Source of the DNA: Rebecca billardiae RCC1528
Taxonomy: Eukaryota > Protista > Haptophyta
Reading direction: 5' to 3'
Assembly (NCBI GenBank): GCA_965240325.2
Contig: OZ251236.1
Coordinates: 1,116,001 to 1,180,000, forward strand
Length of the DNA: 64,000 nucleotides
The notes beneath the pieces were generated by a model that worked only from the letters and a program-made list of their open reading frames with translations, was not told the origin of the DNA and did not search any database. Positions within the stretch are counted from its first letter, which is position 1; each line of letters opens with the position of its first letter. Both the position numbers and the translations under genes were made by a program. Below are positions 1 to 64,000 of the stretch, in pieces.

Positions 1-2606
1 TGCTCCCGCGTCGAGCGCGGCGAGCGCCAGAGCAGCGAGGCGGCGGTGGCGAGCTGCACGGCAGCGAGCAGCAGCTGCACGCCGAGCACCGGCCCCAGCC
101 TCACCTGCACCGTGCAGCAGCGGAGCGCCGTGATCAGGTTGAGCGTGCCGGCGAGCAGCGCGCGGGCCCCAAACACGCGCCACACCGTGCCCAGCAGCCG
201 ATGCAGCTCGCGCGAGCGCGCCGGGCCGAGCAGCACGCCGCCCAAGACGCAGACGGCGTGCACCGAGCACGCGCAGGTGCACAGGTACGTGGCGCCGACG
301 GCGCGCGTGAGCCCCACGTGCGCGCGCGCGGCGGGGCACATGTCGACGAGCGCGGCGCCCGCGGGCGCGGGCCTCAGCTCGGTGAGTACCAGCCCTGGGC
401 GCAGGGTGCCGTATGCCGTCGTCGCCGAGATGGTGAGCAGGGCGAGCGCGAGCGCGAGGATGGGCGGGCGGTGGCGGCGGATCGGGAGCAGCGCGACGCC
501 CGCGCACGCAAAGGCGATGTTGAGCGCGAGCGCGGAGAGCGGGCGCACGAGCCACAGCCACGGCGGCGGCGGCCCCGCCTTGGAGCCCAGGTTGAGCCGC
601 AGCCCGAGCGAGCCGAGCCACAGCGCGTACGCAAGAACAGACAACAGACCGAGCAGCCGGGTCGGCGTGGCGAACGCCGAGTGCGCCGAGTCGATGGCGC
701 ACTCGCAGAGCTGCTCGATGGCGCGCGGGTGGAGCAGCTGCGCGCTGCCGGCCTCGGCGCGCGCCGCGGCCGCCGCGGCCGCCGAGTCGCACCGCGCGGG
801 CTCGCCGCCGCCGGCCGCGTCCGCGGCGGGCGGCCGCGGCGACTTGGCGGAGAGGGTCCGCCCGCTGCCGTCTCCGTTGCAGCTGAGCGCGCCGCCGGGC
901 ACTGGGAGCGCCGTGTGCGCGCCGAGCGCATACGAGTCGCGCGCCGGGCGGTGCGCGGGCGGCGTCGCGCTGTGCGCGAGCCGATCGCGCACCTGCCGCC
1001 GCACGTCCGGGCTGCCGGGCGCGCCGCCGTCGGCCGCCGCGCCCACGCCCTCGCTGCCCGTCGTCGCGAGCACGACCGCGTGGTACGTCTCGCGCAGCAG
1101 CTCGAGCACCGGCTGGGGCGGGAGCGCGTGCTCGGCGCTGAGGAGCAGCAGGTGCGGCACGGGGCGCCCGCCGCCGCGCGCGCCGCGCGCGGTGGGGCGC
1201 ACGCTCACCAGCGCGTCGGGCGAGTGCAGCAGGTGCGCGGTGTGCGGCAGCGCAGCCATCAGCGCGACCACTGCGCGCGCGGCGCGGCGGAGGGCGGCGG
1301 CGACGTGAGCGCGCGCGGGTGCGCTGGCGGGCGGGCGCGCCTGCGCGCGGTGCGGCGCGGTGCGGCGGCGTGCGCTGGCGCGCAGTCGCCCGCGCAGCCG
1401 TGCGGTGCGGCGCGCGCACCGTCGTACGGCTTGACGTAGCCGTTGAGGTGCTGCGCGATGTGCGCGCTCTGGTCGAGGTCCTCGTACGCGCAGACGTCAA
1501 ACTCGGCGCGCTCGACGCCGCAGAAGGTCTCGAAGTACCACTGCTTGGTGCAGCGCGGCGGGAGGCGGCCCTCGCACAGCTTGAGCCACAGCCCCTCCAG
1601 CCCGAGGAACTGCGCGTCCGCCAGGTACCGCATGATCGGGCACTTGAAGCGCAGCGCGAACGAGCGCGCAAGCTGCATCGGCAGCATCGGGATCGCGTGC
1701 CGCGAGACGACCGTCATCGGGATGCCGCGCGAGAAGCAGAAGCGGTACACCGCGTCCGCGGCGGGCGGGTCGTAGCCGCAGTTGACCGAGCTGTCCGCCC
1801 GGTACGCGCCCGGCGCGGACGCGTCCGCCTCCAGCCCGCCCTGCACGCACACGCGCGCCACCTTGGCGCACACGAGCGCCGGCTCGTCGTGGATCACGTC
1901 GGCGAGATCGGTGAAGCCCGAGATGATGACGACGGTGAGCCCGTGGTGCGGCGCGGCGCGGAGGACGCGGCGCAGCAGCGCCGAGCCCTCGTGCAGCCGG
2001 CTGCCGTCCACGCGCTCGAACCCCTCGAGCGCGTACTCGTGCGGCTGAGGCTCGTACGGCCGGCCGGCCGTGCCGACGCCGACCGGCACGTCGGCCGCGC
2101 CGACGTGGTCGAGGATGCAGCGCGCGAGCTTGGCGCGGGCGTGCTGCTGGTGGCCGCCGTTGGCAATCACCGCCGCCGCGTGCACGACGCGCTGCGTGTG
2201 CAGCGTCGAGAGCACCAGCAGCGCCTGCGTGGGGGCAGGGCACGCACGCGGGACGCGCGTCGGGGGCGCGTGAGCCAGCGTCGAGCGCGGCACGGCACAT
2301 GGGATCCAGTCGCGCACGGCATGCGCGCGCCGCGAAGGTGGGCTCGCGGTGGGCTCACCTTGACGTCATCGGGGTCCGGGCCCTGCACAATGCCGCGAGG
2401 GGTCGGCGGCGGCGCGCGGCGCCGCGCGGTGGCGCACGTGAGCCATGCGCGCGGGAACGGCGCGCGCGCGCGCCCGAGCAGAGCGGCAGCCCACGCGGTA
2501 CGGGCGCTCTCGCCGTGTGCGTGCGCCGCACCGGGTCCGTGATCAGCACGATGGACGTGCGTGTGCGCGCGAAGGGTGGCCAGAGCAGGCCGAGCAGGTC
2601 CGCCAT
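1..2606 (-). CDS. XopQ/HopQ1-like nucleoside hydrolase-fold protein with C-terminal multi-pass membrane region (4 exons; 3' end runs off the window)
   Basis: Manual splicing with GT-AG introns: exons 2606-2532, 2382-2359 (24 nt), 2224-1420, 1270-<1. The product reads IVLITDPGPDPDDVKALL...RAKLARCILDHVG...VVIISGFTDLA...VCVQGG...GIPMTVVSRHA...RYLADAQFLGLEGLW...WYFETF...PYDVVALMAAL, followed by several hydrophobic helices. The last exon has no stop before base 1. Confidence 0.8.
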
Positions 2607-3935
2607 CTCCTCGGCCCCCTCGCTGCACCCGGCTCCCTCACAGAACCAGGCCACTTGCTCGGCGTTCCCCGGAAGCCAGTAATTCGCGAAAGTTCGACAT
2701 CATCAATAGTCAGCGGGTAACAGCCTTCTGTTGGAGAACTACTTGGAGTGTTCGGCACCGACAGTCCCAGCAAATATCATAATAGCGTGTGAGTCTTCCG
2801 GAGCCCTGATGAATTATTAGAGGAAGTTGCATGTGCGCCCTAGAGAATCGTGACCAAGTCGTTGCGCTGCTATTGGAACGTCCGCAAGATTCTATAGCAG
2901 GTGGTTCTCGATCGGTGGGAAGGAGGTAGGGAGCCACGGCGATTGGCTGACACGACCGGCGACAGGAGTACCGTATCCATAGGTACCGAATACTCGGATC
3001 AACGAGATCGCGAGATTATTGCCGCTCGCCGCCACGCCATGCTTGCTGCATCATGTCGCCCGCACGTGGATTGCTCGTACTCTGCACAGAGCCGCAACAT
3101 TACATCACTGCGTTACTCCGAGAGGCGGCGGTGCGGGTGCATGCACGGCAGCCCAGCGTGTGCCGCTGTCCATTAGCCGCGGCCGTTTAGTCTGACTCCG
3201 CGCGGCGGCACCCAGTTGGCCGCAAACGTGCGGCTGGCACAGCGGGGCGGAAGTCCTGGGCTTGACGGCCTCGCCGGGTCGTCACAGTGGACACCATGTC
3301 ACCGTGGGGTGCGGTCCGACGGGCGGCCGCGGCACCGGGCCGACTGACTGGACCGCGGCGGCCACCCGCAGCTGACTCGAACCGCGGCGCCGCCGACGCG
3401 ACCGCTTGGCGCCCGAGGGCGCGCCACGGCCTCACACTGACACAGTGTGCCCCGAGTCAGCGGGCGCCCGCGCTCAGGCTATGAACAGAGAGTCGCCGCG
3501 CTGGTCCGAGTCCGGGCCGACGTTGCTGATCCCTGGGGCGGAGAGGATGCATATATGTGTACACCGCTGATTGGCTGACCGGAATTTCTTCTGTCTTCTG
3601 ACCCGCGGGCTCGCGGACGTGCCGGACGTTCTCAGACTCCGACGCGGGCCGACGAGTACTACTCAGAGTAACCGCGAGTGGGGCCGAGTCCGCCGAGTGG
3701 CCCGCGAGTCCCCGCGACATCTGCCATCCGGACATATGGTCATGGTCATGTGCAGCTGTGGCAGCAGCAGCATATATATATATATCTAAATGATCGAACC
3801 GTCCGACGGCACTCTCTCACGGGACGGATGAGTCGGCTCCAGCGTCGACCGGTGCTGCCACTGACCCGGCGTCTCATCATTGGCAGGGCCGGAGCCCGAC
3901 CAGCAGCGCCACCGGCGCCGGGGTGCCACCGGGGC

Positions 3936-6900
3936 TCACTCCGACAGCCGCGGCACCCTCGGCTGCGGGCTCCCCACTGGACCACGTGCGGAACCGTTGT
4001 CTCGGCCCGCGGCCGGCGGCCCGTCGATGCGAGGCCACTCGACGGCGTTGCCGTCCTTGTCCCAGAACAGCCGGCGCTCGACCGCGGACGCGCGCAGGTG
4101 CATCAGGATGCTCGCTGGGCGGCCGCCCACCCACTTGAACGACGCGGAGAAGTCGACCCAGCGGTACGAGTCCCACGTCAGGTGGCGCATCACGCCGCGC
4201 AGCCGCGAGGTGACCGCGCCGCCCGCGCCGTGCCGGTCGAGCACGAGCGCGTGCGGGTCGCCGCCTGCGCCGTCGACGCTCAGACGCGGCGGGCTCGCCG
4301 GGAACAGCGGCTCCCCCTTGTGCGTGTGCATCACGTGCTCGCGCAGGATCTTGCGGTCGTGCGGGTGCACAAACTCGCCTGCGAAGAGCCGGGGCCGGCG
4401 CGCGCGCGCGCGGAGAGGGCGAGGCGGCGCGCGAGCGAGCGTGAGCGCGGGGAGAGACCCCCCCCCCCGGCGGAGGCGGCGCGCGCGGCAGCCCTGCCCG
4501 CCCGCCCTCTCTCGCCCTCGCGCGCGCACGCGCGCGCACCCGACGCCGCGCCGATGTGCTCCCAGGGCTCGAAGCCGAAGAGCGCGGTGCTCTGCGCGGA
4601 CACGTGCACGATGTAGCCGTGAGCGTCCACGTGCTTGAAGCAGTCGGACGACTCGTCGCACAGCTGGCGGAAGTGCGACTCTGCGCGCTCGGGCAGCTTG
4701 GGCGCGGTCACGGCCGCGAGCAGGGTGAGCCGGCGCTGCAGCGGCGAGTAGTACAGCACACCGTGCATCTCGACTGTCGGCAGCACGCCGGGCAGCCCGG
4801 CACGCAGCCGCAGCGCGCCGCAGTCCGCCACCAGCCTCGACTCTGGGTGAGCAAGCTCGTTGGGCGCGAGCGCGTCCGCGCCGGACTCGAGCCGTCGCAG
4901 CGTCGCGTACGGCCGCGCCTTGTTCGCCAGCCGGCGCATCGCGTCGACCACCGCGCCGACCGACTCGGGCGCGAGCACGTGGCTCGCCGCGAGGAAGCTG
5001 CTCCCCTCCACCTGGTCGGCGATCGAGCTGCCGAGCGCGGAGTCCACCGCGCGAGAGCACCACGCCACGCGCAGCTGCAGCGCCTCCGCGCCGCCCGGGC
5101 TCTCGGCGACGGCGGCGAGCTGGTCCGGGTGCACGTCGGCGAGGGTGAGCGCGAGCGACGGCGCGCCCGGCAGGCAGTGGAAGCCGTGCAGCCAGTGCGG
5201 CAGCGTGCGGCTCGCGCACACCAGCCGGTGCACTCCGAGCGAGAACTGGGGTGGCGGCGGCTCGGCGGCGCGACCGCCCGAGCCCGCGCCTGGCTGCGCC
5301 GCCGGCTCGGCGCGCGCGCTCTGGTTGTGCTGCGGGCTGGGCTGCGCGCCCGCGCTCGCGCTCGGCGGCACGAGCGGCAGCGGCGGCGGCATCGCCGGCA
5401 CCTCCGCCGAGTGCAGCGGCGAGTGCGGCGACGCGTGCGGCGTGCCCTCCTCCTCCGCCTCCGCCGCCTCCGCCGCGCGGATGCGCTTCGAGAGCACGCG
5501 CACACCCTCTGACAGCCAGAGCTCAATCGGCGCCGGAGGGTCGTCGCCGTTGGGCGCGTCGGGCACCACCTCGACGAGCAGGTGGAAGAGCGCGCCCGCG
5601 CTCTTGAACGAGGTCTGCTGGAACATGATCGAGCGGAACGTGTGGATCCGGCTCCCGTCCGCCACAGGCAGCCGCGCGCTCGAGTGGCCGCGCACGTCCG
5701 CGTCCGCGACCATCGGCGGGTCGCCGCTCACCGTCACGATGCGCAGCCGCAGCTCGCCCGCGGAGGGCGCGTCGGGCCCGAGCTCGACCTCGATCTCGGG
5801 CAGCCGCCACGTCTTGAACCAGAACGCGCCGCCGTGCGTGCCGTGGTCCTTCAGGAACGGCCGCGAGAGCGAGACGCGCAGCACGGGCCGGCGCGCGCGC
5901 GGCGGCGCTGGCAGCAGGTGCGCCGTCGGGTCGATGTAGCGCCGCTCCCACTTGACGATGTGCTCGCCGTGCGGCGCGAAGGCCTGCGAGCCGCGCACGC
6001 CGGGCAGCGCGCCCGCCGACGCGCTGCCACCGCCCACGCGCCGCTGCCGCGACGCGTGCGCCGGCTCCTCGGCCACGCCGCTCGGCGCGCGCCTCTTGTG
6101 CGAGCCCTGCGCGTCCGCGCTCGCGCCGGCGTGAGCGCTGCCCAGCTCAACGCCGCCGCCGCCGCCGCCGCCGTGCGGGCTGGTCCCGGGCATGCCGGGC
6201 GCGTCGTGCGGCTCGCGCGGCGAGATGGGCACCATCAGCTTCGTCTGCGGCGCGAGCTGCCGCTCGCGCGCGATCAGCTCGAGCATCGCCCGGTTGTCCA
6301 TCCAGCTGGCGCCCGGAGGCCAGCCGGGCAGCGAGGGCATGCCGCCCGTTGGCGCGCCGCCCAGGCCGGCGCAGCCCATTGGCGGCATCCCGCCCATCCC
6401 GGGGCCGACGGGCCCCGCGCCACCCATCCCGGGCATCCCAGGGCGCATGCCACCGAAGCCGGGAAGGCCGCCGAGCCCGCCGAGCCCGCCGCCCAGCGAG
6501 GGAGGCATCGCGCCGCCCCTGCCCCCGCCCCCGCGCCCACCGCCGCCCCCGCCGCCCATGCCCGGCATGATGGGCATACCCCCACGGCCCATGCCGGGCA
6601 TGCCGGGCATGCCGGGCACGCCGGGCATGCCGGGCATGCCGGGCATGCCGGGCATGCCGGGCATGCCGCCCGCGCCGGGCATGCCGCCCGCGCCCATGCC
6701 TCCCATGCCGCCCCGGCCGCCCATGCCGCCCATGCCGCCCATGTTGCCGCAAGCGCCGCCTGCGGGGCCCATGCCCGGCATTTGCGGCACGCCGGGTTGG
6801 TTGGGTATGCTCGGCACGGCGGGCGCACCCCCGACGCCGCCAGGCCCGGGCATTGCCCCCAGGAGCGCGGTGTTTGTGCCGTACAGCGCGGCCATCGGCG

Positions 6901-7033
6901 GGAGCCTCGAGCCGATCACCTGCGCCTGCATGGACGGAGGCCGCGAGGCGCCCGAGGAGAGGAGGTGCTCGACAAGCGTGTCCAGGTCGAGCGCCGCCTG
7001 ACGCGCGTCGTCAACGCTGTGCAGCCCGTCCAT
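3936..7033 (-). CDS. Putative transcription factor: G/M/P-rich N-terminus, probable beta-sandwich DNA-binding-like domain, C-terminal PAS domain (2 exons)
   Basis: ATG at 7033 (MDGLHS); intron 4539-4379. The splice restores the PAS signature FGFEPWEHIGAASGEFVHPHDR. The central motif is FRSIMFQQTSFKSAGALFHLLVEV...SEGVRVLSKR. A (PGM)n 9-bp repeat lies at ~6590-6665. Confidence 0.7.
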
Positions 7034-7247
7034 TCCCGTCCGGCGACGCCGCTCCACCGGGCGGGCTCGCCGATCGCCGACCCTGGACAGCCAGCCGGGC
7101 GCCCTTGCGGCTTGCTCGGCTTGTGAAATGTATGAGTGGACGGGTGCTTTCCGGCGTTGACCAATGACCAACGAGGACGACGTCGCTGCGCGCGCGCGGA
7201 CCCAGGGACGGTCGGGAGCCGCTGGATCGGGGTGGCGGACGAGCGAA

Positions 7248-8111
7248 ATGCCGTCGCCCTCGTCGGCCGCCACGGCCGCGATCTCGGCCGACGCGCGGGC
7301 GTTCGCGCTCGTGGCCACGTTCGTGCTCGGCCTGGTGCTCGCCGCGCTCGTGCTCCGGCGCGTCAGGCAACCGCCCACGCTCTACGTGCACCCGGTCAGC
7401 GCGCCCGCGCGCGCGTGCGCCTCGCTCGTGCGCGCGGCGGGCATCTCCGCGACCGCGCTCGAGCTCAAGCCTATCGCGCTCGAGCGCGGCGAGCACAAGT
7501 CGCCCGAGTTCAAGGCGATCAACGCGAACGGCTCGGTCCCCGCGCTCCAGGACGGCGAGCTGCGCATCGGCGAGAGCCACGCCATCATGCGCTACATGTG
7601 CACGCGCTTTGCGCTGAGCGACCACTGGTACCCTTCCGATCCGCAGGCGCGCGCGCGCGTGGACGAGTACCTGGACTGGCACCACACGCACTCGCGCAAG
7701 GGCGTGCCGTACTTCTTCCACAAGTACATCATCGCCAAGTTCTTCGACGGCGCGCCCGACCGCCTCCGCATGGACGAGGGCAAGAAGGCGTACCTCTCGG
7801 CACTGCGCCACCTCGACGCGCACAACCTCGCGCGCACCGCGTTCGTCGCCGCCGACTTCATCACGATCGCCGACCTGGCGTGCTACGCGGAGGTGGGCCC
7901 GATGCAGTGGGACAAGGAGCTGCGCGACCAGATCCGCGTGCTGCCCAACGTCTCGCGCTGGATGTCCGTCATGCGCCTGCAGCCGTGGCACGACGACGTC
8001 CACGGCAGCGTGAGGCGAGTCGTCGAGGACGCGAGCGCCAAGGGCGACGCGGCGGCCGCCGCCGAGGCCGCCGCCGCGGCGGGCGCCGTGGAGGCCGCGC
8101 CCAAGCCGTGA
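7248..8111 (+). CDS. Glutathione S-transferase (theta-like) with N-terminal hydrophobic anchor
   Basis: Motifs LYVHPVSAPARA, GEHKSPEFKAINANGSVPALQDG, ESHAIMRY, WYPSDPQARARVDEYLDW, ITIADL. The start could instead be 7164. Confidence 0.9.
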   Translation: MPSPSSAATAAISADARAFALVATFVLGLVLAALVLRRVRQPPTLYVHPVSAPARACASLVRAAGISATALELKPIALERGEHKSPEFKAINANGSVPALQDGELRIGESHAIMRYMCTRFALSDHWYPSDPQARARVDEYLDWHHTHSRKGVPYFFHKYIIAKFFDGAPDRLRMDEGKKAYLSALRHLDAHNLARTAFVAADFITIADLACYAEVGPMQWDKELRDQIRVLPNVSRWMSVMRLQPWHDDVHGSVRRVVEDASAKGDAAAAAEAAAAAGAVEAAPKP

Positions 8112-8898
8112 GCGCGGCCGCGCGCAACGCCGGGCCGCGCGGCTCACTGGGGCACGCCCGCGCGTGCGTGTCTGCGCCCTGTCTCAGCGCAGCAGCCCGC
8201 CGCGCGCCGCTCCGAGACCAGGCCGAGGCCGCGGCCGAACCGCCCCGCGCGGCACCCCGCATACGCCCTGGCCTGTGCGGCCGGCAGGGTCCGCCCGCCC
8301 TGGCAGGCGACGACAAGGCTTCGGTGGGCCGCAAGGCAGCCTCCACATCGGCGTCAGCGGCACAATCACTCAGCTGCGAGCATTCACCTTCACCGCGCCG
8401 CTGCTGCGGGGCACACGCCACACGGCAGCTCGAGGTCTTACAGTTACACACGAGAGTCCGCCCGACACCGCCGCGCCGCGCGGTCGGCGGTTGCGACCTG
8501 CGAAAGCGGGTTGGGCCCCGGGGTCCGGGACCGGCGGGTCACGGTGCAGGTGGCAGCCTTCAGCAGGCAGGCGGTGCGCCGCCGCCGGGGCAACTCAAGT
8601 CACCAGCGGCATCGACTCGATCACTCCGCGCCAGAGTCGTCACCAGTGGCACGATGACGATGTCACGTCGTCGAACTCGATCACGATGCCGAGCCGCCCG
8701 AGCCCGATGCCGATGGCGATGGGCAATGCCTCGATATGGCCTCGATAGGGTGCTGATCCGAGGTCATCGTGAGCCTGGCTCCTAAGACGATACTGATGAA
8801 TATATGACGATGCATGCGCACGGAGCTTGCCTCATCAGCATATATTGATGGCGCATCTATCAAATCCGCCTGCGTGCTGCTTGGCACGTGTGCCCATG

Positions 8899-9537
8899 TC
8901 ACGTCCCCAGCTGTCGTGGTCGTTGCACGACGTTGAGCGCGCGATCCCCAAACGCCATGCCGTGCAGCCGATCTGCGGCTGCTGCTGCCGTCGGCGCGTC
9001 CACGTACTCGACGAGCACCACGTGGGAGTCGCGGGGGGAGCCGTCGGCGGAGGGCGTCGAGTCGGGGCGCATCTCTAGCGCGACCACCTTGCCAAAATGC
9101 GCCAGGAGCGCGCGGACGCGCTCGCTGCCCAGGTCGCTCGGCACGTCGCGTATTTCTAAGATGGCGCGCGAGCTCGAGTCACCGACTGTGTGCATGGCAC
9201 CGCGCTCGACCTGGGCGATCGCATCGTTCGCCTTTGCGAGCAGCGTCTCGAGCTGCGCGACGCGGCGCTGCGCCGCATCAGCGCGCGCGCGCGCAGCGAT
9301 GAGCTCGCGCATGGTGTGCTTGGACGCGCGCTCCGCCTCGTCAGCGCGCGCGTTGGCCCCTGCCATCGCAGCCTCGAGCGTGACGCGCTTCGCCTCTGAA
9401 TCCGCGCATCGGCGCACGAGCAGCTCGTTGGCCTCGCGCGTCTCCGCCGCTGCCGCCTCACGCTGCGCCGAGAGCGACTCGTCGACTCGTGCGAGCAAGC
9501 CGGCGAGCGCACGCTCCGTGACGTCCGGCGCGCTCAT
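8899..9537 (-). CDS. Coiled-coil plus RRM-domain protein
   Basis: MSAPDVTE start and a helical A/E/R-rich region, then LEIRDVPSDL...LLAHFGKV...VLVEYVD..AAAAADRLHGMAFGDRALNV (RRM pattern). Confidence 0.75.
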   Translation of the reverse strand: MSAPDVTERALAGLLARVDESLSAQREAAAAETREANELLVRRCADSEAKRVTLEAAMAGANARADEAERASKHTMRELIAARARADAAQRRVAQLETLLAKANDAIAQVERGAMHTVGDSSSRAILEIRDVPSDLGSERVRALLAHFGKVVALEMRPDSTPSADGSPRDSHVVLVEYVDAPTAAAAADRLHGMAFGDRALNVVQRPRQLGT

Positions 9538-9692
9538 GGCGGTGCCGGCCGGCTGGCCCAGCAAGGGGAGGCTGTTCTTGATGCTGGCTGGGCAGCGGTT
9601 TGAATCTCGAGCGGCAAGACGAGCAGTCACCGCTCGCAGAGTGAGTTCAAGCGCCGCGCACTTTTGCGCATGGCCGCCGTTGCCGCGCGGCA

Positions 9693-10741
9693 ATGGCAGC
9701 GGCATGGTCGCACCTCGAGGACTTCCTGCGCGGCGAGAACCTGCGCCCAGAGGACGTGAACGCCGCGCTGCAGGACGCGATCTCCGCCTCGCACGAGTCG
9801 CGCACGGCGCGCTCGCGCGGCATGAGCGTCTCGGTCTCGCGCGAGTCGTCGCGTGTCCAGTCTGAGCTCTCCTCGCCCGCCTTCTCGTCGTCGAGGCACG
9901 CCTCGTGCCCGGCGGGCGGGCTCGCGAGCGCGAGCGGGTCGCACCTCCGCGCACGGAGCACCTCGGCCGGCTCCGCCTCGGCGGCCGACTCGTGCTCCCG
10001 GCTGTACTCGCACGCGACGGCCACGTCGCGTGCGCGCGCTGCGACGCGCCCGGCCGCGTCAGCGGTGGCGGCGCTCTCGTCCGGTGCGGGCGCAGGCCCA
10101 GGCGCCGGCAGTGGAGCATCGGCGCGCGTGGCGGCGGACCCGTCAGCGTTGGCGCCGCTCGACTGCCGCTCCATCGACGCCGCTTCGTCGTGCGAGGGCG
10201 CAGAGCGTTGGCCACTGCGCGCGGCGACTGGCCCGTCGGAGCCGGCGCGCAACTCGGCGCTGCCGTCGGGCCGGCCGTCGGGCCGGCCGTCGTGCGACTC
10301 TCTCTCGCCGCTGCGTGCGGCGAGCGCGCACGAGCCGCACGCGCCGCCGCACGCGCACGGGCCCACCGGCCTCCCCCGGCACCACAGCGACTGCGCGTGC
10401 GGCCGCTCCCGCGCGGCCTCGTGCTCAGGCGGCGGGCTGTGTGCGCGCGGCGCGAGTGCGCGCGCGAGCTGGGCGTGTGGCGGCGGCGGCGGCTTCGGGG
10501 AGGCGGATGCGGGGCGCGGGTGGGCGTGCGACGCGCCCAGCGACGCGTCCCGTGGCGCGCCCTCGCCGCAGCGGCCGCGCGCGGCCACTGCGCCGTGCGC
10601 GTGCGGCGCGCCCGACAGCGAGCTCAGCGCTGCGGCGCGCGATGGCACACATGGGCACGGCGGCGCCGCCAGCCCTCGCGGCGGCAGCCAGCACGGCCGC
10701 AGCCCGCTGCGCGCCGGGGTGCTGCCCGCGCCCGGCCCAAG

Positions 10742-10776
<35 letters not shown>

Positions 10777-13700
10777 CGAGCAGCAGCGCGGCGGACGAGC
10801 ACTCTCTCGGCGCGGCGGGCACGGCGGGCGGCGCGCAACGCGCGCTGGCCGCCGCCGAGTCGCGCGCCGCGCTGCAAACGGTCGCCCGGACCGAGTCTCG
10901 TCTGGAGGAGCAGATCCGGACTCTGGAGGCGCAGCTGCTCGAGGCGGTGCGCGGCAGGGACGCGGCGGCGAGGCGCGCGGAGGACGCCGAGGCGCGCGCG
11001 AGCCTCGCCGAGGCCGCGCGCGAGGCGGCGAGCGAGCAGGCGCGCGCCGTGGCGCAGGAACTTTCGGATGAGCGCGCGCGCGGCGCGGGCGCGCTGCACG
11101 CATCGGCTGCGCCGTCGGAGTACGCCGCCGCGGCGTCGGCTGCGTCGGTGGCCGAGGTGGCGCGCTTGCGCGCGCAGGTGGCGGAGCTCGAGGCGCGCGC
11201 CACGCGCGCGGAGGCGGAGGCCGCAGCAGCGCGCGCCGCGCCGCCGCCTGGGAGCCCGCACTCGCGGCTGCCGAGCCCTTGGGGCGGCGTCCGTGGGCAC
11301 GGCAGCGGCCTCCGCCGCGGCAGCAGCGCCCTGAGCGAGCTTGGCGGCGGCGGCGGCGGCAGCCGGCTCCACTCGCCCTCCGCCGCGCGCGCGGACGCGA
11401 GCGCCGCATCCGCGCGCGCCGAGCTCGCGGAGGCGTCCGCGCGCGAGGCAGAGGCTGCGCTGGCGGGCGCGCGGGCGCACGCGGCGGTGGAGGCGGCGCG
11501 GCTGCGCGCCGGCCTGGACGCGGCCACCGCCGCGCTGACGGCGGCGAACGCGAGGTCCGCGCGCGCCGCGGTGGGCGAGCGTGCGCTCGGCTCCGAGCTC
11601 GCCGCGACCGAGGCGGCCGCCGCCGACGGCGCGCGCACCGCCGCCGAGCTGCGCGCGCTTCTGAGCGCGTCCGCCGCCGAGTTGCGACACTCGCGCGACG
11701 CGGCTCGGCACGTGCTCGACGCGCTCGGCGCCGCCGAGTCGGCGGCGCGCGCGCGCGAGGCCGCGCTGGGAGTCGCGCTGTCGGAGGCGGACGCGGACGG
11801 CCTCGGCGCCTTCGCCGAGCTCTCCGCCGAGGCGACGGAGCTGCTCGAGGTCGCGCGGTCCGCGGTGGAAGAGGCCCGCTCGGACGCCGAGGCGTGGCGG
11901 GAGGCGGAGGCGCGCGCCACCGCCGACGCCGCCGCCGAGCTGGGCGTGGCGCACATCGAGGCGGCGGCGGCCGCGTCCCGGCTGGAGCGCCGCGCGCGCG
12001 ACGCGGAGGCGCGCGCCGCCGCGCTCGGCCTCCGCCTCGCCGCGACCGACGAGGAGGCCGCAGCGCTGCGCCGGGAGTCGGGCGCGCGCGCGGACGAGCT
12101 CAAGGAGCTGCGTGTGGCTCTCGGCGTGGGCGAGGAGGCGGCGGAGGCGGAGGCGGAGGAGGAGGCGGAGGCGGGGAGTGGCGGCGGTGCGCAGGGCGGG
12201 TGGGCGCAGCTGCGCTCGCACTCGCCGCCGCCGTTCGCACACGCCGCCGCGTTCGCGGCGAGCACGCCGGCGTCGGCGCGCGAGGCGGGGCGGCGCGAGC
12301 CGCCGGCGCCGAATGCGCACACGCCCGCGCACGCGCACACGCACGCGCACGCGCACGCTTGCCGCCCAGCTGCTGCGCTGGCGCACAGCGCGCCGCCGCC
12401 GCCGCGCGTGCACGCGGCTCCGGGCGTGCCGCCACTGACGGCGCCGCGTGAGCCGGGCGTACGCGAGGCCTCGCCGCCGCACCACCTCGCCGCGAGCGCG
12501 GCGGCCTCGCCGCCGCCGCGCGCCTCGCGTGCGGACGTGGCGTGTGCGCGCACGCCCGACGTCAAGGACCAGGGCGCGGCGGGCGCGGCGGGCGGGCGCG
12601 AGGGCGGCGGCGGCGGCGCGGCCTCCATCCGCGTGGCCGCGCAGCTGGCGCGCGGCGGCATGGCGTCGCTGCATGCCTCGCTCGGCGCGCTCGGCGCGGA
12701 CGTGCTCGAGGCGGTGCAGGGGCTGGCGGCGGACGCGGCGGCTGCGAGCGCGCGCGCGGACGCGCTCGGCGCCGAGCTCGAAGCGACGACGGCGGCGGCG
12801 CGAGAGGCTGAGTCGGCGCGAGAGGGCGCGCGGGAGGCGGCGGAGAGCGCGCACGCGGCGCAGGTCGCTGAGGTGACGGCGGCGACGGCCGCGCTGTCGA
12901 GCACCGTGCATCGGCTGAGCACCATCGTCGTCGCCGCGTGCGGCGTCAGCGGAGCGAGCGGCATGACGCCGGGCGCGCACGCGCCGGGCGCGCACGCGCC
13001 GGGCGCGCACGCGCCGGGCGCGCACGCGCCGGGCGCGCACGCGCCGGGCGCGGCCGCGGCCGGCGCGATGGGGCGGGCGGGCGCGGCGGGCGCGCGCGCG
13101 CAGCTCCCGGGGACGGCGGCGGCGGCGGGCGCGCACGCGGCCGCGCCATGGCAGTACGGCGGGGGCTGGGGCGGCGGGGCGGGCGGGCTCGCCGGCGGCG
13201 GCGGCGGCGTCGTCACGCCGGCCGTGCCGCGGAGCCCGGCGGTGCCGTGCGGCGGCGCGGCCGTGGGCGGCTGGGGCCAGTCCGGTACCGGCTGGTCCGG
13301 TGGCGGGTCGGCGGCGCAGCAGCCGGCAGGCGTTTCGGCATGCTGCGCGTCCGATGGTGCGGCGGGTGTCAGCTGGGCCCGCCACGCCGGCGCTCGCGCC
13401 GCGGCCGCGCCTGGCGGCGGCGTGCCCGGCGCCTGCGGCTGTGGCAGCGCTCAGCACGCGCCGAGCGCGCTCGAGCGCGCGCCCACGCTCGCCTGCGTCG
13501 AGTTGCCCACGCAGGCGAGCTGGTGGGCGGCGGACGTCGCGGGCGCGTCCGGCGCATCGGCCGAGGCGGCGGCCGCGGCGGCAGCCCACGCCGCCGCCGC
13601 GGCCGCGGCCGCGCTCGGCTCGGGCGACCGCGCGGCGCTGCCGGCGCTCCTCGCGGCTACAGACGCGCAGGCGGACGCGGCGGCCATGCTGATCGGGGGC

Positions 13701-15335
13701 GGGCTGGCGCGCGCGGCTGCGTCGGGGTACGAGGCCGGCTTGGGGCTGGCAGCCGCCGTGCTCTCGCCTGAGCTGCGCGCCGCCGACGAGCGCGTCGCGG
13801 CGCACGCGCGCACGCGCGCGGCGCTCGAGCTGCCGGCGGCGGGCGCGGCGGTGGAGGCGTGCCTCCGCGCCGAGCTGCTGGACGCGGAGGCGGCGGTGGG
13901 TCGGGAGCGCGCGCTGCGGCGGGAGCTGGTCGAGGCGCACGCCGCGCTCGCCGCGTCTGAGTCGAGCAGCGCTGAGCTGCGCGCGCGCGCGCGCGACGCC
14001 GTCGACACGGCGGGCAGCAGGGCCGGCGCTTCGCCTGCGGGCGGCAGGCTGCTGGGTGGAGGCCGACCCGAGGTGCGCGCGCGCGCGCCGAGCGAGTAGG
14101 CTGTGCGCCGCGCCGCGCCGCGCCGACGCGCCGTGCCGTGCGCCGCCCCCGGGGCGACGGCGAGCTCTGGGCGGCGCGCGGCGCGTGTGCGCGACCCTCG
14201 TGGCGCGCGCGCGGCGCGGGGCCCCGCTCGCGTGCGCGCGCTGGGCTCACACCCGCGCGCCGCGCGCCGCTGCGGCCCTCGCGCGCGCGGCGCGCAGGGC
14301 GGCGCGCGCGGCGCCGCGGCCGCCGAGCGCGTGGACGGCGCCTACGCCGAGTTGGGTGCGCAGGGCGCTGTCGAGCTGCGCGTGCTCAGAGGTGCGTGCG
14401 CTTGGCCCCGCGGCCTCGTCGCGCTCCCGCACGCACCCCGCGCGCTCCCCCCGCGCGCACCCCCTCAGCACGCGGCCGCCGCCGCCTCGGTCGCCGCGCC
14501 GCACGCGCCGCGCCGCGCGCGCGCAGCCGAGCTCCGCGTGGCGGACAGCGCCCTCCTCGCCACCGAGCTCGCGGCCGCCAGGCTGGAGCGCGAGCGCGAG
14601 CACATGGCGCACAGGCTGGGCGCGCGCGCGCGCGAGGCGGAGCAGTCGAGGCGCGCCTCCGTCGGCGTGCACGCGGAGGCGGAGGCGGCGGTGGGCGAGC
14701 GCGACGCGCTGCGCGCCGCGCTGCGCGAGCTGCAACTCTCTCTCTCGCGCGCCGACCTGAGCCAGGAGCGCACCGCGCTCGGCGCCGCGTCGGAGCGGCT
14801 GCTGTGGGGCGGCGAGGTGGGCGAGCTGGCCGCGCTGGTGAGCAGCCTGGAGCCCGCCGCACCGCCGTCGCCCGTGCCGTCGGCCGCGCGCTGGCGGGCG
14901 GACGCGCTGGGCGCACGGCTGGGCGGCGGCGCGCTGCCTCGCCGCGCGCTCGGTGGCGGCGGTGGCGCGGCGGGCGGAGGGCTCGCCGCGCGCGGCGGCG
15001 CGCCCTCGCGCCCACGCGCCTCGGCGGCGGCGGCGGTGGCGGCGGACGGCACGCGGCGCTGGGGCATCGGGCCGGCAAGTGGCGCGCGACACGCGCCGAC
15101 CCCGCAGCCGTCGCCACCCGCTGCCGGCTGGAGCGCGCTCGGCGCCAGCGCGGACACAGCGCGCGGCGGCTCTCTGCCCGCCCCGCCCCTCGCGGGTCCG
15201 ACCGCCGCGCGCTCGTGGGACTCGGCCGAGGCCGGGCCGCTTGCGGCGCGCACGACGCCGTCCGCGGCGGCGTGGACGCCGTACCGCGGCGCTGCGTGGG
15301 CGCTGACAGCAGGTGCGGGCGGCAGTGGCGACTAG
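9693..15335 (+). CDS. Large Ala-rich coiled-coil protein of unknown function (3 exons)
   Basis: Exons 9693-14072, 14298-14391 and 14527-15335 join in frame through GT-AG introns. Long heptad-like A/E/R tracts; (PGAHA)x5 at ~12969-13050. Confidence 0.65.
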
Positions 15336-15863
15336 CACTAGCAGGCCGTCGTCAGGCCGCGGTTGCCTGTCGCCGCGCTGCCACTCGCCCACTCGGCCAG
15401 CACTGACATATCGCATTCGCTGTCTTAAAGCGCAGTAGACAGTAGTCACTACGGTCAGTCTTAGTGTCCGAACTGTCACTTACAGTCTAAGTCTTATTAT
15501 TGTCGTCTATAACACTGCTAAATTAATAATAAAGTGTTATATTCGGCTGAGCTGAGACACTACTACCACATCGCACATTATGGCCCGCGGTGCAGGGCGG
15601 AGCGCGCAGCGTGGAGCCCGCACCAGCGGGCCCGAACCACGTTTCAAAAAGATCTTTGATCAAAGAAAAAAGGGACGGGGACGATTTTCAGGGCTGGAGG
15701 AGACCGAGTTTCGAATTTTGAGACTCCCTTACAGGTGCATCCTCGTCGAAAAAGGGCGCGTCCGACTCCGTCCACAGTGGAGTGGTGTCAAGACACTAGG
15801 TGTCTCGGTCAGTGGTTTGAGGTTGGGTGAGGGTGGTGGTTGGTTGGGGGCTGGCCAGGGTAG

Positions 15864-15926
15864 GGCTGGAGGCTTCGGCCGCCAGCCTGATCACCCGGAG
15901 CCCGTTATAAAGGGGAATTTAAAAAA
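15864..15926 (+). mobile_element. Probable 3' end of a non-LTR retroelement/SINE (cUUCGg hairpin plus A-rich tail)
   Basis: Hairpin GGCTGGAGGC-TTCG-GCCGCCAGCC ends in ...GGGGAATTTAAAAAA. Bases 15875-15925 match the TSD-flanked insert at 61959-62009 (opposite strand, 1 mismatch). Confidence 0.6.
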
Positions 15927-17452
15927 GCCGTCTTGAATAGTGAACAGAGGAATCAACGAAACCCACGCCCAAGTGTGCGAGGGTGAGTAATTACGGGTGG
16001 ACTCAGTCGTTCATGTGTGACCATAGTAAATAAATATGGGCCTCGCCGCCGCAAGAACGACTCTCACCAACTCCAATACTGCGAGACATTGAAAAAATAC
16101 CCGCAGCTATTCGTCGCCAGCCCATTTCATAGTCACTGATCGACGCACCGAGCTGGCGAGCCTCAAAACTCGCCGTCTTGCCAGCGCCGCGCGACTCTCG
16201 CCTCCAAGCAAGGGCGGGCGATGGGCAGGTGCGCGCGGCCAGTGGCGCCTGGAGCGCGCGTCTGCGGCGGGTCCCGACGGCCGTCGACATCGTGTTCGTG
16301 CCCCGCTCACTAGTCACTCCGCGCGTCCCTGCCGCCCTGTCGATGCCTGCGCGGCCGGGGCCGCGCGTCAGCGCAGCCGCCGCCCTTTGTTCGGGCTCTC
16401 GCAAGCTCGGGGGCAGCGGCGCCTGACTGATGCCGGACTGATCGATCTCTGAGTCTCCGACTTCACCACACGCCCCCCTTGTCATGCCTCTCCGCCAGGG
16501 TCTCCCAGAACTCTTCTTCAGAGCAGGCGCGCCAACCCGAATCCATCGATCTGTTCTGCCGGCACTCTCGGCCCGCGCCGGCAAGTCTGTCTGCAGCGCT
16601 GGACGGGCGGACCTAGGAGGACGAGCTGCGGCGCGGACGACGGTGGTGCGCGACGTCCCCAGAGCTGGCCGTGCCTCTGCGACGCGTGCCGAGCCTGACC
16701 GAGGTGTGTCACCCCGTGACCCCGTGCAGTGCACGCGCGGCGCGCGAAATAACGATCACCGGTGCCCTCGCACCTCGGCACACACAGTGCTCCCTCTGGC
16801 TGTCTGCTCCGCGTGGCCTGGCGTGCACGTAGATAGAGTTGCGCTCATGCGTCGATCACGCCTCGCGCCCGCCTGTCGGCCGTCGCGCAGGCGCTGGTCG
16901 AACCCTACTCGGACCAGTGCAAATCATCTACTCCTGCGGCGCTGCCCGGCGGCGCGCGGTGACGACAGACAGCGCGGTCAGCAGCAGCGGCCCGAACGAA
17001 TCCGCGGCCCCGCACCGTGTTCCCTGGCTGTCAGCTCCACGTGGCCTGGCGTGCACGTGGAGTCGCGCTCATGCGTCGATCACGCCTCGTCGCATCCGCC
17101 TGTACACAATCCGGGCGCCGGCGCCGGCTGCTGCGATGGGCCCGCGCCCGGGCGCCGGCACCGGGGCGCAGCGGCGCGCCGCTGGAGTCTAGTTGTACGG
17201 GCATGCGACTGGTCTGTCAATAGACGACTGCGACGGAGGGTGCACCGCCACCGCGGGCCCCGAACTACGTTCGTTCTACGGAAAAGGACCGCGGAACGCG
17301 GTCATAAATACTATTTTAATAGAGCGCCAGAGATCGAAAGACTAGCGGAGAGAGTGCGAGACGGCGAGTGAGAGCGAGAGCCGACGAGACGGTGATATCG
17401 CCGCATCAGAGAGACGGAGATCGAGACTCACGTACTCACTGTAGTCTGTAGA

Positions 17453-17911
17453 GGGGTCAGAGCCCCACTGTGGGACTGGGGTGTGTGGCCCAAAATCCAA
17501 CTTTCTGTCGTCTTGAGATCTGCTGAGGCTCTCAATCAAATTCTTCGGCAGTAGGATGTCAAGATTCGCCTGAAATGACCTGGCGGGGTCACGCTGATAC
17601 GTTTTGCGAAAAAATGTCACATACTGGAGATATACGACCTCAATCTCGACGCGATCTCGGAAACATTAGTAGGGGAGATACACGATCTCCAAGGTGATCT
17701 CGCTATTTGTACCAGAATCGCACCGGCTAGATCACATTTTGGCAGTCTCAGACGGTCTGAAATTGGCACAGGCGGGTTCTACACCCTGGAATTAAGCATA
17801 AATAACGAACTTAAACGGACTCAAACAGTTATAAATAGAGGATATATTTCATATTTCGAGATTTCGGGAGATTGTGTCACTCGGGAGTGCAACGGTCGGA
17901 GCTCTGACCCC
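17453..17911. mobile_element. Possible MITE
   Basis: 11-bp terminal inverted repeat GGGGTCAGAGC...GCTCTGACCCC around a lower-GC interior. No clean TSD. Confidence 0.4.
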
Positions 17912-19276
17912 GAGAGAGAGTCTCAGGAGAGCGAGATTAGAGAACGAGTTAGAGCAGACGAGTAGAGTCGTGAGCCGGTCACAGGCAGAGTCTTAATAAT
18001 CAGTCTCATTTCTTCGCGGATCGGACGGAGTGACGGAGTTAGACCGACTTAGCTGACAGCTCGGCACCTCGGGAGTCGGGGCCCCGGCTGACCGGCGGGC
18101 CCCGGGCCCGGGCCCGGGGGCCGCCTGAAGTCGGGAGAGTGTGACGAGTCACGAGACGGTTCAGGAGCCGTGGCCAGCAGCCCAGCTTAAGTGAGCTTAG
18201 GTAATAGCTGCCTTAGCAATCATTGTTCGATGATTTAATAACTACGACACAAGCTGACAATACACTCATACAGTCCAGCTGATCAAACATAATTTTAGAA
18301 ACAGCAATCCGCTCCACTGTGTCGCGGTCCACGCCGCCCGTGGCCGCGTCGACGGCGCCTACTGTCGACTCATCTCGAACAGCCGGAGCGCGGCTTCCGC
18401 CGGGCAGATGAGTATGCGGCGCTGTGCGTGCGGTTCGACGGCGTGACTCGAGCCATTCTCGGCCTGCGCTCGGGCCGAAAAAGGCGCGGCACTAACTCGC
18501 CGTCATCTCGGTGAATAATTGCCGGGCAGAGGCCGTGGTATCGGCGACAAGGGCATACATGACTGGCCCGCCACAACACTACCGCCGCCAACCACACGAG
18601 CGCGCGCGCGCGTCAACGTCAACGTGCCGGACTTTCTTGTGGCCCCGCCGCCTGCCCAGTGCCCGGCCTCGGCCGGCCCGCAAGGCCTGCTCTGAGTCTG
18701 GCAATCCGCTCTGCGCAAAACTCCGATCCGCCATCATCGTTCGCCATCATCAGAAGCTGTTTATCTCGCCTGCCTGAGCTGTGTCACTTGTGTGCGTCTC
18801 TTATTATTCTTAGTAAACTGATGAAGGATGGCGCGGCAACCTGCCACCGTGAGCCTTACGCACGTTAAAACAAATAAACTGTACTACAATATATATATTA
18901 ACGACGTGGTATGCAACGGGCAGGCGTCAGAGTCAGCAAGCTGTAGCAGCAGATCGAGCAGCAGAGACAAACACCAGGATCAGCGCTCCTCGCCGTCGTC
19001 CCCCCCCTCATAGTCGCCCATCACTCCATCGCCGAGCGGAAGCTCGACGCACCGTCTGGCGTCGACGCGCACGCGCCACCGCGGTGGTCGCGGTGCCACG
19101 CGTCGTCAGCCGTCGTCTCGAAGTAGTCGTCGTATGCAGCGCCCCCGCGGGCGCGTGCCCCCGGGCGCACGTGCGCCATGCGCGCGCGGGCGATGAGCAT
19201 CTTGGCCTGGCCACGCAGGCAGCGAAGTACGTAACGGCCGGTGGACACTTGGTGGACACTGGACCCGTCGCCCGTA

Positions 19277-19870
19277 CAGGTGGATACGGGTGATCTGGAC
19301 AGTGGCCGACCCAACTCACGCGGAGGCCTCCCTGGGAGCATTGGGGTCGAAGGGGCGCCAGGGACGGACTTCAGGGGGTCCCTGGAGTTCCGCCGCAGCG
19401 CGCTTTCTGCGCTGCGGGCCCGTCTCCGCGCGTGGCGGCCGCAATGGCACTGTCCAATTAGCCCCTGGCACTGGCTGAGGCATGGGAATCGAGCTCAGAG
19501 ACGCGCGCGCGGAGGAAAAGCGTGTGCAGCGGCTCGGACGGTTGCTCTGGGACCTACCCACGCCAGCGCAACCGCGCCTTGCCTCGGAGTCCGCCCTTCC
19601 TGAGTCCGCGCACGCGCCTTGCGGCTTGAAACGCTGGCGTTCGCCCTTGTGCGCGGGACTCACGAAACAAGGCGAAGGCGGCGAGAAGCGCGACCTGGCG
19701 CGTGCGCAGACGACGTCTCACGACCAGGTGAGTTCAGCGAACATCGTGCGCCGTCGTGGCGACCCGCCAGTGGGCGCTCGTGCTCGTTCGCCCACGAGCC
19801 CTCGCCACGAGGCCCGCCGCCCGCTGAGTGTCCAGATAGCCCCTGTGTCCAGTTAGCCCGTATCCACCTG
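19277..19870. mobile_element. Tc1/mariner-type non-autonomous element (MITE)
   Basis: TA|CAGGTGGATACGGG...CCCGTATCCACCTG|TA: 14-bp perfect TIR with TA target duplication. Internal TGTCCA.TTAGCCC-like motifs at ~19451, ~19829 and ~19846. Confidence 0.8.
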
Positions 19871-20430
19871 TAGACCGCTTTAACCAAGGGGGGTAATTAG
19901 CACAGCTGTAGTGGGCGTTAGCCCATTGACTGGACCCCAATGAATAACAATCTTTCGCGTACTAGTACGGGAGATGATTCTGGTCGCCTGGGTAGAGTAC
20001 TACGCCCGTTCAAAGTTAGGTCGTAGCTGTAACAAAGGCATGCCAGCATCAAACCAGCATAGCGTATTGAGACCTCGCGGAGCGCTGTAATCACAAGACG
20101 TCTCCGAGAGTTCGCCGAGATACTGATCTTCCCTCATCTGAGCACGGGGTTTAAACAAATCTGAACAGCCAGATCCGTCCGCCTGGGGAGATATGTGCCT
20201 GGCGCCCTTTGCGGGTAGGTTTATATTCATTTGCGGGTAGCATCATCTCACGTTGTGGGTAGCGGTAGTCCTGCGACCTATGGGGTAATAGTGTTGAGAT
20301 TCTTCGGGAGAGGAGGCTGACGAAAATTAATCGCACCCGGGTGGACCCCGTGTGAGGTGATTGCTAGTGACTCATTTAGATCTTGGCTGCTCGCATTCTC
20401 AGCACCAGCGCGAACGGTCCGCGAGGCAGG

Positions 20431-21645
20431 ATGAACGGGCAAACAAGTGCGCACACACACCACCGCCCACGCCAGATGGACCTCCACCCACACTTAATCG
20501 AACATGAGCACCGGCGCGCTCAGGACGTCATCGCCGCTGGGGCGAGTGACAGCGCACGCATCGACGCCCTCATCTTCCTCGGCCTCGACCCACTGTCGAT
20601 CATGCCCTCCTCGACCGCGCTGCCGATGGCACTTGCTGCGCTCGCGCGAAGCGCAACCGTCACCACAACGGATGCGCCCGCCGCCCAGCCTACGGTGATC
20701 CACCCCCAGTTGGCGGCGTGCGCCGGAGCTCCAGTGCTCGCGCTCCACGTGCCGCAGGGCGAGGCCAAGCATGGCGGGCCGCACTGGCGCGGGCCCGAGC
20801 CGCGCTGGCGCGCGACGGCGCGGCGTGCCTCCGTGCCGGGCCTCGTCGTCGTCACGCCCACGTCGGCTACCATCTCGCCCGCGCTCAGCGACATCCGGGC
20901 GCCGATGCCACCTGTCGTTACAAGCGCCTCGCCCCGCGTGCACGATCCGGACCTGAGCGCCGCGGTCACCGAAGAGGCCGAGACGCTCGAGTTCCACTCG
21001 GACACTCAGTGGGACGAGCCGACGCCGTGCAACGTGTGCAACCGCCGCTTCGGGTGCAAGTACCAGGCGAAGAAGCACTTCATGCGCTGCCACTACATGG
21101 GGCCAAAGCGCTACCTGTGCACGCACTGCGGCGTCAAGGCGTACGCCATCAAGGAGGACTTGACGACGCACGCGAAAGGATGCGGCCGGACCTTCCAGTG
21201 CTCGTGCGGCCAGAACCTGCGCACGCGGGCAACGCTGATGCGCCACTGCAAGCGCACAGGGCACGCTCCGGCGCAGCTCGAGGGTGTCGCGAGCGAGGAG
21301 CGGGTCCAGTCCGAGCCCACCCCCCAGCCGGACTCCACCCCCACGAGTAGCACGCCGGCGAACACGACGGCCGGCGTCGACGGCCTCGTTTGGCATCCGC
21401 ATCAGCCGACGCTGCCTGCGCCTCGCTCAGCAGCGCTCTCCACAAGCGCGGCATGTGACGAGAGTGCGAGCACAGTGCGCCGTGGGCCGTCGGAGTCGGG
21501 CGAGCCCATCCCCATCGTCGACAGGCTGCCGATGAGCGAGTTCGCGCCCTTGCTCAGCATCGCAGATTCCAACCACAGCATGAACGTCGGCTTGTTGGCG
21601 GATTTTCTGTTTGGCAGCACCGCACTCGATGATTTCATGGCATGA
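20431..21645 (+). CDS. C2H2/C2HC zinc-finger protein, ATMIN(ASCIZ)/plant WIP-STOP1-like finger array
   Basis: CNVC..F...KHFMRCH...YLCTHC..AYAIKEDLTTHAKGCGRTFQCSCG....RATLMRHCKRTGH. Intronless; the start could be 20431 or 20476. Confidence 0.85.
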   Translation: MNGQTSAHTHHRPRQMDLHPHLIEHEHRRAQDVIAAGASDSARIDALIFLGLDPLSIMPSSTALPMALAALARSATVTTTDAPAAQPTVIHPQLAACAGAPVLALHVPQGEAKHGGPHWRGPEPRWRATARRASVPGLVVVTPTSATISPALSDIRAPMPPVVTSASPRVHDPDLSAAVTEEAETLEFHSDTQWDEPTPCNVCNRRFGCKYQAKKHFMRCHYMGPKRYLCTHCGVKAYAIKEDLTTHAKGCGRTFQCSCGQNLRTRATLMRHCKRTGHAPAQLEGVASEERVQSEPTPQPDSTPTSSTPANTTAGVDGLVWHPHQPTLPAPRSAALSTSAACDESASTVRRGPSESGEPIPIVDRLPMSEFAPLLSIADSNHSMNVGLLADFLFGSTALDDFMA

Positions 21646-21819
21646 GACGACATGAGTCCCTTTGAACAAACACTACGTGCGCCCTCGTGCTCCGAAGGCG
21701 TTGCCGTAGGCGTCTGCGCCAGCAGTGTCTCGGATGCCCCCGCGCCGGCTGCAGCACGTGGAGCCGCGGCTGTCTGAGGCCCGCAGCGTGCGCGCGGCTA
21801 ATGCCACTAGTAATGTCTG

Positions 21820-21822
<3 letters not shown>

Positions 21823-21868
<46 letters not shown>
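21823..21868. repeat. (AT)n microsatellite
   Basis: About 23 AT units. Confidence 0.95.
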
Positions 21869-21875
<7 letters not shown>

Positions 21876-22439
21876 GTCTAATCAGATGCGGGCCTCGTCA
21901 CCCGCCTCAGCAGGCAGCGAATCCGTTATTCGGGGTCCGACTATTCCTGACTTAGCTAGGCTACGAACGGTTCGTAGTTATGTACTGATTCAGCTAGCAA
22001 TCTCGGCATGTAGTACGCGACGTAGTCATCACATCATCACTCATCAGCGCCGCCGGCACGGGGCGGGCGCGGGGCGCCGGGCCGGCGGGCCGCGCGGCGC
22101 CGTGGGAAGTGGGCCAGTGAAGCGTGGGATTTGGGAATAAGCGGATAGATGATATGCATGAGTGTGACGACGACCGTACTGAGTCGGTACTGCGTACAAG
22201 ACCGGATGATGATTGATGATACTAATAATATCACGAGTGCACGATGACGAGCCGAGCGCGCTACCGCGGCGGCTTCCGCCATCATGTCTCGATCATGGTG
22301 AATCGGGTGATATAGAATAATACCCGCATCGTCCATCCGGGCCAGCAGCAGGCCGCTTGATCATTCATCTTGCGGCGCGGCCTTGATGGTAACGCGCCAT
22401 CGGAGCTGCTCGAGCGGAGCTGGGCGGCCGCGTCAGGCT

Positions 22440-24710
22440 CTACAGCAGCTGCGGCGCGACGTGCGCGCCGTCGGCCGTGGGCAGCGCGTTGGCGCGGCGC
22501 CGGCGGGTGCGCGCGAGGAGGGCGGCGCACGCGGCGCCGACGAGGGCGAGCGCCGCGCCGACGCCCAGCGGGAGGCGGAGGGCGGGCGCGGCGGGCGCGC
22601 GGCGCGCGAGCGCGCCGCCGTCGAGCAGGCTGAGCTCGCGCGGCACGCCGAGCGAGAGCCGGTTGATGTGCTGCAGGTTGGCCACCTCTGTCGGCACGGT
22701 GCCGCTCAGCTGGTTCTGGTACGTGATGATGCGCTCGAGGGCGGCCATGCTGCCGAGCTCGGTCGGCACGGTGCCGCTCAGCTGGTTGCGGTACAGCGTG
22801 AGGTCCTCCACGCTCGCCATGCTGCCGATCTCGGTGGGGACGGTGCCGACGAGGCTGTTGCCCAGCAGGTAGCACGAGCGCACCGTGCTGAGCGTGCCCA
22901 GCTCGGTGGGCACGGTGCCGCTCAGCTGGTTCGTCTCGAGCAGCAGCTGAGAGGCGGCGGGCAGGGCGCCGAGCTCGGTCGGGACGGCGCCGCCGATCTG
23001 GTTGTCTCCGAGCAGCAGGTCGCGCACGGAGGCGAGGCTGCCCAGCTCGGTGGGCATCGGGCCGCCGAGCCCGTTGTCCATCGCCATCAGCTGCCCCAGC
23101 TTGCTCAGCCGGCCCAGCTCCGAGGGCAGCGGCCCCTTCAGCCGGTTCTCCTGCAGGTACATGAGCGTGGCGCCGGTGAGGAGCCCCAGCTCTGTGGGCA
23201 CCGCGCCTTCGAAGCCGGCGTCGTTCAGGTACACGCCCTCGACCGCGCTGAGCACGCCCAGCTCGGTGGGGATGGTGCCCTCCCAGCTGTTGCCGTACAG
23301 CCACAGCGCGCCTGCGGGCGGGGCGCGGGAGCACGGAGCGGGGGCGCGGCGCTCGGTGCGGGTGCGCGCGCGCGCACGCGGGTGCACGTGCGCGCGGGTG
23401 CGGGCGCAGGGGCGCGCGCGCGCCGCACCCATGTGGGTAAGGCTGCCAACCTCGGTGGGCAGCGTGCCGGTGAAGCCAAAGTCGTAGAGGTGGAAGTAGA
23501 ACAGCCCGCCCAGCAGCCCCACCTCCGTGGGCAGGCTGCCACCCAGCTTGTTCGCCGTGAGCGAGAGCGACGCCAGCTTGCTCAGACGGCCCAGCTCGGT
23601 GGGCAGCGTGCCTTCAATCTGGTTGCCGCCCAGCGCGCTGCGCGTGTGGGCGCGGGGAGGGAGGAGGCGCCTCGGCGCGCGCACCGCCGCGCGCGCTCGG
23701 CGTGGCGCGCACGCCCCGCGCACGTCCGGCGCGGTGCGCGCTCACATGGTCTGCAGCCCCGAGAGCTCGCCAATGGCTGTGGGCAGCGTGCCGCCGATGC
23801 CCTCGTCTGTGTGCATGCTGCGCGCAGCACACGGGGAGCAGGGGCGCGCAGGGGCGGGCGGGCGGGCGCGCGGGCGCGCGGGCTCGGCCGCGCGGCTCCG
23901 CGCGCCTCGGCGCGGTGCGCGCCGGCGCGGCGCGGCGCGCGCCGGGCGTGCCGCCCGCACATGTACGTGCAGCTCGGCTGCGCTGCGCAGTGCGCGACGA
24001 GGGTCTCGACCGAGGGCGTGGGCGCGGGCGGCGAGGGCGCGGGCGGGTCCTCGCCCGCGACGAAGGTGAGCTCCGCCTTCTTGCCGAAGCTGCCGCCCGA
24101 GGCCATCAGCTTGCCGCCCACCGTGAGCTCGTACTTGCCGTGGCCGTACTGGCAGCACATGCCGTCGCCCGCAGTGTCAGAGCTGAGAGTGCAACAACGC
24201 GCCCGGCGCGGCCCGAGGCGCGCGTGAGCGCGCGAGGCCGGGCGCGGGCGCGCGCAGGGGTTGGGCGGAGGCACGGACGGCGCAGCGCTGGCACGCACAT
24301 CGTGAAGGTGTACGACGCGCCGCGCGTGAGCGTGCCCTCGGCGGAGGCGGAGGCCTTTCCCTCGAGCACGGTCGCGCCGCCCGCGTCCGCGAGGACAAAG
24401 CTCACCTCGTTCGGGTAGCTGTCCGGCTGCGGCGCGCGCGGGCGACGACGGGGGGCGACGCCACGAGGCACCAGTGCGCGCGTGCCGCGACGCGCACCGC
24501 GCACCGCGCGACGGTGAGCGCCAGCATCGGCGCGGGGCGCGCAGATCGGCGTGCGCAGCACGGCCACGAGCGCGCGCGCTGCCGCGTGCTGCGTGCCGTG
24601 AGATCCACCGACACACCGAGCGTGCTGTCGTCTTCGGCAGCGGCGGATGGGACCGGCATGAACCCCATCACGGCGATGAGCGCTCCGAGCGTCACAAGCT
24701 TGGTGGTCAT
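22440..24710 (-). CDS. Leucine-rich-repeat receptor-like membrane protein (signal peptide, N-terminal PDxYPxE...GDGxCCxxGxGxY domain, plant-type LRRs, TM, short tail; 6 exons)
   Basis: Signal MTTKLVTLGALIAVMG; many NxLxGTVPTELGxL repeats; TM LGVGAALALVGAACAALL followed by RRRR. The first intron (24596-24427) appears to be GC-AG. Confidence 0.85.
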
Positions 24711-24854
24711 CGCTCGCCGGCGGTGTGGAGCTGATGATTGGACGCCCGACCGACCGGCGGCCACCCGCGGGAGATTTTCACGATCGAAAGGGGCGCCAAA
24801 GCCGCGTGCGGGCCGTGGGATCCTCTTCAGCACCCGGGATTTCGACGCGCCGAC

Positions 24855-27333
24855 CGGCAGCGCTAAATCAGCCCGGGCCGATTTAAGCTTATCTCAGCCC
24901 GGGCCGATTTAAGCGCTTAAATCGGCCCGGGCTGAGATAAGCTCCGCGCGAGCTTATCTCAGCCCGGGCTGAGATAAGCGCTTATCTCAGCCCAGCGGCT
25001 CGCGACTCGGCCGCCGTGGACTCGGAGCGCACGTCGCGCGGTGCGGCCCGCCCGCTCCATGGCTGCACGCGCTGCTGTGTCTTCGGTGGCCACAGGGTGA
25101 AGTGTGCTGAGTCTAGTGGCGGGCGCCCAGCTCCACCCACCCCCTTCTCCCTGGCCCGCCCCGCCTGCCCTCGCCCGCATCGGATGCCTTCCTCGCGCAT
25201 GCAACTCCACGGCGGCAACTCGGCTTGTGGACTTGCTGCCCGCATGAGAAGCATGCAGCCAACACCATGGACGCACCATCGACGTTCGCCAGTTGACCAT
25301 GTCCGCGCGTAGTCGCACGCGGGTGAACACGGCCCGTGCGCTACAGTCGGTTGTGTGCTGTTGCCATTGCACGTTGTTCAAAATGTGCTGAACGTTGCCA
25401 CCGCGGCCGCCGCGCGCGGGCGTACCGGTGCCAGCGGCACAGGCATGGGCACCGGCGCAGCTCCATGGACGATCATGGCGCTGCGGCTAGTGGGCGCGCC
25501 GACGCCGGCACGCCCGCAGCTGTCGGCGCGCACGGCGAGCACGCCAAGCTCGCAGCGCGTGCCGCGGCTCAGGGGCTGGTGCGCACGGACAGCAAGCTAA
25601 GGTTGCGGTGTGCGCCGCGGTCCGCACGCACGCAACGGCCGCCGCATGCGCCACGCGCGCGGTGGCCGCCGCGCGCGCCGCGGTTGCCGCGCGCGCCGTG
25701 GCTGCCGCGCGCGCCGCGGCGGACCAGCGCGCCGCGGCCGTGCGCGACGACCGAAGGCTAGTCTGTGGCGGATAGCGAGCGAGCGCGCCGCCGCGGCCAG
25801 TGAGCGCGCAGCGGCCGGCGAGCACGCTCAGCCTCATCGCGCAACTGTCACGTGTTGGCGCCAGGCTTGATGGGCACCTGCGGCGTTGGGCCAATGGGCA
25901 TCTGTGGCCCGTGCGGTGCGCGCTCGCCGGTTGCGGTGGCGCGCTCGCCAATACCTACGCATGCTGGCGCGGCCTGCTCACCGGTCGCGGTGGCGCAAGC
26001 CCCGGCTGCACCATCCATCCGCGCCGGTTGCGGCGCGCTCACTAGCCGCAGCGGCAAGCTCGCTATCCGCCACAGACTCGCCTTCGGTCGCCGTGCGCGG
26101 GGCGGTCGCGGCGCGTTGGTCGGCCTCGGCGCGCTCGCCGGCCGCGGCGCGCGCGGCAGCCGCGGCGCGCGCAGCAGCCACGGCGCGCTCGCCGGCCGGG
26201 CGCGACGGCCGAGTTACGCTGTCTGCCGCCGTGGCGCGCTTACCGGCCGCAGCGCGCGTGGCAGCCGCGGCGCAATCGCCAGCCGCGCGGCGCGCGGCAG
26301 CCGCGGCGCGCTCACCGGCCGGGCGCGCGCAGCAGCCGCGGCGCACTCGCCGGCCGCGGCGCGCTCGCCGGCCGGGCGCGCTCAGCAGCCGCGGCGCGCT
26401 CGCCGGCCGCGGCGCGCTCGCCGGCTGCGGCGCGCAAGACGGCTGCGGCGCGCGCGGCGGCCGTTGTGTGCACGCGGACCACGGTGCGCGCGGCGACCTT
26501 GGCGTGCTCGCCAAGCGCGCCGAAAGCTGCGAGCGCGACGGCGCCGGTGAGCCCACCAGCTGCGGCGCCACGACCGTCGACAGTGTATTACTCTGCCGAA
26601 GCGCCTGCCACACTTGAGACGCAGCGAGCCGCACACCACAGCTGTCAGCCGATGGTCCAAGCTCGGTCGTGAACCGGCAGCCGCCGCGCAGAGTAGTGCG
26701 CCGCGCGAAGGGACCGTTTCGATCTGACGGGATCGCGATGATTGGCTGATCCAGCGTCGAGCGTGACCGGCAAGTATGCCAAGCTGGGCAAGCACATGCC
26801 GCAACGCGCGAACGGTACAAGGGCAACGTGGTACAAGGGCAACGGCACACGGCAGACAGGTGCACGTGGGCCGTGGCCACATGCGTGCGATTACACATGA
26901 CACACATGTACAGCACACGACGTACAAGTACCCGCGACCGTCGATGGTGGAATCGATGGTGGAACAATGGCGTTGGCTGAGGCCGTTGCATGCGCGAGGA
27001 AGGCATCCGATGCAGGCGAGGGCAGGCGGGGCGGGCCAGGGAGAAGGGGGTGGGTGGAGCTGGGCCCGCCACTAGACTCAGCACACTTCACCCTGTGGCC
27101 ACCGAAGACACAGCAGCGCGTGCAGCCATGGAGCGGGCGGGCCGCACCGCGCGACGTGCGCTCCGAGTCCACGGCGGCCGAGTCGCGAGCCGCTGGGCTG
27201 AGATAAGCGCTTATCTCAGCCCGGGCTGAGATAAGCTCGCGCGGAGCTTATCTCAGCCCGGGCCGATTTAAGCGCTTAAATCGGCCCGGGCTGAGATAAG
27301 CTTAAATCGGCCCGGGCTGATTTAGCGCTGCCG
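24855..27333. mobile_element. Mutator/MULE-like non-autonomous foldback element (copy 1)
   Basis: ~350-bp TIRs (CGGCAGCGCTAAATC...GATTTAGCGCTGCCG) and a perfect 9-bp TSD CGCGCCGAC at 24846-24854 and 27334-27342. No transposase ORF. Confidence 0.85.
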
Positions 27334-27392
27334 CGCGCCGACCGACCCCTTTCGTTTCCTTTGCTGTGTGCGTCTCTTATTCTTAGTATAAA

Positions 27393-27439
27393 CTCATTCT
27401 ATGATTGAGAGATTCCGACGGTTCCGACTGCCTACTTAC
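27393..27439 (+). repeat. 47-bp direct repeat (also at 38596-38642 and 45778-45824)
   Basis: CTCATTCTATGATTGAGAGATTCCGACGGTTCCGACTGCCTACTTAC is exact at three positions. Confidence 0.9.
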
Positions 27440-27677
27440 GCACAACACACTTTTACCTGATGCTCCCCCCCCGACTCCTCTACCGTATTGGCAAATAGGA
27501 CATTGTTCGCGCGCGCGATCTCGATTCTTTGTATGTGGCGTGGGGATTACTTTCATACAAACCGTCCTCCTAGGACAACCTACAAGAATGTGTGGAGAAG
27601 TACTCACTCGCATATGTCTTTCGTATCGCCTTGCCGTTTCGATAACCGACCACGAGCGTCCGCGACATCGGTGTTCC

Positions 27678-28798
27678 CAAGGGAGGTCCGGGCCGGGAGC
27701 TCCTGACCAGCGAGCGGCCAGCGCGAGTGCGCGACGTCACTGCAAAGTTTTCCCTGAGCGCCGGGCGGCGGCAGCGGCGAGGGCGAGTACTCCGCTGGCG
27801 GGGCGCGCACGGGGCACAGCGCTGCGGGCGCGGATGTGCCCGCAGAGCCGGCGCGCGCGGACGGGCTGTTGCGGGAGAGTACTCGGCGCCCTCCTGCGCC
27901 GCGCGTCTTGCGCCACGCCTCTTTCGCCTCGGCTCAGGGCAGCGCGCACATTCGCGCCGCGTCAAGGCCAGCCTTGCCTGCGCCGCAGCCGACCGCGCGC
28001 GCGCCGTGCGCGGCGTGGTCGGGAAGGAACGGGCGCTGCCGCGGGGCGAGGTGGCGACACCATGCGCGCACGCCATGCCGCCCCGTGATGCCGCGAAAGG
28101 GCACGGCAATAGATCTGCACAGCTGTTGACGAGTGCTGATCACTTGTCGTGCCAAGCCACGGACCTGAGCTCGAAGAAGATGATGAAAGAGCATCAGCGC
28201 GAGGAAAGCGTCGCATCCAGCACCTCTACTTGACCACACGGTGATGAATATCCATGTAAGAGTAGCCCGCGCGCCCGTCTGGCACTGTTCTGCGTCTCAA
28301 TGATCGTCCCGACAAGGGTCACGACCGCACGGCCGTGCACACCATTTGTGACAAGTCAAAGAGGCATGCAAACGGACCGACGACACGCTCGTCAAGGCGT
28401 GGCGGGGCGGCATGGCGTGCGCGCATGGTGTCGCCACCTCGCCCCGCGGCAGCGCCCGTTCCTTCCCGACCACGCCGCGCACGGCGCGCGCGCGGTCGGC
28501 TGCGGCGCAGGCAAGGCTGGCCTTGACGCGGCGCGCATGTGCGCGCTGCCCTGAGCCGAGGCCAAAGAGGCGTGGCGCAAGACGCGCGGCGCAGGAGGGC
28601 GCCGAGTGCTCTCCCGCAACAGCCCGTCCGCGCGCGCCGGCTCTGCGGGCACATCCGCGCCCGCAGCGCTGTGCCCCGTGCGCGCCCCGCCAGCGGAGTA
28701 CTCGCCCTCGCCGCTGCCGCCGCCCGGCGCTCAGGGAAAACTTTGCAGTGACGTCGCGCTGGCCGCTCGCTGGGAGCTCCCGGCCCGGACCTCCCTTG
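27678..28798. mobile_element. P/Galileo-like non-autonomous element with ~400-bp TIRs (copy 1)
   Basis: Ends CAAGGGAGG...CCTCCCTTG; perfect 7-bp TSD GTGTTCC (27671-27677 and 28799-28805). Arms ~27678-28084 and ~28404-28798. Confidence 0.8.
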
Positions 28799-28821
28799 GT
28801 GTTCCGTCGTTCGAAGCGTGC

Positions 28822-30819
28822 ATGCCACGCCTCCGAGGTTTGCTGACGACGAGACGTGTGGCCCTCGCGGCCCTGGCCGGCGCAACGGCGGTGGCCGCGA
28901 TGGCCGAAAAACCGCCGAAGCCGCCGAGCCCGGCCGCGGTTGTCCTCGAAGCTCTTTGCCGTACGTCGGCCTGCGTCCCAGAGTGGATGCACGGCCCACG
29001 AGAGGAGGTCCAGCGTGCAATTCCGTTCGCACGTGGCGTGGTCCGGCGTGAATCAGCCGGGATGCCGACGGAGCCGCCCGCGACGCGCGGGCTGCACATG
29101 GCGGGCGTCGACCCCCTCGACGCGACGGAGACGCACATCGCCATGTTCACACGCGCGCTGCGCTGCACGCCCGCGCACATGCCCGACGCTCGTGCGTGCG
29201 TCTGGCGCGCGCTGCGCGAGGCGCAGGGCCGTCCCCGCCCGGTGCCCGCTAGGCGACAGCCGCGCGCGACGCGCGGGCTCGATTTGCCGGGTGTCGACGC
29301 CTCCGACGAGACGGGCACCCAAATTGCTGTGCTCGAGCGCGTCACACGCGCCGTGCCCGCGCACATGCATCACGTTCTCGCACGCGCGCAACGCGCGCTG
29401 GACGTGGCACGCCGGCGTGCCGTTGCTGAGCAGCAACATGCGCTCACGGACGCGCGCACACGCGATCGGGCGCTGGCGACGGAGGCGCGCCTGGCGAGGC
29501 GACGCGCGCGCGCGGCACAAGCGCAGCGCGCACGTGAGCGCGCGCGCGCACGCGCCCGCCGAAGCGGAGCTGGCCGGCATGTGTTCGCGCAAGGGCGCCA
29601 GCGCATCTTTGGTGGCGGCGGCCGGGAGCGCACGCGCAGGCGGCGAGGCCGCAGCAGGTCCAAATCTCGGAGCCGGCCGTCACGCGCCTCGCCCAACTCA
29701 CGCGCCGGCGAGCGCCCGGCTGCACCGCGCCAAGCCAACCTCAACAAGGCTTCAATAATGCGCAAGGCGACCGCCCAGCAGCGCCGCGCGCTTGACGGCG
29801 TGCGCGCAGCAGTGGCGCTCGCGGACGGTGGTGGGGCAGAGGGCGCACGACGCGAGGCGTGGGTCGCGAGCGTGCGCGCCGCGTGCTCGGCGTTGCGCGT
29901 GCCCGACGCTCGCACGCACGTCTCCACCGACGACGTCGCGCTGCTCGACGTGGCGATGATGACCGTCGCGCGCGCTTGGCTGCTCCGACACGGCCGCGCG
30001 CCGCCACTGCATCTGCTCGAGGCACCAGCCGCGGCTGAGCTGCGAGCGCTCTCCGCTGTCGCTCGCGCCTCGAAGGCGGAATCGGGCTGGCGAGGCGTGG
30101 CGTTCGCCGTCGCTCACGTGCGGCTACGACGCCAGCGGGCCGCGCGCGCCATCCAACGGCGCGCACGCCCGCTCTGGCGCATCCGCGGCACCGCCGCTGG
30201 CGCGAGTGTGGAGTTGGGCCGGGCGCCGCGGCGCGTGGGCGCGGTGCGCGGCGCGCTCGGCATCGTCTGCATGGAGCGGCGGCGCGCACGGCTGATGGCC
30301 GACGAGGAGATGCTCATGCCCAGTGGCGACTACTTCTACACGCCGATGGCGTACGCGCCGGGTGCGATCGCCGGCGCCGAGCCCGCTTCGTCGCCGCCGC
30401 CGCAGCCGCCGCCGTCGCACGACCGCATCGCGTCGACCTCTGCCGGGCAGCACTCGCGCTCAGCCTCGGGCTGCTGCTCTGCGGCAGGCTGCGCCGCGCG
30501 CGTGGGCCGCCCAGCGCCCGTGGCGGCGGACGTGCTGTACGCGGTGCCGTGCGCGCACGTCGGCGCGCCGCATCGTGATCGTGCGGCGAGTGAGGCGGAC
30601 ACGGCGCGAACGTGCGGAGCTGGCGAGCCGGGCGCGCCCTTGGCGCCAAGTTTGGCAGCGCGCCCGGGCGCGCACGCGGACGGCAGCAGCCAGCTCAGCG
30701 CGCACGTGCGCGGCGCATCGCTGGCCGAGGTGCTGGGCGCGGACGGGCTGGCTGACGTCCTCAGCGTCATAGTAAACTTAAACTGTACAGTGTCAGTGTA
30801 CTGCTGCCGCCGCCGCTAG
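28822..30819 (+). CDS. Intronless hypothetical protein with internal ~55-aa repeats and basic region (copy 1)
   Basis: First ATG outside the transposon arm. Repeats ATRGLHMAGVD...ALRCTPAHM and ATRGLDLPGVD...VTRAVPAHM; AT-rich tract after the stop. Confidence 0.5.
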   Translation: MPRLRGLLTTRRVALAALAGATAVAAMAEKPPKPPSPAAVVLEALCRTSACVPEWMHGPREEVQRAIPFARGVVRRESAGMPTEPPATRGLHMAGVDPLDATETHIAMFTRALRCTPAHMPDARACVWRALREAQGRPRPVPARRQPRATRGLDLPGVDASDETGTQIAVLERVTRAVPAHMHHVLARAQRALDVARRRAVAEQQHALTDARTRDRALATEARLARRRARAAQAQRARERARARARRSGAGRHVFAQGRQRIFGGGGRERTRRRRGRSRSKSRSRPSRASPNSRAGERPAAPRQANLNKASIMRKATAQQRRALDGVRAAVALADGGGAEGARREAWVASVRAACSALRVPDARTHVSTDDVALLDVAMMTVARAWLLRHGRAPPLHLLEAPAAAELRALSAVARASKAESGWRGVAFAVAHVRLRRQRAARAIQRRARPLWRIRGTAAGASVELGRAPRRVGAVRGALGIVCMERRRARLMADEEMLMPSGDYFYTPMAYAPGAIAGAEPASSPPPQPPPSHDRIASTSAGQHSRSASGCCSAAGCAARVGRPAPVAADVLYAVPCAHVGAPHRDRAASEADTARTCGAGEPGAPLAPSLAARPGAHADGSSQLSAHVRGASLAEVLGADGLADVLSVIVNLNCTVSVYCCRRR

Positions 30820-30902
30820 GCTCAGAGTGTCGTCACCGTGCTACTCTCAACTCTGGGAATCTGGTAGAAATAAATTATATTAATAAAATAACAGGCCATG
30901 CA

Positions 30903-31094
30903 CTAATGGCGGGCGGCCGCACGCATGCTGCCGCGCGGCGCCCGCATCACCGACAACTGCATGCACTGCCATTGCCCGAGCAGCGCCAGCGCAGCGCCTC
31001 TAATGGCGGGCGGCCGCACGCATGCTGCCGCGCGGCGCCCGCATCACCGACAACTGCATGCACTGCCATTGCCCGAGCAGCGCCAGCGCAGCGC
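30903..31094 (+). repeat. Two-copy ~97-bp tandem duplication (also at 42106-42297)
   Basis: CTAATGGCGGGCGGCCGCACGCATG... occurs at 30903 and 31000. Confidence 0.85.
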
Positions 31095-31177
31095 GGGTGG
31101 GCCAGTGCTCGTCCCACGCCCTGCCGACGCATGCAGTCTCCCCACCCATCGCCTCTCGGCGGCACCGGAGCTGCACA

Positions 31178-33885
31178 TCACATCAGCTCCAGCCCGCCCT
31201 TCTTGCCGCTCTGCTTCCACGCCTCGCTCACCGCCTTCTTGCCCGCCTCGCTGAGGCCATTGTCACTGCGGGAGGCGCGCAGTGGGGGACGGGTGTCGGG
31301 CGCGCGGCTGGAGCGTGAGCAAGGGCAGAGCGCGCGCACGCGCAGCGTGCCCGCCCGAGCACGCGCGAGCGCGCCGCCTGCGCCGCTGCCACAGCGCCCC
31401 GCGGCCGCGCCGCCCGCCCGCCGCCGCGCGCGCGCCCGAGCACGCCGACGCGGCCGCGCGCGCGGCGCACGCTCGGACATCACCGCGCGAGGGCGCGCGG
31501 CGCGCGCGCGCGCGGCGCGCCGCGCTCGACGTGCGTCCGCAGCGCATGCCCCGGCTGGCGCCCACCCACCCACCCCCGCCCCTCCGCGCCACCCCCGCGC
31601 CCGCCCCCGCGCGCGTGCACACGTACCTGAGGAAGAGCGTCTGCAGGGAGCGGCTGTGGCGCACTGCTTCCGCGAAGGCAGTGGCGCCAGCGTCGCCGAT
31701 CTGGTTGCTCCTGCGGGAGGCGCGGCGGGAGGGGCGGGCGCGCGGCGGGGGCGTGAGTGGGTGTCGAGCGCGCGCGCGCGGTGCGTGCCCGCCCGAGCAT
31801 GCGCGAGCGCGCCGCACGCGCCGCTGCCACAGCGCCCCGCGGCCGCGCCGCCCGCCCGCCGCCCCGCGCGCGCCCGAGCCCGCCGACGGGCCGCGCGCGC
31901 GGCGCACGCTCGGACATCACCGCGCGAGGGCGCGCGGCGCGCGCGCGCGCGGCGCGCCGCGCTCGACGTGCGTCCGCAGCACATGCCCCAGCTGGCACCC
32001 GCTCACCCACCCCCGCCCCGCCACGCCACCCCCGCGCCCGCCCCCGCGCGCGTGCACACGTACCTGAGGATGAGCATCTGCAAGGAGCGGCTGTGGCGCA
32101 CTGCTTCCGCGATGGCAGTGGCGCCAGCGTCGCCGATCTCGTTGCCCCTGCGGGAGGCGCGGTGGGAGGGGCGGGCGCGCAACGCGGGCGTGAGTGGGTG
32201 TCGAGCGCGCGCGCGCGATGCGTGCCCGCCCGAGCACGCGCGAGCGCGCCGCACGCGCCGCTGCCACAGCGCCCCACGGTCGCCCGCCCGCCCGCCGCGC
32301 GCGCGCCCGAGCCCGCCGACGGGCCGCGCGCGCGGCGCACGCTCGGACATCACCGCGCGAGGGCGCGCGGCGCGCGCGCGCGCGGTGCGCCGCGCTCGAC
32401 GTGCGTCCGCAGCACATGCCCCGGCTGGCGCCCACCCACCCACCCCCGCCCCTCCGCGCCACCCCCGCGCCCGCCCCCGCGCGCGTGCACACGTACTGGA
32501 GGATGATCATCTGCAGGGAGGGGCTGTGGCGCACTGCTTCCGCGATGGCAGTGGCGCCAGCGGCGCCGATCGCGTTGCCCCTGCGGGAGGCGCAGCGGGA
32601 GGGGCGGGCGCGCGGCGCGGGCGTGAGTGGGTGTCGAGCGCGCGCGCGCGATGCGGGCCCGCCCGAGCACGCGCGAGCGCGCCGCACGCGCCGCTGCCAC
32701 AGCGCCCCGCGGCCGCGCCGCCCGCCCGCCGCCGCGCGCGCGCCCGAGCCCGCCGACGGGCCGCGCGCGCGGCGCACGCTCGGACATCACCGCGCGAGGG
32801 CGCGCGGCGCGCGCGGCGCGCCGCGCTCGACGTGCGTCCGCAGCGCATGCCCCGGCTGGCGCCCACCCACCCACCTCCGCCCCTCCGCGCCACCCCCGCG
32901 CCCGCCCCCGCGCGCGTGCACACGTACATGAGGTAGAGCATCTGCAGGGAGGGGCTGTGGCGCACTGCTTCCGCGATGGCGGTGGCGCCAGCGTCGCCGA
33001 TCTCGTTGACACTGCGGGAGGCGCAGCGGGAGGGGCGGGCGCGCGGCGCGGGCGTGAGTGGGTGTCGAGCGCGCGCGCGCGATGCGGGCCCGCCCGAGCA
33101 CGCGCGAGCGCGCCGCACGCGCCGCTGCCACAGCGCCCCGCGGCCGCGCCGCCCGCCCGCCGCCGCGCGCGCGCCCGAGCCCGCCGACGGGCCGCGCGCG
33201 CGGCGCACGCTCGGACATCACCGCGCGAGGGCGCGCGGCGCGCGCGCGCGCCGCGCGCCGCGCTCGACGTGCGTCAGCAGCGCATGCCCCGGCTGGTACC
33301 CCCCGACCCACCCCCGCCCCTCCGCGCCACCCCCGCGCCCGCCCCCGCGCGCGTGCACACGTACTCGAGGTCAAGCGTCCGCAGGGAGCGGCTGTGGCGC
33401 ACTGCTTCCGCGATGGCAGTGGCGCCAGCGGCGCCGATCTGGTTGCCCCTGCGGGAGGCGCAGCGGGAGGGGCGGGCGCGCGGCGCGGGCGTGAGTGGGT
33501 GTCGAGCGCGCGCGCGCGATGCGGGCCCGCCCGAGCACGCGCGAGCGCGCCGCACGCGCCGCTGCCACAGCGCCCCGCGGCCGCGCCGCCCGCCCGCCGC
33601 CGCGCGCGCGCCCGAGCCCGCCGACGGGCCGCGCGCGCGGCGCACGCTCGGACATCACCGCGCGAGGGCGCGCGGCGCGCGCGCGCGCCGCGCGCCGCGC
33701 TCGACGTGCGTCAGCAGCGCATGCCCCGGCTGGTACCCCCCGACCCACCCCCGCCCCTCCGCGCCACCCCCGCGCCCGCCCCCGCGCGCGTGCACACGTA
33801 CTCGAGGTCAAGCCTCTGCAGGGAGCGGCTGTGGCGCACTGCTTCCGCGATGGCAGTGGCGCCAGCGGCGCCGATCTGGTTGCCC
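31178..33885 (-). CDS. RI/NLRC3-type LRR exon-cassette array (copy 1, truncated by the gap)
   Basis: 84-nt exons 33885-33802, 33448-33365, 33011-32928, 32580-32497, 32147-32064, 31710-31627; terminal exon 31265-31178. Confidence 0.8.
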
Positions 33886-34000
33886 CTGCGGGAGGCGCGG
33901 CGGGAGGGGCGGGTGCGCGGCGCGGGCGTGAGTGGGTGTCGAGCGCGCGCGCGCGATGCGTGCCCGCCCGAGCACGCGCGAGCGCGCCGCACGCGCCGCT

Positions 34001-34200
34001 NNNNNNNNNNNNNNNNNNNNNNNNNNNNNNNNNNNNNNNNNNNNNNNNNNNNNNNNNNNNNNNNNNNNNNNNNNNNNNNNNNNNNNNNNNNNNNNNNNNN
34101 NNNNNNNNNNNNNNNNNNNNNNNNNNNNNNNNNNNNNNNNNNNNNNNNNNNNNNNNNNNNNNNNNNNNNNNNNNNNNNNNNNNNNNNNNNNNNNNNNNNN
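34001..34200. other. Assembly gap/join (200 N)
   Basis: Run of N; the flanks are unrelated. Confidence 1.
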
Positions 34201-34312
34201 CCAGGCGCGTGCACGCACCCCGCGCTCCGCGGGCGCCCGCTCGCGCGCCGCCCCTCGGGCTGACGCCATGCGCACGTGCTGCGCGCCGCGCCTCCGCGCG
34301 CCGCGCGCGCAG

Positions 34313-35767
34313 GCCAACCTGGAGCTCAAGTGGGACATGTGGCGGCACGAGTACCTGGACAACGGCGTGCAGACGCGGCTCGTCGAGTACGGCGACGTGG
34401 GGGGCGTGCGTTGCATCGTGCCCGCGATGGAGTCGACGTGCACGCTCACCGAGGTCTTCTCCAAGATGGCGTACCACCTCGAGCGCATGGGGTACGTGGC
34501 GGGCTCCAACCTGCACGGCGCGCCGTACGACTGGCGCACGGGGCCCATGTACTGGACGAAACCGGGCGGCGCGTTCTCGCAGCTGCAGCGGCTGATCGAG
34601 AGCTCGGTGCAGCTCAACTCGGGGCGCAAGGCCGTACTCGTCGCCGTGAGCGAGGGCGCGCCGTACACGCTGTGGTTTCTCAACAACTTTGTCACACCGG
34701 TGCGCGCGCCGCACGCCCGCACGCCGGCGCGCGAGCGCGGCCCGCGATGCGGCGCAGCCCGCGCCGATGGGCTGCGCGCTCATGGCCACTCGCGCCGGTG
34801 CGCGCGTGCGCGCCGCCGCGCCGCGCAGGCGTGGAAGGCCAAGTACGTGGAGGCGTTCGTGCCGATCGCCGGCAGCTTTGGCGGCTCGCTGCAGTCGGTG
34901 CGGATGGTGCTGTCCGGCTACCTCTGGGGCATCAACTCCAAGTCGCTGCCGTGGATCGATGGCTCGATCCTCGCCGAGGTGAGCCGCACGTTTGGCGGCG
35001 TGACGTGGTCGTTCCCCATGGCGATCCCAGGGCATGCGGAGGACTGGCCGATCGTGCAGACGCCGCACCGCTCGTGGAGCGCCTCGCAGCTCGACTCTAT
35101 GCTCCACCAGGTGGACCTGCACACGACCGCTGACATCTACAACGCCACCAAGCGGTACCACACGTTCGCGCCACCGGGCGTCAAGACGTACTGCTTCTAC
35201 GGCGCGGGCGTGCCGACGCCCGCGACGCTGCGGTACACGTCGGAGGACGTGTACGATCCCGCGATGCTGCAGTACGACGAGGTCGACGGCGACGGCGCCG
35301 TGATGCTCGACTCGCTCAACATGTGCGACGTGTGGGCGGAGGCAGACCCGCAGATGTACACGGTCGTGCGGCTGACCAACGCGACGCACATCCAGACGAT
35401 CCACCGCGCCGAGAAGTACGTGCTCGCGATCGCGAACGGCACGATCGCGCAGATGCTGCGCAAGCTCGGCGCCGACCTCGTCAAGGTCGAGGACGCGCCA
35501 GAGGCCGTGCCCGGCGCGCGCGCGCCTGCGCCGCACGCGACGGAGGGCGACTCGCTCACGCCGTACGTGCAGCTCGCGACCACCGCGGCCGCGGTCGTCG
35601 GCCTGCTGCTGGTCGCCGCGCCGATCAGCGCAGGGTTCGCGGTCGGCCGCAGGTTGCGCCGGTCGTGGACCCACGCTCCGGAGCACGCAGCGGCGATTCC
35701 CGGCGCCGATGCGCTCGCGTCACCCGCACGTGCTGCTGGGCGTCGCCAGCTAAGCGCGCTGCTGTGA
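34313..35767 (+). CDS. LCAT / group XV phospholipase A2 family lipase-acyltransferase with C-terminal TM (5' end lost in the gap)
   Basis: GAPYDWR, nucleophile elbow VLVAVSEG, DGDGAV, THI. Exons 34313-34699 and 34829-35767. Confidence 0.85.
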   Translation, partial: ANLELKWDMWRHEYLDNGVQTRLVEYGDVGGVRCIVPAMESTCTLTEVFSKMAYHLERMGYVAGSNLHGAPYDWRTGPMYWTKPGGAFSQLQRLIESSVQLNSGRKAVLVAVSEGAPYTLWFLNNFVTPVRAPHARTPARERGPRCGAARADGLRAHGHSRRCARARRRAAQAWKAKYVEAFVPIAGSFGGSLQSVRMVLSGYLWGINSKSLPWIDGSILAEVSRTFGGVTWSFPMAIPGHAEDWPIVQTPHRSWSASQLDSMLHQVDLHTTADIYNATKRYHTFAPPGVKTYCFYGAGVPTPATLRYTSEDVYDPAMLQYDEVDGDGAVMLDSLNMCDVWAEADPQMYTVVRLTNATHIQTIHRAEKYVLAIANGTIAQMLRKLGADLVKVEDAPEAVPGARAPAPHATEGDSLTPYVQLATTAAAVVGLLLVAAPISAGFAVGRRLRRSWTHAPEHAAAIPGADALASPARAAGRRQLSALL

Positions 35768-36057
35768 AGTAGTAGTAGCAGTCACGCGCGCGATGTGCGA
35801 GCACCGTTTCAGAGTTGTCGCTGTGGTCGACAGGTCGTACCACCGTGTCCGTGACCGTGTCACTGATGAGTTAGCTACCTGACGAGCACACGTGTGCATA
35901 TATATGTGACAGCGCGTCAGTGCTGCTTCAGAGCCCTCACGGTCCGACGGACACGCCACACGGTCCCTACTCCCTCCCGCGCATTCGTCCGCATTTCCGC
36001 CGCCACAAACGGTTCCTCGCGCGCGAATCCACCGGCGACGGCGGCGGCGGCGGCGTC

Positions 36058-38536
36058 CGGCAGCGCTAAATCAGCCCGGGCCGATTTAAGCTTATCTCAG
36101 CCCGGGCCGATTTAAGCGCTTAAATCGGCCCGGGCTGAGATAAGCTCCGCGCGAGCTTATCTCAGCCCGGGCTGAGATAAGCGCTTATCTCAGCCCAGCG
36201 GCTCGCGACTCGGCCGCCGTGGACTCGGAGCGCACGTCGCGCGGTGCGGCCCGCCCGCTCCATGGCTGCACGCGCTGCTGTGTCTTCGGTGGCCACAGGG
36301 TGAAGTGTGCTGAGTCTAGTGGCGGGCGCCCAGCTCCACCCACCCCCTTCTCCCTGGCCCGCCCCGCCTGCCCTCGCCCGCATCGGATGCCTTCCTCGCG
36401 CATGCAACTCCACGGCGGCAACTCGGCTTGTGGACTTGCTGCCCGCATGAGAAGCATGCAGCCAACACCATGGACGCACCATCGACGTTCGCCAGTTGAC
36501 CATGTCCGCGCGTAGTCGCACGCGGGTGAACACGGCCCGTGCGCTACAGTCGGTTGTGTGCTGTTGCCATTGCACGTTGTTCAAAATGTGCTGAACGTTG
36601 CCACCGCGGCCGCCGCGCGCGGGCGTACCGGTGCCAGCGGCACAGGCATGGGCACCGGCGCAGCTCCATGGACGATCATGGCGCTGCGGCTAGTGGGCGC
36701 GCCGACGCCGGCACGCCCGCAGCTGTCGGCGCGCACGGCGAGCACGCCAAGCTCGCAGCGCGTGCCGCGGCTCAGGGGCTGGTGCGCACGGACAGCAAGC
36801 TAAGGTTGCGGTGTGCGCCGCGGTCCGCACGCACGCAACGGCCGCCGCATGCGCCACGCGCGCGGTGGCCGCCGCGCGCGCCGCGGTTGCCGCGCGCGCC
36901 GTGGCTGCCGCGCGCGCCGCGGCGGACCAGCGCGCCGCGGCCGTGCGCGACGACCGAAGGCTAGTCTGTGGCGGATAGCGAGCGAGCGCGCCGCCGCGGC
37001 CAGTGAGCGCGCAGCGGCCGGCGAGCACGCTCAGCCTCATCGCGCAACTGTCACGTGTTGGCGCCAGGCTTGATGGGCACCTGCGGCGTTGGGCCAATGG
37101 GCATCTGTGGCCCGTGCGGTGCGCGCTCGCCGGTTGCGGTGGCGCGCTCGCCAATACCTACGCATGCTGGCGCGGCCTGCTCACCGGTCGCGGTGGCGCA
37201 AGCCCCGGCTGCACCATCCATCCGCGCCGGTTGCGGCGCGCTCACTAGCCGCAGCGGCAAGCTCGCTATCCGCCACAGACTCGCCTTCGGTCGCCGTGCG
37301 CGGGGCGGTCGCGGCGCGTTGGTCGGCCTCGGCGCGCTCGCCGGCCGCGGCGCGCGCGGCAGCCGCGGCGCGCGCAGCAGCCACGGCGCGCTCGCCGGCC
37401 GGGCGCGACGGCCGAGTTACGCTGTCTGCCGCCGTGGCGCGCTTACCGGCCGCAGCGCGCGTGGCAGCCGCGGCGCAATCGCCAGCCGCGCGGCGCGCGG
37501 CAGCCGCGGCGCGCTCACCGGCCGGGCGCGCGCAGCAGCCGCGGCGCACTCGCCGGCCGCGGCGCGCTCGCCGGCCGGGCGCGCTCAGCAGCCGCGGCGC
37601 GCTCGCCGGCCGCGGCGCGCTCGCCGGCTGCGGCGCGCAAGACGGCTGCGGCGCGCGCGGCGGCCGTTGTGTGCACGCGGACCACGGTGCGCGCGGCGAC
37701 CTTGGCGTGCTCGCCAAGCGCGCCGAAAGCTGCGAGCGCGACGGCGCCGGTGAGCCCACCAGCTGCGGCGCCACGACCGTCGACAGTGTATTACTCTGCC
37801 GAAGCGCCTGCCACACTTGAGACGCAGCGAGCCGCACACCACAGCTGTCAGCCGATGGTCCAAGCTCGGTCGTGAACCGGCAGCCGCCGCGCAGAGTAGT
37901 GCGCCGCGCGAAGGGACCGTTTCGATCTGACGGGATCGCGATGATTGGCTGATCCAGCGTCGAGCGTGACCGGCAAGTATGCCAAGCTGGGCAAGCACAT
38001 GCCGCAACGCGCGAACGGTACAAGGGCAACGTGGTACAAGGGCAACGGCACACGGCAGACAGGTGCACGTGGGCCGTGGCCACATGCGTGCGATTACACA
38101 TGACACACATGTACAGCACACGACGTACAAGTACCCGCGACCGTCGATGGTGGAATCGATGGTGGAACAATGGCGTTGGCTGAGGCCGTTGCATGCGCGA
38201 GGAAGGCATCCGATGCAGGCGAGGGCAGGCGGGGCGGGCCAGGGAGAAGGGGGTGGGTGGAGCTGGGCCCGCCACTAGACTCAGCACACTTCACCCTGTG
38301 GCCACCGAAGACACAGCAGCGCGTGCAGCCATGGAGCGGGCGGGCCGCACCGCGCGACGTGCGCTCCGAGTCCACGGCGGCCGAGTCGCGAGCCGCTGGG
38401 CTGAGATAAGCGCTTATCTCAGCCCGGGCTGAGATAAGCTCGCGCGGAGCTTATCTCAGCCCGGGCCGATTTAAGCGCTTAAATCGGCCCGGGCTGAGAT
38501 AAGCTTAAATCGGCCCGGGCTGATTTAGCGCTGCCG
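36058..38536. mobile_element. MULE-like foldback element (copy 2, mismatched flanks)
   Basis: Same sequence as copy 1. The left flank GGCGGCGTC does not match the right flank CGCGCCGAC. Confidence 0.85.
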
Positions 38537-38880
38537 CGCGCCGACCGACCCCTTTCGTTTCCTTTGCTGTGTGCGTCTCTTATTCTTAGTATAAACTCAT
38601 TCTATGATTGAGAGATTCCGACGGTTCCGACTGCCTACTTACGCACAACACACTTTTACCTGATGCTCCCCCCCCGACTCCTCTACCGTATTGGCAAATA
38701 GGACATTGTTCGCGCGCGCGATCTCGATTCTTTGTATGTGGCGTGGGGATTACTTTCATACAAACCGTCCTCCTAGGACAACCTACAAGAATGTGTGGAG
38801 AAGTACTCACTCGCATATGTCTTTCGTATCGCCTTGCCGTTTCGATAACCGACCACGAGCGTCCGCGACATCGGTGTTCC

Positions 38881-40001
38881 CAAGGGAGGTCCGGGCCGGG
38901 AGCTCCTGACCAGCGAGCGGCCAGCGCGAGTGCGCGACGTCACTGCAAAGTTTTCCCTGAGCGCCGGGCGGCGGCAGCGGCGAGGGCGAGTACTCCGCTG
39001 GCGGGGCGCGCACGGGGCACAGCGCTGCGGGCGCGGATGTGCCCGCAGAGCCGGCGCGCGCGGACGGGCTGTTGCGGGAGAGTACTCGGCGCCCTCCTGC
39101 GCCGCGCGTCTTGCGCCACGCCTCTTTCGCCTCGGCTCAGGGCAGCGCGCACATTCGCGCCGCGTCAAGGCCAGCCTTGCCTGCGCCGCAGCCGACCGCG
39201 CGCGCGCCGTGCGCGGCGTGGTCGGGAAGGAACGGGCGCTGCCGCGGGGCGAGGTGGCGACACCATGCGCGCACGCCATGCCGCCCCGTGATGCCGCGAA
39301 AGGGCACGGCAATAGATCTGCACAGCTGTTGACGAGTGCTGATCACTTGTCGTGCCAAGCCACGGACCTGAGCTCGAAGAAGATGATGAAAGAGCATCAG
39401 CGCGAGGAAAGCGTCGCATCCAGCACCTCTACTTGACCACACGGTGATGAATATCCATGTAAGAGTAGCCCGCGCGCCCGTCTGGCACTGTTCTGCGTCT
39501 CAATGATCGTCCCGACAAGGGTCACGACCGCACGGCCGTGCACACCATTTGTGACAAGTCAAAGAGGCATGCAAACGGACCGACGACACGCTCGTCAAGG
39601 CGTGGCGGGGCGGCATGGCGTGCGCGCATGGTGTCGCCACCTCGCCCCGCGGCAGCGCCCGTTCCTTCCCGACCACGCCGCGCACGGCGCGCGCGCGGTC
39701 GGCTGCGGCGCAGGCAAGGCTGGCCTTGACGCGGCGCGCATGTGCGCGCTGCCCTGAGCCGAGGCCAAAGAGGCGTGGCGCAAGACGCGCGGCGCAGGAG
39801 GGCGCCGAGTGCTCTCCCGCAACAGCCCGTCCGCGCGCGCCGGCTCTGCGGGCACATCCGCGCCCGCAGCGCTGTGCCCCGTGCGCGCCCCGCCAGCGGA
39901 GTACTCGCCCTCGCCGCTGCCGCCGCCCGGCGCTCAGGGAAAACTTTGCAGTGACGTCGCGCTGGCCGCTCGCTGGGAGCTCCCGGCCCGGACCTCCCTT
40001 G
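38881..40001. mobile_element. P/Galileo-like element (copy 2)
   Basis: Duplicate of 27678-28798 with the same GTGTTCC TSD. Confidence 0.8.
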
Positions 40002-40024
40002 GTGTTCCGTCGTTCGAAGCGTGC

Positions 40025-42022
40025 ATGCCACGCCTCCGAGGTTTGCTGACGACGAGACGTGTGGCCCTCGCGGCCCTGGCCGGCGCAACGGCGGTGGCCG
40101 CGATGGCCGAAAAACCGCCGAAGCCGCCGAGCCCGGCCGCGGTTGTCCTCGAAGCTCTTTGCCGTACGTCGGCCTGCGTCCCAGAGTGGATGCACGGCCC
40201 ACGAGAGGAGGTCCAGCGTGCAATTCCGTTCGCACGTGGCGTGGTCCGGCGTGAATCAGCCGGGATGCCGACGGAGCCGCCCGCGACGCGCGGGCTGCAC
40301 ATGGCGGGCGTCGACCCCCTCGACGCGACGGAGACGCACATCGCCATGTTCACACGCGCGCTGCGCTGCACGCCCGCGCACATGCCCGACGCTCGTGCGT
40401 GCGTCTGGCGCGCGCTGCGCGAGGCGCAGGGCCGTCCCCGCCCGGTGCCCGCTAGGCGACAGCCGCGCGCGACGCGCGGGCTCGATTTGCCGGGTGTCGA
40501 CGCCTCCGACGAGACGGGCACCCAAATTGCTGTGCTCGAGCGCGTCACACGCGCCGTGCCCGCGCACATGCATCACGTTCTCGCACGCGCGCAACGCGCG
40601 CTGGACGTGGCACGCCGGCGTGCCGTTGCTGAGCAGCAACATGCGCTCACGGACGCGCGCACACGCGATCGGGCGCTGGCGACGGAGGCGCGCCTGGCGA
40701 GGCGACGCGCGCGCGCGGCACAAGCGCAGCGCGCACGTGAGCGCGCGCGCGCACGCGCCCGCCGAAGCGGAGCTGGCCGGCATGTGTTCGCGCAAGGGCG
40801 CCAGCGCATCTTTGGTGGCGGCGGCCGGGAGCGCACGCGCAGGCGGCGAGGCCGCAGCAGGTCCAAATCTCGGAGCCGGCCGTCACGCGCCTCGCCCAAC
40901 TCACGCGCCGGCGAGCGCCCGGCTGCACCGCGCCAAGCCAACCTCAACAAGGCTTCAATAATGCGCAAGGCGACCGCCCAGCAGCGCCGCGCGCTTGACG
41001 GCGTGCGCGCAGCAGTGGCGCTCGCGGACGGTGGTGGGGCAGAGGGCGCACGACGCGAGGCGTGGGTCGCGAGCGTGCGCGCCGCGTGCTCGGCGTTGCG
41101 CGTGCCCGACGCTCGCACGCACGTCTCCACCGACGACGTCGCGCTGCTCGACGTGGCGATGATGACCGTCGCGCGCGCTTGGCTGCTCCGACACGGCCGC
41201 GCGCCGCCACTGCATCTGCTCGAGGCACCAGCCGCGGCTGAGCTGCGAGCGCTCTCCGCTGTCGCTCGCGCCTCGAAGGCGGAATCGGGCTGGCGAGGCG
41301 TGGCGTTCGCCGTCGCTCACGTGCGGCTACGACGCCAGCGGGCCGCGCGCGCCATCCAACGGCGCGCACGCCCGCTCTGGCGCATCCGCGGCACCGCCGC
41401 TGGCGCGAGTGTGGAGTTGGGCCGGGCGCCGCGGCGCGTGGGCGCGGTGCGCGGCGCGCTCGGCATCGTCTGCATGGAGCGGCGGCGCGCACGGCTGATG
41501 GCCGACGAGGAGATGCTCATGCCCAGTGGCGACTACTTCTACACGCCGATGGCGTACGCGCCGGGTGCGATCGCCGGCGCCGAGCCCGCTTCGTCGCCGC
41601 CGCCGCAGCCGCCGCCGTCGCACGACCGCATCGCGTCGACCTCTGCCGGGCAGCACTCGCGCTCAGCCTCGGGCTGCTGCTCTGCGGCAGGCTGCGCCGC
41701 GCGCGTGGGCCGCCCAGCGCCCGTGGCGGCGGACGTGCTGTACGCGGTGCCGTGCGCGCACGTCGGCGCGCCGCATCGTGATCGTGCGGCGAGTGAGGCG
41801 GACACGGCGCGAACGTGCGGAGCTGGCGAGCCGGGCGCGCCCTTGGCGCCAAGTTTGGCAGCGCGCCCGGGCGCGCACGCGGACGGCAGCAGCCAGCTCA
41901 GCGCGCACGTGCGCGGCGCATCGCTGGCCGAGGTGCTGGGCGCGGACGGGCTGGCTGACGTCCTCAGCGTCATAGTAAACTTAAACTGTACAGTGTCAGT
42001 GTACTGCTGCCGCCGCCGCTAG
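40025..42022 (+). CDS. Intronless hypothetical protein (copy 2)
   Basis: Duplicate of 28822-30819. Confidence 0.5.
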   Translation: MPRLRGLLTTRRVALAALAGATAVAAMAEKPPKPPSPAAVVLEALCRTSACVPEWMHGPREEVQRAIPFARGVVRRESAGMPTEPPATRGLHMAGVDPLDATETHIAMFTRALRCTPAHMPDARACVWRALREAQGRPRPVPARRQPRATRGLDLPGVDASDETGTQIAVLERVTRAVPAHMHHVLARAQRALDVARRRAVAEQQHALTDARTRDRALATEARLARRRARAAQAQRARERARARARRSGAGRHVFAQGRQRIFGGGGRERTRRRRGRSRSKSRSRPSRASPNSRAGERPAAPRQANLNKASIMRKATAQQRRALDGVRAAVALADGGGAEGARREAWVASVRAACSALRVPDARTHVSTDDVALLDVAMMTVARAWLLRHGRAPPLHLLEAPAAAELRALSAVARASKAESGWRGVAFAVAHVRLRRQRAARAIQRRARPLWRIRGTAAGASVELGRAPRRVGAVRGALGIVCMERRRARLMADEEMLMPSGDYFYTPMAYAPGAIAGAEPASSPPPQPPPSHDRIASTSAGQHSRSASGCCSAAGCAARVGRPAPVAADVLYAVPCAHVGAPHRDRAASEADTARTCGAGEPGAPLAPSLAARPGAHADGSSQLSAHVRGASLAEVLGADGLADVLSVIVNLNCTVSVYCCRRR

Positions 42023-42380
42023 GCTCAGAGTGTCGTCACCGTGCTACTCTCAACTCTGGGAATCTGGTAGAAATAAATTATATTAATAAAATAACAGGCC
42101 ATGCACTAATGGCGGGCGGCCGCACGCATGCTGCCGCGCGGCGCCCGCATCACCGACAACTGCATGCACTGCCATTGCCCGAGCAGCGCCAGCGCAGCGC
42201 CTCTAATGGCGGGCGGCCGCACGCATGCTGCCGCGCGGCGCCCGCATCACCGACAACTGCATGCACTGCCATTGCCCGAGCAGCGCCAGCGCAGCGCGGG
42301 TGGGCCAGTGCTCGTCCCACGCCCTGCCGACGCATGCAGTCTCCCCACCCATCGCCTCTCGGCGGCACCGGAGCTGCACA

Positions 42381-45300
42381 TCACATCAGCTCCAGCCCGC
42401 CCTTCTTGCCGCTCTGCTTCCACGCCTCGCTCACCGCCTTCTTGCCCGCCTCGCTGAGGCCATTGTCACTGCGGGAGGCGCGCAGTGGGGGACGGGTGTC
42501 GGGCGCGCGGCTGGAGCGTGAGCAAGGGCAGAGCGCGCGCACGCGCAGCGTGCCCGCCCGAGCACGCGCGAGCGCGCCGCCTGCGCCGCTGCCACAGCGC
42601 CCCGCGGCCGCGCCGCCCGCCCGCCGCCGCGCGCGCGCCCGAGCACGCCGACGCGGCCGCGCGCGCGGCGCACGCTCGGACATCACCGCGCGAGGGCGCG
42701 CGGCGCGCGCGCGCGCGGCGCGCCGCGCTCGACGTGCGTCCGCAGCGCATGCCCCGGCTGGCGCCCACCCACCCACCCCCGCCCCTCCGCGCCACCCCCG
42801 CGCCCGCCCCCGCGCGCGTGCACACGTACCTGAGGAAGAGCGTCTGCAGGGAGCGGCTGTGGCGCACTGCTTCCGCGAAGGCAGTGGCGCCAGCGTCGCC
42901 GATCTGGTTGCTCCTGCGGGAGGCGCGGCGGGAGGGGCGGGCGCGCGGCGGGGGCGTGAGTGGGTGTCGAGCGCGCGCGCGCGGTGCGTGCCCGCCCGAG
43001 CATGCGCGAGCGCGCCGCACGCGCCGCTGCCACAGCGCCCCGCGGCCGCGCCGCCCGCCCGCCGCCCCGCGCGCGCCCGAGCCCGCCGACGGGCCGCGCG
43101 CGCGGCGCACGCTCGGACATCACCGCGCGAGGGCGCGCGGCGCGCGCGCGCGCGGCGCGCCGCGCTCGACGTGCGTCCGCAGCACATGCCCCAGCTGGCA
43201 CCCGCTCACCCACCCCCGCCCCGCCACGCCACCCCCGCGCCCGCCCCCGCGCGCGTGCACACGTACCTGAGGATGAGCATCTGCAAGGAGCGGCTGTGGC
43301 GCACTGCTTCCGCGATGGCAGTGGCGCCAGCGTCGCCGATCTCGTTGCCCCTGCGGGAGGCGCGGTGGGAGGGGCGGGCGCGCAACGCGGGCGTGAGTGG
43401 GTGTCGAGCGCGCGCGCGCGATGCGTGCCCGCCCGAGCACGCGCGAGCGCGCCGCACGCGCCGCTGCCACAGCGCCCCACGGTCGCCCGCCCGCCCGCCG
43501 CGCGCGCGCCCGAGCCCGCCGACGGGCCGCGCGCGCGGCGCACGCTCGGACATCACCGCGCGAGGGCGCGCGGCGCGCGCGCGCGCGGTGCGCCGCGCTC
43601 GACGTGCGTCCGCAGCACATGCCCCGGCTGGCGCCCACCCACCCACCCCCGCCCCTCCGCGCCACCCCCGCGCCCGCCCCCGCGCGCGTGCACACGTACT
43701 GGAGGATGATCATCTGCAGGGAGGGGCTGTGGCGCACTGCTTCCGCGATGGCAGTGGCGCCAGCGGCGCCGATCGCGTTGCCCCTGCGGGAGGCGCAGCG
43801 GGAGGGGCGGGCGCGCGGCGCGGGCGTGAGTGGGTGTCGAGCGCGCGCGCGCGATGCGGGCCCGCCCGAGCACGCGCGAGCGCGCCGCACGCGCCGCTGC
43901 CACAGCGCCCCGCGGCCGCGCCGCCCGCCCGCCGCCGCGCGCGCGCCCGAGCCCGCCGACGGGCCGCGCGCGCGGCGCACGCTCGGACATCACCGCGCGA
44001 GGGCGCGCGGCGCGCGCGGCGCGCCGCGCTCGACGTGCGTCCGCAGCGCATGCCCCGGCTGGCGCCCACCCACCCACCTCCGCCCCTCCGCGCCACCCCC
44101 GCGCCCGCCCCCGCGCGCGTGCACACGTACATGAGGTAGAGCATCTGCAGGGAGGGGCTGTGGCGCACTGCTTCCGCGATGGCGGTGGCGCCAGCGTCGC
44201 CGATCTCGTTGACACTGCGGGAGGCGCAGCGGGAGGGGCGGGCGCGCGGCGCGGGCGTGAGTGGGTGTCGAGCGCGCGCGCGCGATGCGGGCCCGCCCGA
44301 GCACGCGCGAGCGCGCCGCACGCGCCGCTGCCACAGCGCCCCGCGGCCGCGCCGCCCGCCCGCCGCCGCGCGCGCGCCCGAGCCCGCCGACGGGCCGCGC
44401 GCGCGGCGCACGCTCGGACATCACCGCGCGAGGGCGCGCGGCGCGCGCGCGCGCCGCGCGCCGCGCTCGACGTGCGTCAGCAGCGCATGCCCCGGCTGGT
44501 ACCCCCCGACCCACCCCCGCCCCTCCGCGCCACCCCCGCGCCCGCCCCCGCGCGCGTGCACACGTACTCGAGGTCAAGCGTCCGCAGGGAGCGGCTGTGG
44601 CGCACTGCTTCCGCGATGGCAGTGGCGCCAGCGGCGCCGATCTGGTTGCCCCTGCGGGAGGCGCAGCGGGAGGGGCGGGCGCGCGGCGCGGGCGTGAGTG
44701 GGTGTCGAGCGCGCGCGCGCGATGCGGGCCCGCCCGAGCACGCGCGAGCGCGCCGCACGCGCCGCTGCCACAGCGCCCCGCGGCCGCGCCGCCCGCCCGC
44801 CGCCGCGCGCGCGCCCGAGCCCGCCGACGGGCCGCGCGCGCGGCGCACGCTCGGACATCACCGCGCGAGGGCGCGCGGCGCGCGCGCGCGCCGCGCGCCG
44901 CGCTCGACGTGCGTCAGCAGCGCATGCCCCGGCTGGTACCCCCCGACCCACCCCCGCCCCTCCGCGCCACCCCCGCGCCCGCCCCCGCGCGCGTGCACAC
45001 GTACTCGAGGTCAAGCCTCTGCAGGGAGCGGCTGTGGCGCACTGCTTCCGCGATGGCAGTGGCGCCAGCGGCGCCGATCTGGTTGCCCCTGCGGGAGGCG
45101 CGGCGGGAGGGGCGGGTGCGCGGCGCGGGCGTGAGTGGGTGTCGAGCGCGCGCGCGCGATGCGTGCCCGCCCGAGCACGCGCGAGCGCGCCGCACGCGCC
45201 GCTGCCACGGCGCCCCGCGGCCGCGCCGCCCGCCCGCCGCCGCGCGCGCGCCCGAGCCCGCCGACGGGCCGCGCGCGCGGCGCACGCTCGGACATCACCG

Positions 45301-45778
45301 CGCGAGGGCGCGCGGCGCGCGCGCGCGCGGCGCGCAGCGCTCGACGTGCGTCAACAGCACATGCCCCAGCTGGCACCCGCTCACCCACCCCCGCCCCTCC
45401 GCGCCACCCCAGCGCCCGCCCCCGCGCGCGTGCACACGTACTTGAGGCCAAGCGTCCGCAGGGAGCGGCTGTGGCGCACGGCGTCCGCGATGGCGGTGGC
45501 GCCAGCGGGGCCGATCTCGCTTTTGCTGGAGGCGCGGTTGGAGGGGCGGGCGCGCAACGCGGGCGTGAGTGGGTGTCGAGCGCGCGCGCGCGATGCGTGC
45601 CCGCCCGAGCACGCGCGAGCGCGCCGCACGCGCCGCTGCCACAGCGCCCCGCGGCCGCGCCGCCCGCCCGCCGCCGCGCGCGCGCCCGAGCCCGCCGCGG
45701 CAGGCGCCGCGTCGTCGCCACGCGCGCGCGCGCACACCTGAGGTCGACGAACACTGGATCTGCCTTCAGATAGATAGC
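42381..45778 (-). CDS. RI/NLRC3-type LRR gene made of seven 84-nt single-repeat exons plus a capping exon; no in-frame ATG found (possibly 5'-truncated)
   Basis: Exons ~45778-45738, 45525-45442, 45088-45005, 44651-44568, 44214-44131, 43783-43700, 43350-43267, 42913-42830, 42468-42381. All introns are phase 2 (repeat introns GTACGTGTGC...CCCGCAG). Repeat consensus GNxIGxAGATAIAEAVRHSxSLxxLxLx. Confidence 0.85.
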
Positions 45779-45935
45779 TCATTCTATGATTGAGAGATTC
45801 CGACGGTTCCGACTGCCTACTTACTTCTTATTATTATATCAGTACCTCCCTGCAGCTGGGTAAACCTCATATTTTGTGCAAGGTGGTCCGCAGCCGCGAC
45901 AAGTCTACTGTCCGTTGAACGCTTTCGGGGACATC

Positions 45936-48900
45936 ATGGGCTGCGCGCCGAGCTCCGAGGGCGCCAAGCCCGCGTCCTCGGCGGGTATGGACGTCCCCGC
46001 GACTGGGACGGCCTCAGCCGGCTCTGCGACCGACGGTGTCCGCGCGGCTGAGCTCGCAGGTGCTGGCGCGAGCGACGCGAATGAGGCTACCGCTGGGGCC
46101 TCCACCGCTGCGGACGCAGCGGACGCAGCGGAGAGTGGGGGTGCTGCGACCGACGGTGTCCGCGCGGCTGAGCTCGCAGGTGCCGGCGCGAGCGATATGA
46201 ATGAGGCTGCCGCCGGGGCCTCCACCGCTGCGGACGTAGCGGACGCGGCGGACGCGGCGGACGCGGCGGACGCGGCGGACGCGGCGGACGCGGCGGACGC
46301 GGCGGACGCGGCCGCGGTCGTCGCGGCGGTGGGCCTCGTCTGCGTCGGCGAGCTCGGCGCGCTCTTCGAGGCCGAGCTGCCGTCCGTCTCTGGGCGCGGC
46401 CTCAAGGTCTTCGCCTCGTCCACCTTCACCGACACGCAGGCGGAGCGCGACGCGCTCGCGCGCGACGTCGTGCCGGCGCTGCGCGAGCGAGCGCGCGCGC
46501 TCGGGCTCGGCTTCGAGCTCGCCGAGATGCGCTGGGGCGTGACCGGCGCGTTCGCGCGGGACAACCGGACCGAGGAGCTCTGCCTGCGCCGGCTCGCCGA
46601 GTGCGCCGCCGAGTCGGCCGGCCTCTTCTTCCTCAGCCTCTGGGCGGGTAAATATGGGTACCGGCCGCTGCCGCGCGCGCTGCCCGCGCCGCGCGCCGAG
46701 GCGCTGCGCGCGCGGCTCCCGGCCGAGGCCGCGGCGCTCTTCGACCGGTGCTACGCGCTCGACGGTAACGCGGTGCCGCCCGCGTGGGTGCGCGTGCCCG
46801 GCTCGGCCGGCGAGCAGCCGCTGCGCGAGGCGCTCGCCGCGGCGGCCGCGGCGCTCGCGTGGCCGCCTGACGAGACGCACGCTGCGTTCGTGCGCTCGGT
46901 GACCGAGGCGGAGACCGAGGTCGCGCTCGCGCTCGCCGAGGCGCGCGGCGCGGGCGCGGGCGCGCAGCCGCGCGTCGTCTGGTTCCACCGCGCGCTCGAG
47001 CCCGAGCCCGAGCCCTCGGCGCCCGACGCGCACCTCTGGCGCGACGTCGCGCGCGACGGCGCGCCGGACGGCGAAGGGCCGCCGCGCGCGGACGCGGAGG
47101 CGCGCGCGCTGCTCGGCGCGTACCTCGGGCCGGGCGGGCGGCTGCGCGCGCGGCTGCGCGCGATGGGCCGCGGCGCGCGCGTGGACGAGGCGCGCGCGCG
47201 GCCCGGCTTCGGCGCGCACTCGCCGCACCTCGCGCAGCTGTGCGCGCGCGTGCGCGAGCTGTGCGGCGCGCAGCTCGAGGCGGAGGCGCGGCGCGGCGCG
47301 GCGCGGCGCGGCGCGTTGGGCGCGCGCCTCGGCCTCGGCGCGGCGGACGCGGAGGAGGCGCTGGCGCACGCGCGCTGGGCGCGCGCCAAGGCGGGCGGCT
47401 TCTACGGCCGCGCGGACGCGGTGGCCGCGCTCGTCGCGCAGGTGCGCGCGCAGCCGCTCTCCGCCGTCGTCGGCGGCAGTGGCTGCGGCAAGACTGCGCT
47501 CGCGGCGCGCGCGGCGCGCGCGCTCGCTGAGGAGGGCTGGGCGGTGCTGCCGCGCTTCGTCGGCGTGAGCGCGCGCTCGGCGCGCGCGGATGACATCGTC
47601 GGCTCGCTGTGCGCGCAGTGGCGCGCGGGCGTCGCCGCGGCCGAGGGCGGCGCGGGCGCGGCCGCCGGCGGTGCGGTGGGCAGTCTGCTTGAGCTCTCGC
47701 GCGCCGCGGCCGCGGGCGCGCGCTTGCCGCTCCTCGTGCTGATCGACTCGCTCGACCAGCTGGCGGGCCCGGCGGAGGACCGCACGCGGCTCGCCTGGCT
47801 GCCCACCGCCGCCGAGCTCGGCGAGCTCGGCGCCGACTGCCCCGTCCGCTTCCTCGTCACCTGCCTGCCCGACAGCGACGAGGGCGAGCCCGGCGCTGCC
47901 GCTGGTGCTGCCTCGGGCGGTGATGCAGGCGCTGCCTCCGGCGCTGCCTCTGGCGCTGCCTCGGGCGCCGCCTCGGGCGGTGACGCTGGCGGTGACGCTG
48001 GCGGTGACGCTGGCGGCTACCGTTACGGGTGCGCGACGCGGCTCGCGCAGCTGGGCGTGCCCGCGCTGCAGCTCGGCGGGCTCTCGGCGGCGGACGCGGA
48101 GGCGGTGGTGCGCGGCCGGCTCGGCGCGGCGGGGCGCACGCTTGACGCTCGGCAGGCCGCGGCGGTGCGCTCGGCACTCGGAGAGGCGCCAAGCGCGCTG
48201 CACGCCGTGCTGCTCGCCGACGCGGCGGCGGAGTGGCGCTCGGGCGAGCCGCCGCCCGCGCACCTGCCCGCCGACGCGCGCGCCGCCGTCGCCGCCACCT
48301 TCGAGCGCGTCGAGCGGCTGCACGGCGCGACGCTCGTGCGGCGCGCGTGCGGCGCCATCTGCGCGTCGCGCCGCGGCCTCTCGAGCGCCGAGCTGGAGGA
48401 CTCGCTCTCGCTGCACGAGGACGTGCTGGCGTCCGTGTTCGAGTTCTGGGTGCCGGCGGTGGTGCGGCTGCCCGCGGGCGTGTGGCTCGCCGTGCGCGAC
48501 GCGCTCGGCTCGCTGCTCGCCGGCGGCGACGGCCCTTTGCGCTGGTACCACCGTCAGGTCGCCGAGGCGGCGGCGGCACGGTACGCCCGCGCGGCCGACG
48601 CGCACGCGCTCGCGGATTTCTGGGCTGGCACGTGGGCGGGCGAGGCGGCCAAGCCGCTGCGCCACCCGAAGGCCACCGGCGGCGAGGACGGGCGGCGGCG
48701 CGTCGCGCCGCAGCCGCTGCTCCTCTCCGCCGCGCGCCTCGGCCTCGCCGGCCGCGACGCCGCCGTGGTCAATGTGCGCAAGTGCGAGGAGCTAGCGCGC
48801 GCGCTGCTCGCGGCCGGGCGCGCGGCCGACGCGGCGCGCGAGCTCACCGACGCAGGCGCGGACGGGTGGGAGGCACGCGCGCGGCACGGCCTCGAGACCG

Positions 48901-51251
48901 AGTACGTGCGCGACCTCGCGGACACGGCCGCGGCGCTCGCCGACGCCGACGCGCGCGGCGGCGGCGGCGGCGAGCCGGGCGCGGCCGCGCGCGCGGAGGC
49001 TGCGGCGCTGCGCGCGCGCGTCGCGGACTGGCTGCAGCTCGCGCGGCTGAGCGCCTCCGCCGCCGCCGCGGCGCCGGGCCGCTGCCTCGCGCTGTGCCTC
49101 GAGCAGCCGGTCGGCTCGGCGCCGCACGAGTCCGCGTGGGCGCGGCGCGCGGCGCGCGCCGCGCACCCGGCCGCCCGCGCCAGCTGGGCGCGCGGGCGCG
49201 AGCACTGCGCGCGCGCGCCCCTGCTCGCCGCGCGCGGGCCGTGCGAGGCTGTGCTGCTAGCGCACGCCGGCTGGGTGGAGGCGGTCGCGCTCTCGGCCGA
49301 CGGGCGCGTCGCGGCGAGCGCGGGCGACGACAGCGACGCGGTCGTGCGGCTGTGGGCGTGGGACACCGCCGAGTGCGTGCGCGCGCTCGAGGGGCACGCC
49401 GGCTGCGTGAACGGCGTCGCGCTCGACGCGGCGGGCGGCCGGCTAGCCAGCGTCTCCGACGACAAAACGCTTCGCGTGTGGTCGACCGCCACGGGCCGGT
49501 GCGAGGCTGTGCTCAAGGGGCACGAGGACTACGTGCGCGCCGTCTGCCTCTCGGCGGGCGGCGAGCGCTGCGCGACCGGCGGCGACGACGCGGCGCTCTG
49601 CCTGTGGGACCTCGCGCCTGGCGCGGCCGCCGAGCCGCGGCGCGTCGACGGCGCGCACGAGGATGGTAGCGTGATCACGGGCGTCTGCTGCTCGGCCGAC
49701 GGCGCCCGCGTCGTGAGCGCGGCCGACGACGGCCTCGCGCACGTGTGGGCGTGGGCGAGCGGCAGCAGGACGGCCACGCTGCGCATCGGCGCCGCGCGCT
49801 ACGACGAGGCGCACGCGGCGATCACGGCGGACGGCGGGCGCGTGCTCATCGGCGCGGGCGCGCTGCTCCGCGCGTGGGACGAGCCGTTCGAGCGAGTGGC
49901 GTGCGAGGCGCGCGGCGCGGCGCTGTGCGGCGAGAGCGTCTGCTCCGTCGCGCTCGAGGCGGGGGGCGCGCGCGCGGTCTCGGGCGACGAGAAGGGTGCG
50001 GTGCGCGTGTGGGCGCTCGAAGCGGGCGCCGCGAGCTGCCTCGCCGTGCTCGGCGGGCACAGCCGCATCGTGAAGGGCCTCGCGCTCGGCGCGCGCGGGA
50101 GCCGGTGCGCGAGCGCGGGGCACGACGGCCAGGTCCGCCTCTGGGACCTCGGCGCCGAGGGCGGCGGCGCGCTGCGGCCCGAGCGCCGGCTCGCCGGGCA
50201 CGAGGGCAGCGTGACGCAGGCCGCGCCCGGCGCGGCCGGCGGCGACGTGGCCTTCAGCGCGGGCGCGGACGGCCGCGTGCGCGCGTGGGCGCTCAGCGCC
50301 GCCGAGTGCACTGGACTGTTCGGCGCGGGCTCTGAGCACGAGGGCGCCGGCGGGCGCGTGCGCGCGCTCGCGGCGAGCGCCGACGGCTCGCGCGTGGCGA
50401 GTGCGGGCGACGACGGCACCGTGCGGCTGTGGCGCACGGCGGCCGCGCCCGCGCCGATCGGCGGCGCCGAGCCGGCCGCGGCGGCGTGCGCGAGCGTGCT
50501 GCTCCGGCCTGCCGAGGGCGCGGCGGTGACGGCTCTCGCCGTGGGCGGGCGGTGGGTGGCGTGGGGCGCGGGCAGCGCCGTCCGCGTGATGCCGTGGCGC
50601 GACGACGGCGGCCGCGCCGGGCCCGCCGCCGGCCACGCCGAGCTGACCGGCCACCGCAAGGAGGTCTACTCGCTCTGCTGCGCCGCGGAGGCGGCGGCCG
50701 ACGGCGGCGCCGAGCGGCTCGTCTCAGGTGGCGACGACCGCGAGATCCGTGTGTGGGACGTGAGCGCCGCCGCGCTCAGCGCGGCCGGCGCCGACGGCGG
50801 CGCGCCGTGCCTGCGCGTGCTGCGGGGCCACGCGAGCTTCAGCATCGTCGTCACGCCGTGCGGCCCCGGACGCGTCGCGAGCGTCGCGGCCGACAGCACC
50901 GTGCGCGTGTGGAGCCTCGCGAGCGGCGCGTGCGAGGCCTCGGCCAAGACGGGCGACTACAGCGCGCGCGCCGTCGCCGCGTCCGCCGACGGCGCGCTCG
51001 TCGCGACCAACGGCGGCTCGGGGCTCGGCGAGATCCTCGTCTGGGGCGCCACGAGCGGCGGGGGCGCGCTCACGCGGCTCCGCACGCTCGTCGGGCACGC
51101 GCGCCAGGCGCACGGGCTCGCGTGGCTGAGGTGGGGCTCGGCCGACCACCTCGTGTCGACGGGCGCAGACGGGACGGTGCGCTTCTGGTCCGTCGAGGCC
51201 GAGCCCGACCTCGACGACGACGACGATGATGATGATGCCACTACCGCGTGA
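45936..51251 (+). CDS. NWD-type STAND protein: DUF4062-like, NACHT/AAA NTPase, WD40 repeats
   Basis: KVFASSTFTDTQAERDAL...EMRWGV; Walker A GGSGCGKT; Walker B LVLIDSLDQL; more than 10 GH...WD/WS repeats. The start MGCAPS fits myristoylation/palmitoylation. Intronless. Confidence 0.9.
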   Translation: MGCAPSSEGAKPASSAGMDVPATGTASAGSATDGVRAAELAGAGASDANEATAGASTAADAADAAESGGAATDGVRAAELAGAGASDMNEAAAGASTAADVADAADAADAADAADAADAADAADAAAVVAAVGLVCVGELGALFEAELPSVSGRGLKVFASSTFTDTQAERDALARDVVPALRERARALGLGFELAEMRWGVTGAFARDNRTEELCLRRLAECAAESAGLFFLSLWAGKYGYRPLPRALPAPRAEALRARLPAEAAALFDRCYALDGNAVPPAWVRVPGSAGEQPLREALAAAAAALAWPPDETHAAFVRSVTEAETEVALALAEARGAGAGAQPRVVWFHRALEPEPEPSAPDAHLWRDVARDGAPDGEGPPRADAEARALLGAYLGPGGRLRARLRAMGRGARVDEARARPGFGAHSPHLAQLCARVRELCGAQLEAEARRGAARRGALGARLGLGAADAEEALAHARWARAKAGGFYGRADAVAALVAQVRAQPLSAVVGGSGCGKTALAARAARALAEEGWAVLPRFVGVSARSARADDIVGSLCAQWRAGVAAAEGGAGAAAGGAVGSLLELSRAAAAGARLPLLVLIDSLDQLAGPAEDRTRLAWLPTAAELGELGADCPVRFLVTCLPDSDEGEPGAAAGAASGGDAGAASGAASGAASGAASGGDAGGDAGGDAGGYRYGCATRLAQLGVPALQLGGLSAADAEAVVRGRLGAAGRTLDARQAAAVRSALGEAPSALHAVLLADAAAEWRSGEPPPAHLPADARAAVAATFERVERLHGATLVRRACGAICASRRGLSSAELEDSLSLHEDVLASVFEFWVPAVVRLPAGVWLAVRDALGSLLAGGDGPLRWYHRQVAEAAAARYARAADAHALADFWAGTWAGEAAKPLRHPKATGGEDGRRRVAPQPLLLSAARLGLAGRDAAVVNVRKCEELARALLAAGRAADAARELTDAGADGWEARARHGLETEYVRDLADTAAALADADARGGGGGEPGAAARAEAAALRARVADWLQLARLSASAAAAAPGRCLALCLEQPVGSAPHESAWARRAARAAHPAARASWARGREHCARAPLLAARGPCEAVLLAHAGWVEAVALSADGRVAASAGDDSDAVVRLWAWDTAECVRALEGHAGCVNGVALDAAGGRLASVSDDKTLRVWSTATGRCEAVLKGHEDYVRAVCLSAGGERCATGGDDAALCLWDLAPGAAAEPRRVDGAHEDGSVITGVCCSADGARVVSAADDGLAHVWAWASGSRTATLRIGAARYDEAHAAITADGGRVLIGAGALLRAWDEPFERVACEARGAALCGESVCSVALEAGGARAVSGDEKGAVRVWALEAGAASCLAVLGGHSRIVKGLALGARGSRCASAGHDGQVRLWDLGAEGGGALRPERRLAGHEGSVTQAAPGAAGGDVAFSAGADGRVRAWALSAAECTGLFGAGSEHEGAGGRVRALAASADGSRVASAGDDGTVRLWRTAAAPAPIGGAEPAAAACASVLLRPAEGAAVTALAVGGRWVAWGAGSAVRVMPWRDDGGRAGPAAGHAELTGHRKEVYSLCCAAEAAADGGAERLVSGGDDREIRVWDVSAAALSAAGADGGAPCLRVLRGHASFSIVVTPCGPGRVASVAADSTVRVWSLASGACEASAKTGDYSARAVAASADGALVATNGGSGLGEILVWGATSGGGALTRLRTLVGHARQAHGLAWLRWGSADHLVSTGADGTVRFWSVEAEPDLDDDDDDDDATTA

Positions 51252-51637
51252 ATCGGTGATGACTACGATACTGTATGGCGTCGGCGTGCGCGCGAATAAC
51301 CGCGATATATATATTGCTCAGTCGTCCGTTCACTTAAATATGGGGCACGACATAATCGCGAGCCCCGCTCGCATTGGTTGTTCTGTAAGAACAAGCATGC
51401 GAGCGGAGCGAGTTTTCCGGTAGGACACGCGAAGTCCGGTGATTCTTACAAGGTTGATGGCCTTCCAATAGGTATCCCGAGGAATACAGTTTAGTCAGAT
51501 CCCAATTGGGGCCAACGGTTTTTCGTGCAATCTGTCAGTCAACTCCCCCAGCTACGTCCCCGGGAACAGCAAGAGATGTAGTGATGATGATGATTCTAAG
51601 GTCGGATCAAGGGTCCGGAGTGTCGGATCCCTCCTCG

Positions 51638-52729
51638 CAAGGGCTGCGAACTCTGCCGCGCCGGTGAGAGGAGGTTGGGTATCGATCTCCTGGGGCGCCG
51701 CCCTGGAGGGCGCGTGGGGTGCGCACGCCGCGTGCTCCTGCGCCCGCGGCAGCGGGCGCGGACACGGCGCGCGTGGTTGGTCGCATGCTAGACAGCACGT
51801 AGTGCCCTCCCACGCCGCGCGCCGCGCTCGCCGGCGCCCTCGCCGTGCCTCAGGCCAGCCCGCGCCCGCGCGCCGCACCAAGAGCCAGCCGTGGCCACGC
51901 GCCAGCCGCCAGCGCGCGCGCGGTGCGCGGTGCGGTCGGCGCGGGGCGGGCGCGCGCCCGGGGCGAGGCTCGTGTACGATCGGCGCGCGCCATGCCGCCA
52001 CGCGCCGCCACGCTGGCGCCCGCATGGGTCGGCGCACGCGTTTTCATGCTGTCGAGTGTGCATTGGCCAAGTTTGAAAATGCTCATGTTGAGACGATCAC
52101 GGGAAGGCAGCGAAGCGCGATAGACATGCGCAGACCACTGATGTGTGAACGATTGGCATCCTATGATGGCGCAAGAGTCCCCAAGTCGTCGCATTCCTCG
52201 CACTGACGCGCTCACAGCCGCTTGTCCAAGCTCATTTCTGATGGCTGAGGAATGCTCGACGAGCACCCATCAGCAGCCGCGTGGAACGTGATCAAGCTCG
52301 TGTTCGGCGACGCGTGGCGGCATGGCGCGCGCCGATCGTACACGAGCCTCGCCCCGGGCGCGCGCCCGCCCCGCGCCGACCGCACCGCACACCGCGCGCG
52401 CGCCGGCGGCTGGCGCGTGGCTACAACTGGATCTTGGTGCGGCGCGCGGGCGCGGGCTGGCCTGAGGCACGGCGAGGGCGCCGGCGAGCGCGGCGCGCGG
52501 CGTGGGGGGGTACTACGTGCTGTCTAGCATGCGACCAACCACGCGCGCCGTGTCCGCGCCCGCTGCCGCGGGCGCAGGAGCACGCGGCGTGCGCACCCCA
52601 CGCGCCCTCCAGGGCGGCGCCCCAGGAGACATAGCCGCTGCGCCGCGAGGGCGCACGAGTTGATCGATACCCAACCTCCTCTCACTCTCAACTCGCGGCA
52701 CTGGGAGTTAGCAGCCCTGACCGCCCTTG
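51638..52729. mobile_element. Older P/Galileo-like foldback element (~370-bp TIRs)
   Basis: Ends CAAGGG...CCCTTG; arms ~51638-52012 and ~52311-52729. Flanks CTCCTCG and CTCCACC (5/7 match, degenerate TSD). Confidence 0.6.
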
Positions 52730-52747
52730 CTCCACCGGCTCGTTCCT

Positions 52748-53400
52748 CACGGTTCGGCAAGAGAGCAAGGACCCGTGAAGGTGCTTATCATACATCAGTT
52801 GCTCGCTCCCTTCATGAGATCGGTGCGCAGTGATCGGTGAAGGAGTGAGGACTGATGATGTATGAGCTGAGGAAGCCGGACAAACACCAAGCAAGCAGTG
52901 CCGGACCGCCACGGTTCGGCAAGAGAGCAGGACCCGTGAAGGTGCTTACATCAGTTGCTCGCTCCCTTCATGAGATCGGTGCGCAGTGATCGCGGTGAAG
53001 GAGTGAGGACTGATGATGTATGAGCTGAGGAAGCCGGACAAACACCAAGCAAGCAGTGCCGGACCGCCACGGTTCACGGCAAGAGAGCAAGGACCCGTGA
53101 AGGTGCTTACACCCGTGAAGGTGCTTACATCAGTTGCTCGCTGCCTTCATGAGATCGGTGCGCAGTGATCGGTGAAGGAGTGAGGACTGATGATGTATGA
53201 GCTGAGGAAGCCGGACAAACACCAAGCAAGCAGTGCCGGACCGCCACGGTTCGGCAAGAGAGCAGGACCCGTGAAGGTGCTTACATCAGTTGCTCGCTCC
53301 CTTCATGAGATCGGTGCGCAGTGATCGGTGAAGGAGTGAGGACTGATGATGTATGAGCTGAGGAAGCCGGACAAACACCAAGCAAGCAGTGCCGGACCGC
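52748..53400 (+). repeat. Four tandem copies of a ~160-bp unit
   Basis: Units start at ~52748, 52910, 53068 and 53245. A further copy is split across ~54813-54919 and 61907-61958. Confidence 0.9.
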
Positions 53401-53854
53401 CCCGGCCGGCGGTGCGGAAGCACTGCGCAGGCGGGTCTACCGGATGCTTCGTGGCGCCCTCGCCAAGGCGCGCGCTTCTTGCGGCCGCAGATCTCCCAGT
53501 GGATGCGGCGCGTGGTCGGTGCCAAGGCGCATGCGGAATAGTGTGCGCCCCTCGTACCTGAACCTCACCCCGGCTGCTCGCCGGACCCAGCGCCATGACC
53601 GCTGCGCGCACCGCGTGCGCGTGCGGCTCGCCGAGTCTGCGGACGCTTCGTGGCAAACCGCGGGCGGTCAGAAGGATGCAGCAGCTTCGGGAGGTGCCGC
53701 ATCGGAGTGCCTGCTGCTTCGAGCTGCTGGTTCTTGCTTCTCCCACCACCTGCGAGCACTCCCACCACCTGCGCGCTTGCTTCTCCCACCACTCCTGCGC
53801 GCTTGCGTCTGCTTGCTTGGCCGTCCCGCCACCTGCGCGCTTGTTTCTTGCGTG

Positions 53855-54725
53855 CAGCAGTACCATACCATGCACGCAGCAGTACCATACCATGCGCACA
53901 GCAGTGCCATACCATGCGCGCAGCAGTACCGCCAGTACCATACCATCATGCGTGCAGCAGTATCATACCATGCCGCGCGGCACGGTACCATACCATGCGC
54001 GCAGCAGCAGTACATACCACCATGTGTGCAGCAGTACCATACCGCCATCATGCGCACAGCAGTACCATACCATGCGCGCAGCAGTACCATACCATCATGT
54101 GCGCAGCAGTACCTACCATGCATGCAGCAGTACCATACCATGCGCGCAGCAGTAGGCCATAACATACCATGCAGTACCATATACCATGCACACCGAGCGA
54201 GCAGTACCACACTACAGTGCGCGCAGCAGTACCATACCATGCGCGCCGCAGTACCATACCATGCGAGCAGCAGTACCATACCATCATGCGTGCAGCAGTA
54301 CCATACTACCATGCTTGCAGCAGTACCATACCATGTGCACAGCGGTGCCATACCATGCCATGTGAGTGCCATGGATACCATGCGCCCAGCAGTACCATAG
54401 TCCATACCATGTGTGCCGGCAGTACCATATGGCACTACTGCACGCATGGTAGGGATGGTACTGCTGCACGCACGGTATGGTACTGCGCTGCAAGCATGGT
54501 CGTATGGTACTGCTGCGTGCATGATGGTATGGTACTGCTGCGCGCATGGTATGGTACTGCTGCGCACATGGTATGGTACTGCTGTGCGCATGGTAGTATG
54601 GTACTGCTGCACGCATGATGGCCGTACTGCTGCGCGCATGATGGTATGGTACTCAGCTGCGAGCATGGTATGGTACTGCTGCGCGCATGCGGTATGGCAA
54701 TGGTACTGCTGTGTGCATGGTACAC
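53855..54725. repeat. GCAGCAGTACCATACCATGC-type minisatellite that inverts orientation at ~54430
   Basis: Forward units 53855-54430 and reverse-complement units 54435-54725. The same satellite is at 62470-62790. Confidence 0.9.
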
Positions 54726-54941
54726 CGTACAGTATGAAGCTGCGGAGAGAGCAAGGACCTGTGAAGGTTCCTCAGTTCAGCTTCCTCTCGGTTGCTTCCG
54801 GTTCCTCACTGTTTCAAGAGAGCAAGGACCTGTGAAGGTGCTTCAGCTTCCTCCGTTGCTCGCTCCCTTCATGAGATCGGTGCGCAGTGATCGGTGAAGG
54901 AGTGAGGACTGATGATGTACAGAAGAGTCACTACAAAAAGT

Positions 54942-56560
54942 CTCCGCCAGCGGAGCATCCGGGCAAGGGGCCCAGACCCTCCGCCGGCGGAGATTTTTGT
55001 GGCCACGAAAAATCCCCGCTGGCGGAGCATGGAATGCTCCGCTGGCGGAGCCTGGGCTTGCAGGAATGACACAACAAACGTACTAGTTATGGTATCAGAA
55101 GTCTGTCAACCACCGAACAGCAGTCACCTCCGCTGGCGGAGCTCGCTAATGAGCCATGCCTTTTGTAAACTAATGCACTCGGCACTTGAACTGAGCTCCG
55201 CTGGCGGAGCTTCGGGGGCGCCGAATGCCATTCTTGATGACCCACCTGACTTGAACTGAGCTCCGCTGGCGGAGCGTCGGTGGTCAGCGCCGTGTGTCAT
55301 ATCGGAGAAATAATGCTAAGCCTTTCAACGCATTCATACTCTGCTGTGCCACACATTCAACCTCCGCTGGCGGAGCTCACTGGCCTATTCGACTTGAACT
55401 GAGCTCCACTGGTGGAGCCTCGGCTGCGCCGAATGTCCTTAATCGATGACCCACTCTCGACTTGAGCTGAGCTCCCCTGGCGGAGCTTTGGTGGTGCCGC
55501 ATGTCATATTGGAGTAACGCGGAAGCGTCAACCGTAGTCATATCTATATTGAGACTCAACCTCCGCTGGCGGAGCTCGCGGACCTACTAGTATTCAACTT
55601 TAACTGAGCTCCGCTGGCGGAGCCTCGGCTGTGTCGAATGTCCTTATCGATGGCCGACGTCTTGACTTGAGCTGAGCTCCGCTGGCGGAGCTTTGGTGGC
55701 GCCGCATGCCATTTATGGGAATAATGTGAAGCCGTTAACCATAATCATATCCATATTGACACTCAACCTCCGCTGGCGGAGCTCACGGACCTATTCGACT
55801 TGAGCTGAGCTCCACTGGCGGAGCTTTGGTGGCGCCGCATATCATATTGGAGTAATGCGAAGCCGTCAACCGTAATCATACGTATCCATATTGATACTCA
55901 ACCTCCGCTGGCGGAGCTCACTGGCCTATTCGACTTGAACTGAGCTCCGCTGGCGGAGCCTCGGCTCCGCCGAATGTCCTTATCGATGGCCCACGTCTTG
56001 ACTTGAGCTGAGCTCCGCTGGCGGAGCTTTGGTGGCGCCGCATGTCATATTGGAGTAATGCAAAGCCATTAACTACCGTAATCATATCCATATTGACACT
56101 CAACCTCCGCTGGCGGAGCTCGCGGGCCTATTCAACTTGAACTGAGCTCCGCTGGCGGAGCCTCGGCTGCGCCGAATGTCCTTATCGATGGCCCACTTGA
56201 CTTGAGCTGAGCTCCGCTGGCGGAGCTTTGGTGGCGCCGCATGTCATATTGGAGTAATGCAAAGCCGTTAACTACCGTAATCATATCCATATTGACACTC
56301 AACCTCCGCTGGCGGAGCTCGCGGGCCTATTCAACTTGAACTGAGCTCCGCTGGCGGAGCCTCGGCTGCGCCGAATGTCCTTATCGATGGCCCACGACTT
56401 GACTTGAGCTGAGCTCCGCTGGCGGAGCTTTGGTGGCGCCGAATGTCATATTGGAGTAATGCGATGTCGTTAACCGTAATACTATCCATATTGACACTCA
56501 ACCTCCGCTGGCGGAGCTCACGGGCCTATTCAACTTGAACTGAGCTCCGCTGGCGGAGCC
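54942..56560. repeat. Array of ~25 CTCCGCTGGCGGAG near-palindromes in ~200-bp three-module higher-order units (left arm)
   Basis: Unit starts at 55358, 55557, 55764, 55899, 56101, 56300, 56499. Confidence 0.9.
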
Positions 56561-59500
56561 TCTGCTTGTGGTTTGCTGCAATTGGGGCTGGGCAGCCTGG
56601 GCTCAGCATGGGGCAGCTGTTCACAGCCCAGGCGGGGCGTCACCGCCTGTGAGCCGTCGGTGGGCAGGGCCGACGGCGTCGCAGAGCTCATGCGTGGGAG
56701 CAGCGCGTCGAGGAAGCGATCAAGGTCGAGAAGGAAGGGGCAAGCAGCAGGGGCTGCCTGTACGTTTGTACATGCCTCCACACCGGTGCACATCACCCTT
56801 GCTCACTGCAGTCGTGAACAGTGCTGCCACTCATCTCATCATCGCTCACCATGCAGTGACGGCCGAGCTGCGGCGAACTCTCACAGGCACCGAACACGCA
56901 TCGGCTGTGCCCGCTGGTGCTGGTATGCGCTGTCCTCTACTTGCTGTCGGACAGCAAGGAGACGGCACAGCCGCATCTGCGAGCGGGCGAGGTGATGCTG
57001 TCCAGTGTCCTCTGCTCAGCGAGGCTGAGAGGCTGAGCACGGATCACGGATAGTGAGCCCTGGTATCTCAACGCATCCAGGAGAGCAGTTGGTGCATGCC
57101 TGTGCTCAGACGTGCAGGACCAACCATCCGGTGCTGATTCAAGCACCCGCGCCAACAGCGGCGGCACTCAACTCCACGCTGCTGATGCGGCCGCACAGCT
57201 GCAGGGATGGTACCACGGCGGGCGACGGCGGGCGCTGCAGCTGGCAGCTCGGTGGTGCCTGCCCGAGGGGCCTGGGCGCCGGGCGCACCGAGCGCGATGA
57301 CGCCTCTCGCATCGCCTAGCGCGCTGGAGCCGCTGTCATCCGATGCTGCTGTGCCCGCGCCCAGCTTGGGCTGCAGCAGCTGCGCTCGACTCCGCGCCGA
57401 GTGCGGCGGCAGCAGCGGGGATGGTGCCACCGCGGGCTGCGGCAGGCGCTGCGGCTGGCAGCTCGGTGGTGCGCGCCCGATGGGCCTGGGCGCTGGGCAC
57501 AGCGAGCGCGGTGACGCTGCTCGCCTCGCCCAGCGCGCTGGAGCCGCTGCCATCGCGCGCTGCGCTGCCCGCGCCCAGCTTGGGCTGCCGCAGCTGCACT
57601 CAACTCCTCGCCGAGTGCGGCGGCAGCAGCAGGGATGGTACCACGCGGGCGGCGGCTATCACTTTGGCTGGCAGCTCGGTGGTGCCTGCCCGAGGGGCCT
57701 GGGCGGTGGACGCACCGAGCGCGATGACGTTGCTCGCCTCGCCCAGCGCGCTGGAGCCGCTGCCATCCGGCGCTGCGGTGTCCGCGGCTCCGCGCCCCGC
57801 CGGGGCAGCTAGCTGTCACAGCTGGCAGCTGCGCTCGACTCCGCGCCAGTGGGAGGGATGATGCCTCGGCGGGTGGTGGCGGTCGATGCAGCTGGCAGCT
57901 CGGTGGTGCGCGCCCGAGGGGCGTGACCGGCCTAGGCAGCAGCAGCTGCGCTGGACTCCGCGCCGATTGTGGCTGCAGCAGCAGGGAAGGCGCCACTGGC
58001 TGCGGCGGAGGTGGATGCAGCGATCAGCTCGGTTGTGTGCGCGCGAGGGGCCTGGGCGGCAGACGCGCCCAATGCGGTGACGCCGATGCACGCGTCCGAT
58101 ATGCTGGCCAGCAGCAGCCGTTGTGACACTTCTTCCGCCGGCTGACGGCAGCAGGCGGTACCATCGGTCACATTGGTGAATTCGAATCGGGGAGAACCCG
58201 GCAGGCCTCAGCCCCGGACACTGCTGCCTGCCAATGACCTGTGAGGGCCGCAGGCCTTCCGGGGCACGGGGGCCGCTGCGGTCAGCTCTTTGAGCTAGCC
58301 CGGCGCCGGGCGCGCGAACAAGTACGGCCCGGCGTCGGTGAGGCCGAGCAAGGCGCGCCGAAGTGCCGCGGCCCAGATCTCAGCGCACGCATCATCAGTA
58401 CTACGACATCACTGCGCCGCGGATATGCATCAGATAGCGCGACTGATGATGATGATGCGCCGCGCGCTCCCCGCTGACCGGAGCCCGACTACGAGTAGCA
58501 GGCGCGCATGATCTGAGCTGAGTACGTAAGTAGCCCGTGTCATCCAGTGGCGGTGTCACACTTATGTGACTCAGGAGTCGGAGGAGTCGTTATCGTCATA
58601 TCGTCATCATCATCATGAAGACGCGCAATAAAACGGTCATCAGGCGGACCTGCGCTACCATACGCCGTCAATGTAATGCTGAGGGCGAGGCCGGCAGCGT
58701 AGTCGTAACCTACTACTACTACGTACAGAAAAAAGTATAGCGCCATCATAAGAAGAGTAGCTGCGTGTGACTCGTCACCGCGTTCTCAAAACTCCTGCGC
58801 TGCTGATCGGGACTCGGACGTACGCCGTCTTAAGCCTATATACCGGCGTGCGGTCGCAAGTCAATTCACGCGGCCCCTGCGACTCAGCGGCTCACTCACC
58901 TGGCTCATACGCAGCAACCGAGCAGTCACGGAGATCTGAGCAGCAGCTGTTAATTACCAGCCTGCTGCTGCTGCTGCCTGCGGCCGCACGCGGCGTGGAG
59001 TCGAGCGCACAGTCCGCAGCTGCCCGAACGGTTCAGCAGCATCAAATGGCAGCGGCTCGAGCGTGATAGGGGAAGCGAGGGGCGTCAGCTCGCTCGGCGC
59101 GTCCGTCGCCCAGGCCCCTTGGGCAGGCACCGTCGAGCTACCAGCTGCAGCGACTGCCGCCGCTCGCCGTGGTACAATCCCTGCTGCTGCCGCCGCACGG
59201 GTGCGGAGTCGAGCGCACCTCGTGCTGCTCCGGCTGGGCGCGGACACCGCAGCGCCGGATGGCAAACGGCTCCAGCGCGCTGGGCGAGGCGAGCAACGTC
59301 ATCGCGCTCGGTGCGTCCACCGCCCAGGCCCCTCGGGCAGGCACCACCGAGCTGCCAGCCAAAGTGATAGCCGCCGCCCGACGTGGCAACATCCCTGCTG
59401 CCACCGCACTCGGCGCGGAGTCGAGCGCAGCTGCGGCAGCCCACGCTCGACGCGGGCACAGCAGCGCCCGGTGGCAGCGGCTCCAGCGCGCTGGGCGAGG

Positions 59501-60464
59501 CGAGCAACGTCACCGCGCTCGCTGCGCCCAGCGCCCAGGCCCCTCGGGCGCGCACCACCGAGCTGCCAGCTGCAGCGCCTGCCGCAGCCCGCGGTGGCAC
59601 CATCCCCGCTGCTGCCGCCGCACTCGGCGCGGAGTCGAGCGCAGCTGCTGCAGCCCAAGCTGGGCGCGGGCACAGCAGCGTCGGATGACAGCGGCTCCAG
59701 CGCGCTGGGCGATGCGAGAGGCGTCATCGCGCTCGGTGCGCCCGGCGCCCAGGCCCATCGGGCAGGCACCACCGAGCTGCCAGCTGCAGCGCCCGCCGTC
59801 GCCCGCCGTGGTACCATCCCTGCAGCTGTGCGGCCGCATCAGCAGCGTGGAGTTGAGTGCCGCCGCTGTTGGCGCGGGTGCTTGAATCAGCACCGGATGG
59901 TTGGTCCTGCACGTCTGAGCACAGGCATGCACCAACTGCTCTCCTGGATGCGTTGAGATACCAGGGCTCACTATCCGTGATCCGTGCTCAGCCTCTCAGC
60001 CTCGCTGAGCAGAGGACACTGGACAGCATCACCTCGCCCGCTCGCAGATGCGGCTGTGCCGTCTCCTTGCTGTCCGACAGCAAGTAGAGGACAGCGCATG
60101 CCAGCACCAGCGGGCACAGCCGATGCGTGTTCGGTGCCTGTGAGAGTTCGCCGCAGCTCGGCCGTCACTGCATGGTGAGCGATGATGAGATGAGTGGCAG
60201 CACTGTTCACGACTGCAGTGAGCAAGGGTGATGTGCACCGGTGTGGAGGCATGTACAAACGTACAGGCAGCCCCTGCTGCTTGCCCCTTCCTTCTCGACC
60301 TTGATCGCTTCCTCGACGCGCTGCTCCCACGCATGAGCTCTGCGACGCCGTCGGCCCTGCCCACCGACGGCTCACAGGCGGTGACGCCCCGCCTGGGCTG
60401 TGAACAGCTGCCCCATGCTGAGCCCAGGCTGCCCAGCCCCAATTGCAGCAAACCACAAGCAGAG

Positions 60465-61884
60465 GCTCCGCCAGCGGAGCTCAGTTCAAGTTGAATACGT
60501 CCGTGAGCGCCGCCAGCGGAGGTTGAGTGTCAATATGGATAGTATTACGGTTAACGACTTCGCATTACTCCAATATGACATTCGGCGCCACCAAAGCTCC
60601 GCCAGCGGAGCTCAGCTCAAGTCAAGTCGTGGGCCAGATGTCGATAAGGACATTCGGCGCAGCCGAGGCTCCGCCAGCGGAGCTCAGTTCAAGTTGAATA
60701 GGCCCGCGAGCTCCGCCAGCGGAGGTTGAGTGTCAATATGGATATGATTACGGTAGTTAACGGCTTTGCATTACTCCAATATGACATGCGGCGCCACCAA
60801 AGCTCCGCCAGCGGAGCTCAGCTCAAGTCAAGACGTGGGCCATCGATAAGGACATTCGGCGGAGCCGAGGCTCCGCCAGCGGAGCTCAGTTCAAGTCGAA
60901 TAGGTCCGTGAGCTCCGCCAGCGGAGGTTGAGTATCAATATGGATATATGATTACGGTTGACGGCTTCGCATTACTCCAATATGATATGCGGCGCCACCA
61001 AAGCTCCGCCAGCGGAGCTCAGCTCAAGTCGAATAGGTCCGTGAGCTCCGCCAGCGGAGGTTGAGTGTCAATATGGATATGATTATGGTTAACGGCTTCA
61101 CATTATTCCCATAAATGGCATGCTGCGCCACCAAAGCTCCGCCAGCGGAGCTCAGCTCAAGTCAAGACGTCGGCCATCGATAAGGACATTCGACACAGCC
61201 GAGGCTCCGCCAGCGGAGCTCAGTTAAAGTTGAATACTAGTAGGTCCGCGAGCTCCGCCAGCGGAGGTTGAGTCTCAATATAGATATGACTACGGTTGAC
61301 GCTTCCGCGTTACTCCAATATGGCATGCGGCGCCACCAAAGCTCCGCCAGGGGAGCTCAGCTCAAGTCGAGAGTGGGTCATCGATTAAGGACATTAGGAC
61401 ATTCGGCGCAGCCGAGGCTCCACCAGTGGAGCTCAGTTCAAGTCGAATAGGCCAGTGAGCTCCGCCAGCGGAGGTTGAATGTGTGGCACAGCGCAGAGTA
61501 TGAATGCGTTGAAAGGCTTAGCATTATTTCTCCAATATGACACACGGCGCTGACCACCGACGCTCCGCCAGCGGAGCTCAGTTCAAGTCAGGTGGGTCAT
61601 CAAGAATGGCATTCGGCGCCCCCGAAGCTCCGCCAGCGGAGCTCAGTTCAAGTGCCGAGTGTATTAGTTTACAAAGGCATGGCTCATTAGCGAGCTCCAC
61701 CAGCGGAGGTGACTGCTGTTCGGTGGTTGACAGACTTCTGGTATAACTAGTTTGTTGTGTCAATCCTGCAAGCCCAGGCTCCGCCAGCGGAGCATTCCAT
61801 GCTCCGCCAGCGGGGATTTTTCGTGGCCACAAAAATCTCCGCCGGCGGAGGGTCTGGGTCTTGCCCGATGCTCCGCTGGCGGGG
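60465..61884. repeat. Mirror copy of the palindrome array (right arm, one ~200-bp unit shorter)
   Basis: Reverse complement of the left array; coordinate sums shift by ~197 bp across the array. Confidence 0.9.
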
Positions 61885-61958
61885 ATTTTTTGTAGTGACT
61901 GCCCTGTGATGTATGAGCTGAGGAAGCCGGACAAATACCAAGCAAGCAGTGCCGGACC

Positions 61959-62009
61959 TTTTTAAATTCCCCTTTATAACGGGCTCCGGGTGATCAGACT
62001 GGCGGCCGA
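61959..62009 (-). mobile_element. 51-bp 5'-truncated retroposed insertion
   Basis: 5-bp TSD GGACC (61954-61958, 62010-62014); A-tail on the minus strand; empty site at 53394-53398. Confidence 0.8.
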
Positions 62010-62790
62010 GGACCGCCCCGGCCGGCGGTGCGGAAGCACTGCGCAGGCGGGTGGCGGGTCTACGATGCTTCGCCCTCGCCAAGGCGCGCGCTTCTTGCGG
62101 CCGCAGATCTCCCAGTGGATGCGGCGCGTGGTCGGTGCCAAGGCGCATGCGGAATAGTGTGTGCCCCTCGTACCTGAACCTCACCCCGGCTGCTCGCCGG
62201 ACCCAGCGCCATGACCGCTGCGCGCACCGCGTGCGCGTGCGGCTCGTAGTCGCGGCCACGCTTCGTCTGCAAACCGCGGGCGGTCAGAAGGATGCAGCAG
62301 CTTCGGGAGGTGCCGCATCGGAGTGCCTGCTGCTTCGAGCTGCTGGTTCTTGCTTCTCCCACCACCTGCGAGCACTCCCACCACCTGCGCGCTTGCTTCT
62401 CCCACCACCTGCGCGCTTGCGTCTGCTTGCTTGGCTCCCACCACCTGCGCGCTTGTTTGTTTCTTGCGTGCAGCAGTACCATACCATGCACGCAGCAGTA
62501 CCATACCATGCGCACAGCAGTGCCATACCATGCGCGCAGCAGTACCGCCAGTACCATACCAACATGCGTGCAGCAGTACCATACTGTACCATGCACGTGG
62601 CAGTACCATACCATGCGCGCAGCAGTACTTACCATACTGCTACCATGCGCGCAGCAGTACCATACCATCATGCGTGCAGCAGTACCATACCATACGACCA
62701 TGTGAGTGCCATACCACGCGCCCAGCAGTACCATACCATGCGCGCAGCAGTACCGCCAGTACTCTGTCACTACCATCATGCGTGCAGCAG
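62010..62790 (+). repeat. Diverged duplicate of 53394-~54300
   Basis: Shared GCCCCGGCCGGCGGTGCGGAAGCAC... block, followed by the same minisatellite. Confidence 0.85.
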
Positions 62791-63266
62791 TATTGATGAT
62801 AATGAAGTCGTGGTGGCCTGTGTGGCGCGCGGCGCTGACGGTCACGGAGCGGCCAGCGGGGCGAGCCCTGCATTCCGGTAGGACCGGGGTGAATGCAGCA
62901 TTGCCGGGTGCAACCCGGCAATGCCCGCCTGAATGGTATGCATATATTCGATCGTCCACTTGGCATCACTTTGCATGCATGATGAATTAACTCCACGACG
63001 CTACTTTATTACTCGCTGCTCTCAGCCAGTCGCTCTGACCGAATAATGGTCTCTGAGGCTCTGACTATTAATAACTTAGTATTTGAGCATTGATGACTAA
63101 CTACTTTAGCTGTTAGCAGTAGCACGCACAGATTATCGGACGACTCGCGAGACGGCTCCGTACTATACTACTCAGCGCATAATATATATATTTAAGAGCT
63201 CATCTATATATATATGCGCTACACAAATAATGACGACGTCATCGGTAATGACAAGGCCATCAAGAC

Positions 63267-64000
63267 TCACGAGCCGAGGGACTCGCCAGTGCTGCGGCTC
63301 GCGCTCGCCGCGCCTGAGGAAGCCACTGCGCGGCTGTCTCCGCGCTGCGCGGCCCCGCGCGCACCGGGGCGCTCGTCGGCGTCGTCGGCGCCATCGGCGC
63401 CGTCGGCGTCGTCGGGCCCGCCGCCGTGCGCCAGCGTGCCGGGCAGCACGCACCGCCCGCCCAGCCGCGGCACGCCGCAGCCGTCGCAGATCTCATCGAG
63501 GGCGGCCTTGAGCGCCGGGCTGTCGACGGCCGGCAGCCGGAAGCGGCCGAGCCGCTTGCGCGAGAAGAGCGACGCGCCGTGCGCGTCCGCGGCGGAGGCG
63601 GCGGCGGGCATCACCGCGTCGAGGTGCTGCGCGAGGCCGAGCCAGCCCAGCACCTCCTGGCAGAAGCGCTCCGGATCTGCCTGCAGGTCCTCCAGACGGC
63701 AGCCGGCGATCGGCACGCCCGCCTCGCGCGCGCGCACGTATGAGCGACACAGCACGGCCCACAGCAGGCAGTACTTGGCGAAGAGGGGCAGCGCGGCGAA
63801 GTACGGCTCGCTGCGCGCCCAGTCGAGCGCGGGGTCGTCGCTCAGCACGATCAGCGCCGTGTGCGCCGCCGCGCTCGCCGGGAGGAGCCTGCGCAGTGCC
63901 GGCCACTGCAGCAGCGGATGGCGCAGCAAGTGTGCGGGCTCTGAGGAGAACGCGCGCGTCATCGACTGCACGGTGGGCAGGCCGTCGCGGTACAGGAAGA
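63267..64000 (-). CDS. Partial gene (3' end), possibly sulfotransferase-like
   Basis: Open to the window edge with coding-like codon use. RLEDLQADPERFCQEVLGWLGL resembles the sulfotransferase C-terminal xEDLxxDP motif. Confidence 0.5.
   Translation of the reverse strand, partial: FLYRDGLPTVQSMTRAFSSEPAHLLRHPLLQWPALRRLLPASAAAHTALIVLSDDPALDWARSEPYFAALPLFAKYCLLWAVLCRSYVRAREAGVPIAGCRLEDLQADPERFCQEVLGWLGLAQHLDAVMPAAASAADAHGASLFSRKRLGRFRLPAVDSPALKAALDEICDGCGVPRLGGRCVLPGTLAHGGGPDDADGADGADDADERPGARGAAQRGDSRAVASSGAASASRSTGESLGS

Follow-up and report, generated by a model that had tools for sequence, protein, structure and literature searches.

Tandem LRR exons with near-identical introns and a divergent concave face in a compact LRR-only gene

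The locus described here raises the question of how a gene can carry LRR exons with highly variable binding residues between introns that are nearly identical to each other. The first-pass annotation of this DNA had proposed a combinatorial variable-receptor system, in which homogenised introns act as recombination handles. Here, the gene structure, the identity of the predicted protein and the variation between the repeat units were analysed in a 64-kb window (the whole stretch of 64,000 nucleotides), and the possible origins of the array were compared.

Using Tandem Repeats Finder, a period of 437 bp (7.3 copies, 94% matches) was detected across 42531-45697. On the minus strand, from 45525 to 42830, there are seven exons of exactly 84 nt, each of which corresponds to one 28-residue RI/NOD-type LRR and is edged by CAG on one side and GTACGTGTGC on the other. 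Exons 1 to 7 are located at 45442-45525, 45005-45088, 44568-44651, 44131-44214, 43700-43783, 43267-43350 and 42830-42913, and the GT-AG phase-2 introns between and after them (introns 1 to 7) at 45089-45441 (353 nt), 44652-45004 (353 nt), 44215-44567 (353 nt), 43784-44130 (347 nt), 43351-43699 (349 nt), 42914-43266 (353 nt) and 42469-42829 (361 nt). All introns share the GT donor and a C-rich acceptor ending in CAG. A branch-like CTCAC motif lies ~40 nt upstream of the acceptor and has been retained even by introns 0 and 7, which are divergent. Each of the 16 splice sites is canonical, and 224 codons are read without a stop or frameshift after splicing; the gene is presumably spliced and expressed. 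The seven phase-2 exons of 84 nt with one LRR each, the introns of 347-361 nt and the period of ~437 bp had been described earlier and were all reproduced, and the seven nonamers reported with them (LRTLGLKGN to LQTLFLSDN) were all recovered in the spliced translation. The terminal exon (42381-42468, minus strand) encodes a half-repeat cap (DNGLSEAGKKAV...) and ends with a TGA stop at 42383-42381. An AT-rich island just downstream of the stop (42024-42130, GC 0.47) probably represents the 3' intergenic spacer, and another one between the LRR gene and a divergent STAND gene (45770-45888, GC 0.42) is a candidate shared promoter region. The gene is compact (~3.7 kb), with AT-rich spacers at either end. 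Beyond the first description, the gene was placed on the minus strand, a truncated eighth unit was recognized, and a second copy with 100% identity was observed.

The predicted protein belongs to a recognised repeat class. All seven units fit the pattern L22-x-x-L25-x-L27-x-x-N2-x-I4-G5 together with an AGATAIAEAV helix. The spliced product showed 43-57% identity (E = 1e-53 to 1e-67) to the LRR_6 domains of NACHT-LRR and LRR-only proteins, and the alignment over residues 2-223 was achieved only once exactly these introns were removed. A profile of the repeat gave 3559 matches with NACHT-LRR proteins at the top, and in the PDB it matched the LRRs of NOD2 and RSP15. When single exons were compared with Pfam LRR_6, the matches (E = 0.003-0.08; 0.0055 for exon 2) did not reach the Pfam cut-off, since the repeat model is cut by the junctions and each exon is left with two half-models. 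With this repeat pattern and the significant similarity to LRR_6 domains, the array can be assigned to the RI-like/LRR_6 (NOD-type) class. No NACHT or NB-ARC domain was found in the LRR polypeptide, which consists of just LRR exons between AT-rich spacers, and no ROC-COR GTPase domain was found in or adjoining the gene.

The variation between the units is distributed very unevenly. Introns 1 to 6 are 95.4-100% identical to each other (introns 2 and 3 are identical), as claimed earlier, whereas the pairwise identity of the exons is 79-93% except for exons 2 and 3 (97.6%). Accordingly, variable columns are more frequent in the exons (22 of 84) than in the introns (27 of 343; Fisher P = 2.6e-5). 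Divergence rises toward the ends of the array, that is, in unit 1 (the most divergent exon, 79-86% identical to the others), in intron 7 (91-93% identity overall, with a divergent 3' stretch of ~70 nt) and in intron 0. Within the exons, GATAIAEAVRHS is the same in all units except for one D (unit 1) and one F (unit 7), in agreement with the near-invariant helix noted before. The intron-split codon is the most variable position, with 7 different residues in 7 units. It had been argued that skipping or reordering of exons creates new junction residues at this codon; this is true, but it follows automatically from phase 2 and has already been stated for Tetrahymena (PMC6564038).

The strongest contrast was found between functional classes of codons. 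At the five x codons of LxxLxLxxN, at repeat positions 23, 24, 26, 28 and 1, replacement diversity (pN) was 0.41-0.46 and exceeded the intron pi (0.035-0.047) by a factor of 9-13. It was 0.30-0.33 at three loop codons, whereas it was 0.015-0.026 at the remaining 20 scaffold codons, i.e., 0.3-0.7 times the intron pi. At least 16 changes at 15 face sites were counted versus 47 at 343 intron sites (binomial P = 5e-9), an excess that comes from paralogous repeats compared with each other at one independent locus and that bears out the hypervariable concave face of the first-pass annotation. The dN/dS ratio pooled over units was 1.85-2.18, with synonymous estimates drawn from seven short units and few changes (~4-5 events). 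These values suggest purifying selection on the codons of the helix and scaffold. The rate excess at the x positions itself is clear, and it may reflect residues that are driven apart or residues that are kept apart against homogenisation. If all but the selected sites are repeatedly homogenised by gene conversion, the x codons may simply predate the introns, in which case a dN/dS above 1 is no proof of ongoing adaptive change. Since the scaffold codons are constrained and the solvent-exposed x residues diverge, the product would most likely be a protein-binding module with a concave face tuned to a changing or composite ligand, and it could plausibly act in a defence pathway as the partner responsible for recognition. 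In addition, 64 of the 136 informative site pairs, and 12 of the 45 intron-only pairs, failed the four-gamete test (Rm of at least 3), and segments have therefore been exchanged between units.

We consider a recent origin by tandem duplication of exons and unequal exchange, together with selection that maintains diversity on the concave face, to be the best explanation of the array, with a probability of roughly 65%. First, the gene would encode solely an RI/NOD-type LRR_6-like solenoid, with seven full repeats between a degenerate first piece and the cap at the C-terminus. Second, it would have grown recently by tandem duplication of the 437-bp unit (an 84-nt exon and a ~353-nt intron), for which unequal crossing-over is the likely cause; the reading frame survives each gain or loss of a unit because every exon is symmetric in phase 2. 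Third, after duplication, segments would have been exchanged among the units while selection on the exons drove or kept apart the five x residues and three loop positions. In such a process, diversity would build up through germline changes on an evolutionary timescale, as it does in the LRRs of plant R genes and in the ROCO genes of brown algae, and its generation would not be combinatorial within a cell.

Rather unlikely, though ahead of the other alternatives, is that the gene is dead or dying, a duplicated LRR domain that has lost its 5' part, perhaps by being split from a larger receptor gene, and that is no longer expressed. This possibility is raised by the 5' end, which is uncertain on direct reading (45738-45870, minus strand). 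Here, the eighth unit is truncated to a 212-nt intron (intron 0, 45737-45526) and a 40-nt exon piece (45777-45738), which reads ..AIYLKADPVFVDLS in the LRR frame. Intron 0 corresponds, at ~90% identity, to the 3'-terminal ~210 nt of a repeat intron, of whose 5' half ~140 nt are missing, so that the first intron is itself a truncated copy. The LRR frame contains a TGA 14 codons before the first donor, with no intervening ATG. Given this ambiguous start and a truncated first unit, the gene could be a 5'-damaged copy. However, two simple models would supply a start codon: the ATG at 45782, with the donor moved by 2 nt to 45736/45735, or the ATG at 45870, with a 25-nt exon to 45846 followed by a 68-nt intron (45845-45778). 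The canonical splice sites and the open codons after splicing also speak for an intact gene, as does the cap exon with its stop directly followed by the AT-rich spacer, although this intact look could be ascribed to youth and to the scarcity of stop codons in DNA of 80% GC. In contrast, the deficit of scaffold replacements relative to intron substitutions points to purifying selection. The closest relatives of the spliced product carry NACHT domains and the LRR gene does not, as would be expected of a detached fragment. Finally, no matching annotated or transcript-derived protein was found in a collection of 5.8 billion proteins, in which the read-through ORF of the exon 5 region (43123-43980, minus strand) gave one weak generic LRR match (P0001), but this absence says little, as the source organism appears to be missing from the collection.

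The combinatorial variable-receptor system, in which introns serve as handles for recombination or splicing and many binding faces result from exons that change order, are skipped or move between loci, possibly against viruses, appears distinctly improbable. Several features of the locus would fit it: phase-2 symmetry allows any subset of exons to be spliced in frame, the units are mosaics, the replacement excess on the concave face is strong, a STAND NTPase gene lies head-to-head, and such arrays are alternatively spliced in brown algae (PMC11378527). The break of the assembly inside the array can be added to these. It occurs in the second copy (31178-34000, minus strand), which extends from the terminal exon through unit 7 to unit 2 and sits in a 9147-bp block (24854-34000) with 100% identity to 36057-45203, and which is cut off by a gap of 200 N (34001-34200). 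However, this block ending at the gap is the only second array, and it may represent a true duplication, a variant haplotype or redundancy in the scaffolding. A tblastn search of both strands of the 64-kb window detected no LRR_6-type exons or orphan cassettes beyond the array and its identical copy, and no banks of donor cassettes flanking an incomplete gene, as in VLRs, were present within the window. Viral and metagenome collections also yielded no relatives: no viral contig matched the invariant 40-nt core of the exons, and back-translated GATA[IF]A[ED]AVRH had 0 matches in metagenomes. A looser pattern, AIAEAVRH, gave 10 viral and at least 120 metagenome matches, all of which were single chance occurrences in non-LRR contexts.

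The introns themselves also argue against the role of homogenised handles that had been given to them. Their diversity (0.035-0.047) is equal to or lower than the synonymous diversity of the exons (pS 0.06-0.09) and is no lower than can be explained by youth; because of this, they look like young passengers of the recent duplication, with no special conservation. No folding signal (z = -0.18), no match to an Rfam family and no terminal inverted repeats or transposon-like ends were found in the intron, and no intron copies were found outside the two arrays within the 64-kb window. In intronless animal NLR arrays, the same conserved scaffold and variable x positions are seen, so introns are unnecessary for this pattern. 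Moreover, somatic recombination was not found even in Ectocarpus (PMC11378527).

An old array under concerted evolution is very unlikely. Here, conversion would homogenise introns and scaffold, and a constant ligand would be bound by a fixed, non-uniform face preserved through purifying selection, with neither an arms race nor recent amplification. In favour of this explanation, exchange between units is abundantly evident and the differences lie in short patches at the exon ends. In particular, units 2 and 3 differ by 2 bases in ~437; both are replacements that distinguish exon 3 from exon 2 (x codons 23 and 24), and exon 1 has the same state as exon 3, which looks like micro-conversion. However, sparing patches of 15-20 bp amid homogenised surroundings would require many selected events, and the gradient of divergence toward the array ends fits serial duplication with edge decay. 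Repeated insertion of a mobile introner-like element can practically be dismissed, since the introns, despite their near identity and similar size, all interrupt one codon position, within a tandem array of strict periodicity whose exons are equally young, and neither copies elsewhere in the window nor terminal inverted repeats were found.

The neighbouring gene deserves separate consideration. A single-exon gene on the plus strand (45936-51251) encodes an NWD1-like STAND NTPase with WD40 propellers (1771 residues; nSTAND1/NWD1-like), the best homologue of which shows 43% identity. In the collections searched, no exact match to it was found, and a 300-residue fragment yielded no match either. 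It is a separate gene, arranged head-to-head with the LRR gene on the opposite strand, and the candidate start codons of the two genes are 65-155 bp apart. It is tempting, although a long shot, to regard the LRR-only gene and the divergent NWD1-like NACHT/WD40 STAND gene as a split NLR-like sensor pair, whose LRR partner would be diversified rapidly by gain, loss and exchange, and perhaps alternative splicing, of phase-2 cassettes. If this were true, what has been proposed for ROCO genes in brown algae would have an RI-type counterpart in a GC-rich, single-celled eukaryote. With the adjoining STAND NTPase, the LRR gene marks a candidate recognition locus.

The preferred reading, recent duplication with selection on the concave face, has some useful consequences. 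The near-identical introns provide an internal neutral yardstick, and using this yardstick, the locus can serve as a clean single-locus illustration of the diversification of an LRR binding surface, in which scaffold and introns are young and uniform and the divergence of the ligand-facing residues is about ten times that of neutral sequence. If the host is a microalga, the exon-per-repeat LRR design reaches another lineage and the RI/NOD repeat class. The locus alone opens no new mechanism.

Compared with known systems, the array shares single features with some and its whole plan with others. Lamprey and hagfish VLRs are incomplete germline genes that are assembled somatically from hundreds of flanking cassettes and consist of 24-residue repeats with LRRNT and LRRCT caps. 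The array resembles them in its LRR solenoid, variable concave face and conserved C-terminal cap, but the repeat class is different and no cassettes are present within the 64-kb window. Animal NOD/NLRC3-type NLRs are closer. LRR exons of 84 nt are reported from animal NOD/NLRC genes, the repeat class is the same, the spliced product is 43-57% identical to NACHT-LRR proteins, and the profile matches NOD2 (5IRM/5IRN); positions 1, 3, 6, 24, 26 and 28 vary in the animal arrays as well. Unlike these NLRs, the LRR gene has no NACHT domain. The three best NACHT-LRR animal matches examined are intronless ORFs; in NLRC3 and the NLRs of fish such as zebrafish, every LRR has a separate exon and the copy number varies (PMC4852459).

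The Tetrahymena LRR genes have 90-nt exons encoding 30-residue repeats, number in the thousands, are associated with a LINE-like element and micronuclear regions, and form young lineage-specific expansions ascribed to unequal crossing-over (PMC6564038). In common with our array, they have exactly equal exon lengths, an extreme phase-2 bias, a junction codon shared by neighbouring exons, exon-intron units recognisable as DNA repeats (~350 bp in Tetrahymena), and a young expansion for which unequal crossing-over is the likely cause, whereas the present array is a single gene with repeats of 28 residues, for which no link to a retroelement was seen. In brown algae, for which LRR exon shuffling had rightly been cited as reported in ROCO genes, the LRR-ROCO genes of Ectocarpus and Saccharina have 72-nt exons encoding 24-residue typical LRRs attached to ROC-COR GTPase domains, and many loci, intronic and antisense orphan LRRs and alternative splicing are documented (PMC3341825, PMC11378527). 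The present array differs from them in its 84-nt RI/NOD-type exons, the lack of ROC-COR, and its single locus with no orphan exons seen in the 64-kb window. However, both have one LRR per exon, a constant exon length, phase 2 throughout, tandem exon duplication or shuffling, and positively selected concave-face sites, and LRR-only genes with such exons exist in brown algae too. With its constant exon length and phase, repeats at the DNA level and replacement excess on the face, the array can be placed among the exon-per-repeat arrays of the Ectocarpus ROCO/Tetrahymena type, and its pattern has precedents in brown algae, in ciliates and among the immune receptors of animals.

The LRR gene lies on the minus strand and is built from exon-plus-intron units with a period of 437 bp (7.3 copies, 94% matches at 42531-45697, Tandem Repeats Finder). 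When a script was used to cut the array at the conserved acceptors ending in CAG and donors beginning with GTACGTGTGC, seven exons of exactly 84 nt were obtained (units 1-7 in transcript order: 45525-45442, 45088-45005, 44651-44568, 44214-44131, 43783-43700, 43350-43267 and 42913-42830), followed by a terminal exon (42468-42381) with TGA at its end. The introns after these units (I1-I7) are 353, 353, 353, 347, 349, 353 and 361 nt long, and every intron of the gene splits a codon after the second base. Seven 84-nt exons with phase-2 introns had been proposed here in the first-pass annotation, and both the repeat finder and the exon script bear this out; spliced translation also reproduced its seven LxxLxLxxN strings exactly, and the helical part, which it had called near-invariant, appears as GATAIAEAVRHS, almost invariant across the units.

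The product was identified by several comparisons. Over residues 2-223, the spliced product aligns at 43-57% identity (E 1e-53 to 1e-67) to LRR_6 domains, both in NACHT-LRR proteins and in proteins with LRRs alone, and the full-length alignment arises only once exactly the proposed introns are taken out, which is the main argument that these predicted introns are real. With individual exons as queries, LRR_6 matches stayed below threshold, as the Pfam model spans the exon junctions. A seven-repeat profile matched 3559 proteins among 1.84 billion representatives, with NACHT-LRR proteins on top, and in the PDB it matched the NOD2 LRR and Chlamydomonas radial-spoke protein 15. The repeat class is RI/NOD; lacking an NTPase domain of its own, the LRR gene is not an NLR.

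AT-rich islands at 45770-45888 and 42024-42130 (GC 0.42-0.47 vs about 0.8 locally) lie at the two ends of the gene, as comparable islands border other genes in the window, and we therefore infer that the gene forms a transcription unit of its own, about 3.7 kb long and coding for LRRs only. Directly 3' of the stop codon, beside the AT-rich spacer, there is a perfect two-copy 97-nt tandem duplication (42106-42297, copy 30903-31094). A truncated unit precedes exon 1. Its 212-nt intron (45737-45526) is about 90% identical to the 3' portion of the repeat intron, and its exon piece of 40 nt reads ..AIYLKADPVFVDLS in the LRR frame, with a TGA preceding it and no ATG in that frame. These features make it possible that the gene is a copy damaged at its 5' end. 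Two candidate start codons were found: ATG 45782, which requires a 2-nt shift of the donor, and ATG 45870, which requires a first exon of 25 nt followed by an intron of 68 nt that ends at 45778.

Part of the array is present twice, as 24854-34000 equals 36057-45203 (9147 bp, 100% identity). The first block copy stops inside the LRR array at a 200-N gap (34001-34200), the following 1.86 kb (34201-36056) are unique, the left flanks of the two copies differ, and the left edge is exactly the outer end of an inverted-repeat element. The repetition of this block could stem from a segmental duplication of very recent date, from a haplotype variant or from redundant scaffolding. Because the second array (31178-34000) lies inside this identical block ending at a gap, it gives no independent information. 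The element itself (2.5 kb, 24855-27333, copy 36058-38536) is delimited by a pair of 351-bp inverted repeats (24855-25205 and 26985-27333; 99% identity), in which 26-28-nt tandem repeats occur; inside the element lies an ORF of 368 codons with no Pfam match, and a second inverted pair is found at 27677-28085 and 28403-28799. A tblastn search of both strands of the 64-kb window found LRR_6-type exons in the array and its identical copy only, and hence revealed no nearby bank of cassettes of the VLR type or of the intronic type seen in Ectocarpus. An exon-region query of the protein collection gave one generic match, and DNA-pattern searches for relatives of the array gave no match or chance matches only; neither these queries nor those with the neighbouring gene brought up a sequence of the same organism.

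The units diverge more in their exons than in their introns. Pairwise identity is 95.4-100% among I1-I6 (I2 and I3 are identical), in agreement with the near-identical introns first reported, and 79-93% among exons; variable columns number 22/84 in exons vs 27/343 in introns (P = 2.6e-5). Comparison of intron diversity (0.035-0.047) with exon synonymous diversity (0.06-0.09) argues that the introns have no extra conservation and that the whole unit is young or recently homogenised. The exon excess consists of replacement changes. For the five beta-strand x codons (unit positions 23, 24, 26, 28 and 1), pN is 0.41-0.46, or 9-13 times intron diversity, for three loop codons (3, 6 and 20) 0.30-0.33 (6-10 times), and for the remaining 20 codons 0.015-0.026 (0.3-0.7 times); pooled dN/dS is 1.85-2.18. 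A count of minimum changes gave 16 in the 15 face sites, on the ligand-facing concave side, and 47 in the 343 sites of the introns (binomial P = 5e-9). Between units 2 and 3, the youngest pair, there are two differences in about 437 bases, and each is a replacement in one of two neighbouring x codons. All four gametes are present at 64/136 informative site pairs and at 12/45 intron-only pairs, with Rm at least 3, and the units are mosaics. The first-pass interpretation therefore holds for the architecture, the near-identical introns and the variable x positions, but its view of the introns as homogenised recombination handles is not supported by the diversity comparison.

In the simplest account, the array would have originated by recent tandem duplication of the exon-plus-intron unit, with unequal exchange between units continuing afterwards, while purifying selection would act on scaffold codons and another selection would create or preserve the concave-face differences. 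Because the repeats compared are paralogous and exposed to conversion, the x codons may predate the sequence around them. A dN/dS above 1 shows that selection has favoured differences among the repeats, but does not prove that an arms race is under way. The introns appear to be passengers: no folding signal (z = -0.18), Rfam match or transposon-like ends were detected in them. In animal NLR arrays that lack introns, the variable positions are the same (1, 3, 6, 24, 26 and 28), and therefore repeated coding DNA is enough for such evolution.

The head-to-head neighbour is a single-exon NWD1-like STAND NTPase gene (45936-51251, plus strand; 1771 residues; nSTAND1, HTH_NWD1 and WD40, with about two WD40 propellers), whose start codon lies 65-155 bp from that of the LRR gene, depending on the 5' model. 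It carries an N-terminal 9-nt coding repeat (46226-46312, ADAADAAD...). An exact protein look-up and a fragment query of this neighbour gave no match, and its closest retrievable homologue, P0152 (contig L001, 1-6443, JGI 3300017182), shares 43% identity. The P0152 gene is likewise head to head with an LRR gene, 88 bp away, which is of another type (24-residue repeats, kinase-like C-terminus). This adjacency hints at a recognition locus but is no evidence that the two genes form a functional pair. Elsewhere in the window, an intronless LRR gene of the plant-type 24-residue class (22443-23741, minus strand; LRR_1, LRR_8 and LRR_14) contains 72-nt coding tandem repeats (22686-23078, 74-81% similar). 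A 754-codon frame with coding-like GC3 (39758-42019, plus strand; copy 28555-30816) is convergent with the array gene, and neither it nor a 1484-codon frame (9645-14096) has a Pfam match. The region 52000-62000, with GC down to 0.55-0.67 and many repeats, including ~200-bp periodic ones and large inverted duplications (54926-57786 vs 61900-59239, 96-97%), probably contains transposon remnants.

The array is a further case of the already known exon-per-repeat LRR architecture; its value lies in the neutral control that it carries within itself, which makes it a neat example, and in its being a candidate recognition locus. In the ROCO genes of brown algae, each LRR is encoded by one phase-2 exon of 72 nt, and exon shuffling, positive selection on the concave face and alternative splicing were reported for them, together with a proposed, so far unconfirmed, somatic recombination (PMC3341825, PMC11378527). 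In Tetrahymena, LRR exons of exactly 90 nt number in the tens of thousands, and more than 96% have flanking phase-2 introns; the exon-plus-intron repeat units are about 350 bp, and the property of a codon shared across the exon junction was already noted there (PMC6564038). In fish NLRs and NLRC3, each LRR has its own exon (PMC4852459). Our array has this architecture and the selection pattern in common with the known systems, but the ROCO and Tetrahymena genes differ in repeat class or length, and the animal NLRs have a NACHT domain that is absent here.
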